Origin: Microthyrium microscopicum
Taxonomy: Eukaryota
Reading direction: 5' to 3'
Assembly: GCA_010405405.1 (NCBI GenBank)
Contig: MU004230.1
Span: 3,444,627 to 3,508,626 of the forward strand
Length of the DNA: 64,000 bases
Part shown: in pieces, positions 1 through 64,000 of the stretch
Layout: every line of letters begins with the position of its first letter
Position numbering within the stretch: the stretch's first letter is position 1
Program-made: the position numbers and the translations under genes
The notes under the pieces: model-generated
Told to the model about the DNA's origin: nothing
Databases searched by the model: none
Seen by the model: the letters and a program-made list of their open reading frames with translations, nothing else

Positions 1-417
1 AAACAGCCAGGTTAGATGAGGAGTAAGCTGTGGAGCTTCATACATACACCATGACACCTATTTTCAAGTTAATTGCTGCGCACCTAGTCTCGAAAAGCTA
101 CCACTTACCAATAATAATGAATCCAAGAAGAACAGAACCGGGTCCACCAGTCTGAAAAGCATTACCAGAACCGACAAAGAGACCAGCACCAATTGCACCA
201 CCACTTCGCGCATGTCAGCATCGTCCTCTCGAATCCGAAGGTCCTCAACTTACATGGCAATCATCTGCATGTGTCGTCCTTTGAGATCTTTGTGAAGCGC
301 ATTTGCGCCAACTTCTGGGTCGGCATGGTAAGTACCTCCTTCGTGAGCAGTATCATACTCGGGAGCAGCATGAGCGTGCTTCTCGCCGAGATCACCGCTT
401 TTTGGTTCGTAACTCAT
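1..417 (-). CDS. Amino acid permease (YAT/APC family), 5' part; gene continues beyond the window start
   Basis: ATG at 417. The spliced translation is MSYEPKSGDLGEK...LHKDLKGRHMQMIAI|GGAIGAGLFVGSGNAFQTGGPGSVLLGFIII|GVMV, the classic fungal amino acid permease TM1 signature. Introns 204-253 and 58-108; a third intron starts at 47. Confidence 0.9.
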
Positions 418-589
418 GGTTGCGGTTGCGATTTACGTAGGTAGGAAACGAAGAAATCGACCAGGCCGTGAATTTAATTTGAATAGAAATGCTATGACCG
501 GGTCTTTAAAGCGTCAAGCAACGACCGCAAGCTACCCCAGCGCCCGCACCGCTGCAACGCGACTCATCAAGCCATGTACGGCAAATCAT

Positions 590-900
590 AGATAAGCAGC
601 ATCCCTCGCGTGTTGAAGGGTTGCTACTGGTCCCTGCGATGCTCGTAATCAGCATCCGAGCAATCGGATCCGCAAAAGGTATAGAGCTGATTTGGGGAAG
701 GTGACATTGTAACACCGTGACACCCCACGGCAGATAACCAGGTTCGTGGAAATTGATGTTTTATGGGGAAGTGGCGGTATACGACCAATGCCGTGCGTTC
801 AAGATGGATGTGGCGCTATACTACTGTACCCTAAAGTGGTGATTGACGAGGTTCTTTGCCTAATCATCCTTTGACAACACCAATACCGTCACTAAGATAA
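590..900. promoter_or_regulatory. Cluster of HGATAR sites (possible AreA/NIT2 nitrogen regulation) upstream of the permease
   Basis: AGATAA at about 590, 732 and 895, within 500 bp of the permease ATG. The motif is short, so this is only contextual support. Confidence 0.3.
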
Positions 901-2581
901 AGCCGCTCGCGGTAGAACCGCACAAGCGGCGGATAGGGTCACAAGAGCACTTTCAAACGCAAAGAGTAGTTCGGCCATTTTCATTGGATAGAAATGTAAC
1001 CGCATATCTCAAGATATGTCTAGGATTGTGCACTTTTGGGTTCATTTAAAGGTCTAGATGCCTTTTGAATGTGTTAAGAAACCATATTATATCCATCAGG
1101 CTTCAAGATCGGATAGCAGCTCGTCGCGATCAACTTCTGCACGATGGGAAAATCGGTGTTGGCTGTCTGTAAGCCTCATGTGAGCCTCATGCAGGCGTTT
1201 TCTTCAACCAACCTCCTCAAGCAAACGGACCTTTTCTTTCAAAGCCGAAGTGATAGCAAAAGCTAGCTGTCACTAAACACGACGCGTCGGATACAAAACT
1301 TGAAGCCAGAATCTGCCTTACCAGAAAGGATCAAACAAACAAAGGACCCTGATCTGAAACATTGCTTACACGAATATCTTCAGCATTCAGAATTCTTATA
1401 CTCTTGTGGTATTCAAATCATAAGTTGTATAAGCAACGGAGCTGGTTCAGTTACTCCATAAGCCTTTGTCAGTATGAATTTATATGAATGACAAACTGAA
1501 AGCAGCAATGCATAACATTGTAAGATTATCGGATCAGGAATCAGGATATCAGATGGTTACATCCCGATTTCACTAGTATGGACCCTTCTTACGCCACACT
1601 CCACCCTCTAACTCTACGGAGAGTCGGAGGCATATTTCAGCACCCGAGGCATATTCCGCAGTCAGCTATTCGTATTATTATTCCGTTGTACAGAGTCCAG
1701 ATTATCTCACTATCAGTCAAAAGTTCCCGCTAGACGTTGAAAAGCAGTAGACCTTTTCTAAGCGCTACTAGCCGCTTTGGACTAACGGATCTAACTGAAG
1801 ATTTCCTTCTAAGCAAAGGTTCGTCGGCGAGGCCGATTTGGGTGGTAACAACTTACAAGGGTCCACAGCGATTCGTTCGCCTCCTCACATCCACTCATAA
1901 TGAACCGCGAGAGTGTTAGCAAATAACATGACAGTCTTTTCAAATAATAATGGCCGAAAAGATCTGGAGCAGAGCAAGAGATTTTTCGAATTTTGACCTT
2001 TCATTCTTACACTTTCGAGTTTCGATCTTTCTAGGTATGATCCATATTGTGGCGCATGAACATTTCCATCCATGGATGGCTCTAAAGTTGATATAAAAGA
2101 TACTTTAGAACAGGTCCTTCATCTTAACATGCCAACCCTCGACGAGCGAGCAATCCCTAGTTCTTCATGCAGCGAGTCCCTTGGACATACAGAGAAGGTA
2201 AATAAAATGACAATTCAAAGTCAAGATGTCTCTTCAGGCGATGTCCCATTGTAGAGATTCCTTCACGTCTCCTCCAAGCTTTCACATAGAACAGGTACGC
2301 GACTGAACAAAAAGCTTATATACATGAGAACTATAGCAGCATGTACTATATACTTCGTAATTCATCATTGGGTCTATAGGTATAGTAGTAGAGTATTTAA
2401 TTTCGCGCCATTATCCACATAGAGACAGGGTTCCGACTAGGTAAAGTAATTTGGATTTAACAAGAATGTCAGACCTATATACAGCTGCAGATCTTGCAAA
2501 ATAGAACATAGAAGTTGATGGACTGGATAACTTCAATCGCAAAGTAACGGAAAATTGTGTTCTCAGTTGCACAGTTTTACA

Positions 2582-3522
2582 ATGGCCATCAAGAGCGTTG
2601 TCCTCCTAGGACTTGCGACATTATTTGCTCCGGTTATTGCACAATCCGCGTCCGAAACAGCAGCATGCAAAGGTTGGTCCATGAATAGCCCAAACTGATG
2701 TATATTTATTGACGATCGTCCACAAGGTCAATCCTGCTGGATCGCTGATCTTAGCACTTCTACTGGAAATGAATACAAGCTAAGAAATGGACAAAAGGCT
2801 GGCGGTGGTGACTCTCAAGGAGATGATTGTATCCGCAAATGCTTAATCAAGCTTGGCCATCCTGAAGCTCCTGGACTGAAGACGACTAAATATGGAGCAC
2901 AAACGGATCTCTGTACGGCAGTCAGTGCACCCAAAAAAGAGAAACGAGCAACTTTAGAAGAAAGACAATCTTGCAAGCCTTATTCCCTACTTTTTGGTCG
3001 AGGCACTTTGGAAGGAGCAGGTTTGGGATTGGTAGGACGACCACTTGCGTCAGCTGCTGGAAGTAACTGGACTTCTCAAGCTATCAACTACGATGCTACT
3101 ATGATGGGAATCAACTGCATTGGACTTCCAGGTGGAACAAAGTGTGTGGATCAACTCAACAGCCTTGCGAGCAAATGTCCAAACACCAAAATTGTAGTTG
3201 GCGGATACAGTCAAGGAGCAATGGTTGCAAGAATCTGCGTTGCGTATGCAACTCCACAAGCAAGAAAACAAGTCGCAGTAAGTTTTGATTGGAAAACTAT
3301 TTCGGATTTGAACTGACGAGTATATAGGGAATGGTTTTGTTCGGAGATCCATTCAATGGTGCTCCAGTTAAGGATTTCCCTACAGACAGGATCAAGGATT
3401 ACTGCGAGGCAACCGATGGTGTTTGTGCAGGAAAGCTTTCAATATCTCTTGGTCATTTGGCTTATCCTACGTCGGCTGTGTCTGACGCTGCCAAATGGAT
3501 CAATTCTATAGTGAAGAAGTAG
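2582..3522 (+). CDS. Secreted cutinase (CE5) with N-terminal Cys-rich extension, 278 aa
   Basis: Exons 2582-2672, 2727-3277 and 3328-3522. Signal peptide MAIKSVVLLGLATLFAPVIA; motifs FGRGTLE, CPNTKIVVGGYSQGA (catalytic Ser), LFGDP, C-x3-DGVC (Asp) and GHLAY (His). Confidence 0.93.
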
Positions 3523-4492
3523 ATGAAAATACTCAGAAGTACTACTACATCATTAATAGGTGCTTAAATTGCTAGTAAAGAACGCGTAGATTGGTGTCCT
3601 TCATATTCCTTGGGGTCAAAATGCAGTCTCGTATAGCCCATATCAAAATGGCTGCGTTATGTAGCAGGGAGCTACAGTGGTTGATAATGGATATGGCATG
3701 AACGTAAAGTTATGCCTGCTACAGAAGAGGCACGAGATATCTGATTTAAAACGACCAAAGTAAATACCTGCAACATAGTACTCTGTCTCTTTCAGTAGAT
3801 GCCTCGTTCACTCTGTTCCTACTTTGTCACGCTCAAAATCTGCATAAGTGATCTTTAACATAATGATCTTTAGTATGGCTTGAGTCTGACCTGTTAGCAC
3901 ACTCAAGATCTTATGATAGTGAAGATCACTCTTCCACTAACATCTCTTTCAAGCATGCAGACAATCCCGAATGAATATTCTCTTGTAACCTTGAAACTAC
4001 CTAGGGAAGTTCTTGGCTCAAATACTGCTTCGGTCCCATATATGGTCAAAAGGTGTGTGGATTTGAAGAATAAGTCAGACCCATTGATTGGCTGAATGGT
4101 CCCAAAAGGGTTGGCGAGAGAGCTGAGTATACAGGAGAAAAATACCCGATTGGGCACTCAGCAAAGCTTACCATCATACTTCTTCACATTCGAATTGCGA
4201 TGGGCATACCGAAAAGTCTCCGTTGAAGAGGGGGACAGCAGCCATGTTCACTGAAAGGGTGCTTTCAGTGACTGAGACGTGCAACATCTGATAAATATGT
4301 TTTTCAAGAGCATTTGATATCCGATTCTGATAAGTATGGATCGCTATCATGGAGCTTCTACAAGTACAATGCACTAACTAAGGCACAACCAACATTCACT
4401 GTTCAGGCAGCCAACACCAAGGACATTCCCAAGTATCAGAGAAAGAATCAGGTTTTATCTGTATTTTCTGCTTATCCTGACAATTGCTTACT

Positions 4493-5599
4493 TCACTTCC
4501 GTGGTTGATGAGGAATCTTTCTTGCCCGCTGAGTGGAGTCCTCCTCTGCAATGTGCGCATCACGCTCTTTGGCTCGGGACTTCTTCATCGCTTGCTCTCG
4601 CTCTTGGTGTTCGGTCGATTTTTCGACAGCACAAAGCTCGGCTTTGAGGTCGGCAATTTTTTGTTCGTTGATCTCACGCAACAGGAGCGCTTCTTTCAGA
4701 TCTTCTTTGATCTTGTGCTGCTTCGCTGTGGCGGAGAGCTCGTGTTTCTGGTCAGTATCATCAGATTCCTCGTCAATCGTGCTAGAAGTTAGCACCTCGC
4801 AGTCGGAGGCAACGGAATCTGGATCAGGCTGGCGTGTACCATTCGAAGCGGGATGGATTTTCTCATCCTCGAGCATATAGTCAAGGCGATGGATATATGT
4901 GCCACACTCAACGCAGGGTCCAAAGACCCCATTACCATCCTTATTGAGAAGCATGGCATATTCACAATCCAAGCAAAATACATGGCCACAGTTGCTTATT
5001 CTGGCTGACTTGTAGGGTTTCGTGTCGCAGCAAACGCATTTGTATGGATCGTGATCCTCTGCTGGAGCGATTGATTCGTCTTTGGACTCTGGGCGTTCAT
5101 AGCAGTCCTCGCCGCTGTCATGGCTATCCTCATCACTATCCTCATCGTCGCCTTCAGACTCCGAACCCGAGGATGTGCCGGATAGATCGTCCTCATTCAC
5201 AGGACGGAGACCATCCAGTTCGTGCTGCGTGCCACACTGAACACAAGCACCATCAACAACTTGCCAGGTGCAGGAGCTACAGCGGTATGAATGGTCTTCA
5301 TCATCCCATATCGCATCAGGCAGTCCAGCATCGTCGGCACGCTGGGAGCCGGGACCCTCATCAGACTCCTCGTACTCCATACCGCAGCCAACACATTCCC
5401 CAACAACAATCTCCCAGGCACAAGAACCACATCGGTCAACCTCGTCATCGGATTCCTCATCGTCCGAGTCATCATCATCCGTCACGCCATCGCCAATATC
5501 ATCATCGCCAGTCTCGTCGTCTGCTGCCTCACTTTTGGTACTCTCAAGGTCGCCAGTATCGTCGATGAAAGATCCGTTGTCGGCATCTCGGTCAGACAT
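4493..5599 (-). CDS. C3HC4 RING-finger protein (putative E3 ligase, Psh1-like) with acidic tracts, two CxxC-W-G-CxxC motifs and a C-terminal coiled coil
   Basis: Likely start at ATG 5599 (MSDRDADNG). RING is CVCC-x12-CGH-x2-CLDC-x16-CVEC; the two extra motifs are CGSCAWEIVVGECVGCG and CSSCTWQVVDGACVQCG. Confidence 0.75.
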   Translation of the reverse strand: MSDRDADNGSFIDDTGDLESTKSEAADDETGDDDIGDGVTDDDDSDDEESDDEVDRCGSCAWEIVVGECVGCGMEYEESDEGPGSQRADDAGLPDAIWDDEDHSYRCSSCTWQVVDGACVQCGTQHELDGLRPVNEDDLSGTSSGSESEGDDEDSDEDSHDSGEDCYERPESKDESIAPAEDHDPYKCVCCDTKPYKSARISNCGHVFCLDCEYAMLLNKDGNGVFGPCVECGTYIHRLDYMLEDEKIHPASNGTRQPDPDSVASDCEVLTSSTIDEESDDTDQKHELSATAKQHKIKEDLKEALLLREINEQKIADLKAELCAVEKSTEHQEREQAMKKSRAKERDAHIAEEDSTQRARKIPHQPRK

Positions 5600-6517
5600 G
5601 GTGGCACTTATGACAGCTGTACCGCTCTCTGTTTCTTGTTTCACAGAACTTGATAATCCAATTAGCAATTTCGAACTAAAGAGCCAGAACCGAAGCAGCA
5701 GAGAATAAATGTAGCTACCTGGAGTCCATTGTGCCGGAATTTGCTGGAAGTTAAGCGCTCTTAAATGTGCAGAGCGTTGAAGGGCACCCAATTCGGATGG
5801 TCTTGGAAAGGCGAGTTGAAGATGATGGAGGTTAGAGCTGGGAAAGTTTTTGTATTGTCCCCTCGCGATAGAAGTCTGGATATGGAGTCAATGTGGGGTG
5901 AATAAATTTTATTTTTGAGGTTTCAATAATTGAGTGTTGGCGTAAATACAAGTATATTATTGATGACTATCAATACCTGAACGAATGAGCGCGTGGACTG
6001 AAGAAGCTAAACATCTGTGCCTTCCAACTTGGGAGTGCCACCTTCTTAATAAGATACTTGGAGCCATCTTGCTACCGCGATATCTAAGTACATTGACTTA
6101 CTTGGACACTAAAATGTAAGAAAGTCAGAGATTGTGCCTTCTAATGCTGCAATTTAAACTGCGGTGGCTTTTGAGGCCATACCATTAGTGAAGTCCACCG
6201 CAGTACTTCAGTCAATGATATGTGGCAGATAACTCGTATGTACCTACCTTATGTGCCCAGGTACCAAGTAGGTAAATAGTGTCATTTAGGCTCATTGAAG
6301 AAGCTGATTGTTGAGATCATCTATTACTAGCTGCCGTACGTTTTCTGTCGTAGTGGTAGTAATGTAGCAGTGTCCAGCCACTAATTGCCTACGGCGTTGC
6401 TACTTCTCAATGCGAGATTAAAGCTCCGAAAAACTCCAAGATTTGAAGAATCAGTTGCAGCTTGAAAAGTAGAATGGCATTATTTCAATCCTTCATTCCT
6501 GCTAGAGGAAGAGCAGA

Positions 6518-7441
6518 CTAAGCTTTATTTATCACCTCCAGTATAAACTTCCTCGTCTCCTCCCCAATCAAAGTTGGATTCTCTTCCTGCAAATAATGCG
6601 TGCCAGGTCCAATCCCTACACTTTTAAGATTCTTGAAACTGGCCTCAATTTCTGTTAACTTCGCCATAGGATTGACTCGTCCAGGCGCTGCCCAAAACAT
6701 CAACTTCGGCACCTCACTCGCTTCAAGCCAAGTCCAATAATCATCCACCATCTTCGCTACATCTGTTGGATTCCCATCGAAAGGAATCTCATTGGGAAAC
6801 CGGTATAACGGCTCCCGGTCCTTCGGATCCAAGAACGGTTTGCGATAATGTCGCATCTCCGCTTCACTCAGATCTCGTGCAGTCCCATCCCGACCAAGGA
6901 TAACCTCAATAAATAGATTTTGGTCGATGATCATCTCACGACCGGGCTTTTCCGTTCGAATGTTAGTGAAGAGCGTACGAGGCGCTTCAGGTAGATCTTG
7001 GAGAGATTTGCCTGCACATATGAACTCCATGAAGACGAGCCCAGCAACTCGAGAAGGATTTTTGCTGGCCCAGTCAAAGCCGAGGGCGGAACCCCAGTCG
7101 TGGATTACGAGAAATAATTCCTCTGTCTGTTCTTTTGGAGCGACTGCGTCCAGAAAGGCGGCGATATATTGCACGTGCTCTCGGACATAGTAGCCGTTAG
7201 ATGGCATCTTGCCCGAGTCACCAAAGCCGACAAGGTCGGGGGCAATACATCGAGCAATTGGTGAGATGTGCGGGATTATGTTTCGGTACAGATAAGAGGA
7301 CGTGGGATTTCCATGAAGAAATACCACTGTTGGCGCATTTGCCGCTGGCAAGCCTGTGTCAACGTAGGCGATGGTACTGTCTAGCACGGCCACACGTTCC
7401 TTCGTGAAGGGAAAGTCGGCAGATATTGATGGAGAGGTCAT
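6518..7441 (-). CDS. dhaA: Haloalkane dehalogenase (alpha/beta hydrolase, HLD-II/DhaA-LinB type), intronless
   Basis: ATG at 7441. Motifs FLHGNPTSSYLYRNIIP, RCIAPDLVGFGDSGK, IHDWGSALG (Asp nucleophile plus Trp), FMEF (Glu) and HYLQEENP (His). Confidence 0.9.
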   Translation of the reverse strand: MTSPSISADFPFTKERVAVLDSTIAYVDTGLPAANAPTVVFLHGNPTSSYLYRNIIPHISPIARCIAPDLVGFGDSGKMPSNGYYVREHVQYIAAFLDAVAPKEQTEELFLVIHDWGSALGFDWASKNPSRVAGLVFMEFICAGKSLQDLPEAPRTLFTNIRTEKPGREMIIDQNLFIEVILGRDGTARDLSEAEMRHYRKPFLDPKDREPLYRFPNEIPFDGNPTDVAKMVDDYWTWLEASEVPKLMFWAAPGRVNPMAKLTEIEASFKNLKSVGIGPGTHYLQEENPTLIGEETRKFILEVINKA

Positions 7442-8939
7442 CTTGAAGGTTTTCAAGAAGGTAGTTGGCTCACAAGGATTAAAACTCGATGCGATGTTCA
7501 GATATAAGTGTGTTCAGTAACTTTCATGGTAAGTTCCTCTGCGTTGATCATATGCGAGGTCAAGTTCTATGGTCAAGATCTGTACTAGGTTTGGTCAAAA
7601 GTGACTCATAACTGAAAATCAAATCTTATTTCCGCTTGAATATCTAATTTATTACAAAGACAACATGGGTAGTTGAGTAAGAAGTGGAGGACAACATGTG
7701 TTTTGGATTAGTGATTCATGGTCGCACGAAGTATATTCGAAACAGCGGATTTGCAGAAGACAAAACCTGAAGTAAAAGCTGAGCCGGGTTGGTGCTGTTG
7801 TTTGGCTTATCAGCTTGCAATTTCTCAAGTCCATTTCCTGGACTCTCGACTTTTCATGAGACTGTTAAGGAAATGTTCGGTGGTACTAGTCCTTGTGGTC
7901 TTCCTTTAAGTTATAAGTCGAAGTGATAAAGTTTCTACCCTTCTGCCAACGACAAGATTGATAGAAAACATACTGGTCATTGCACACATAATAGTATAGG
8001 ACCTTATGAGTTGAGCAGGTCTAGAATGTTACTTGGCGCATGGAAACTAGCTCAATTTCTGAAAGTTTGGTATACTGCGCCACAGTCAGGGGTTTACCGT
8101 GAACATGGCCATGCAGTGCTGTGTTTCCCATATAAGGCCACATTTCCCATCAAGTGCGATAGGCTCTTTCGTACATTATTTTCGTAGAGCGTAATGACGA
8201 CCGTCATTTATAGGGGAGACCTATGGATGTCAGCTGTTTATATCATTCATGTATACATGACTTTTCTGTGTTCGTCCTGTAAAATTCTAGTAATCGCACA
8301 TGCGACTCAAGAGAGCACGTTGGAAATGATAAATTTAGGAATCTTTGGCAAAGAGGATTTTGATAGTGTGTCCTATGACCTGGTGGATAATCCTCCTCAG
8401 CGAAACGGTTGTATCTACCTGCTATCTCTTAGTAAGATTGATAAACCTCAACCTCACAAGAATGAGAATAGGAATGACTTAACACATATGAACTCCGCCT
8501 TCGCCTTCCCGCGCGGGAAATAAAATCCCCTAAAAATGTATTTAAAGTTCTTACTCTTGGCTCAGATTCGAAATTGTAGGCGCAGTCCGCCCAATCATCG
8601 CCCCTGAACTCAGCAACCTTGAAACCGCAAGTGGACTGGTGCAGCGTGGTGGCTGAGGGAGATGAAATGGCCAAACAGTGAGATTCATAATCATTCCTTT
8701 TGTGCTGATGGACTCACACAGCTCACGCAGCTGAGGCGGACCTACTACCACATATAGCATTAATTTAATGGTGAGCATTCCCAATTTCGTGTCCTTTTCG
8801 TTGTTACAACTCCGTTCGATCGTGATATTCAATACGAGTTCGACACGCACTCTATGAAGACTCAATGAAAGTAACAGTTCCACAGAGCAGCCATTCTAAC
8901 GGATCGCAAGCTCGCTACTATCACAACAACTCCAGCGCA

Positions 8940-9723
8940 ATGTCCTTTCCCTTAAAACCTCATGCATACACGCAAGTCAATCGGGGTACCGAATACGGAG
9001 GATATGGAGACTCCGAAGGCATGATATCTGGTTTACAATACGAAGATAGAGTAAGTGCAAGTCGACCGGCCATTATCGGCCATTACATCTAACGCATCAA
9101 AGGCACTGAAAACACGAATTCGCCGTCTTCGAGTCCTTTCCCGCACCCTCACCACCATCCTCTCCATCGGCGCTTTCGTTCCCATTGCGATCACACTCAA
9201 GACCTTCCTTTCGACTCGAGGCGAATTCCGCGACGCACTCAACATCGGGACTGGCCTCACCACACGGCGTAATGCATGGTCCAAAGGATCCAAAAACTGG
9301 CCAACATACATGTACTTTGGCGTCGCAGCAACGTCACTTCTACTCAACGCATGCATGCTGGCCGGCTACTTATTCTCGGTACGCGCTGCAAACATAGCAT
9401 CGACGGTAGCGACACTGTGGGAATGGTTGATAATGTTGGGCAATTTTGGATTTTGGTTGGCTGGTGTGATCATCTACCGGACAGAGAAAGACAAGGGTGG
9501 TGTGAGCAACGATATTTGGGGGTGGACGTGTAGTACCGGAGCACAAAACGTGCAGGATGCTTTCAAAGATCTGATCGACTTCGAGAAATTGTGCCAGACA
9601 CAGAGCAGTAGCTGGTATATTGGAATGATTCAGGTGGGAAGTACAATCGTTACAGTCGTGACGTTTTGGTTTGTGTTTAGTCGAAGGTCAGTCAAGACGA
9701 GGGTGAAAAGTATGCGGGTCTGA
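8940..9723 (+). CDS. Conserved fungal membrane protein with about four TM segments (MARVEL-like)
   Basis: ATG 8940, intron 9051-9102 (GTAAGT..CTAAC..AAG). Four hydrophobic segments and a DIWGWTC..LC motif. Confidence 0.75.
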
Positions 9724-10651
9724 GAGTGTACGACATCATGACATGAACGGCCTCGGTGACTGGAAAGGGATTGCATTGATTACTAGCGACTCTGAAATAG
9801 CATAGCATTATGAATAAGGGTCGGAAAAGACCCAGGATAGTTCGTCTATACACAAGGAAACTGCTTAGCTTCTGATTCAAATCAATACAACCTCAACCAC
9901 TAGGTTCGATAACGGTAATGGCAACACCATACGTCCTGGACATATGAGAGATTGACGAGCAAGATAATGAATAAGAGAGCCGAAGCAGAATGCCAGCTGT
10001 TAGCGCGGCCATTATAGTAATCACAAGTACCAAGAACTACCCTTTTCCCAAACCGCCATCTCGCAATGCTCCTTCTCCTGAGAAACAAGTGCAAACACCG
10101 TGCCGGACCAACAACCAAAAATACGAAGAGTCCATAAGAGGGATCCAAACAAACAAAATCAAAGCCCACTCCCGCACACCAATATCAAGTTCCAGATGCT
10201 AATCTTGGCCGCCTGGGGTTTTACCCCAGCCTTTGTTTGGGTATCTTCCTGGTTTGTGACTTCAAGTTCCCCTTTCTCCAGACGACGAACAAAGGAAAGC
10301 ATACTCCAACCAAGCAACAAAATATAGAATAGAAGTTTTGAACACCGAACAAACGTTTGAAGGGGCGCGAAATCTCCAACGGAGAAAGTAGCTCCTGCGG
10401 TCTTGTAGCAGCAACGCGGCGATATGACTTGCATGAAGAAATCATCCAGGAGAAGGCAGAAGAAGCCAGATTACAGTTTCCGGAAAGTAAGTCTGAGCCG
10501 TAGCGCTGTTGGAACCCAAAGAAAGCAAAATCAACCATACACAAACAACACCGTACTAGCTGCCCTATCCACAGTGCAAATGTTCAATCGTGCTCCAATA
10601 ATGCAAACATAGGAAAAGATAAATCTGCAAACAGGCGGCGTCCTGACAAGA

Positions 10652-12040
10652 CTAGCCCCAGACTTTGGCTTGAACACCAAGCCCACTTTTACCTCCCCAA
10701 ACTCCACTGCTATTTCCCCATCCACCGCGCATATTGGCAGAAGATTTGTCGTCCTGTCCACTTGCTGGCTTGTCTGCTTGGCTAGCCTCCGCTGAGTAGG
10801 CATAGCTAAGCGGACTGGGCAGAGGTGTTGTTGACCGTTTCTGCTGTGTGCCGGCCTGTTGTTGTTGCGCGCCGGTTGGACGAGTTCCAATAGGCGCAAC
10901 GTTGCCTGGGGTTGATGCAGGTGGGTTGCTGGCATCACGAGGCGGCGATCCCCCGGGTGAAGAGTTGGATGTACGCGACGACTGCTGATGCGTGCTATCG
11001 AACATGTGCTGACCAGCTGCGTTTTGATTGCTAGCTGGACTGGCAGTGCTGTTGGCACGATCGCGACTGGGTGCATCACGGGCTGGCATTGTGACGGAGG
11101 ACTCGCCGGGAGGGCCAGATTGTAATCCGAACTGGTCGTATGGTGATCCACCACGGAAGCCAGGCGCTGGGCCAGTTGTAGAGCGAGTTTCTTGCGAGCC
11201 GCCGGCCCGGGAGGAGGAAGGTTCGCTGCCAGGAGAGTATATGTTGGATTCGGCTCCATATAACGCGCGATGTTGCCTCGCAATGAGCTCGCGACGCTCT
11301 TCTTCGGACATGCCGGCGTTTGCGGCGTTGGGAGACATGCTACGGTCCGATTTCGCTCCAGATAGGTCTATGAAAGAAAAATGTGAGCGGGCCAAGATGG
11401 CAATAGGAGACTGGCACGGCTTACTACGTACGCTTCTGGAATTGCTGCTCTTGGTGATAGTTTCTTAGTTCCCTTTCGCGCTGAGCAGCCATGCGACGTT
11501 TTGCCTGCATTGCTGGGTCACCTTCAGTTGGAGGACGTGGACCACCGAATCTTTGCGTGGCAATATAACCCTGAACGTGCCCGGGTGTTGGAGGCATTCT
11601 CATCGGATCGAATTCGGTAGGAGGAGCGAATCGAGGAGCCATTGCGTTCATTCGAGGATCGCCTACTTTAATTAGTCAACTGATCGATTCGAGCGGCAGG
11701 TTCGGATGGTTATAAGTACGGATAACTGGTGAGTCCTTACCGACAGGAATCTTTGACGATTTCCTCCAGGTTTCTAGAGCTCGATCCACGCCTATATCGT
11801 TAGTCGAAGTATGATATGGCAAGGAATCGTGACATACTAGCGAATTGATAATAAAAGGGTTCGCCATCTTCTGAGGGACCTGCTTGAACAGTACCTGATT
11901 GAAAGTATAAGTATGGGTGCAAAACGCGATAGTATAAGGATTCGACGCGTACCAGGACGACTAGTTGGCGCAGAGGGTTCCCATGGTCCTTGGCGACCAG
12001 CTGGCGACCCAGACCAGGAGTTGTTGTCATAGTATGCCAT
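10652..12040 (-). CDS. Conserved Pezizomycotina hypothetical protein (low complexity, multi-exon)
   Basis: ATG 12040 (MAYYDNNSW) and several canonical introns. Recognisable blocks QAKRRMAAQRERELRNYHQEQQF and MSEEERRELIARQHRALYG; C-terminus LGVQAKVWG. Confidence 0.8.
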
Positions 12041-14217
12041 ATTTGGGGATTGGTGGTATTCTTTAAGATGGAATGTCAGCAAACAATCGTGATAGTGCAG
12101 GTAGAAGTCGGGCCAAGGGATGAAGTTCGTAGTATTTACAAATAGACTAATAGATGATCGAATATAAAGAGCTGAGCTTACCGAGGAGTTCGGGTGCTAG
12201 GACAGAGCGGAAGAAATTGGAGACAGGGCAGCGGCCAGCGGAATTAGGAGTAATAGGGGTAATGAAATAGGCAATATAGTAAAATGGTAGACCGATGACA
12301 ATGGATCAATGGGATGTGCAATAGGAATAGGGGTCTAGAAGAGAGGACAAGGCGACATTGGAAAGATGTGATGTGAAAGGGATCACGATCACGGCCACGG
12401 AGGAAGAAATTCGATGCTAGAGCACAGAGTTCTCCCAGTTCAACCAGCAGATGTCAGAGGAAAGGCAAAAAGAAAAGCCAATTTTCGCTAAGGGCGACAA
12501 TTAGATCCACGGTGGTCCGTCCACTCAAATGTTGGGGATAGGGATGTCATACAACCACTATTACCATTTTGGTCTATATACACTGTTTACTGCAACTATT
12601 CCTTCTCTTTTTATACATCAATGGCCTCCGCGTTTCTTCTTTGATGTCTGATGTATCTATAATGTTCCAACTCCTCTCTAGCCGTGCCCAACCATATCAC
12701 TACATCAATTCCTCAGAAACAGGAATGCCCAACCGTACCAGTCTTCCGTTTCTTCCCGCCTACTTCTTGAGCATCAAATCCCACCACCACCTCACTAGTC
12801 GGCAGACTTGTTTTTTTCCTTATGCATCTTATCGCTTAAAACGTGTGCCAACCAGGTTCTCCTCCACACACCACTACACTCTGGTACATATAAAGTCAAC
12901 CTCATATCCCTCATAGTACTCCAATCCCCAGCACCCTGTCAATTGACTCCACAGCATTGCGTTGTCCATCGTGCCATTCAAAGCACCCAGCTTGCTGGCA
13001 ATGTACGGGGCGCCCTGGGATCAAAATGACGCGGGGCAATGAACAATGCGACCCGAGCCCAGGTGCACTATCCGAGACCTGCTTTTCAAGCAACACAGGC
13101 GCCTATATCGTCCATCCAACTGACCTGCTTTTGTGCAGTCTCAAACTCACTTGCATATGTATCTCCACACTTCCCCATCGCTAACACATAGACATATCCT
13201 ACCACATTTCAAAATCGACTGGCCCTACTAACGTTCGGTACATCTTTTCCCCCCATGGTCCATCATATACATTACCATGCACAACATCCGAGTGCACAAC
13301 TAGCAACTGCAATGTAACATGCCATTTTTATTCACCCATCACATGCAAGGGTTTGCTAAACGGCCCACACCCGGTCCAAAGGAAAGACCTTTTTAAAGCC
13401 TCTCGAGTCCGCTGCTTGTAACTCGAGCGGGTACGCAGCTCCGACCTTGCACAAATCTCCGTTCATATATCAGAGTCTCCATTATAGACCTTAACGATCC
13501 TTCCCCACATACCCCAACAACTGCCGGGGATGTCGGCCATGAGCAGCACGCAAAGTTTTACTTAATCTTATTGTCCATCACTTGGTGTCTCCAAACTAAG
13601 ATATCATGTGCAAAGTATGTGTTGTTATACGAAATCTTGGCGGCTACGGCGGCTCTATCAAAAAAACCGTTGTCCATTGTGGTGGAAATAAGCACGGGCA
13701 AAAGTTTGTGGTTTTGTGGGATAATAGCTGTTTGTAAGCATTGATCAGATTTTGATTGCAAGCATTATTTTGTGGCGTTCCTTTAAATGCACAACACATC
13801 GCCAAGCCGAAGCCTCATACAACCCCCTTTCGCTTTCTCAAGATATCGTGAACTATCTTGTCATCTGAACTTTCCTCTCCATAGCTTTGTCTTAGTTGTA
13901 TATGTTACAAAGATGGAGTTAAAATAGAGTTTAAGCTAGAGATCGCACATTGGCAGTTGCAATGCGGGATGTGTTTTTCCAGGAAGGAGCCCACGAGCAA
14001 TAGGAAGCTGCGGGGACCATCCTCTATGGCAGTCGCTGTGGACTTGCAGAATGGCTCAAACGTTCGAGATTCGCGAAATCATTGAGTGTGAGGGGCATCG
14101 GCAAGTACGCATTGGATGAATATGATATATTGTGGTATAGACTAGTCACAACTCCACGGCCTTCATAAGATTGTGCGTACGAAGTAAGAAAATGATAGAC
14201 TCCGATCCAAACAACAA

Positions 14218-17022
14218 CTACGCTCGGAAGCCTTGAACAAAGCCATGCAACCGGTCAATAACCTGCGGCATCACCGCCGTCGCGCTCTCACTTATAAGCG
14301 CCTCGAAGCCCCTAATCGCCTCCTCCTCTGTCAACTCCAAATGGAAACGTTCTTGCACCTTGAGTACCGCCTTGTCCGGCTCCAGCCTAATATCGGGAAT
14401 ATTCGCCTCACTCATCAAGGCAAACAGATTCAATATCAGGTTTGCCGACTTGCGCAGGCTTGCGTATGCTGTGTAGCAGTACTGCTTGAATTGCGCATAG
14501 TACGCGTGCTGCGGACCGCCCATTCCTTGGACCATGGCTGGATCGAGCTTCATTAATGGCGCGAATGGTTTGGGATCTCGGCCAAGGATGTAGCCAAAGT
14601 CGGCGTGGAAGAAGTGACCAGAGGGACTGAGGAGGAGGTTGTCGGAGTGGCGGTCGCCCACGCCGAGGAGGTAGGTGATTACGCAGTAGCCTGCGCACGA
14701 TTTAATGTAAGTTTCCATGGCCTCCTTGCGGACGCCTAAGTCGGCCGTGTTATCGGGGTTGTGGTGTTTGAGATAGTTGAGAAGGGTTTTGTGTTTGGAG
14801 ATGATGGCAGAGAGGGAACTGGACGGTACGAATTGGACTGCGCCTGCATATGGCGCGGTTGCAAGAGTACGATAAGGCGAGAGCTTGAGATCGAGGTTCT
14901 CTTTGCGGAGTAGTCGGTCCATCAAGGTGATGATTTGGATTACAAGCTGATCTTGTCGTAAGTCATCGCCTGTTTTGAAGATGACCGGATAAGGTTGGCC
15001 TCCACTTGTTCTGAACGTGATAAAAAGGGGCTGAAGACTTGATTTGAACACGTTAGATTCTTCCGGGTAGCATCCCACAATATGGACTGTTGGATCCAAT
15101 GGTATAGGAAGTGGTGGTTGGAATGTAGTCAATTCATTTTTTGGGTCTCCAAGAAACTTCTTCAGGCGTTCAATTTTTCTAGTTCTGTCTCCAGCAGAGT
15201 TTCTGATATCTCGAGATATCTTGGAAAGCAGGGTGATGAGTTCACCCTGTCTCCGAAGGATTTTCCTTTGTTCTGGCCCATCGGGTCGCTTCATGAGCTC
15301 AACCATAAAATCATATTCAATTTGAGCAAACAATTGTCGTGCCCCTGCACCTTGTTGATCGGAAACATCATCGCATTCAACCATTAAATACCAATGCAGA
15401 TAGTTGCCTAGGATGAAGTTGTCTGCGGCTCGAGTGATGAGAAATCGAGCCAAAGAAGAGTCTTGCGCTTCAGAGACTTGATCTTGGTTCTCTTCCTGTG
15501 TATTAGATGGTCGTTCAAACTTTAAGGCTTGAACAAGTTGAAGTAGATACAGAAGCAGTTCATCGTCATCCGACTTTCGTAGCCTGTCTACAGCATAAGC
15601 GCGGACGTCTGGATTCTCAAAGCTGGGGCCAAGAAGTTCCAGAGCATCATCAACATCGATTGTGGTCCATTTGGATAACATAGAAACAGCTTGTCGTGAT
15701 TCACTTTGATCAGTCCAGGAAACCGATTTGACAAATTTCGTGAGTGCCTTCTTGTCGCGAGTGAGATGATGCCGAAATTTCCAGACCATGTCTTTTTCTT
15801 CATCGGTCAAGTCATGCAGTGGACCATACGACATGATAACATTCAGCTCATCTCGTATCTTGGCGTTGGGCTTCAGATCCCTATCTAATACTCCGGTCCT
15901 GCTACTTCGGACAAGCCTTCGGTGTTTGGACTCACATGGATTGTCTCGAACACCTACTTCCGGATCATATATTCGAATCAGTCTTCCTGGAGCCGGATGA
16001 CCCGATGGATCTATATCCAATTCTATCCCTGGTCCAAAAGATACTTCCGGAGGAGGTTTGAGACGAACATCAGATGCCGAATTCTGCATTGTCGAAATAG
16101 GTGGAGGTGGATATTCTCGATCAGTGAAAACAATGGGATGATCGAAGCGAGGAAATTCGATGTGAAGGTACCAAATCCCCTCATCTTCCACAGGTTTTGC
16201 GCTGCCATTTGTGTTATCACCATTGGAGGCACCGTTGGTAATTCGAGATTGAGCTTGACGTCGAAGCTGGGCCAATGTTTTCAAGCTATCTCTTTCCATT
16301 GCCTCGATTTTGCGGAACACTAACTGATCGAGCCATTTATTCTCAGGTATTTCGCCCATCTCATGTTTCTTCATCAGCCCCTCCAGTCTTTCCATTTCTG
16401 TCATCTCTCCATCGTTTTGTACTTCAAATGGAGTCGTTGACTGTGAGTAGCCATCTGCTTGCTTGTGCCGATGTATACGACACCGTATCCTACCTTTCCG
16501 GAGAGTATTGTCCTTGTCGAAAAGAGGAATAGTACTGCCGCCAAATGGAATTGAATGGAACTTTGTTTTAGGCCCACCAGCCGGATACAAATCCCAAACC
16601 GTGACAGCTAGCTGCGACGACAATGGTATCTCTGAGTAGGGTACAGGCAAAGATAGCCATTCGTTCCAGGTTCTAGCATTTTTGAAGTTCTTGTGAGAGG
16701 TTTCAGTGGGTAAAGTTAGGGGTTTACTGTCGGACCATAGTCGTACGGTGACATATAGCTCTGAATGCGTGCTGCCGATAAAGTTAGCAAGAACAATGAA
16801 GTGCTTCAATATTGGCATACATACCTCGTGTTTGAACCAACGTGTCGTAACTGAGGGTTTTCTAGCAGTACAGTCAATTCCGTAGGTTTTTGGGATCCCT
16901 CAAGATTGCTTCTAGAATTGGGTCAACATCAAAGACTCCATATGTAGTGAAAGGGGTACTAACATTTTGATATGAACGTCTTCTTTAAGATCAGATGAGC
17001 AGGCAAAGGAGAAAGGCTCCAT
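14218..17022 (-). CDS. VPS34: Class III phosphatidylinositol 3-kinase Vps34
   Basis: ATG 17022 (MEPFSFACSSDL) with two 5' introns. C2, helical and kinase domains with FKTGDDLRQDQL, LGVGDRHSDNLL and HADFGYILGRDPKP. Confidence 0.97.
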
Positions 17023-17434
17023 GATGTGCTAATATTCGAGGCCAGTAGGGCCTACGACACAAGCTTTGCCGTCTAATGTCATGTATAAAGCTGCTCGGCT
17101 ATCATTTCAAAACGCTTGCGCTCGAGCCTCGCGCAGTGAACGATAGAAGTGATAGGCAGCAAGTACAGTGTATGGTGGGGTGTATCTACGAAAAGTTGTC
17201 GCTCCGAACGTGATCTAGTGAAGAGTCTAGGTTCACTGATTGAGCGAGAGGGTGAAGCGGGTGGACTGGACTTTATACAGAAGCTGATATGCGAGGGTGA
17301 TGAGGATAGATTTGTTTCTTAACAAGTTGGAGAAATGTGTTGCAAGTTGCAACTCCACACGACTGAAGCTCCACTGTCCAGCAAGCTCCGAAGCTCTGGT
17401 GAACAGTCAGCAAGTCGTGATCCCCACCACCAAA

Positions 17435-17440
17435 ACGCGT
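17435..17440. promoter_or_regulatory. MCB element (ACGCGT) in the VPS34/NSE4 divergent promoter
   Basis: AAACGCGT about 350 bp upstream of the NSE4 ATG. MBF/MCB control of chromosome-maintenance genes is established in ascomycetes, but this is a single 6-mer. Confidence 0.3.
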
Positions 17441-17791
17441 GGTCACCTGATGCTTCGTGCTAAACCCACCCGGGCTTAGGATCTTGACACGCTCAGGGAC
17501 TCAGTGCTCTCTCATACTCTCAGGCCTCTAACACCTGCCCCTAGCACATTGCATTGATATTCGCAGAGACATCACCTTATCTTTTTGTCTTATTGTCTCG
17601 TCGAATGTTCCTGTCTCGCCCTCTTGTCCAATTTACGGGTACTCGCATATATCCAGCCAAGCCAGCTCGCGCTTGTCACTGATCGCAAACGCCGTCATAA
17701 CAGCCTTGCGACCTCAACTACAACCATCCATCGCGCCTGCAATCATCCGCCCAACAACCGGCAACGCTGCTTCACCACATCGCCCTATACA

Positions 17792-19295
17792 ATGGCCAGA
17801 ATACACCAACCTTCGTCTACACCAAGACGTCAATCTTCCCCCAATGATTCCCTTTTCCGTGGTAGAACCGCGACCGAAACACCTGCAAGAAATTCTCCAA
17901 GTGCGGCCTCCGATAAGGAAAATCGTCCAGCCATGAACAAGGGAAAGCAACGCGCTGTATCAGGACCTATGGCTCCTCCTCCGCGCGGTGGAGGGTTGCG
18001 CGATTCTACCGGCTCCAGAGGCTCCAAGCGTCGTCGAATCGAGCCCAGCCCAAGTCCCATGGAATACCAACCACTCACTCAGTTGATGACCCAATATCAA
18101 GACGTGCTCAGCAATGAGACACAAGATGAGAAAGAATATAATCCAAATCAGGATCTTGATCATCGTCGAGTGGTCAGACTGGGCTTGCGAACACTCGATA
18201 AAGAATTACATGGTATGTTTTTGCTGTTGTTGACAACCATGATCAGTGGCTAACATGTCGCTAGACGACCGTGACAGGTTCCTCAAAGAAAGTGCCAAAT
18301 CAATTGTGAAGCACATTCGAATCGCTGATCAATACATGGGCAATGTCCGACAGACCTCTGATGCCACAATCGATTCTCGATACCTTCTCAATGTTACTGA
18401 ACTCAGTAGCAAGAAATTGGCAAGCGAAGCATTTGGAAAAGGATCTAGAGGTGTAGAGGCAGATATGTTTCTAGCAGGTTGCATGGATTTCATGAAGAAC
18501 GGGGGATCTCTCGACGATGACGACGCGGACAACACCTTGATAACCACTCAACGGAGGCGTCGTGTCGTAGCAGATGATAGCGATGAGGAAGATGCTACAG
18601 AAGGCGATGGATTTGACTGGGACGTTGCTGGCGAATTGGCTTCATTCCCTGTCAACGGGCGCCCTACTTTTTCGAAGTACCTCCTTGGTCCTCTCGCTGT
18701 TGAAAAGAAAGTCAGAAATACTCAGCGTACAGCACGTCAACGAAAAGACCCAGTCACCGCAAATAAGCTTCCAGAGCGAATTGCAGCCGAGGATTTGGAG
18801 CGCAACGAGGCCTCCAATCTTACCAGTCTTTGCGCGTCAATACGTACACGCCTTAATTTGGTGAATACGAATGGCGCGCAACAAGCAAGTCAAGAAATGG
18901 AAGAATCTGTGGATTTGACAGACGACAAAGAGAAAGCCATCCTCACCAAGCATCATCTTTCCACAAATTGGGAAGTCTCCCTTTTTGAATTCGTTATCAA
19001 CCCAGACTCGTTCGCCCAGACAGTAGAGAACCTCTTCTACGTCAGCTTCTTAATCAAAGACGGACATGTCGATCTCAACTTTGATGACGATGGCTTGCCC
19101 ACAATTCGAGAGATTCCAGATAATCAGGGAGGCGAAGAGCGCGAAAGAGGATCGGGTCGACATCAAGCAATCTTCTCTCTGGACCATGAGACGTGGCGAA
19201 CACTCATCACGGCATTTGATATCAAACAACCATTGATTCATCATCGCGCAGAACAGAGCACCCCACTCGCAGGTGCCAAAGGCTGGTATGCGTAA
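17792..19295 (+). CDS. NSE4: SMC5/6 complex kleisin subunit Nse4
   Basis: ATG 17792, intron 18213-18264. Nse3-binding motif VRQTSDATIDSR, LLGPLAVEKK, and Nse4_C block LFEFVINPDSFAQTVENLFYVSFLIKDG..RHQAIFSLD. Confidence 0.93.
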
Positions 19296-19702
19296 TTCCT
19301 GGTGGCCAGGAAAGTATGAGCTTCTTTCTAATTGTCATTATCACCACTGAAGGGTATATCATATTGCTTTACGCAATGGCTGTTTTGTTTGAGGGAATTT
19401 TTGGAATGGGAGGCAGCACTGTGTTAATTAGTACTTTTTACTTCTCCATGATCGGACTCTGGGTATATGCGATGCCTCGGATTATAATACCCAATATACC
19501 CTTTTCCAGAATTCATTTATCGTCAGAATCGTAATATCATTCAAAGTCGCCGCACACATACTTTTGTAAGCTGTTGGAAAATGGTCAAAGCTTTGTTGGC
19601 TTTGCCCCTCGTTCTACAACATCAACAAAAAAACATTCGCAGCCTAGATCAACATCATCTCCAGCGTCCACCACACCTTGTTTCAGTCGCTCAGCAAAAA
19701 TC

Positions 19703-21415
19703 ATGTCCCTCTCCATACCCAGCGCTCCAAATGCGGGTCTCTTCAAACAAGGCTACACCAGCCATGATAGCGAAGATGCAGCAGTTGTGCGCAACATCGA
19801 CGCGTGCCGAACCATCGCAAGCTCCGTTCAAACCTCTCTAGGACCTTATGGCCGAAACAAGATCGTGATCAACCATCTACAAAAGATGATCCTTACCAGC
19901 GATGCGGCTACTATACTCAGAGAGCTTGAAGTCGTTCACCCCGCAGCGAAACTCATCGTTATGGCCAGTCAACAACAAGAGGCGGAAATGGGCGATGCGA
20001 CAAATATGGTCATTGTGTTGGCCGGCGAACTGTTGAAGAAAGCTGAGGAATTACTTCGACTGGGATTGAAGACAAGTGATATTGTTCAAGGTTATGAAAA
20101 AGCTCAGGATTATGCGCTCCAAGCACTCGAAGGTAGGTTCATGAGTCTCAGGTTTTGTAGCATGGACTGACACGTTGCAGAACTCACCATCGACAAAGTT
20201 GAGAACGCACAATCAGTAGAAGAGCTGAGCAAAGCTCTACGAACAGTCATATCTTCAAAACAGAACGGAAACGAAGATTTCCTAGCCGAACTTGTCGCAG
20301 AAGCAGTCCTTTCAGTCCTACCCAAAACCGCCTCAAATTTCAACGTCGACAACATCCGAGTAGTGAAAATTCTTGGTGGCTCCCTGCCACAAAGCAGAGT
20401 TATCAAGGGTATGGTTTTTGGCCGAGAACCGGATGGAAGTGTCAAGAAGGCGACCAAAGCAAAGGTCGGCGTGTTCACTTGCGCTATCGACATCAGTCAA
20501 ACAGAGACGAAAGGAACGGTTTTGTTACACAACGCAAAGGAAATGCTCAACTTCACGACCGGAGAAGAGCAACAAGTGGAAACGATGATCAAGGAGCTTC
20601 ACGACTCAGGTCTCCGAGTTGTTGTTGCTGGCTCTACCATCGGAGAGCTCGCCATGCACTACCTCAACCGCTATAACATCCTCGTCATCAAAGTCCTCTC
20701 CAAGTTCGAAATTCGTCGCCTTTGCCGAGTCGTTGGCGCAGCTCCTCTTGCTCGCTTAGGTGCACCGATGCCCGATGAAATGGGTATGATCGATGTGGTT
20801 GAGACACTCGAGATCGGTGGTGATCGTGTCACTGTCTTCCGTCAAGAGAACGAGGTAACGAGAACATCGACTATCGTTCTTCGTGGAGCTACTCAAAATT
20901 ATCTGGATGATGTTGAGAGAGCGATTGATGATGGTGTCAATGTCGTCAAGGCCATTACCAAAGATCCTCGCTTAGTTCCTGGAGCCGGTGCTACAGAAAT
21001 GGCGCTGATCGAACGAGTGGGCGCCTTTGGCGAGAAGACACCTGGACTGATGCAGTATTCTATCCGTAAGTATGCTGAGGCATTCGAGGTCATCCCACGA
21101 ACTCTAGCAGAATCTGCTGGTCTCGATGCCACTGAGGTTCTTTCGCGTTTATACAGCGCCCATGTGTTGAAGAAGGATGGCAAGCGAGACAAGTACTGGT
21201 GGTGTACAGGAGTTGATATTGAAAATCAAGAAGGAACGGGCATCATGGATGCTGAAGAGGAAGGCATATTGGATCTCATGATTGCAAAAAGCTGGGCTAT
21301 TAAACTCGCAACAGAGGCAGCCCGAACGATTCTCAGTGTCGATCAAATCATTGTTGCTCGACAAGCAGGTGGTCCAAAGCCGCCAGGACCAAATCCGAAC
21401 TGGGACGAGGATTAG
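19703..21415 (+). CDS. CCT8: T-complex protein 1 subunit theta (CCT chaperonin)
   Basis: ATG 19703, intron 20133-20180. Motifs TSLGPYGRNKIVINHLQK, EMGDATN, DDVERAIDDGVN and the C-terminus GGPKPPGPNPNWDED. Confidence 0.97.
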
Positions 21416-21565
21416 ATGTATACCCACCAAAATCGTAGTTATTTATATTGATAGACAATAATATGATGAACAAAAAAAAGCTTCATTCGTGCATTACAAT
21501 ATCTGGGTATAATTTGTCCTCTCGCGATCCATTTTGTCTAAAGTTCATTAGTCATTTCCACTCAA

Positions 21566-22367
21566 TCAGGTGAGTTTGTCCAATAGTCTTCGTCTCCGTC
21601 GATCCACTAATTCTTCCTGTACTTCATCTAGCGACGGCAGTCCCCAAGGAACGCCATCACCAGTGTCTCCTGGTATATCCTCCCAGCTCTTGTCATCATC
21701 TTTGCCGTTTGTCTGCTGCATCAGCGCCTTGAACGCCTCCTGCTCACGCTTAACCTCATATTCCAACAACGTCCCATCCTCCTCATCCAAATTATACCCA
21801 TAATAGCCCGCATCGACCCCCCTACTCAACTCCGCTCTCGTCGGTCCCTTATCCTCAACCTGCGGCTTCCCACTATTCATCGCCGCCTCAAATAACTCCT
21901 TCACGCCCGGTAACTCCCTCGCCCTACCAAAATACCGATACCCCTTCCCACCGCCCGGCACCTCCCGCCCATCCTCATCCAACACCCGTCCTCCTCTGCT
22001 ATAGTTTGGTCCTCCCAGCTCTCGTATCCTTAGTTCCCAGACGAACTTTTCGCGCATGAGCTTGTTGATCTCATCGTTGAGATCGCGCACTTGGTAGTCG
22101 CTGAGAGCTATGTCTTGGATTTTGGAGACTTTGCGGGAGATTTCTTTGAGGACTTGGCCGCGCCACTTTTCGCAGACGGGGATGGATTCGACGGAGGTTA
22201 TTAGTTTTGGGCGTGCGGTGGAGCCGAGGTCGATTATTCCTAGGTCGGCGGCTTGGGCGGCGCGGAAGCGGAAGAGCATTGATTGCGCTTTTTCAGAATT
22301 GCGCGCCTGTGATGGGTGTTAGTTGTTGGCATGGTGGTTGTGAGGCACTGGTGGGGGAGCTTACCAT
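21566..22367 (-). CDS. ISY1: Pre-mRNA splicing factor Isy1
   Basis: The first coding exon is ATG only (22365-22367), followed by intron 22307-22364. Translation MARNSEKAQSMLFRFR..RDLNDEINKLMREK..GYRYFGRARELPGVKELF. Confidence 0.95.
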
Positions 22368-24446
22368 GATGAAGAGTTTGTTTTGATGGTGCGGATTAAG
22401 TGCTGTTTATGTGATGGGGTAAGGGATGATAGCGCGAGTTGATTAATTAGAGAGTATGGTTTGTAGGTGGTGAGATGTAGATGGTGGTGTTGTTGTCTGT
22501 TAAGTTGTTTCACAAAATATTGATTTAAGCATAGTCCCGTTCAGGCTAGCGTGGTTTTTGGTCTAAAGATTTTGGTGCTCCAACTCCAGAGCTATCTCGA
22601 ACTCTAACTTCCTACTTCCTTTTCAGATTCTGCAATGTCTGGACCATGAATTGTTGCCGCGTATTATTTTATCTATGCGTGTACGATATCGAAGACCGGG
22701 TCTTGTTCTGAAACCGTGTATGGTCAGGTTGAAGTCTCGAAGCGCATCCTCCTTGTAAGCTCGACAATGATATGACTCTACTGATGAGTTGAACCTCTTC
22801 AGCGCTTTTTAGTTCTTTCAATTGCCCAAAACCTTGACTTGCCTTTGTCGGACCCCCTTTTCTTGGGCAGTAGAGTACTCTTGCACGTCGCTTTTGAGAT
22901 ATATGAGTGTCAACAGAGGGCCTCATCAGGTTGATCCTGTAAGGGGCACGAGTCCTTCGGGAATTGATGACGCGCCTCACAATATCACTGATCCATCAAT
23001 TAGAATGCTATCAAGCTCCAGCGGCTATTACAGCGGTCGTGGACCGAAATGCCTCGAAACAGAAAGCCAAATGTCTACCAGCCTCTATGATACTGTAGTA
23101 GATATGATATTGGTTTCGCAATTCAGATATTCTTCTCATACAACAGTTGCGAGAGGTACCGAACTATGCTAGCTTTGATACGCATTCAAAAGTGCACAAA
23201 CTACAAACCGGTACTGCTGCCCACGGAGTTACGCGGCAGCTTGCGTTGGCAGTCTGCCACGGATCAGCTTGCTTCTTCGCTCATGTTCATCACAAGCATG
23301 AACAACTGACAGAAGTTATTCTTCATTGCCAATTGAAAAGAATGGAAAAGCTCCAAGTACAAGCACCAAAGCACCTTCGCAATGGCCACTGGATCAAGTA
23401 TACGCCAAAGGTTGTGGGGGCTGTCTGCCAAATCCAGCGACAACAAGCTGGCCATCTTGCCGGTAAGCTCACTTTTACTCATCGCAATGCTCACCTATAC
23501 AGGAAATTTCTTAGAGCATTTACAAACTTGCGATTGGGCAGAATTCTGACATTAATATAGGTGACACCAAAACTGAACTGATCAGCCCTAGGAGCAGCCA
23601 TGCGTGGTTCGATCCCGAAATGAGATGCCAAAAGATCGACCAGAATTGGATTGGAGCAATTAGCCATTCAGAATCATTTCATTGGATGAACTCACTATGG
23701 GAATCCGTGGAGGACATGAATTAACCTAGCCTCATCATACCTCAATATGTACATTCAAGCCAAGGTGAGGGCTCCCCTGGGACTGGTTGCAGTCACTTGC
23801 CCCATCAATATACATCGAGTTACTTGGAGTTGTAAGTTGGTCCAGTGTCAAAGGTGATTCTAAACCCTATCGCTCTGCCATGTGGATCGCGCCAGACAAG
23901 ACAAATCTATATTGCTAACCACAAAGTCTCTATAACAGGCAAAACTTGAATCATAGAGTTCCAAATACATTAGAACCAAAGGAATCAAACAAAAATGACT
24001 TGTATAGAAGATATCTCAACTCTAAAGATACCGGTCAGGTACATTTTCAGGCACAGTCGCGAGCATTTGCCAAAGCTCTCTTGAACGCATCTAGATCGTG
24101 TCTATCTATTCATATCACGAGTACAATTGATTGTAGCATGCATCCCAAAGATCCCATCGCAACTTAGATTACTGTCGATTCACTTCAAGATTGAACCCTG
24201 ACATTTACAGGCCCTCTCTGATAACGCCGCGTCCTATATGAGCCGTTCCGATTCTGGGGGAGTCTGTTATTACTCTATCTTGCTTAAAAGCGCTTAAACC
24301 CCAGTTTCCCCCATCATCGCGTTCGGGTCTAAAGTAACATCTTCAACGTTCATTTTCGACCTCTCAGCAAGATACCAGTATCACTTGATTTCTCTACCAC
24401 ACTCATTGAACTTTAAGAGGAGCAAAACAATTGCAAACAATAAACG

Positions 24447-25598
24447 ATGAGACTCGAATCATTCCTACTGCCTCTCGCAGTGTCGGCTGCCGTCGTCGAG
24501 AGACAACTTGGTGGTGCCAAAGTCGCTGGTATCACAAAGCTCACGCCAGAAGTCAATCCAAAAGCCACTCGTCAGGTCACCAGATTTGGACCACTGACAG
24601 TGAAAGGAAAAGTAAGTTACCAATTCGGGCGCTTAAACATAAATTGACTTCGAAACAGTCCGCAGGTGGTGACAGTGGTCAACAAAACTGGATATGGACC
24701 ATTCGAGATGGGCTTTGCAGAAACTGCACAGTCCTCAAGGGTCACGTTGGACTTGCAAACGTTGATGGTACACCAGTCTCACCAAACAATGACGTTTATA
24801 TCCACCACATCCTGACATTCGACACAACCAAGAAACAAAAGAGCTTCTTGTCAGGTTGTGCCTCAGGCGCAGCTGGCCTGGGAGGCGCCAAGTTCATTGG
24901 ATCAGGAGAGGATAACAACAATGTTGCTGTGTGGTACACTGCTCGGGATGGTAAATCCAACAACGGATTCCACATTGGAAGCTCAGACAGCTTTATGATG
25001 AACATTGATCTTGTCAGCTATCATGCAAATACCAAGCAGATTTATCTTACGATGGATATGGAATATCTCCCAGGTCTACAAGGAGCTGACGCTCGGTATG
25101 TATCTCGACCCTGGATGGAGTGTCTTGGGCTAACAATCATTTAGCGAAACCCTCCTGAGTGTGACCGGATGCGGTGTTCCATCGATCAAAATTTCACAAA
25201 CTGGACCCACCAACACAACCAGTGGCAAATATACATTCACTGAAGACGGTACCATTCTCGGAGCCAAGGGTCACTTGCACGTACGTTGTTCGTCAACTTC
25301 TACCATTTCTATCTGCTAACAGAAACAGGCCGGTGGAGAGAAGATGGTTATGTACATCAACGGCAAGTTTGCATGCGAGAGCAAGGCTATGTATGGAGGC
25401 GCGAAAGGTGAAAATGCCATTGACGAAATGTCCCTCTGCACAACCAGCGGTATCAAGGTCAAGAAAGGCGATGTTATGACCATGACCGCCGAGTATGATG
25501 TTTCCAAGCACCCGGTTCGCCATGAGTCTCATGGAATGGGTGCCGGCATGGCAGATATCATGGGCATGTTTGACCTTATTTTCGCAGCGCATTCTTAA
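24447..25598 (+). CDS. Secreted 335-aa protein, putative PHM/DBH-like (copper type II monooxygenase fold)
   Basis: Exons 24447-24611, 24659-25095, 25145-25280 and 25329-25598, all GT-AG. Signal peptide; motifs VYIHHIL, GAKGHLHAGG, VKKGDVMTMTAEY and DIMGMF. The gene model is well supported; the functional call is inference. Confidence 0.8.
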
Positions 25599-26005
25599 AC
25601 TGCTCAACTGAGCTGATCGACAACGTTTGAAAAATCGTACCAATCCAGCATAAGGACTTACTCTGTAAATATTATACCATTTGTGCTTTGCAACGTCCTG
25701 ACTATCTCTCGTGATACGTAAGCCAGTGAACAGTCTCTTCCTGAATATAAGGCTGAGATTACCTTGCCATGAAACATATCCACCATGAAGCACAAGCCAG
25801 ATCCTACCAAAGTAGCGGCTTATAGGCCTGCGACATAGCTTCCTATCCATTTCAGCTTTAACCAAATATCATAGATGCTGATGTGGGAACCTAAAAAGCA
25901 TTCCTATCATCATTTGACAAGGCTGAGAGCACGCTAACCATATATGGAAGGTACATGCGCAACGTGGTCAAAGACCCAAAGGCAGTCGCGACTCGCGAGC
26001 CAGTA

Positions 26006-26224
26006 CCGTAGAGAATCCTGCAGATGCAGGTTGTCTAAACCTATTTGAGATTTCAAAATTTGAATATTTCACCAATCATGTTCTATAGACTGGCACTTTG
26101 GTAATCGAATAGTTGGAATACCACACATTCGATACGAGAGAGCCAGCAAACTGGGACTTAGTAAGCTCCAAATTTGAAATCCCAAATAGGTTTAGACAAC
26201 CTGCATCTGCAGGATTCTCTACGG
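26006..26224. mobile_element. MITE (non-autonomous Tc1/mariner-superfamily-like DNA transposon), 219 bp
   Basis: 52-bp terminal inverted repeats (26006-26057 and 26173-26224, 1 mismatch) beginning CCGTAGAGAATCCTGCAGATGCAGG. TA on both flanks (26004-5, 26225-6); no ORF. Confidence 0.85.
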
Positions 26225-26484
26225 TAACCTACAACTTCAACATCTCCACTACTACCTTCTAGACTTCTAGTACTCATCAGGTCTTTCACTATCAACGCCA
26301 ACTCCATCAGAAGCAGCTTACTGGATTGATACTAGACTTTACTGAGTTTATCGTTCCTACTGGCCGTATTTCGATTAGTTGGCGTCCGTTGGATCCTGCG
26401 GCCTCATTATTCATAGGATCACGGTGACCTCACAGGTTCGCCTACAGCACTTTGAATGCAAGACTCCAGATACTTTGACTCATA

Positions 26485-28380
26485 ATGGCTCCTCCGGTCA
26501 AAGCATCGGTAGTCTATAAAAAGGTGGATGGAATTTTATCCATCACCAAAGATAGACAGCTTGTTCTTTTCACGCCAAATGTTCCACCATCATCTCCCCC
26601 AACCCTGAAAATCCATACTTCTGAGATCCGAAGTAAGCATGCATGTAGAGATGCATATTGAATTCTTGCTGATTGCTCAGATCTACAGCAAACCCCCGCT
26701 ACTAAAGCCAAGGTCTCTGTCAAAATCGTCGTTCAACCGCCTGGTGGGCCAGCTCCCGAAAACTATGTCTTCGTATTCTCATCCACCACCGCTGCTCGCG
26801 CTGAGGCCGAGGCAATAATGGATCCTCTCAAAGAGGTGTACGCCAACAATCTCAAATCAACAACTTCGGCATCAACGCCAAATGCCCCAGTAGGCTCATC
26901 TCCGGCTGCCTCTGGTCCACTGGCAATGGCACAAGTCACGGCATCAAAGACTCAGGATGTACTATCTGACGCAACGCTACTCTCGGATTTTAGTCTCCAG
27001 AAGAGTTTGCTTGATAAGAATGCTCAACTTCATCAGCGTTTCAATGAAGCTTTCAAAAAGCTCAAGAACGAGGCTGACGCAATTCCACTGGACCAGTTTT
27101 CAAAGCAATTCTGGTCGCCTAGAATTCATCTTCTCCGTGCCCATGCTATGGAGCGTTCACAGACCCAAGGAACCTACAATGTGTTTTCTGCGGTCAAACC
27201 ACAGCGAAACAATGAGGGTGTTGTCACTTTAAAACTTAGCAAGGAACAGATACAGTTAATATTCGCCCAACATCCGCTAGTCCGGAGAATATACGACGAC
27301 TTAGTGCCAAATAGAAAGAAAGAGGGTGAATTCTGGTCTGATTTCTTCGTAAGCAGACTCTTTCGGAAACTAAAGGGCGAGAAGTTCACCGCCTCGGACG
27401 TTGCGGCAATACCTGATCTGGATAAATACCTGGATTATAACGAAGATGCTGATACTGGCCCTCTGTTTGCCGTCCCAAACATTCCACGCTTTCTGGATGT
27501 CGAAGGAAACGAGCAAGATCATCCAGAGACATACGGCAATGACGACGAAACGCAACGCCCAGAGAAAGACCAAGGGTTGTTGAGAAAACTTAACACCATG
27601 AGTGGGAAAATGATGGCAAATGTAGCTCCTTTCGATAGAAGCAATCTGCATGGACCTGTTGGAATGGACGAAAAGACGTTTGACGAACTCCAACTCAAAG
27701 ATCTTCAAGGGGCTGAAGTGGATAATCGAATCTCACTCAACATCAAGGAGACACATGGACTATTCGCTGGTTCGTCAGCTCGGAATGGGCAATCATCAAC
27801 GGTCAGTTCCGCTGCAGCAATGTCAGACTTCAAGCGACAGCTTCTTGAACCTATCGGAACACCACTGGAGTTCAATGACACGTCCAAGCGCCAGGCAGCG
27901 AGCACATCAAAAGGCTTAATGAAAAGTATCAAGCAGCGAAGGAGTCTGTTATCCATCATATCCGATGCCGATACAGGACTTTCTCGCCCAACGATTGACT
28001 CCGCAATCATGACCCATAACACCACCATCGAATTCTTACATTACTTTTGGGACGTGTATCTGTCTGGAGATGAAGGTCGAACCGGAGAGCTTGCAAAACT
28101 TGTGGAGACCCTTCACAAATCCCTTGAGCGAATAGAGGCTGTAGCAACAGAGGCAGACACAGAGCTTCAGCAAAAGCAAGAGGATCAGCGTTTGAAGGAT
28201 CAGGAATTCTTCAAAAGAACCGGTAAACGTATAAGAGCACAAAATGATGCGTCAGGTGGCGGCAAAGCTCTACATGACCTGCTGAAATCTACTGAAATGG
28301 CAGTCAAATATGCGGAAACTCAGTATCAACGAACGTACCAAGAACAGGTTGCTCAGAATGGAGCACAAGTTCAAACTTAA
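26485..28380 (+). CDS. TFB1: TFIIH core subunit Tfb1/p62 (PH + BSD domains)
   Basis: ATG 26485 (MAPPVKASVVYKKVDG), intron 26633-26680. Motifs NLQQTPATKAKV, FWSPRIHLLRAHA, IFAQHPLV..EFWSDFFVSRLF and EFLHYFW. Confidence 0.92.
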
Positions 28381-29848
28381 TAGATCAGAGAAGGGACTCT
28401 GTAATTGATGAAATCATTTGATCACTTACCATTCTCCAGATTTTAGTACGTCTTCTCACTTGCCATACTGAATGAACCTACAAAGGTTGTCGAAGGTAAG
28501 AGGCGACAGGAAAGGTAGTTTTTACTAGAACTCTGAACTCAAACGTTGTTGATCTTGAAGATCTTACGATTATGTTCTAGACCTTGGGCCTGGACTTTGG
28601 CATGCAGCCTTACCTTATGCACAATCTGGTTGGCCACTTGGTGTTTTTGCGCACTTAATGAACATGGCACCTATCCCCAAAATATTTCTCCGTTCCTCCG
28701 CTCTGCTCATACTATAAATGCTTCATGAAGCTTTCATTTCGAATGCGTGATAGTGCAATCGCCAAAAAAAGAACAAGAAACGCAGGAATGCTTTGGCAAA
28801 GTCTACAGGGCGATTCCGAGAAAGTTCGGAGGATGAGTTGGCGGCAATCGCGGAACTACCTCACTTTCTGCGTTGTGCAAACGCTTCCATTTCCATCAAT
28901 TTACGCTCTCATATCAAAATGTTATACCGTCAAATCAATAATGACAATCGCCAAGATGAGCCACGTCAATATTGTAGCCCATGTCCCAATAAAGATCCAT
29001 TTTACCTGCAAGCCATGATCCAGTTTTGCACTACTGAGATGCCTCAGATGCTGGTCTTTGTATGACGCAACTATCCTACATACTATATAAATGGAGTGGC
29101 CTGATGTTTCTATGCCTTGACGTCCCCACAGTCTTGTCACTAGGCATATCTTATTGGTGCGGCAGAAACAACTCTAGACGTTATAAGCAGACATTGATGC
29201 GAATCCAGGTATGTATGAATGGTTCTTGAGTAATTCCTATAAGTCGCAGCTATGCACCAAGTTACTCTGTTCCGGTTCCGCCCATGATCCGTCTAGTCCT
29301 CTCGAAGACGTCCGTCGTAATTCACCCCTTGTAGTACGAGGGTATGCAAATAGCAACAGAGCATCTCACGCATCTCAAAATGTTGACAGCGATCGAACTT
29401 CAAGGCAATACTTGGCTGGAAAGTGAAAGAATATTTGGCTAATATATGCTCCTAGGTCTCCAAACAGTCCGAACTGGACGACTGTACCATCATGGTCAGG
29501 ATGAAAATGCTATGCATGATATAATATACTTGGACAAAGTCAACAAGCTACAGGATATCGTAAAAGGTCATTGATCTCTAGCAAGAGCATTAGGATAATG
29601 AAATCGTTCTCTCGGAGCCCACGGCTTGAACCGGGGCTGGTGATATTCGGCCCCGTAAGGCATCTTCTTTGATGGCTGCATCTGGCGCCAGGTATCATCT
29701 TGATGTTTGTTGCTGATGAAATAACTTCTGTTGCTTCCAAGGAATATTGACCAACACTGGACTTCGTGGAGTCATTTGAATCCATTGGCATCTTTTGAAC
29801 CGGTTACGGCCAGGGTAAGTCAATCCTCCAGGACTGCAAATTTGCTCA

Positions 29849-30489
29849 TCATCGATACAGTTCTCGAATAGGATCATACATGGATGTTCGAGGCGAAGTA
29901 GGATCACTCCCTATCGAAGGAAGAGTCAGCAGCGAGGTCTTTATCACCATGCCAGCTTGGTAAGCCTTACCGCCCAGGAATTGTGGTGGTGCATGGCTAA
30001 CGTCCTGGAGGCCAGCATTGGTAGGATAATATCCTGATCCGCGATGGCTTCGATTGCGATTTCGCTCATCACGGTATCGAAAGACATGCCAGAGGCACCA
30101 ACGAATGACCCAGTTGTCCCACTGGGAGCCGTCTTGAAAGTTGCCCTTGGCATACTGCTCGCGGGTGGTGGGTGAGGATAAAGCGTAGATCTCGCAGACC
30201 GCTTTGTACTGTGCTGTTTCCATGATCATATTTGACGAAAATGGAGGCTTCAGGCCTGGTGTTGACTGTGCTTGGGGCGTCAAATTTTCGAAAACGCACA
30301 TTCTTTCTCGAGCAGCGGCAGCCTCGTCCTGTTACCAAAATCAATTTGCGTCCAGCCTAAAGCACGATAAGAATAACATACCATCATGTCTCGATAAACT
30401 CTTCTATCTTGGGAGTTGTCCTCGCACAACCGCATGTGTTCTAGAAACTCCTTTTTGGACTTGCTTGGTGATAGTCGACTGAGTGTCAT
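29849..30489 (-). CDS. Conserved fungal hypothetical protein
   Basis: ATG 30489; introns 30329-30381 and 29911-29970 with canonical signals. Spliced product KEFLEHMRL..YRDMM|DEAAAARER..DNWVIRWCLWHVFRYRDERN..MYDPIRELYR. Confidence 0.7.
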
Positions 30490-33400
30490 GGTGGATGGCT
30501 CTCCAAATGATATGATTATATCCAACAGACTTGGAACCATCACAGTTTTGAAGATATACTGAGACTGTTTTTGGAGGTTTATCGTCGGTATGTCGATCGA
30601 GAGAAGGCGATTGTTGTTCAAGCTGACCATCATAGGCTAATCAACCACGTCATGTGATTACTGGATATAAATGATGGGACGATGGGGAATGATTAGGCAC
30701 AGGAATGGTGCTGTATAAGAGGGGCGCTCTTGGATCGACTGCAAGAGCCGAAGGACTATCCTATGAGAGACAACAAAGTGGTGCTTCCAAGGCGCCGGAG
30801 TTCAAGGGCGGAGCGGGTTGGTCGGATGCTGAGGATCGCTTCCCGAAGAGAGAATGCAGTCGAAGTGGGCCACTCTCTAATAAGAGGATTACTGTACGGT
30901 CGTTGGATGCCCAATGTCGAAACTGCTTTGGTAATGCAGGGTGTCGCTCTTAGCCCCCTTTCAGTGCCCGAGTGCTTGAAATGGGTGGTCTGATGATCAA
31001 TACGAACAAAAGATGTGTCCAAGAGCAACAAGATTGAGAATTGAGTCGATAGACAGAGGGGACAAGAAGAAGAAACGGCTAGGCTATGTCGGTCTTATTA
31101 TCAAAGAATATGAAAAGAGAAAAGAATCATTGGTGAAGCTTCTGGGAAAGACAGAGGATATGCAGGATCGGAAATCCGTCAGCACTTCGCCTAGCAATAA
31201 CCCTCGGATCAGGTACATCAAGCCAGTGGCATATCCAACCACACGATCCTCGGCTGCCGTCAGTGAAATATCTCCGGTAAGAGTGGCTCGAGTGCATACC
31301 CTCGACATCATCCTGAATGAGAAGCGCCTCAAGACGCTAAGGAGGGTGTCAATTGGGGGTATCCACTTGGCCCAATGTAAAATTGACGACAATCGGTGTC
31401 GAAGTCTTGGGAGGATATGGTGGCTAGAGAAAGCTAAGGAGGTTTTGGAGACTATGCAGACATGCCGAAGCTCTTTTCCACACATCTACGAGAAATGGCT
31501 TGAGCCTTGACAGCACGCACTATACAACAGTATACCGTGGGGTGTATCGCTAGTCTTCATACCAGGAGCTGTATTATGACGCATACCAGCACCCAGAGCC
31601 TGATGCTGGCCAGACTACTCTAAAGCTGGAGGAGTAGAAGAGAGTTCGATCCGCAAGTGTATTGGAATCATTTGTTATGGCCCTGCAGGGTTGGGCAGCA
31701 TCGGCACACCGTTTCCGGTAGTAGGAAGTCTTGGTGCAGGAACCGTATAGTAGGTGATGATACGAATTAGAGGTGAAATTTCTGTAGCGGCGTAGACTGG
31801 TGAGGGAAAAATGGTGGCTTGCAGCCAGCCTGGAAACCCAAACCCAAACAGAAGCAAGGTTGGCACTCTGCATGTTCAATTTGACTTTTGAGTTATCAGA
31901 CCACCCATTAATTGAGACCAGACCTGAGAGACGTGACAATCGACATGGACATCTCAACCTTCCGTCTGTCGTGAAGTCGAGAAAGGCGGTTTCTGGATAT
32001 CGAGTTGAAAAAGGTATGATTGACAGGGCGCAAAAGCAGGCTCCAGTAGTATTGGAGAAACAGCCTGCATTACGCAGAAGGCAGCGGTTGCGTGCATAAA
32101 CTCTGGTAAGCTCGAGGGCAGAGTTCAACGAAAGGAACTTTTACTATCTCGTTCACACCGGCGCAATTCGAAGCAGTGAGGTTGGCGAAAGCCGGGATCT
32201 TCAGCTGCGATTGACTGGCGACTGGGCCTAGAACAACGCCGCCGATGAGAGCTTGTAAGGCAAGATCGTGTCTGCGCTGGCTGCTGCAAGGCGTCGCCTT
32301 ACTGGGAAATCACTCAAATCCAATAATCTTAGACCCTGCTCGACTGTCCAAATAAGGATTTCATTGTTGATCTGACACTTTGAAGGTTCGTTCTTCGAGA
32401 GTCGAGACTGACAGCAGAAGGCTAGAGGTGATGGAAATAGGTCAGCGACCACAAATACAATGATCTAGTCGTCGATAGACTCAGAGAACATCTGCGTGTA
32501 GGCTGAGTTGCAGTCCTGGAGCAAACAGATGATACTGATTTACCGCATAACATTGCTCACTTGGGTATTGCTACCTCCTGAAGCAGTGGAGAAAAACCAA
32601 CCAAATTCAGAATATCGCGCTAGTGCATCTTGTCCACGAGGTCCCGGGATGAGCTCGTGTATGCCGCTTCTCCACTATGCTAAAATTTAGCCATTATTTG
32701 GTTACGAATCCAGCAAAACCTTGAATCTCTCGCCGTCGATTCGAGTTTAGTGTGCCATATGGCAATGGAACTGACGCAATGCAAGGCAACGCTTCGTACT
32801 TTTTCTCGCTTGCTGCAACAAAAGACTGGGCAAGAGGAGAGACATACATAGTACCTTTAGCACTTGGCGGTTCGTGTGCTTGAAGTAGGATGTGATACCC
32901 TTCCAGTATCCAGGTAGCCCCAGTCCTGTCCATAGCAGAGCCAATGACTTACCTTGCTCGTCGGTTAAAGCTCGACAATCGCCAAATCGAGGCTAAAGTC
33001 TAGTCCCGCTTGGGCTGCTGCTCAGTCGGAAGTCCCAACCCGAGCTGATGGATCGTGGAAACGGCCCGCTCAAACCCAGCAAAAACGTGGTTCTCACATC
33101 TTTTGGTAAATCGTAATTGTCCTTGTTCGCTATCATTGGTTACACCTTGCTCACCACACTCCGCAAGGTTTGCTTTGGAGATCTTTCCTTGATCTCCAAT
33201 TGCAAAACGTAAAGTCAAGTAAGCGAAGATCAAGTCGGGACACGGCGACGCCGAAAGTGTGGGCTCTCTTAAGATTCAAGCTAAACAGCCCTGCGAGTCA
33301 AAGCCAACATAATATGCCAACCACACTCATGCTCAACCTAGTTCGTGGTTGAAAAATGGCCTGATTCCAGCTCCTCACGTCCAAGTCCGCAGGCTTGCCG

Positions 33401-34281
33401 CCAAAGGTTGGACGGTATCGGAGTCTACCGAGCCACAAAGTCTTGACTGTTCACCACAGTGAGCCAGTGACCACCCACATTCGTCCGTCCGATAAAGCTC
33501 GGAGGTTTTCTGTTCTTCTGGGCATATCGATTCATCGAATAATCGAACGAGGGCCAGCATGCTTGCTTTGATAGTTGCAGGCCGGCTGCACACTAGCTGC
33601 CGCGTTGGGACCAAATTCTCTGATTCGGGACACCAACACGCGAGCGACAAGGAAGCACCTGCAAGCTGATGGGGTCACAGCAGCTGGGTTCAACGACAGA
33701 AGCACAGTGCAGGTATCAAACCTTCTTTTGTTCTGCCAGTTACCTTGTGATGGGCGTTGTCTTTTACAGTCGAATGCGTCAAAAGGGGCAAGAAACGTGG
33801 AATGCAATGCAGGTGCCACATGGGTAATGCTTTTTCTTGTGGCTTGAATCCAATCGAAAGGTTTCCACGTGGCATGTGGAAAATAGAAATACAAAAGTAT
33901 CCGCGATCGTTTCGATGGTCTGAAGCAATGCGCATCAAGCTACTCTACTTTAGGAGCGCTGCGTGATGCTACCGAGATGTCTCTTCCCTTATTCTTTGTT
34001 GATATCCATATTACCAGACACAATCGTCCGAGTGCATTAATGAGCGGTGAGAAGTTCAATATCTAGCTGTGATACACGATAGTATCAGTGGGTTTTGTTT
34101 GGTCTCTCTAGATTACAAGTCTGGCGTGCTTGAACATTGGGACCAGATATTTCATACAATGGAAGTCTTCCACTCTGACTCCTCTTAATTCGATCTATCG
34201 TTTTTTGAATAGTAATAAAATTTGTAAGATATCTAAAGAGGAGCAGCGATTTGTGTATTTTGAAAGGGGGTTGGTTTTACT

Positions 34282-35943
34282 TCACACCCTCCCAGTCATG
34301 TCTCTCCAGAACTGCCGCCAACCATAACCTTTCCTCGCAATATCTTCGTCATGCACTTTTGCCGGTGTCTTGTCAAAATTGCTTAGCAAACCACCTGGTG
34401 GTCCCACCCCGATTGTGGTAGGGTATGGCGAGGCCACCACAAGCGCGCGTTGGCGTATCTCTGCGGGCAAAAATGGGGCCACCTCTGCATAACAAGCCTT
34501 AAGCTCGCGTTCTAGACTAAAATAGGGTTTTTGAGCTAGCTGTGGAGCTATAAGGTTGTACGATCGAGTGATTGAGTTGAGGTTTGCAATAGAGTGTTTG
34601 TGAAAGGAGTGCTCTGTTGCTTCCCAAGCAGTATCTCGAAAGGGTAGACGTCGACGCATGCTGGGGCGTCGCGTGGGTTCTTGTTCCACTGCGCCTGAGT
34701 CTTCGCTAATGCTGCTTCTTGACTTGCTAGCTGAATGCGAGGGCTCGAGTTGACCGGAAAGAGATATCTGAGAGAGATGAGCGTTTTGAGATATTGGTTC
34801 CAGCGTTTCTGGTTGGAGGGGCTCTTTATCGGCCGGTTGAAGGAGATTATCTTGCTCTGCCAATGCATACTCATGTGCTCTTTGCACCTTCTCATCCAGC
34901 GAACCACCCACGGCCGCGATCATTCTCGCCGCATGTCGTTTCCAATCATTGCGCATACGGAGTCTAAACACACGCACCGCAGTCGCCAACTCCTGCTGCT
35001 TTTCAATCCAAGGTGGCACAATATCCTGCTTCTTGATCATTTTGTTCATCAGATACTCCGTCGTATCAATAAATGGACTACTCGCATTATAATCACGCTC
35101 CAGTTCCTTTCCCCGCGGCAAGTTCTTGAATTTCCCCCGTGCAATTGCTTCGTCAATCCTACGATTCGCCAGTGCAGCCAGCCCGCCCAATGTCGCTGGT
35201 AATTCCCGCGCACTAGGCTCAAAGCGCGCCTTCATCTCGTCCGACAGCTGCTGCCGCTCTTTCTGGCTCAAGCCTGCCTCGCGTGCCTGAGCGTACTGCG
35301 ACGAGCGTTCCTTTGCACTTGCGATGCGGGCGCCAGCTGATGGTTTCCGGCGCACCCCTACTAGACCCTGAGGCGCGATCCGTGGTTCCGGGGCAGATGA
35401 ATGGCTGCTCTTGAGTGGTTTGTGCGCATCATTTAGCATGCGTAGGGCTGTATCGGCCAATGCTTCATTGCCAGTCCATGGCTGGGCGCTGGCGAGATCA
35501 CGCGTCCCATGACCAGCGCTGCTGCGAAGGTTGGCCTCGGCAAAGGCTTGAGGATGGCTGGTCTGCAGGTTGTTGGCGAGAGCAATGCGTGCGGCGAGGC
35601 GGTCGCGTAGCTCGGCGGAAAAGCTGGCATCATCTAGGTTGGTGGTGCCCGATTCCAGTGCTTCTTCGGTAAGTTGCTCCAGGCGAGCACTCATGGCCCC
35701 CTGAGATGGCTCGGAAGAGGCATCTTCAGCCTGCTGTGATACTTTGACAGTCTCTGGAATAACCTGAGCGCTCTGTGATGGCTGGGCAGACGTGTTCCGA
35801 ACTTGTTGAGGTATCTCAAATGTTTTTGGGCTGTTATCGCGAGCTGGTGCGTTGTTGGATAATCGTCGACGACATTGTGCCGCCAACGAGAATCGACCAG
35901 GGCCGGGATTGACTAGTCGTACTGTAACTCTTGCTATTGGCAT
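34282..35943 (-). CDS. DUF1992 / DNAJC28 conserved-domain protein, probably mitochondrial
   Basis: Single long ORF with ATG 35943 and an Arg-rich presequence-like N-terminus. Conserved block ANRRIDEAIARGKFKNLPRGK..TEYLMNKMIKKQDIVPPWIEKQ. Confidence 0.85.
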   Translation of the reverse strand: MPIARVTVRLVNPGPGRFSLAAQCRRRLSNNAPARDNSPKTFEIPQQVRNTSAQPSQSAQVIPETVKVSQQAEDASSEPSQGAMSARLEQLTEEALESGTTNLDDASFSAELRDRLAARIALANNLQTSHPQAFAEANLRSSAGHGTRDLASAQPWTGNEALADTALRMLNDAHKPLKSSHSSAPEPRIAPQGLVGVRRKPSAGARIASAKERSSQYAQAREAGLSQKERQQLSDEMKARFEPSARELPATLGGLAALANRRIDEAIARGKFKNLPRGKELERDYNASSPFIDTTEYLMNKMIKKQDIVPPWIEKQQELATAVRVFRLRMRNDWKRHAARMIAAVGGSLDEKVQRAHEYALAEQDNLLQPADKEPLQPETLEPISQNAHLSQISLSGQLEPSHSASKSRSSISEDSGAVEQEPTRRPSMRRRLPFRDTAWEATEHSFHKHSIANLNSITRSYNLIAPQLAQKPYFSLERELKACYAEVAPFLPAEIRQRALVVASPYPTTIGVGPPGGLLSNFDKTPAKVHDEDIARKGYGWRQFWRDMTGRV

Positions 35944-36477
35944 ATAGATGGAATTACGAGACTCAATAGAGCAGAGTATCACCAGTGACTGAATATTGTG
36001 AATGGAATAGGTTTATGAGGAGTGGAGTTGAAGAAGGCTTGGCATATTCGTAGATCGATCTTCCCGACCCTTCCGCTGCAGATCTTCACGTGGCAAAACG
36101 TGGAGAATTAAGGGACATTCCAACATGAGAAGGCACGAACGTGCGAACGACTAACACTTAAAAATAGTGTTCCAGGATATGATATAGCATAATATATAGT
36201 AATGATAACATTGAATGAGGGTCGTGATCAACTAGGACACGGAAATACCGGGGAGAGACTTTATTCACAATTAATACTCCATTATGATTGCAAGAAAACA
36301 CGAATTGTTATAGGCTAAAATGTACACTTGGAGAACCGTATTGAACAAAAACAGCATTTGATGAGTTACAATAGTAAGCCAATGAACCGGCAACACCAAC
36401 CTCTGCACGCCCACCGATTATCTTGATGCACAAGTCATTTGTATTCATCTCCAGAGTCAATCATCTCTTCGTCCTTT

Positions 36478-39400
36478 TTATTCCCCCTTGAGTTTGTCTT
36501 GCTTGACAGTGAACGCCATCTCCAACAAACTCTTCTCCTCGTTTTGATGAACATTCTTCATACCGGTTGCTACACTAGCACTTGGATTGCGACCAGCGTA
36601 CATGACGTGGCGGCGGTTGTGGTACTCGGTGGAGTTCAAGAGTGTCTCAATACGTGGTTGCATAAAGCTCCACGCACCAGCATTGAGGGGCTCTTCTTGG
36701 GCCCAGACGATGTTCTTTGCGTTCGGGTAGCTGTCCAAGTTCTCTTTTAATTGGGCCCATGGGAAGGGATGCATTTGCTCCACACGAGTAATTGCTGTAG
36801 TCTTGTCTTTGATTTCGTCTCGGTACTTCGACAGGGCGGCCCACACTTGGCCAGAGCACATGATGACACGCTCAATCTTGTCGTTAGATTCAATTGCACC
36901 AGTTTCATGACCTGGATCTGGGATGATCCATTGGAAGTATGATTCGCCAGTGAATTCGTCCAACGAAGAACGGGCAAGAGGATGTCTAAGTAAGCTCTTG
37001 CTAAAGAAGAGGATCAATGCTATTCAATGATTAGTATTAAGACTCAGCCAAAAGCAGTAGCGTACGACTTACGTTTTCTGAATTGGCGGTTCATTTGTCG
37101 GCGAAGGATGTGGAAAAGATTGCTTGGTTTAGTAAGATATGCCATTTGCATGTTGCAGTCTTGATGTTGACGATCAAGTTTATCGGGACTAGGGAATGTT
37201 CGAGGGTCTTCGTTACACAATTGAAGGAAACGTTCCATACGGGCTGAGGAGTGCTCTGGACCTTGGCCATCATAACCATGAGGAAGATTCATGACCAAAC
37301 CAGAACGTTGAATCCATTTGACCTCACCGGAGGCAACGAACTGATCGATGATGACTTGGGCATTGTTGGCGAAATCGCCAAATTGCGCTTCCCACATGAC
37401 CAGAGCATTTGGCGAAGAAAGTGAATAACCGTACTCAAATCCGAGCACACCATATTCACTAAGTGATGAATTGGCAATGACAAATGAGCCTTGGTCCTTA
37501 CTGACATGTTGGAGTGGAGTGTAGGTTGTTTCATTCTCTTGGTCGTGTAGAACAGCGTGGCGTTGAGAGAAGGTACCACGTTCAACGTCTTGACCCGAAA
37601 CTCTGACGTGATGACCTTCTTGACATAGGGTACCAAAAGCCATGGCTTCGGCAGTAGACATGTCGATGTTTTTGCCTTCGTTGACAGTCTTTGTTCGGCC
37701 GCCTAGGATACGCTTGAGATTCCGATGAATATTGAAGTCTTCTGGAGTCTCGTTGAGGGCGACACCAATTTCCTTCAGCTTTGCTTCATCATAACCGGTA
37801 GGAGGATGTGGAAGCACTTCAGTAGCAAGTTCCTTGGGCGATTTGAAACCGTTCCATGCAGAAGTTAGCCACTCCTTCGCTGAAGGTTGGTAGTCCTTGC
37901 TTCGTGTAAATGATTCCTCGAGCATACCCCAAACCCATTTTTTGTGCTCATCGATATCTTCCTTGGTAAACGCGCTTTCAGTCAGCAACTGATCGACATA
38001 TTTGTCAAGAGCTGGTTTTTGCTGTGCAATCTTCTTGTACATGAGAGGTTGAGTGAAAAATGGTTGATCAGTTTCATTGTGACCTTGTTTCCGGTAGCAG
38101 ACGAGGTCAATAACCACATCTTTATGGAACTTGGCACGCCAATCAGAAGCTAGTTGACAGATGAAATTGACAGCCTCGGCGTCATCTCCATTGACGTGGA
38201 AAACGGGAGCATCGATGGCTTTGGCGATATCAGAGCAGTATGGTGTTGATCGAGAAAAACGCGGGTCAGTGGTGAAACCGATCTGATTGTTGACAACAAT
38301 GTGAATGGTTCCTCCAGTATGATACGAAGGGAGTGTATGGAATCCCATAGTTTCGTATACGACTCCTTGACCAGCGAACGCAGCATCTCCATGAAGTAGT
38401 ACACCCATAGCAGACACTGCTTCTTTTTCATCATGGTTGTAATGAAGGATGGCGCGAGTTTTTCCGAGGACGACAGGATCCTCAGATTCCAAATGAGACG
38501 GATTGGCGACAAGTGATAACTGTACACGTTTGCCGGATGGAGTTGGTCGTTCAAAGTTCATACCAAGATGGTATTTGACATCGCCCGAGCCTTCATCACC
38601 AGGTTCAGAGCTTCCAGAAAATTCGCTGAAGATGGACTCGTTTGGTTTCCGAACGACATTACTTAGTACATTGAGACGTCCACGATGAGGCATGCCAATG
38701 ACAATGTCCTTGACTCCGTAATCGACACTACGGTCAATGAGAGCTTTCATTCCAGGAATCAAACTTTCTCCTCCTTCAAGACCAAAACGCTTGTCATTGG
38801 GATATTTTTGAGCGAGAAAAGCCTCAAAACTGGTACCCCAAATCAAACGATCCAAGATGCGGCGCTTCTCGTCAACTGAATATTTATAAGGGTTCGGAAC
38901 TTCGATACGCTCTCGTAGCCAATCGCATTGATCGCGATCTGGAATGTGAATATATTCAACACCATATGATCCACAGTATATCTTTTCGCAAGCGTCGATA
39001 ATTTCGCGTAATGTCATCTTCTCGCGCTTGTCGGATCGGAACCGTGGTAAAATACCGGGACCAAGGGTAACTTCTTGGTCCATATCTTTCTCTGTGAAGT
39101 TGTAATGGGACAGTTCAAGCTCCTTAATCTTACTGTAGCCAAATGCTTCTGCTTCACCACGTATTTGTAGGGGATCGATCTTTGCTTTATGATGGCCACG
39201 AGCCTGGTAAGCTCTTACGAGCAACTGAACTTTCAAATGGTTCATGAGATCAGATCCTTGACCAATGTTCATGCCCAGTCCAGGCTCGTATGCGGGAAGT
39301 CCTCCGGATGGTGGAGGGATGATAGTAGGGGGTGGTTGAAAAGCCTGACTGATAGGCATGTCGCCGTGCTCCATGTTGTGGAAATAGATTTGCCATGATA

Positions 39401-39745
39401 CGTGAACGCTTTGAGGGTCTTGTTTCCATGCCATGTACATCTCATCAATGTAATTGGCAGTGTTACCTTGGAGGAAGGAATCGTTTGGATCCTAGAGCTT
39501 TCGTTAGCGCGATAAAGAGCTTCGGGCTTTGTTAATATCGCCATTGACGCGGAACATACAACACTCGAAACTTCGCTTTTCGTTGTGTCATCGGAGGTAG
39601 TAGCATAACCTCGTTGCCATCTCGAGGCGCATTGTATCGAAGATCGCTGGATAGCGCTATTAAAGGTTGTGAAGACAGGAGCTCGGGGCGAGCGAACGCC
39701 CCGTCGCAGCTGGTTACCGCATCGTCTCAGGGACGCAGCAAGCAT
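36478..39745 (-). CDS. KGD1: 2-oxoglutarate dehydrogenase E1 component, mitochondrial
   Basis: ATG 39745 with presequence; introns 39492-39559 and 37020-37072. Motifs [43 protein letters not shown] and [15 protein letters not shown]. Confidence 0.98.
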
Positions 39746-40398
39746 TGCGAACAGACGATATAGGGAAGAAAAGGGCTATAAGGGAGAAGGGAGAAGTGGA
39801 AGAGGTATTCCAGCAGTTTAGTGAGGCAAATGGAAGATGTCACAGAGTTTACATGTTTGGCTTGAAGCTCTATCCGGGAATACAACCAGCAGCCAATAGG
39901 ACGGCGGGAGGCGTAGGATGACACATCAAAACAGGTCTTGGCAAATTATATCAATAGAATCCTTGAGAATCTTACTTGCTTCAACTTTGCTATGATCGCT
40001 TTAACCTACATATTACTGCTTCCTCATACGCATGATTACCGTACTCTTGCCTGCCTTTCTGGGCCTGCATCTGGCTTATATACATAACACAGCCAATAGC
40101 ACGATGAACGACAATGCGATAGTGAGAAAGCTAGTCCATTCTATCCTCCAAATAGCCATTGTGAAGAGAAAGTGGCCCGTAATAATCGGTACTATGGGAT
40201 ATGGGATACACAAGTAAGCATCAGTTCACTTACGAACAAAACTTACACTTTCAGTCGAAATTCAAGGTTTAAAATTCATGTCATTGCATTTGCTTATGCT
40301 ACGGAGTACTTCTATAACATACTAGTGCCTACGACGTGCGCATCCTCGAAGCCTGCCGCTATCTCGGCTTCAAATGCTAAAGCCTTCATCGACAATGC

Positions 40399-41127
40399 TC
40401 ACTTGGTTGAGGGATTTGGCGAGATAGTCTTGTTGGGAAACTTGCGGAACAGGTCGGCGACATGATCGATTGGAGCTGTCAACAGTCCCATGACTGTCTC
40501 GAATGGAGGATGCTCTCCAGCACTTGGGTGGCTGCGAGATGGAACGAACGCCTTTGTCCTACCGAATGACTTAGCCATGGACTCGGACTCTCCAGCCATG
40601 GACTGAATCGCGGCTTCCAAAGCCGGAAGATCGTGCTCCTCCTCCTCCTTGATATGCTCGGACAGGGAAGCCCAGAGTTCTTTGAGCTTGGGAACATATG
40701 CTGGATCCTGGGGCTTCATGTTCTGGAAGGCTTTGAGCATTTCCTTGACCTATCTGTAGCGTTAGGACGAGCAATTGACAAGACAGGATGGGAGGCTTGC
40801 CTGGTGATGTTCTTTGCGGTCGGATTCAGCCATCTGCTTTCCCTTATCGCCCATGTACTTCTCAAACTTGGGATACACCACAAGTTCTTCACCAACGGAA
40901 TGGCGAGCTAGCTCCCAGGTGAACTGGTTGCCGAAGCGCTGCTGATGATCATGGTCTGTGGAGTTGATCACTTCATTGTAGTACTGCTCAAGCTCACGGT
41001 GGTCCTTGATGATGGCATCTGAAATGGTAGACATTGCGTAGATTCTTTGAGCAAATGGTCGTTGGGCAGAACGGAGAGTGTGAGGATTGAGTGTTACGCG
41101 AGAAGCAGTCTGTAGAGCAAAGCGCAT
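40399..41127 (-). CDS. Hemerythrin/HHE cation-binding domain protein
   Basis: ATG 41127, with a second in-frame ATG at 41034; GC-AG intron 40750-40800. Motifs DHRELE, WELARHSVGEELVVYP, EHHQ, EHIKEEEEHDLP and VPSRSHPSA. Confidence 0.9.
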
Positions 41128-42741
41128 TGTGAATAAGGTAGGAGAGTGTTCGTAAGTGTAGGGTGCTAGCAACTGTCAAATACTGCGCTTGTGATCAAAT
41201 TTCGAGAGCCCAATGATGAGGGTGGGATTGTAGGAACTGCCCTTTCATTTGTTGAAAGGGATACACAAAGACCATCGTACATGCTTGAACAGGCCATGAC
41301 GTATCAATGTGCTCCAAACGGAAGGATCAATGCTGGTATGAGCAAAATGTCAATGCTGAGTCGTCAGTGAATGAATCGATGATCTAAGAAACTGAGATGA
41401 AGGTTTCGCCATTATGATTGTGAACTTCATGATTGGACACCGAGCTCAAGCATCCAGGTACACATGCAATTATGGTATTGTGCATCCGTCTTAGTCTAGC
41501 TGATCACTACCTACCAAGCACATACTATAGTATAATTGAGTGCTTAGCCATGCAAGTGGCTAACCTTGTAACTTCATACGATCAATTGAAAGCTGGAGCC
41601 CCCACTGACAGCACAGGAAAGGTTGATGGTATCTGATCAATAGAGTCAGTCTGCTTGATACGCTGCAAGATCAATATCGTATGAGCAATCGGGGCAAGAA
41701 AAAGGTAGTAGGACGGCGTGAAAGGATCGATATCAGGAGGCACTCAGCTCACGCTTTTGCAGTTGTGCCCCTTGCAAGTTGCAACTTCGTCGATGGCGAT
41801 GGATGGCATACACACTCTGACACTCAAGACATGGACTTTCGCCTTTCGCAAGCTGAGGTCGATGTCAATCAATTTTCGATGGATTCATGATCGATTGTTT
41901 CAACATCCCTGCTGTCGATCGTGCCGTTGCGGGTGAGTTTGTGCTGGCGGCAGTTACCGTGGGTATGGTATTCTTGGCTTTGATATGGGATTTTCAGCTT
42001 TCCCATGCACTCATGACATGATAGAACCTCAACACAAACCACGCAACTTTTGCCCCTTCGTCATTATCAATGCAAGGTGTGCTATTCGCAGGGACATTGG
42101 AAAGCCTGCTTGGCGTGCAGTGATTGTTCAAGAGCATCGATGTTTATCATCCACGAACCACAACTTTACTCACAGAAAGCACATCGTGAAAAAGTCCACA
42201 TCAGAAGCATCCCAAAATTGGTCACTGTATTACATGTCTGATGGAGGACGCAGAATCGTGGGTTGTTCAGGGGCAACACGATGTCTCTCTGTTTACATCA
42301 TTATTGAGATCATTTCGGAGCGAGTCAAACCTCATAGGATCATGTTATGAAATGAGGATGAGCCATCACAATTGCTCCATCCCTTGTTCATTTATAATCA
42401 TGTATGATCTGAAAAGGCTCTCCCAAAGCTTTTAAGAAATGAAGACGCTTTACTGTGTCGGTTGGTCCAGCGGGCCCATTTGACGTTGTAAGACTTTACA
42501 CTCATGCAAGAGCATTCGATTACATAGAATAACCAAGGGAGTACTTCAAAAACATTGAAAATTTAGGTAAGGCAAGGTTTGATGTCATATAACTCATGAA
42601 TCAATTCAAGCCTCTAGGCGGGACATCTTCTTGTGGTAAGAAGATACTAAAACTAGTACACAAATAATAGGATCAAAGAGAGCCATGGCATACAGACTCC
42701 ATACAAGGTCACCCGCAGACCAGGCCTCAGCCCATCATAAA

Positions 42742-44680
42742 TTAGTCCCTCCGACTACTAGTCGGGCGAATCCGACGAGACTCCTTCATAGCGGTTTTAC
42801 AATCCTCACAATACCACTTGGCAGTCGTCGGCGCCTCTCTGAGTCCCGCGCACCTAAGATGGAACCATTGACGAGCGCACGTCGCACTATCACACGCTAC
42901 CATCACGCCGTAACTAACCTCATTACAATAGCAATACCGCGGTTCGTCCCCATCAGCTTCTTCCTCTTCGTCTTCAACATCTTCGCCGTCTGCTTCATCG
43001 CCTCCATTTTCGACTTTGCGGGTTGCGACGCGCTTCCGCTTCTCGCGTACCGCGGTAGTGCGTTCAGCTCCCCCAGATTCACTAGAGGCGTGGCTTCCGT
43101 TGCCAGTCACGCTTTCTTTGGCGCGTGCCGCCCTGCTCGGAGCGCGGGCAGCATCATCTGGAAAGGCACCGACGACTGGTGTTGCTGTTTTCGAAGCTCG
43201 CCCGGTACGTGTTGCAACAGGGACTGATTGAGCTGGCTCTACCTCAGCAGCTGGAGCATCTTCCGGTGTGTCCACCTCTTCCCTCTTAAGGATAGATGGA
43301 GCTTCCACCGTTGTTTTGCCATTACTCGCCGAGGTGTCCGCCGGTGGTACAGTCGCGGACTTTACTTCATTTGGCATTGTAGCAAGAGGTGAAGGTGCCC
43401 CTAGCGCCGAAGGAACATTGGCTCGCATTGTAGCCGTGGAAGAAGATGGTCGCGCAGTTGCAGTTTCTGCCAGAACTTGTGCAGCATTGCTTTGCGAACC
43501 ATTTCTTCCTCTAGAATGACCTGCACGTTGAATTGGTTCTCTGACGTTGAAGGTGCCGACCAGTGGTGACGAAAAGGGTCGAGGAGACTTGCCATCGGCT
43601 ACTTGCAAACTATCAAATGTTAGTGTTATAACTTGTAAGATGAACGAACAGCACGAACCGTTTTTTAGAAGGAAGCGGACCAGGTGCAGCTTTCCGCTTC
43701 TTCTGAGCTTCAACCCCCGGTGTCGGGCTACCAGCAGGTCGTCTTTGTCCACCTAGCGCAGTGCTGATTGATCTCTCCATCGGCTGAACAGTGGGTGCCG
43801 CCTTTTTGCGCTTGCCCTGCCCAGTGCCATTGGCAATTCCCAATCCAGTCGATCTTGGATCGGCAATGCCTTGCGTTTCAGTAGTTTTAGCACTCTTCCC
43901 TTTAGGCTTGCGAGCCATGGGGCGCTCTTCAAAGTCTGAATCCTGATGTTGATTACGGTTCTTTCGCGCCATCAAGGCTTCTTTGCGTAGCTCGGAACGA
44001 GCACCATGATCTCCATCACCAGATCCTCCAACGTAATTGTTTGCCGCTGCCGCTTCTCTTCTCGGGCGCTCGTGAACCGGCTTCTTCGTTTCCTTTTCCG
44101 TGACATATGCCCAATGATTTGGGTTTCCGAGTCGCGCTTCTTTGCTAACTTCCTCTGAGATATGGACGAAAGAGCTTTCGAGGCGGTCAAGCTGTCGCGC
44201 CAATTCCATGTTCGCAGTTGAGAGAACAGCAATTTTCTCGTCAAGCACCGGACCCATTGAATGAAGACTAAAATTGAGACGTCGATAAAGAGGTAATCGT
44301 TCCGACTCTGGTAAGTCGGTTGGAGACTCAGCGGAAACCGAGTCGTCGTGGGAGTTGGAGGAGTCGCCGTTGGTAAGGGTTGTAGGGGCTCGTTGTGGTA
44401 GCTTGGCCATCTGCTCAGCTAGACGGGCTAGATCCTCCTCTGGCTGGTAGAGTTTAGCCTCGACTTCCTTCATCATAGAGAAGTGTCTCATGATTTCGCG
44501 AGGTAAGGCATCAACAGAATCGGTGAAATGTGTCAACGCAGGGAAGAAGCCTGGCTGCGCGTCGGTCGGTGTCGAGGCCTCTACGGGGTTGGAAAAGGTT
44601 CGAGCATAGTAGTTTTGAGGCCTGGGAGCAGTGGTGCGAACAGCCCGGGCGGACTGTCGACGACCACCCGTCACAGACAT
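42742..44680 (-). CDS. PHO23: ING-family PHD-finger chromatin protein (Pho23-like)
   Basis: N-terminal ING helical domain (FTDSVDALPREIMRHFSMMKEVEAK..DEKIAV), intron 43610-43658, C-terminal PHD EPRYCYCNEVSYGVMVACD..WFHLRCAGL..KWYCEDC. Assignment among ING paralogs is not certain. Confidence 0.88.
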
Positions 44681-45589
44681 TATAAATCAAGACTTTCAGC
44701 TTGTAAACGGGACAAGATTGAGCGTACTTCTATGAGGACTCGGAGAGGGTGTGAGGGTAGCTTGGGAGGTTGGTTGAGGAGTGGAGTAGAGATAAGACAG
44801 ACAACCGCTAATGTGAGTGAGCGCCAGCTGAAGAATATTGGACTCTGCAGTATCAGATCAGGAAATGAAGAGGAATTTCGCAATGGTAGTGCGTGTGGAA
44901 AGGTAATGTAGAGCTCGTTGGTGTCGCAGGATCCTACAAAGCTGCCAAGCGTCAAGCGCGGAGTTTAGATTCGGAGGCAATGCTTATCGATAAAGCATGA
45001 TCTTATCTTGATCTCCTCAACCTCTTGTGCTCCCTACTTTCCACTTGAACACTTCAAGTGTAGCATTCACCTTGAACTTCCCATTGTCAGCATCAAGCTG
45101 TCCCAATTGATGGCATTGTTGATGTCTCTATGTCATTGACGCGTTAATTAGGCTTGAAAACAGCAATGATGGACCCCTTTAGAGTGCAGTGAGCTCCCGC
45201 TCCTCTAGAGCCTTTCATTTCTTATGTGCACGAAGTCTGCTCATTTCTCAAGACCAGCGAGCAATTGAGTTCTGTTAGATATTGCATTTGGACTAATTCT
45301 TTCCTCGGCCCAGAGTTGATGTTTACTTGAGCAATGCCACGCTTGTGTACTACGCCTTGACGTCTGTACTGAATACCATCGAACGATATCAAAGCGACAT
45401 CTCCATTCCCAAAGTGCGTCATATTGCCGACGATAACCGCTTTTGGATCTTGCATGTCCTGAAGTGGTAATAATTGGTCAATGAGTCAATCAGGACAGCT
45501 AGGGCCTGTCGACTATCAATACAGCTCCGTACACCATGGGTGTGTACTACTAGCCAAATATCCTTGAGCCTTATTTTGTCTTTGTGGCA

Positions 45590-47027
45590 ATGTCAACTCT
45601 TTCAGCAAGAGGCAAGGGCTTTGCAAATGCAGGAAAGATAAGAGAACAATACGAAGAAATCTGGGCCAATGTGTACGATGTCAACACTAACCCTTCCGGC
45701 ACTATCAATCTGGGCACAGCTGAGAACTATGTTATGCTTAACGCTGTTACTGCATATATCAATGATCATGTTGGTCCAGCAAAGTCAACACTTTGAGAAA
45801 AGCAAACGCTGAGAATAATATTAGATAAATTTTAAAGGCACCGACGTTAACTATGGCGAGGGTCCATGGGGAAGTCTTCGTCTACGTAAAGCTTTCGCGA
45901 AGCATATGGACAAGTACTTCAAGCCTCATAGGCCAGTAGCTTCAGACGACATTCTCGCTTCTACAGGATGCACTTCGATTTGTGAAATGCTAGGTTTCAG
46001 TCTTTTCGAACCAGGAGAAGGTCTGCTCTTATCCAGGCCAATATATCAGGCTTTCCAAGAAGACTTCGGTCTGCGTGCACAGCAAGTGAAGAGATCCAAC
46101 TCGACCTTGAAAAGCCACTAACTGGCTTGTAGAGTCAAATGCATCTTTGTGCCTTCCAAGGGCATAGATCAATTCTCTATGGACGCTATCAAATGCTACC
46201 AGGAAGCTATTAAAGAATCCGAAGCAAAAGGAATTAAAGTTCGAGCAATACTACTTTGTAATCCCCACAATCCACTTGGTCGATGCTACGAGCCGGACGC
46301 GCTTGTCGAGTACATGAAACTATGCCAAAAATACGAGATTCATCTTATCGTGGACGAAATATACGCCTTGAGTGTATACAAAATACCAGGCAACAGCAAC
46401 TCAGGCCCTTTGCCCTTCAAGTCTATACTATCATTTGACACAGCTCAATACATCGACAAAGAATACTTGCACGTCTTATACGGTTTCTCGAAAGATCTAG
46501 CCAGCGGTGGCTTACGACTGGGATGTATCTGGACACAGAACTCATCCCTGGTTGACTCCTTGAGCGCCCAAGCATTCTTTAACCAGCCATCAAATTTGTG
46601 CGAAACGATAGGCATCTCCATACTGGAGAACGATGATTGGCTAGATAAATTCGTAGCTACAAGCCAAAAGCGACTCGCTGAATGCTCGATGGTGGCCCGG
46701 TCACTCCTGGACGAGTATGGGATTGGATATAACAGAGGCGCTTCCGCGGGCTTCTTTCTACGGATTGATTTGCGTCAGTTCATGATGAAAGATGTTGATA
46801 GCATTACTTGGGATCATGAGAGAGCGTTTCAGCTGTTATTGAAAAAGCACAAAGTGTATGTGACTGACGGAGAAGGCTTGTCTTCGGAAGTACCTGGGTT
46901 CTTTAGGTTGTGCTATGTCAAGCATGAGGCAGAAGTTCGATTGGGGCTGGAACGATTACACGAAGCTCTTTCCGAAGCTGGCACAACAGGCATGGCAGAA
47001 GAATTGGATGAAGTCAGAATGACTTGA
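45590..47027 (+). CDS. PLP-dependent class I/II aminotransferase, ACC-synthase-like
   Basis: ATG 45590; introns about 45770-45824 and GC-AG 46082-46132. Motifs NPSGTINLGTAENY, LCNPHNPLG, DEIYA, YGFSKDLASGGLRLG (PLP Lys) and PGFFRLC. Confidence 0.9.
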
Positions 47028-47231
47028 TTGCTTTAGATATGACATTCTTTGGTGGCATAAGGTGATTCGAAATGGAATAAGTACCACACTGGACTGTTAG
47101 ACGGACAAGACATTCACAAGACGAATCTACGTATACAATGTGGAGAGAGCTAAGAAATAATGAATATGTATATTAGAAATCACGAAAAGTCACATAGACT
47201 ACCTAGAGCAATACTGTCCCTTCCCATTAGA

Positions 47232-49556
47232 CTAAAATGGAAAATTTGGCCTCGCCACAAGCAGCGCGAATACACCACCCATTACTGGTCTAGCAACAAA
47301 AGTAACAGGACCATCCGGGTTCCTTCCATAACCACCATCGATCGTATCGTAGAGATCCGACCAAGGACGACTCGTAGTTGTAGCTTGCAGCCAGCTCACT
47401 ATATCTTTGATGAAGATATCTCTTGTAGCTGGAGACACTGATGCTGCAGCGTATATTTCCCAATCCGCTAAACACAGAAATTTAGCAAGTGAATGTGGAA
47501 GAAGGAAGCTGCTTACTCTTGGTGTAGCTGTGCCTCGTATCCAGTGGCACGCCGAACCTCTGCTTGACGGTGGGATAGAACTTGTCTTGCATTTTATACA
47601 CCGACTTTGGCACAAGATTGAGATTTAGCTCAAGATCAGCCCACAAATTGTACAATAGTCCATGGGAACTTGAGTCTCCATAGTTCAGTGTCGTATGTGG
47701 CGGATTCTGATCTTTCGCAATACCATAGCCTTGCCACTTATTGATGTAGTCTTTCGCAATGGCGTCATATTTAGCACTGTCGCTTTGCTTACCGACCAAC
47801 TGAGCTATGGCAGACATGGCTTTGATGCCAATGATACCTTTGAGAGCAAGATTCGTTTGATTCTGCAGGCGGCCGGCAAAGTCATCGGTCGACAATTGAG
47901 TCGCCGGGATGAGTGAGTCTGTGACGAGATAGGAAGTCCATTGTGCGAGAATGGAATAGTGTTTCTGTAAATAGGAGTTGTCTTTGGCTTTTTGGGCGTA
48001 GGCGAGTGTCATGACTAGCATGTCTCCGCATTCTTCGACGGGCATTTCTTCGTCTTTGCCATCTGGGTGACCGGTTGCATTGGGATAGTTGCTTCCTAGA
48101 TCGTGCATTGAATATTTGTTGGGATAGTGGCCAGATTCTTGGTTTTCGAAAAGAGGATCCAGTAACATCTTCAGCAAATCCGGATTGAAGTAGTTGAGCA
48201 GTGGATGCATGGGGAATATCACATCCACGGTCTGGGTGTTGCCGTCCGAGGAAATCTCCTTACAGAAGAAGAATAGTTTGTCTTTTGTGCCTACGAATTG
48301 AGTAGATCCGAACGCTTGTCTTACAGCTAGTGAAGTTATTGTCGCATAATCTTGACCTGCAACTGCAACTGAGTCTGATTGAACCTGAACATCCAAGGCC
48401 TTGGAGAGAATGCTACTAGTAATGAAATCGTTGTGAAAGAATGCCACCTGTGTGATTATGTTAGTCAAAAGCATTCTCAGAGACCAAAATTACTGTACCG
48501 CATCCGACGCCTTGTCCCAAAAAGTCTTCCAGTATGATTTTAGCACCTGCAATCCATTGGATCCAACAAATTGAGCAGCATTGTCCTGATACAAGCCAAT
48601 CGAGAATAGCGCACGCTTCTGGACACCGCCGAGTTTTCCAAAATCCTTAGCAAAGGCGAAGACTGGCCAGTTGTCGTCAATGTTCCTGTAACGACTATCC
48701 ACGGTATTGGGAAGTTGGCCATTGTTTGCAAAGGTTGATCGAGCAATGGTATCAGCCGCAGCCTGATATGTCATTTCATCCGTCTTGTCAGTTGTGTAGT
48801 AGACATCTCCCCAGCTGGCCATTCCGTTCCCATCGTTACCACTTTCAGCGAATTGAAGTTGTTGTTGTCTCCATACTTTGAGGTATTTCAGATTTCCAAC
48901 ATCCCCATCGTCCCATTGAGCAGGAACGTTTCTTTCCCCAGATGCCCATTCTAGTTTTGTTAGTACGGGGACTCCACACATCTGGCGAACTGAACCTACC
49001 CGCGGTGATATCTGAATAGATCTGGACATTGTGAGTTCTTCCATCGATAGACCTTGCTTTGACTTCCATATAAGATGCCACCAAGGATTGACGCTTGTAG
49101 TCTTTTGGCGTGATAGGTGATAGAAAGTTGATGACAAGTTCTACCTTGTTATCCACGTTCATGGTGAACACGGATTGAGTAGATGTCCAAGTCAAAGAAG
49201 TTTGGTTTACAGCCGGATAGTTGGCCCATCCCATCCATTGCCAGGTTTTGCCATCAACTCGAATCAAGCCTTCCCATCCAGTGACTTTGTCTCTGTTCGA
49301 TATGTTAGTTGCCATATTCTTTCAATGAGATAGATTCATAGAATGAGACCAATACTTACGACCAATGAACAGGCCAAGTGCCTGCTAGATATCCTCCATT
49401 GCCTCCATCGACGCCAGCTTTCAACCACGTACTTAGATACGGCGATTTAACAGCAAGAGGAATAGCTGGCGGTCTCAACGGCGTAAAAGATCCCGCTTCA
49501 ACTAAAATACATAGACTGAGTAAACTGCATAGCAGCATAGACAGAGAAGAGTACAT
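47232..49556 (-). CDS. gtaA: Secreted glutaminase A (GtaA) family protein, multi-exon
   Basis: Signal peptide, then FTPLRPPAIPLAVKSPYLSTW, KEISSDGNTQTVDVIFP, MHDLGSNYPNATGH, MPVEECGDM, QLSTDDFAG..NQTNLALKGIIG and FVARPVMGG. Confidence 0.92.
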
Positions 49557-50768
49557 AGTGTGCGATCAATTCTCCATTGACAACCAGACTAACTGCGAGA
49601 ACTTTTGAAAATAGAATTCGGAATAAATGATTATGCTTATATCCACATTAGTAGTAGAGACAAACGCAAGTCAAGTCAAGTGATGAGCCAGCTCAGTAAC
49701 CTGACGTGAGCACGAGAGACATATGGTTGTCCAAGGTTTCAACAAACCATCTGAACAACTGGAAACTATGGAAACTACTAGTGGTCAAGCTAGAAACGGT
49801 ATAACTAGCTATAGAGCAATCCATGTCCTGGTCGTATAAAGATTGGCCCGAATAGAATACTTTAAACCAATTACGCCTCGGGAGCGTATATGACAGTGGC
49901 TACCGTTTGTTCTTAAAGCTTGAAGAGAGCAAGGAAGTTCCCAGGGCCAGCCGACGAGCCGAAATTAATAGCATTGTTTATCCAGATTTGTCCCAGATTT
50001 GGGATTAGCAGCCGCATTCTAATTGTCCTCGACTAGACTGGAGGCTTTGGGCGGTAGTGATATGGAGCGCTTACAAGTAACATCCAAGGCGAAGATGCAA
50101 ACGCATAGGATCAGCTTACAGACCCTGCTCAAGCGGCTCATGTTTCCGTCGAAAGAGGTAAAGATTGAGCAGGATGGAGGCACGGGGCAAGGCGCGGGAT
50201 CTGTTTGTTGAACATATGGTGTAATGAAGGTGCAAACAACACTGAATAGATTAAATGGCATGCGCATAGACCGCAGGGGATGGGTTGATATAGCGCGCAA
50301 TGACTTCTTTGGGTGGGGAAGTTGGAAAAGGTCTGATGAGCTAGAGAATGCCATGGCGGTTACAACTTGGCAGATATGTAGTGAGACGAATGGATTACCA
50401 TTACCAAGAGTTGTATGAGAATAGGCTTGTGATGAGGAAGAATGACGGTTTACGTTGGATGTCTTGAAGTTGGGCGAAACGATACATGGATTCTGGCGCT
50501 AGACCTAATTGAGATTGCATGATCCGTCTGGTTGCAACTTTTTGTGTCCGACCGCATCAATGCCACTCGACGTGATACACAAAGGCAGCGCGCAGTTCCC
50601 CTCCGATTCGAGCTAGGCTACAGGATCAATTGATCAAGTATGAGATCACGACTCCGTTCAACACCACCAACTAATCAGAATCCCCAGAAATTCCACATAT
50701 CATGAACAACGAACGAACCTCTTAACAACACCAACTCCATCACCAACTTCCCCAACACCACAATCACA

Positions 50769-51635
50769 ATGACAACTCCCAAACTCTCCCGAATACGCCT
50801 CCCCCTTTCTCCCAAGCCCACCCTCACCAACTCCACAATCCGCTCCCCCACCGTCCGGCATCACACAACCTCAACAATCAACACCTCCGAAATCAACCAC
50901 TTCAACGCCCTCGCCTCCTCCTGGTGGGATCCCCACGGCCCATCGCGCCTCCTACATCTAATGAACCCACCCCGCCACACCTTCCTCCGATCCTGTCTCG
51001 CCTCGCACCCCACCCAGCCCTCCAAAAATCTCCATCTCCTCGACGTCGGCTGCGGCGGCGGCATCTTCGCCGAATCCGCCGCCCGCCTGCCCCATTTCTC
51101 CAGCATAACAGCAATTGACCCCTCGCCCTCCGTCCTAACCGTCGCACAAGCCCACCTCGCCCTCGACCCACCCCTCCACGCCACCAACAAACTCACCTAC
51201 CTACAAAGCTCCATCGAAGACCTACCGCGCACCAAACAATACGACGTAGTCTCCATGTTCGAAGTGCTAGAGCACGTATCGAACCCCTCAAATTTTCTGC
51301 GCGAAGCAACCCAGCGGGTAAAGCCGGGCGGTTGGATAGTAGGGAGTACGATAGCGCGGACGTGGACGAGTTGGGTGGTGACGAATGTTATTGCGGAGGA
51401 GGTGTTGGGGGTTGTGCCGCGGGGGACGCATGATTGGCGGAAATATGTTAATGAGTATGAGTTGAGGGCTTGGTTTGTCAAATTGACTGCTGGTACGGAT
51501 GTTGGGGGGATGGATGGTGGGAGGTGGGATTTTAGGAGTCAGGGGGTGGTTTATGTGCCTGGGTTTGGGTGGAGGGTTGTTGAGGGGGGAGAGAAGTTTG
51601 GTAATTACTTCTTTGCGGCGAGGCGGATGGAGTGA
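50769..51635 (+). CDS. COQ3: Ubiquinone biosynthesis O-methyltransferase Coq3 (UbiG family), mitochondrial
   Basis: Intronless ORF with EINHFNALASSWWDPHGPSRLLHLMNP, LDVGCGGG (SAM motif), FEVLEHV and VPRGTHDWRKY. Confidence 0.95.
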   Translation: MTTPKLSRIRLPLSPKPTLTNSTIRSPTVRHHTTSTINTSEINHFNALASSWWDPHGPSRLLHLMNPPRHTFLRSCLASHPTQPSKNLHLLDVGCGGGIFAESAARLPHFSSITAIDPSPSVLTVAQAHLALDPPLHATNKLTYLQSSIEDLPRTKQYDVVSMFEVLEHVSNPSNFLREATQRVKPGGWIVGSTIARTWTSWVVTNVIAEEVLGVVPRGTHDWRKYVNEYELRAWFVKLTAGTDVGGMDGGRWDFRSQGVVYVPGFGWRVVEGGEKFGNYFFAARRME

Positions 51636-51885
51636 GGGAGCAGAGATGAGATGGGAAGGGTGTGGAATGTGTACTATTATCACCTGTGTTTGTATCACTA
51701 CATGGAAGAGAAGTCTATGGAGATATGCTAGATTAATGTTACATAAGATTGGACTATACAAAATCCTTTACATGCAATTGAGGTTTTCCCAATCCTCTAC
51801 GCCATTGAACAATCCCCCAAAACGCCGCAGAAGGGATATGCGCTATGAAAGATGTAAAGAGTGACTGGGTTGGGAAGCATCATCA

Positions 51886-53603
51886 CTAGAACTTCCGTAG
51901 TTGTGCCTTTTGTCGATCGCGTACTTCCTTCAAGACTTTGTACGTATCATCCAAACTTGCCATCTGCTCTTCGATTGGCAAATCACTCGTCCCATTTGTC
52001 CGGACCATGGCGACCGTGAGATCTTCACGAATGTAGTCCAGATTTGACTTCATCAGAAGCAATTTTTGACCAAAGTCCTTCAGCACATCTTTATGCTGCG
52101 TGGTCTGCAATCGCACAGTGCCCAACAAATCCCTGTTCTTCTCGAATTTGGTCAACGCATTCTTGCGAGGCCCCATAATGCGGACCCACGCAGAGCTCAG
52201 CAGCTCGTTTTCTTCTGCGTCTTGCTGGTCGACTTCATGGAGAGCGGTGGTGGCGAGATTTTGATAGATTTTGTCGATATCTTCGAATTTTTGATACAGG
52301 AGCATGGCGATTTGAAGCTGTGTGCTGATAGAGCTTTCGACAGCGTTTAGAACTTCGTCAAATGTATACTTTAGTTTTTGGCGGTTGCGTTGGGCGGTGG
52401 TGCCGCGGAACATGAATTGCATCATGTGGCCGACTGGATTTGGAGTGCCGTCACGGTATTCTGAGATGCCGGCTTGGCTGAGCATTTCTTGGAGATTGTC
52501 TGTTATTGTGGTCATGGATCCTGGCTGTGTTGGTTCTAGACGGTCTAGGTATCGTTTTGCCCAATCCATCATGTAAATGATTCTATGCTAATCAGTAAAA
52601 TGATGGGAGATACAGAATCGATTCACTCACCCATCTACATCACCTTCAACTTTGGAAAAGAAATCAGTCAGATCGATGACTAGCTTCTTCATGATTTCTG
52701 ACACTGTGTAAAGATCGTCTGCAATCTCCTTGCTCTTGTTCAAATTGGAAGCGTATTGAACACTTGCGCCGAGATCATAGACGGCATAACCTGTCGTCTG
52801 TAGCTGATTGATTTGCTTCCGTCCTGAATCAGTGTGATAAATCAACGGCTCAAATGTCTTTGCGACCTCGGCAACCTTTAAAAGGTTGGGAACTGGAGGT
52901 GGGCTTGGTGCGCCCAGTAGCATTTTGAGGGTCCAGTATGCCAATATGACAGTAATGAAAGCATACATGAGTGATTTGGAGTTGAATATAACAGAGTCTA
53001 CCTTTTCGCGCAACCATTGTAAGGCTGATTCGAATGGCTCGGTTCGATGCTGGACTTCTGCTCTGACAGCGAATCGTATAACTAGAGATGTTAATCGATG
53101 CTTGTTCGGTTGTTGGCTAAATACTCACAGTTATTGGGAAGTTCTGGCTGGGCAGATGCATCTCGGTCAAGTGTTGAATCTCTTCTTCTCCGTTGAAGTG
53201 AAGCAACGCTTTGTTCTCTGTGTTGATCTGGAGTTGGCTCGACACTGTAAAGAGGAGTGCCTTTCTCTGGCGAAACCGGTAGCGGGACATTTGCAGGAAT
53301 CAAAGTGATGTCAATGTCCTCATCCTCGGTGCCAGTTCTTCGACTTCGGCTTCGCGATTTTGATTTGCGTGGAGTATTGTGTTGTTGCCAGGCGCTAGTT
53401 CCCTTGCGCCATGCTGGTGGTGACCATGGAGTAGAGGATCGTTCTGATTCTGCTTCCGAATCCTCTGACCGGTAGTGCGATCGCGTTGATACCATTGAAT
53501 GCGCCGGGAGGTACTGATCAGGGTCGAAACTCTCAAGTGATACAGCCAGAGATCCAGGATCGTCCAGATAATGGTCGATTTCGGTGGCGCTTCTCGACAT
53601 CAT
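51886..53603 (-). CDS. Conserved fungal hypothetical protein (disordered N-terminus, one TM segment, long coiled coil)
   Basis: Three collinear minus-strand ORFs (53091-53603, 52627-53013, 51886-52572) joined by canonical intron signals. Motifs PWSPPAWR and PPVPNLLKVAEVAKTFEPLIY. Confidence 0.75.
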
Positions 53604-54464
53604 GGTGGGATATGGATTGTATATTCAAGTATGAACAAAGAGTGCATGCGCAACAGTCACCGTTTGCGCCTTTGTAATCCTTTGTATGGGGCGCTCAGAA
53701 CATTCGTAGTTGAGACAATGGCGATTGTGATAACAGTGTCCGCAAGGCTGAAAGATGTCGTCCCAGGCACGATATATCTTCTCAGATGTTGTTCAGGGGC
53801 AGCAATGGGATTTGGTGAGTCGACAGTATATCCAAACTGGGGAGTGAATTTGATGCAAGAGGTACAGTAGCAGTTGGGCAAGACGTGGGGTTAAATTGAA
53901 ACAAGAGAGGCTGGGCTGAATGCTGGCACTCCTCGCAAGGGATATCATCGATTGGATGAAAACGCATCTCCCAGACATACGCTACTGCAGGCTTCAAGTC
54001 GCGGGAGTTGACTTGGTGTTGAATGTCTTTGGAGTCTATCACCACTTGATTCTCTACCATATCGTCTGATCTCAGAGTTCCGGTCATGATCAGAAGTATT
54101 GGGTTGCTCTTGCTCTTTAAAGTCAATCGCTCTTTCCCATCTTGAGTGTTGTACCTTCCCAGAGTTGGGTAGTGCCTGCCCTGGCAGCCTTGCGCGACCT
54201 CAACCCCTCCTTAATGATTGGTGATAGCCAACCCTTGTCTCCAGAGGTGCCTGATAAAATGAACACTGGCTAGCAGCACTATCTACGACTAAGACAGGCT
54301 TGCATTCTATCAGGCCCATTCAACAGCTTCAGCATCTCAACTTTGCCCGGTGATCCTGGCCTGAATAGAGTTTCAAGAACATCTTCTGCCCTGGCTGCTC
54401 GCAGCTACAGAACCATCCGTCCATATTCTTTTCCGTCTTCATACCCATCGTGTCGCCCGCAATC

Positions 54465-55945
54465 ATGGCCTCAACTGTTGATGCTAAGCTACTCAAGGCC
54501 ACCAAATTCCCTCCTTTCTTCAATGAAAAGGTCGACATGCAAAAGGTCAACACTCAGGTCATGAGAAAGTAAGCTTGCTACTCTTGTTTGCATTGCTATC
54601 TTGCTAATCTTTCCCAGATGGATTGCCAATCGCATCTCTCAAATCCTTGGGGAGGACGACGATGTTACTATCGAGTTGTGCTTCAACCTACTCGAGGAAT
54701 CCCGACACGTCAGTCTCACATACCCTCCAAATCATACATATCATGCTGAAAATGTTTAGCCCAATATTAAGCACCTTCAAATCCAGCTTACCGGGTTTCT
54801 CGAGAAAGATACCCCAGCATTCTGTGAGGAGCTCTGGAAGCTATGTCTGAGCGCACAGTCTAGTCCACAAGGTGTGCCAAAAGAGCTTCTCGAAGCCAAG
54901 AAGCTGGAGCTTCGCCAGGAAAAGGTTAGACTGATTTCATTGCTGAGAGACTAAAGTTGCTAATCTATCCAAGCTTGAAGCAACAAAAGCCGCCGAAGAA
55001 GCCAAACGCCGCCGCGAAGAGGATCGAATCCGAGAGCTGGATCTGAATAATATGCGACAGCAAGAACGAGGCGATCGATCTCGAGGACGAGGAGGCTTTG
55101 GCAGAGACCGACGTGGATCCCCGAGAAGAGATAGGTCACCACGCCGTCGGCGAAATAGTCCTCCACCAAGAGCGTTCGATACCTATGTCCCCCGAGGCAG
55201 TACGCGCAGAGACGACAGACCAAGACGACCTGTGCGTAGGTCTCGTAGTCGAACTCGAAGTCCTCCTCCTCCAATTCGCAGCCGGCGAGATAGATCTCCA
55301 TCAGCACGTTCTTCTGTTCCTCGTAGTCCAAGTCCACGTCGAGACCGTCGTCGCTCTAGCCGCCATTCTTCGCCTCGTAGCCAGTCTGTCTCACGTTCAC
55401 GCTCACCACCACGAAAAGCTCGTAGACGCTCTCCTTCACCTACATCCTCTCGCTCGCGATCTCCCGCCCCGCGTCACAAAAAGCGTCGCGATCGCTCACC
55501 TTCGCGCAGTGTCTCCCGAGAGCGCTCTAGATCTAGATCCAGGTCCCTTACTCTCCGTACAAAGCGCCGCTCACCTAGTCCCAGACGCCGCCGCCTCTCT
55601 CACGATCGCCGCCCCTCTAAGCGTCAACCGCGCAGCGTCACACGCTCTGCTTCTCCCTCCTCTCCTCCAGCTCGGCGCAGCCGTTCCCCTTCTTCACGCT
55701 CAGATGGTTCACGCGCTGACACATCTCGCAAGGGCCCTACTCGTAAAGACAAACGCGATCGGGCAGCAAGCTCAGGTGCTAGTCGCTCAGTGAGCCGATC
55801 ACGTTCGCGCTCCCGTTCACCGCCTCGTAAACGACGACGGTCACTACAACGTTTTGCTCCGCGAATGAAAAGACGAGGCGCAGATGATGAGGATGAGCTC
55901 TCGGCACCGAAGAGGCATAATACTTCTTCTGGAGAGTCAGATTGA
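54465..55945 (+). CDS. SRRM1: PWI-domain SR-related splicing factor (SRRM1/SRm160-like)
   Basis: ATG 54465. Spliced translation MASTVDAKLLKATKFPPFFNEKVDMQKVN|WIANRISQILGEDDDV|PNIKHLQIQLTGFL..LWKLCLSAQSSPQGVP, followed by a long RS-rich tail. Confidence 0.92.
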
Positions 55946-56835
55946 GGCGCAGAAGCCCTTTCCCCCTGTTGGTGATGTGCATACAGGACAAGATGAAAAC
56001 GGGCGTGATGAACATATCAACATGAGCGATTGCAAGGGAGATGTAAAAACAACTGGAATGCCCAGTTCTGACGTTAAGGATATAGCGTGATATGCTCCGT
56101 ATGATGTGTATATCCTTAGGTGAAGGGTAATGTAATACAGTTATGCTAGCTACACAACTACGTATACATATTTTCCCTTTCATAAACCTCATCCACATAT
56201 TGTACTAAGATTTCTAATATTGATCGTTTGCCTGAGTTCCGATCCCAACGCGTATGCTAGTATGCTCCTTCTGATTCGGTGGGAGAGCAGAGCTGTCAAT
56301 TTGACGTATTCCTTAAGCCGAAAGCGATAGAATAGCCGGCGACCGCGTTGCGAGTTTAGTGTTTGCAGCGTACCTAGTAGCAATGAATCAAAAACCTCAG
56401 ATGTATTGTAGTGTATCTTGTCGTGCTGATGACCTGGCGTTATAATTCAAAGTACCACTTGAACTAAAGCAAGCATATCAAGCCCAAAAACGAATATGAA
56501 TTGATCATGGAATTACAAACATATATGCTCCCAGCAAAAATGCCACAGTACCCGAACCCACTACGCCTATCAAACAGAGCATATCATTCTGGATTGTGAC
56601 CAGATCATCATCATTGCCTCATTCGATCTCGTAGCATGAACAAGAAAACAATTACAACACTCGCACGCATGATAGAGTAGGAAAGAAGAAGCTTTGTACA
56701 AACAGAAACACAAACAGACATAAGGAAAAAAAAAGCCACACAGCACGTATGCTGCAGCAAAGAGAATGAATTCATGATTCGCAAACAAACAAAAAAGGAC
56801 AGATTCGTAAACACAACACTTTGCTCCCGGCCAAA

Positions 56836-59800
56836 CTAATGATGGCTCTCGACGATACTTGCCGGATCCATCTTCTCCATCAGCCGTCTCTCGCGCCTAC
56901 TCTCACTGTTTGCGCGCTTATGGCTACTTGTTGTTGAGCCGGCCAAACTACTCGTGGTGGAGGGATGGAAACTTGCGCGCTTATACCTCGATGCGGCTGT
57001 GCCCCATTGACTGGCTAGTCCACCTACGCTGACTTGTGCGCGTTCACGTGGCAGTTGACCCACATCGTGTTTGCCTGCGGGGAGAAGATGTTAGGAAGGG
57101 TTGGGAAGGGTTGGTTAAGGAGGGTCGGTGGTTTAGGGGTTAGTGGCGGTAGCGCCGAGGAATGGTAGAGGGAGGAATGAAAAGGGAGTAATTACCGTCG
57201 CAGCAGGCGCGCACGTTTTCCATGCGAAGAGGATCACGTGTGTGCGTTGTTTGGCTATGGGTGGGAATGTTGTCTGTGGAGGAACGCTCGGAGATTTCAG
57301 CGCCGGTGCTTGTTTCAGGGATATGGCGGACGGTGGAGGCGACTGAGGAGCGGCTGCGCAGAGAGGCTTGAGGAGTGCGGAAGACTTGAGAGATGCGGCT
57401 AGAGAATGAGGCGTGAGGTTGGGCTGATTGGGAGCGTACAGTGGAGCCCATCTGGGCAGTGGGACGGAGAGTTGGATAGTGACGCGATGAGGCGGTGGTG
57501 CGGCTTGCGTAGGACATTTGGGAGACTCGCGAACGATGTGTGGTACGTGATGAGGACCGAACATTGGGATCGAAGTCGGCGAGATCATCGGCAGTAATAT
57601 CGTCCTCTTCCTCAGCTTCATTGCCGGATTGACGTAGGAGTAGATAGGAGAGGGCGTTGATCCAGATTTTATGGGTCTCGGCGGTCTCGGCGGTTAGCTT
57701 GACCTGTCGAGCCGGAGTGAAAACCACAATAGATTGGTGATGGAGACCAGGAGGGGATTGATTATCGTCATGAACTTCTTGGACAGAGACAATAGCAACA
57801 GAATTAGCCTTGCCTTTCTTGGCTAGCGATTCGTTTGCTTGTTCCTTTGACCAGTAAAGCGCCAGAGTATACGGATGTACCCAGAAGAATCGCTTGTGTC
57901 GGCTTGTCTTTCCTTTGTATTTCCACAACCACGCACCAAGCATGGTGGTTGTCAGGGCTCTAAGCATCTTAGGATCGGTGCCTTGCATTGACATGCCCAT
58001 GTTGCCTCCTTGACCAATGTTGAACCGTTCGTCTAGCTCAGATGCAAAAGAAGAGACGGATGACCGACGTGTGGCAGGCGAAGACATTCCACTACGGACC
58101 GCAGAACTATTCGCTCCAACTTTTCGGCCACCGACAGGTGTTGAAGGTCGGAAAATTGTAGCAGTGCCATGGTTACGCTTGTAAGCGGACGCGGGCATGA
58201 GAGGAGGACCCATGGCTATTGGTGGAGGAGGCATTGCACCTGGTGCGGCTGCTTTATCTGAACCGCTGGACTGTAACGATGCTCGCTGGGCTGCAATAAC
58301 TTGCTTGGCTTCAGCTGGTAGAGGTGGAGGAGGAGAAAATCCACTTCGATTGCTTCCTGCACTTCCTGGTCGTCGTATGGGATCTCGAGATTTACGAGGA
58401 CTCGTGTTGCCAGCGATTTGGGCAGCTGGGATATCTCGTGAACCTGATGATTTCAATAACCGATCCATATCTTTTGCCGAAAGCACGGTCTGGGTAGATT
58501 CATTGGTGATATCAGCTGCAGGCATGTTTTCGGAAGCCGGTGCCAGTACAGCTTGGGCATTACCATCAACTGCTTGGAATGGAACTCTGGAATCGCCGTG
58601 ACTTGAGCCAGGGGTAGAATCAGCTGCCAAACCTCGCTCACTGCTTGTTGAATCTTCCGCAACGATAATAGGTTCCGATTTGTCGCGGCTGCGCTTGAAT
58701 ACAGAGCCGAAGCGTCCAAAGCTTGATTTGGAAGGAGTGATTGCCGCTTGAGAAGCTTGAGCTACCAGGACAGGAGCGGGTGCAATCGCTGACATTGGTC
58801 GAGTTTCCTGTGACATGATTGTAGATTTCGAGTGAACCGGATGAATGCTTGGGACTCCAAATGCCTCATCAGCCTTTTCGCCAAAGACTGGAGCGCTATC
58901 CTGTGTCATTATATCAGAGAACTCCAGTATTGGCTCGGTAAACTGCGGTTCCTTTGAGACAGGATAGCTGACTGCAGGTAGTACCGACTCCGGAATTATG
59001 GGTTCTGGTGTAACAGGCGCGGTGTGCAACGATTTAATGGCAGCCATACCAAGAATTGGAATATGCTGTTCAGCCTCAACAGGTGGAGTATGTTGATGTA
59101 CAAATGAAGATGAGATCAGCTGTGGAATTGGCGTTGATGGCGCTGCAATTGGCTCTGTACCCTGAGATGTGATGGCAGTCTTCTTCAATTGCACAACTAG
59201 TGCTTGAGGCTCCGTAGCTTGTGACATTATTGACGAGGCCTTCAATATTATATTTTCTGGCTTCATTTCCGGCTCTGGTTCTGGGATTGGAACAGGAACG
59301 ACAGCGACAGGAGTAATTGGCGCTAGAGGTTCCGTCTCTTGCGATATTATCGAAGAAGGATTGAATGCTGAAAGTTTTGGTTCCACAACAACTGGTGCAA
59401 CAGGCTCGCTATGTTGAGAAACAAGGACAGATTGCACAAATCGTACGGATTTTGGAGCAATAGTCGGTGCTGCGATAGGCTCTGTGCTTTGAGATTTGAT
59501 TAAACTTTTGTTGAGATTTTGGGGTGGTGCACGATACTCAATTTTGATCTCTGGCTCTTTTGCATGTTCGGAAGCTTGGTGCTCAACTCCAGCACCAACA
59601 AGAGCACCAGCAATACCAAGGCCAGCTGCCTCAAGCAAAGACGGAGCGGACTTTACTGGTGGCTCGGGAAGATCATCAGTCATGGTTGCCATATCAGCCA
59701 TTGCTGGTATCGTTTCGTGAGACTCGCGGAGTTTGCTAGGCACAGTAGTCTTGCGAACCGCCTCTGGGCTATTGAATCTCGAGGAACGAGCTCCTGTGCT

Positions 59801-61846
59801 TTGTGGTGTTCCTGATGCATCAGTTTCACCATCACTAAATTCACCAAGTTCGGCAAATAAGCTTTTGCCTTGCACAGGTGTACCAGAACTGCTAGCTACA
59901 GAGGCCGGTGAATCTCGAAGCTCGCTTTGTACGTCATTGAAGCTGGTAAAACTGTTCTCAGCAGTGCGTGGTGAAGAAGCTTTTCGGTATCCGGCACGGC
60001 TCATTCGGACCTTGAAGCGACCTTGCTGAGCAATAGGCGTCTGAAGTTGGTAATCGTCATACTCATCAGAGTCCTCGGAGGTGGATGCGGTGCTTTGGAA
60101 GGACATGCGATTCAGGGCCGATGGTTTCTTTCGAAGCGTATGGTCGGCGGCTGAATGTTCAGTCTCAGTGAGATCGCCTTCAGAATCTGGTTCTATGCTC
60201 TCAACACCAGTCTGGAATGCTTCTGTCTCTGTACCTTGTTCATTGGCGGTTTCAAAGGCATCCGAGTTCTCAGTGGCCGTGACATAGGCATCAGTGGTGT
60301 GATCAGTGTGAGACGCGCGAGTAGCAATCGATGGTGGTTCAAGAGCGGCTTTTTCATTTTCCTCGGAAATCTCGCGGCGAGTTGGTGGCTTACTAGGCGT
60401 ATCCAATCCTTCGTGATCTTCCCATTCAGGGTCATCCATAATGATCTCATCTGTAGTTCCTCGTGAAGCACCAAGTCGATCCGGTCGGCCTTTCTTGGCA
60501 GAGTCTAATTGCTTAGAGTTTCGCTTCTTGCCTGCGCTGTCTGAGGCCTTGCGCTTAGTTTCAATCTCATCGCGGGCATCTTGAAGCATTTTCTTAAGCT
60601 CAAACTTTTCAGTCTTTTCGCGGTGGATGGTGTTTTTGAGATGCTGTATCATACGTTGCGCATGATGTAATGATGTCTTGAGGGTCTCAGATTCTAGACC
60701 ACCATGACGAGGAGTAGCTTTGCTTGGAGATGCCGGAGGCGAATTATCGGGAGTAACCTGTTCATCATCCTCTACCCCCTCAAGAAGAGCAAACTCCTGA
60801 CCAGTCGATTGTTCTTCCCCACGAAGACGAGCAGTAAAAGCCTTGGCAAGCTCTTTATTTTGATGTGTGAGATCCTCGACCTTCTTGCGCATAGCTGTGA
60901 CTTCTGACTCATTCGATGTCGCATTACGACGGAAAGTATTCAGCTCAGCATCATGAATCTTTCGTGCAGCGCTATGATCTTCTGCAAGTTTGTTGTGGGA
61001 TTGCTTCAACTCTTCAAATTCATGTTCCATTGCATCCTTTTGAGAACTCGTAGCCTTAAGAGTTTGCTGTAGTCGCAATTCCCGCTCTACTAGGTCTTTT
61101 TGTGATGATAGAAGCTCCGAAACTTGTGTTTCTAACGACCAGTTTTCGTCCTTGAATCGTTGCTCGCTCTCATCTAGCTCTTTTAACCGCTTTTGCAGAT
61201 GCTCGAAATCCGCGTCCAATTCAGCCTTTTCAGCAGTGACAACTCTTAACGATTCATCCTTCTCGGCAAGCACGCCTTGAAGTTCGCGTATTTGTATCAA
61301 AAGTGTGTCTGTGAGTGCAGCTGCTAGTTCGACGTCGTTCTTTCGGGTTGGTGGCTGATTGCGAGCTTTTCGCGAAATTGGCGCGTGGATTTTGGATGGA
61401 GATGCTTGAGCTTGGCTTGACAACACAGACGCGTTGGCAGCATCTGTAGCATTTTCACCACTAGGAACACGTTTTGGAACGTATATGCGCGCAGTCTCTC
61501 GAGAGATCTCTGCGACTTCGCGCTCGAGTTGGGCGACCTTCTGACGCATCTCGAGAGGAATTTCGTCGTCATTTTGTGGGCTCTGAAGCTCGTTGAGCTG
61601 CGATTCGAGTTCTGCGCGCTGTTTCACGAGTATTTGTCCAACGCGGCCTGCATCATCCAAGCGTCGTTGTGTCTCGGCCAGATGTGCTTCAAGCGCGCGA
61701 CGAACTTGAGCTGGAGATCCATTGGCGTAGCTGGAGAATTGTTGGCTGTCAAAGATGGAATATCTATGGCGCTGTTCGGGAGTAGGGTGGGTAACGAATG
61801 GATCGTCTATCGGCATTGTCCCTAGAGGTTTGGCCATGGAAGCCAT
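56836..61846 (-). CDS. apsA: Cortical nuclear migration protein ApsA/Num1 (coiled coil + PH domain)
   Basis: 1568-aa ORF plus a terminal exon after intron 57075-57195 (RACCDG|KHDV). N-terminal coiled coil with FKDENWSLET; PH domain GAWLWKY..RHKRFFWVHPYT..WINALSYL. Confidence 0.93.
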
Positions 61847-63292
61847 TGGTGGTGTGGTGTATCAAATCAAGGTAGGGTAGTGTAGACTCAGGAGCGAGGG
61901 TTATATGGGAATTCGTAATTTAGTGAGTGGAAAGAATGGTCCTTTTTGAAGCGGGAGTTATGCAGGTAGGCGGGAGAAGTGAACGGCAAGAGGTTCTTTT
62001 TAGGTGTGTTGATACACAACAGGCTTCCAGATGTTGTTGCTGGAGGGGTTCAACAAGCAAAGCAGCAGCAACAGTAGGGGTGTGACGCGACAGCAACGGT
62101 AACCATTATTAGAAGCGGAATATAACGAGGCCTAGGGACCCATGAAGAAAAGAAGAGAAGAAGAAGAAAGGATGAGCAGGCCGTGTGAAAGAGAGACCGG
62201 GGGTAAGAAAAACAATCAACAGGATAGAGTAGTACCTTGGTAGTTGGTGGGAGGGTAGAAAGATGGAGGAGTTGGAGGTTGAGCAATTGATTATTGACGG
62301 AGGGAGACTTGGAGAGAGACCAAGGCCAAATTGAGGCAAGAGCGAGGGAGCGAAGCAAGGGTCGTGGAACTGACGTGTCAATGCCTTCTGTGATTGGCTT
62401 GCTGCACCAAACCACGCTTACTTTTCCTTAGAGCTCTCACAAAGTAAACAAACAAAAGTATTGCTGCATAATAATAAATAAATATTATCCGTCTTTAATT
62501 CCGCCAAAGTGCCTCCTTGCTACCTACATAGAATGATGTATTAGATTGCTCAGCCTTTTCGCTTTTATGCATATTTCCCCTGGATTCCACGTTGTAGCCA
62601 TGCGCTGTACTTGTTTGTACTGGACCTGACTTTCCAAAAGCACTCAAGCATTTCATCTTACCAGCAACCTAGCGTGCTTACCAACACTCTTCAGCTTTCC
62701 AAGAACTCAAGATATGTTTCCATTTTCAAGCGTAATCAGGTTTACGATTTTGTGAGTACAGTAAAAATGCTCCGAAAAACATACATTCGTCGCACGGTGA
62801 ATCGATAAAACAAATGATAGAGGCCTCCGAATATGATAAGCTCTATGACATGTGAATATGTACGCATTCTCTAGTAGTCATCGCAAGAGATACATAAGTA
62901 CGCCCATTTCGTCAAGTCGCAAGTGGTTGAACATTGTATCAAGATCTTGATCTCAACAGAACTTATTCAGATATATACATCGCGATCTTATCTTATCTAC
63001 AGGGTGCAAATAGTAACAACCCCTGAGGTACAGACCGGGGATAATATGCAAAGATGATGATAAAGTGAAGCTGCAGGGATGGTGGTTTAGAAATAACAAT
63101 TCGACAGATGGCATCTATTCAACTTTGGACCTTTGGTTACCAACACCACTCAAAGGCCCTGACCACTTTTCCATTCCTTACCACACCTTCAATCTAATTT
63201 CTTTTCTTTCTGACCACCTCACATCCAACATCTCAGGCCAACCCGCACTTCCTATCTTGATACACCTTATCGTTACTTGGTAAACCGCGGCC

Positions 63293-64000
63293 ATGGTCAA
63301 CTGGATAGGCTTGGCCTTTCCATTCCTCTATCTAGGACTACTCGTCGGCGCCCTCTCCACATTCTCCTCTCTATATAGAAAGCGCAAAGCATGTGCGTAC
63401 ATCCCCTCTACCTCTTTAGATATCATGAACAACGACTAACATCTTATAGCACGAGCACAATCTCTCGCGCCTTGGTTCGAGTCGCATCATCCCCGAGATG
63501 TCTACCTATCCCTGATACACCTCGACGAAGACGATTCCGAAAAGCCCGAAGTTCCTGATACTGTCCTGAAAGCCGCGCTTCTCCGCCGTGCACAAGAAGA
63601 TGTCCAGCGAGTCCTACAAATGCGAAACTCAAAGCAAGCGCTCGCAACATTACTCCAACGAGGCAGCATAGGCGACGATCTATGGCAACGGTTTCTACGA
63701 GCAGAGCAAGAATGTGAAGAGGAAGTGCGAGACGTAGTTCAAGAAGTGAGCAACCCATAATTGGCCCAATATCCTTCCAAAAAGCTAATAATGTGCTAGG
63801 CAAATGCATTCGCAGACAACTGGGGTAGCTTCATATTCCAATCCGCCCATGAAATGGCCCAAAACCAACAAACGCGCAAACGCATGGCCGAGATCCAAGC
63901 AGAGACTGAAGCAGAGAAGGAATGGTGGGAGAAGAAGCGATCAACTGTGCAAGCCGAGTTCATGAAAGAGCTAGATGATGAAGCAGCTGCTGGCACTACT
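63293..64000 (+). CDS. SEC66: ER translocon subunit Sec66, truncated by the window end
   Basis: ATG 63293; MVNWIGLAFPFLYLGLLVGALSTFSSLYRKRKA|SRAQSLAPWFESHHPRDVYLSL..VLKAALLRRA..LLQRGSIGDDLWQRF. Introns 63393-63449 and about 63746-63800. Confidence 0.92.

Follow-up and report, generated by a model that had tools for sequence, protein, structure and literature searches.

The gene at positions 24447-25598 (+ strand) of the window, as we call the whole 64-kb stretch of DNA that was analysed, codes for a protein that is predicted to have the two-domain beta-sandwich fold of the PHM/DBH copper monooxygenases and that carries a pattern of His and Met residues like that of the PHM metal sites. PHM (peptidylglycine alpha-hydroxylating monooxygenase, the catalytic core of PAM) and DBH (dopamine beta-hydroxylase) are animal enzymes that serve in the amidation of peptide hormones and in the synthesis of noradrenaline, respectively, and are grouped with TBH as copper type II, ascorbate-dependent monooxygenases. 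The window protein is best explained as an oxygenase that is secreted, depends on copper and has a changed H half-site, a reading to which we give a probability of about 0.5. We infer that the protein both binds copper and catalyses a redox reaction. A copper enzyme of the PHM/DBH type would make a testable enzyme hypothesis out of the so far anonymous Nod19 stress/effector family, and in the fungal clade of this family the electron-transfer half-site shows a systematic change from His to a carboxylate. As the family is large and has members that Venturia expresses at an early stage of plant infection (PMC9632046, a source that, like the other PMC papers cited below, was available in part), a defined activity would reach widely. 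For this gene itself the result is more modest, as it appears to be a typical stand-alone member of the family.

Gene structure and secretion features

The gene consists of four exons on the + strand and encodes a predicted secreted protein of about 335 amino acids, the stop codon being at 25596-25598. Exon 1 (24447..24611, codons 1-55) contains the start codon, a signal-peptide-like N-terminus, the conserved Arg19-Gln20 and the beta strands with which the N-terminal domain begins, and 49 of its 54 aligned residues are identical in the homologue P0003. Exon 2 (24659..25095, codons 56-200 and 2 nt) covers most of the N-terminal, CuH-like beta-sandwich domain and also encodes Cys75, Cys78, Cys122 and an N-glycosylation sequon at Asn77; when used as a query it found 28 homologues with E values from 3e-72 to 4e-37. 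Exon 3 (25145..25280, codons 201-246) encodes the inter-domain linker, Cys210, a sequon at Asn224 and the opening strands of the C-terminal domain up to the GHLH motif, while the remaining part of this CuM-like domain, including Cys262 and Cys283, is encoded by exon 4 (25329..25598, codons 247-335 and the stop codon).

The three introns, also on the + strand, are short, of 47 nt (24612..24658), 49 nt (25096..25144) and 48 nt (25281..25328), and all have GT..AG borders. A contig of 2474 nt from a public run (X1) matched with 0 mismatches and joined exactly over all three, each intron being absent from it. The end of exon 1 is backed by the joint 24611->24659 of this contig, and the joint over intron 2 is given as 25094->25144, marked 'cut +1'. 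At the junction of intron 3 the homologues have an uninterrupted GHLHAGG. The X1 data are labelled RNA by guess only; the contig is taken as mRNA because the exact loss of three GT..AG introns is to be expected of mRNA. From a soil metatranscriptome (X2) one contig of 193 nt was found, which covers 24355-24547 with 1 mismatch, a share too small to say anything on habitat or expression.

The N-terminus, MRLESFLLPLAVSAAVV, is hydrophobic, with a mean Kyte-Doolittle value of 2.32 over 10 residues, and is in keeping with the signal peptide that had been proposed in an initial annotation of this DNA. The six cysteines of the protein fall on three conserved pairs of positions, and there are two N-glycosylation sequons. 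Judged by these features, the product of about 335 residues is probably secreted, disulfide-bonded and N-glycosylated. The family and fold tests described below were run on single exons or on P0003 as a stand-in for the spliced protein; P0003 is identical to the window protein in 276 of 334 exon-coded residues (~83 %) and has the same numbering.

Predicted fold and comparison with PHM and DBH

Two independent AF2 models were compared with known structures, that of P0003 (pLDDT 80, pTM 0.81) and that of the 33 % identical relative P0083 (pLDDT 83, pTM 0.78). Foldseek gave PHM/DBH matches with E values of 2e-7 to 3e-5 and a probability of 1.0, with DBH on top. In the VIA comparisons the two models had Z scores of 16.3 and 16.7 to PHM (6ala_C) and of 15.8 and 16.3 to DBH (4zel_A, rmsd 3.1-3.5 Å over 240-246 residues), with 231-246 aligned residues for 6ala_C/4zel_A. 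In an exhaustive structure search over 48,161 chains, only PHM (14.4 and 14.2), DBH (11.5) and PNGase F (8.3) reached a Z score of at least 8. The two-domain beta-sandwich that the initial annotation had anticipated is thus borne out by the modelling, PHM and DBH being the only strong matches (Foldseek; VIA Z 15.8-16.7), and the modelled fold is that of PHM/DBH.

Both models fitted closed conformers best, and a closed domain arrangement, not one with two well separated sites, seems to be favoured by both of them. The models are nearer to the closed 6ALA conformer than to the 11 Å or 14 Å forms of PHM. With DBH, the fit to chain A (Z 15.8) was much closer than that to chain B (Z 11.5), and the likeness is therefore to just one of the two DBH conformers. 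Chain A of 4ZEL may well be the closed conformer, since it resembles 6ALA according to the description in the available part of PMC12164859. The predicted closed arrangement bears on the debate over the closed binuclear reaction state of PHM/DBH to which that part of the paper refers (PMC12164859).

The window protein resembles PHM (PDB 1PHM, 1SDW, 6ALA) in its predicted two-domain beta-sandwich (Z 14.2-16.7, 231-247 aligned residues), in two adjacent His residues on a strand of domain 1, in an HxH in domain 2 that is followed by a Met about 70-80 residues on, in a basic residue two positions ahead of HxH, and in being a putative secretory-pathway protein with disulfides. However, sequence identity to PHM is just 9-16 %, and there is no Pfam or PDB sequence match. 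The Pfam families PF01082 and PF03712 were not matched at E≤10 by P0003, P0005, P0008, P0012 or any of the four exons, and when the PDB was searched by sequence and by profile with P0003, A1 and A2, all matches were at chance level and PHM was not among them. Among 48 divergent relatives, PF03712 (Cu2_monoox_C) was matched by one, P0083, with an E value of 0.0058 and 16.6 bits, under the cut-off of 23. Further differences from PHM are the Asp or Glu which the family has at the place of H172 and the Met/His-rich loop which is inserted ahead of the Met ligand. With DBH (PDB 4ZEL) the protein shares the catalytic core fold, but it has neither a DOMON nor a dimerisation domain.

Candidate metal ligands and their conservation

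Conservation was counted in 93 full-length relatives, and a 73-sequence subset of them aligns at 15 % mean column identity. The numbering of the PHM ligands and the role of R240 were taken from the available part of PMC12164859. The equivalences with PHM residues are putative and were deduced from offsets and end anchors. After splicing, all the motifs listed in the initial annotation were found where it had placed them.

The His104-His105 pair (VYIHHIL, 24803..24808) would by its offsets be the counterpart of the CuH pair H107/H108 of PHM. It lies within strand 101-110 of the model and is invariant (93/93 relatives). In the C-terminal domain, His244-Leu-His246 (25272..25280, within the GHLH motif at 25269-25280) would correspond, again by offsets, to the CuM ligands H242/H244, and both His residues are present in 89 of the 93 relatives. 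Two residues before HxH is Lys242, which has the spacing of PHM R240; this position is basic in 65/93 relatives (44 Lys, 21 Arg). The candidate counterpart of the CuM ligand M314 is Met324 (DIMGM, 25560..25562), 78 residues past His246. Its column contains Met in 75, Leu in 2 and a gap, due to truncated sequences, in 16 of 93 relatives, so that 75 of the 77 sequences long enough to include this position have Met there. In the VIA alignments residue 334 of the model and residue 420 of P0083 are both equivalent to PHM residue 324, and because of these end anchors Met324, like Met410 of P0083, would be M314, provided that the last strand is gapless.

The four His and the Met that had been said to be kept are therefore conserved throughout most of the family (His-His 93/93, HxH 89/93, Met 75/77), and the set is kept in relatives down to about 25-30 % identity. 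Other conserved positions near the ligand set, which are not ligands, are Asn257, Tyr268, Tyr302, Asp303 and Lys/Arg242. The His/Met motif pattern goes far beyond what chance would give.

The place of the third CuH ligand is altered. Offsets put PHM His172 at Asp172 (MMNID, 25007..25009), which is +67 from His-His and -72 from HxH, compared to +64 and -70 in PHM. Among the 93 relatives, this position is Asp in 50, Glu in 36, Gln in 3, Val in 2 and Met in 2. The Asp noticed earlier at the place of the third CuH His is thus a family feature, an acidic residue being present in 86/93 relatives and His never. A counterpart of H172 was sought over residues 169-174, the range allowed by the offsets: there was no His at 172 or 174 in the 93 relatives, and at positions 169-171 and 173 His was not among the six commonest residues. 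The only other frequent His of the N-terminal domain is at position 160 (His 42/93, Tyr 31/93), and His160 (GFHIG, 24971..24973) may take the place of the missing third ligand in the H half-site.

Family membership

Judged from its sequence, the window protein is a borderline member of the Pfam family SURNod19 (PF07712). Exon 4 alone gave a weak match of 16.7 bits (E 0.0034), the curated cut-off being 25 bits, and in hmmscan the homologues P0003, P0005, P0008 and P0012 scored 25.2, 30.1, 23.1 and 21.4 bits, respectively. Of the 48 divergent relatives, 22 scored at least 25 bits, 18 scored lower at E≤0.01 and 8 had no match. A precomputed PF07712 label is carried by 16 of the 28 first homologue matches. 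All matches spanned only positions ~223-375 of the 377 in the model, corresponding to the C-terminal domain, and none was full-length. The resemblance to SURNod19 that had been suggested earlier accordingly holds for the C-terminal third of the model.

The fungal family comprises 1203 clusters (50 % identity) at E≤0.001, and the family profile matches the protein P0179 of Venturia inaequalis with an E value of 2e-115. Homologue searches with A2 and with the C-terminal region of P0033 gave no protein with a plant or bacterial source name; five matches had a source name, and all of these were fungal. A scan of genome contigs with the family alignment found no relative, and tblastn against plasmids gave no match. 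Within the 64-kb window, tblastn with P0003 and P0083 found this gene alone. The suggestion of the initial annotation that the gene is a candidate for a novel system has to be given up, as it is an ordinary stand-alone member of a very large and already catalogued family. Nod19 (MtN19) has been catalogued in plants since 1996 and is now also catalogued in fungal secretomes.

Like plant Nod19/MtN19, the fungal protein matches the C-terminal third of the PF07712 model and has a signal peptide, whereas the first two thirds of the model, unlike in plant Nod19, are unmatched. Arabidopsis NOD19 carries a hydrophobic helix at its C-terminus (PMC10326430, available part), while the fungal protein ends at the last domain strand. 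The 'Nod19 family' effector candidates of V. inaequalis are likewise fungal, secreted and PF07712-annotated and are expressed early in apple infection (PMC9632046). In the available part of that paper the family is counted as non-enzymatic, a part in oxidative stress is guessed at, and neither copper nor PHM is brought into connection with it. The function of Nod19 is called unknown or elusive in the available parts of PMC9632046 and PMC10326430. In the literature searched we found no described function for the fungal proteins, in line with the initial annotation, and no reported tests of metal, reductant or substrate with Nod19 proteins.

Among the Atlas structural neighbours of the relative P0037 was one bacterial SURNod19 cluster in which 38 % of the members carry PF00127 (Copper-bind), an observation that is a lead only. 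In contrast to such bacterial Nod19-cupredoxin fusions, the window protein is not fused to a domain for electron transfer. PF00127 was not matched by the exons of the gene or by close homologues, and a fused domain of this type would find no place, since the signal peptide and the two domains use up all 335 residues.

Proposed mode of action and alternatives

In the mode of action that we propose, the C-terminal domain would bind copper via His244, His246 and Met324, the same kinds of ligand as in the CuM site, at which oxygen is activated. In the N-terminal domain, His104-His105 and the carboxylate of Asp172 would form a modified version of the electron-delivering CuH half-site, to which His160 is perhaps added in this subfamily. 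With electrons from an external reductant the copper centre would activate O2 (or H2O2), and a C-H bond of an extracellular substrate would be oxidised. The Met/His-rich loop ahead of Met324 might capture or guide copper, or act as a lid. The Met+His enrichment of this loop, the Met/His-rich N-terminal tails of some relatives, the PF00127 label in the bacterial SURNod19 cluster and the control of bean Nod19 by copper supply are hints of copper that count for this reading too. Because both models prefer the closed arrangement, the half-sites may be coupled and work as a single centre.

An extension of this proposal to the fungal Nod19 clade as a whole is tentative, and we consider it unlikely in its full form. 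The clade would consist of secreted copper oxygenases with a permanently closed, coupled inter-domain copper centre and with an H half-site of His-His and a carboxylate, which act on an extracellular substrate and have a role in the colonisation of host or substrate. If true, the 'closed, binuclear' state of PHM/DBH, which is disputed, would have an equivalent in nature, and the candidate substrates would be peptide termini, wall polymers and host surface polymers.

Of the alternatives to an oxygenase, one that we also hold to be rather unlikely is that the protein is not an enzyme and handles copper, being secreted or wall-associated and capturing, buffering or passing on Cu(I)/Cu(II) for uptake or protection. 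Such a role would suit the flexible His/Met-rich loop of residues 305-323 (25503..25559, + strand), which contains His307, His311, His314, Met316 and Met320 and directly precedes Met324; the His/Met-rich stretch itself, KHPVRHESHGMGAGMADI, is at 25506-25559, and residues 314-320 have a pLDDT <50 in the AF2 model of P0003. In the 93 relatives, Met and His account for 277 of 1651 loop residues (16.8 %) vs 5.6 % in the core, and His307 is kept in 81/93. The initial annotation was correct in that an extra His/Met loop is present before the Met, but the loop is not a peculiarity of this protein, since the enrichment is family-wide. Some relatives also have Met/His-rich N-terminal tails, for example P0036 with its repeated Met-Pro-Ala-Gly-His-Ser-His units, and 6 of the 15 long N-terminal tails have at least 10 % Met+His. 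When pooled, however, the tails show no enrichment (5.0 % vs 5.6 %), which argues against the copper-handling role.

The promoter favours neither copper handling nor the copper-dependent oxygenase, as it is without a copper-response motif: the sequence TTTGCKCR, which we take to be the Mac1-type consensus, is absent from the 2 kb that precede the gene, and the window as a whole has 10 copies where 12 would be expected. Transcripts of plant Nod19, on the other hand, do track copper supply, bean Nod19 being a miR398 target that is co-regulated with Cu/Zn-SOD by copper supply (PMC3882225, available part). The loss of the canonical third CuH His could also be taken as the loss of catalysis, since the H172A variant of PHM keeps its copper and loses nearly all activity (PMC12164859). 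Nevertheless, the full enzyme-like set of His-His, HxH and Met is kept to about 25-30 % identity together with the nearby non-ligand positions, and a two-domain scaffold of 300 residues is large for a simple binder. These points speak against a protein that only handles copper.

That the same fold serves another metal and another chemistry, with His-His and Asp/Glu as a 2-His-1-carboxylate-type Fe, Mn or Zn site of a dioxygenase, oxidase or hydrolase, is improbable. The acidic residue at position 172 (86/93) is what such a site would have, and conserved carboxylates are nearby, with Asp/Glu at position 188 in 85/93 and Glu at position 190 in 87/93 relatives. In addition, positions 160, 172 and 247 co-vary, being either His-Asp-Ala or Tyr-Glu-Asp, a pattern that hints at the remodelling of a site between the domains, but may just reflect subfamily descent. 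HxH and Met are the CuM ligand set of PHM (PMC12164859). Their combination is characteristic of copper sites and not of sites for iron or zinc, and the Met-rich loop, too, would suit Cu(I).

Least probable of all, and hardly credible, is that the protein is secreted as an effector or carbohydrate binder without catalytic activity and uses the old fold as a PNGase F-like or lectin-like module: fungal Nod19 proteins are among the non-enzymatic effector candidates of V. inaequalis (PMC9632046), one relative has a source label beginning 'Concanavalin A-like l...', and PNGase F is the next best fold (Z 8.3-8.7), but it lies 6-8 Z units under PHM/DBH in VIA, and the invariant residues coincide exactly with the PHM metal ligands and not with surface patches.

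Genomic context

The gene is not part of a cluster, and its neighbours are housekeeping genes only, which give no clue to its function. The 64-kb window also carries a gene for 2-oxoglutarate dehydrogenase.

Predicted fold

The gene at 24447-25598 encodes a predicted product of about 335 residues with a hydrophobic, signal-peptide-like N-terminus, two N-glycosylation sequons and six cysteines, which form three family-conserved position pairs (75/78, 122/210 and 262/283). Family and fold were tested with single exons and with the homologue P0003, not with the whole spliced window protein; P0003 is identical to the latter at 276 of the 334 exon-coded residues, and the numbering is common to both. 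The AlphaFold2 model of P0003, obtained with a 28-sequence alignment (pLDDT 80, pTM 0.81), is all-beta and has two domains. When it was compared with the PDB by Foldseek, dopamine beta-hydroxylase (DBH) and 27 entries of peptidylglycine alpha-hydroxylating monooxygenase (PHM) were matched at E 1.8e-7 to 3.4e-5 and probability 1.0. VIA-align gave Z 16.3 for 6ala_C (rmsd 3.7 Å, 240 residues aligned), 15.8 for 4zel_A, 15.3 for 5wja_D and 13.1-14.6 for other PHM entries, the next fold being PNGase F at 8.3. Among all 48,161 representatives, PHM (14.4 and 14.2), DBH chain B (11.5) and PNGase F (8.3) were the only chains at Z of at least 8.

A more distant relative, P0083, is 33 % identical to P0003 and was modelled independently with a 75-sequence alignment (pLDDT 83, pTM 0.78). 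Its matches followed the same order: 6ala_C at Z 16.7 (rmsd 3.4 Å, 231 aligned), 4zel_A at 16.3, 5wja_D at 15.4, ordinary PHM entries at 13.7-14.5, 8dsj, 8dsl and 8dsn at 13.1-13.5, and PNGase F as the next fold at 8.7. Both homologue models thus have the two-domain beta-sandwich expected in the initial annotation, and the fold assignment is secure.

The two models also agree on the arrangement of the domains. The H108A variant of PHM with citrate (6ALA) is a closed conformer with a domain arrangement near-identical to that of the closed half of the DBH dimer, the coppers are 11 Å apart in 1PHM-type structures, and a fully open form, at 14 Å, is seen in 8DSJ and in the Q272E structure (PMC12164859). 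With both models the Z values decreased from closed through 11 Å to 14 Å structures, by about 2-3 units end to end, and DBH chain A was preferred well over chain B (15.8 compared to 11.5). This preference is a property of the predictions and not of the protein, reproducible in two distant family members.

Family membership

Exon 4 alone matched the Pfam family SURNod19 (PF07712) weakly (E 0.0034, 16.7 bits, cut-off 25). With exon 2 as query, 28 proteins of 287-353 residues were retrieved (E 3e-72 to 4e-37), 16 of which carry a precomputed PF07712 label; P0003, P0005, P0008 and P0012 scored 25.2, 30.1, 23.1 and 21.4 bits, respectively, against SURNod19. The cut-off was reached by 22 of 48 more distant relatives, a further 18 scored lower at E of 0.01 or below, and eight had no match. 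In all cases the match was confined to about positions 223-375 of the 377-position model, and the window protein therefore appears to be linked to the plant-defined Nod19 family by its C-terminal domain alone. When 1.84 billion cluster representatives were searched with a profile built from the 28 exon-2 matches, 1203 were hit at E≤0.001 and 536 at E≤1e-10, and the named matches were fungal hypothetical proteins only, from Venturia inaequalis, Microthyrium microscopicum and Helicocarpus griseus. Since the gene is typical of a family already catalogued, though uncharacterised, the earlier proposal of a novel system was not upheld. Structural neighbours of the relative P0037 in the Atlas include a bacterial cluster in which 82 % of the members carry PF07712 and 38 % the cupredoxin family PF00127 (Copper-bind). 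Pfam may already place SURNod19 among PHM-like folds.

Putative metal-ligand residues

The motifs reported in the initial annotation were all located in the spliced gene at the coordinates given there, and the conservation of its four histidines and methionine was borne out in a mafft alignment of 93 full-length relatives. All 93 have His104 and His105, 89 have His244 and His246, and Met324 is present in 75, with two Leu and 16 gaps where the C-terminus is truncated or mis-modelled; the full His-His, HxH and Met set occurs in 75 of the 93. The ligands of PHM are H107, H108 and H172 at one copper site (CuH) and H242, H244 and M314 at the other (CuM) (PMC12164859). The equivalence of the two sets rests on an end anchor, on spacing and on a basic residue. 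VIA-align places model residue 334, and residue 420 of P0083, on PHM 324, so that, given a last strand without gaps, Met324 and Met410 of P0083 would fall on M314. His-His and HxH are 139 residues apart compared to 134 in PHM, and HxH and Met 78 compared to 70, the surplus being an inserted loop. Two positions before HxH, 44 of the 93 relatives have Lys and 21 have Arg, at the same spacing as R240 of PHM, a residue that binds the carboxylate of the substrate (PMC12164859).

For the third CuH histidine, the anchors on either side, with offsets of +3 for His-His and -2 for HxH, allow only residues 169-174, which lie within model strand 167-175. None of the 93 relatives has His at 172 or 174, and at 169-171 and 173 the six most frequent residues do not include it. 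At position 172, 50 relatives have Asp and 36 have Glu, the others being Gln (three), Val (two) and Met (two), and the offsets thus agree with the Asp previously placed there by eye. As far as the alignment indicates, the H half-site is changed throughout the family and consists of the His-His pair and a carboxylate. Apart from that pair, the N-terminal domain has one frequent histidine, His160, present in the window protein (His in 42, Tyr in 31 of 93). Residues 160, 172 and 247 (24971-24973, 25007-25009 and 25329-25331), from two domains, co-vary as His-Asp-Ala (28-35 sequences, the window type) or Tyr-Glu-Asp (21-35 sequences), which may reflect a contact across a closed domain interface or mere subfamily descent.

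Directly before the Met ligand lies a loop (305-323) that is poorly ordered in the model, with pLDDT below 50 at 314-320. Family-wide, Met and His make up 277 of its 1651 residues (16.8 %) compared to 5.6 % in the core, and three or more occur in 60 of the 93 sequences. The conserved His307 provides 81 of the 168 loop histidines; by the same counts, enrichment without that column is still about 12.5 %. The N-terminal tails overall are not enriched (5.0 %), and of the 15 tails of at least 40 residues, six have at least 10 % Met and His, some with striking repeats. Long low-complexity tails with Met/His motifs were seen in P0036, P0101, P0083, P0073, P0091 and P0115, that of P0036 containing four to five Met-Pro-Ala-Gly-His-x-His units; the window protein has no such tail.

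Possible function

We consider a secreted copper-dependent oxygenase or oxidase the main reading, with a probability of about one half. Copper binding is likely in view of the HxH and Met set, the loop rich in Met and His, the relatives with a link to copper and the regulation of the plant genes, and oxygenase chemistry is a reasonable inference. Met/His-rich segments are typical of proteins handling Cu(I) outside the cytoplasm, and a copper-handling protein is a possible, rather unlikely, alternative.

Catalysis by PHM is almost lost without H172 (PMC12164859), and therefore the fungal proteins either deliver electrons differently, perhaps from a closed coupled centre or through His160/Tyr160, or hold a different metal at the H half-site, or are not PHM-type catalysts. 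Metal chemistry of another kind is improbable, and a non-catalytic binder is more doubtful still. Compared to PHM and DBH, the H-site carboxylate throughout the clade, the Met/His-rich loop and the predicted closed state are new, and these three features make the Nod19 question testable by concrete biochemistry.

Bean Nod19, a validated miR398b target of unknown function, is down in copper deficiency and up in copper excess, together with Cu/Zn-SOD (PMC3882225). Arabidopsis NOD19 is a membrane-associated potyvirus host factor whose "specific function ... is still elusive" (PMC10326430), and soybean Nod19 genes have a role in early nodulation, the text containing neither "copper" nor "monooxygenase" (PMC13355928). 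The Nod19 family of V. inaequalis comprises early-infection effector candidates, "function ... currently unknown" (PMC9632046). No link of Nod19 to PHM or DBH was found in the open-access papers searched.

Arg19-Gln20 (24501-24506) directly follows the hydrophobic N-terminus. Of 89 relatives that start with Met, 53 have an Arg-Gln pair inside their first 45 residues, and in 20 of these 53 a Lys or Arg stands before it. The pair may mark a Kex2-like pro-peptide cut leaving an N-terminal Gln.

Gene structure, expression and context

The gene has four exons on the plus strand (24447-24611, 24659-25095, 25145-25280 and 25329-25598) and three short GT..AG introns, and homologues read through every exon junction uninterrupted, e.g. 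GHLHAGG at intron 3. A 2474-nt contig of the public sequencing run X1, whose RNA label is a guess only, is identical to the window and joined precisely at 24611|24659, 25095|25145 (reported as "cut +1") and 25280|25329. As three exact intron removals are the behaviour of a transcript, it is very probable that the gene is expressed with the modelled splicing.

The neighbours (14218-22318 and 26485-39491) are housekeeping genes, for a Vps34-type PI3-kinase, Nse4, a TCP-1 chaperonin subunit, Isy1, TFIIH p62, a DNAJC28-like protein and 2-oxoglutarate dehydrogenase E1. Among them there was no sign of a gene cluster, and tblastn with P0003 and P0083 found no second copy within the window.

The soil metatranscriptome X2 contains a contig of 193 nt that covers the 5' end of the gene (24355-24547) with a single mismatch, a share too small to interpret. 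The spliced X1 contig extends about 1.2 kb past the left end of the compared stretch (record positions 1261-2474; window about 23086-24446), into some 2 kb without a recognisable gene (22.4-24.4 kb); this could be a long 5' leader or a co-assembled upstream transcript. Just past the stop codon, X1 contigs have joints at 25702-25762 (and 25708-25762) with CT..AC ends, i.e. a minus-strand GT..AG intron, which points to an unannotated spliced transcript, convergent or antisense, between the Nod19 gene and the TFIIH p62 gene (start 26485).
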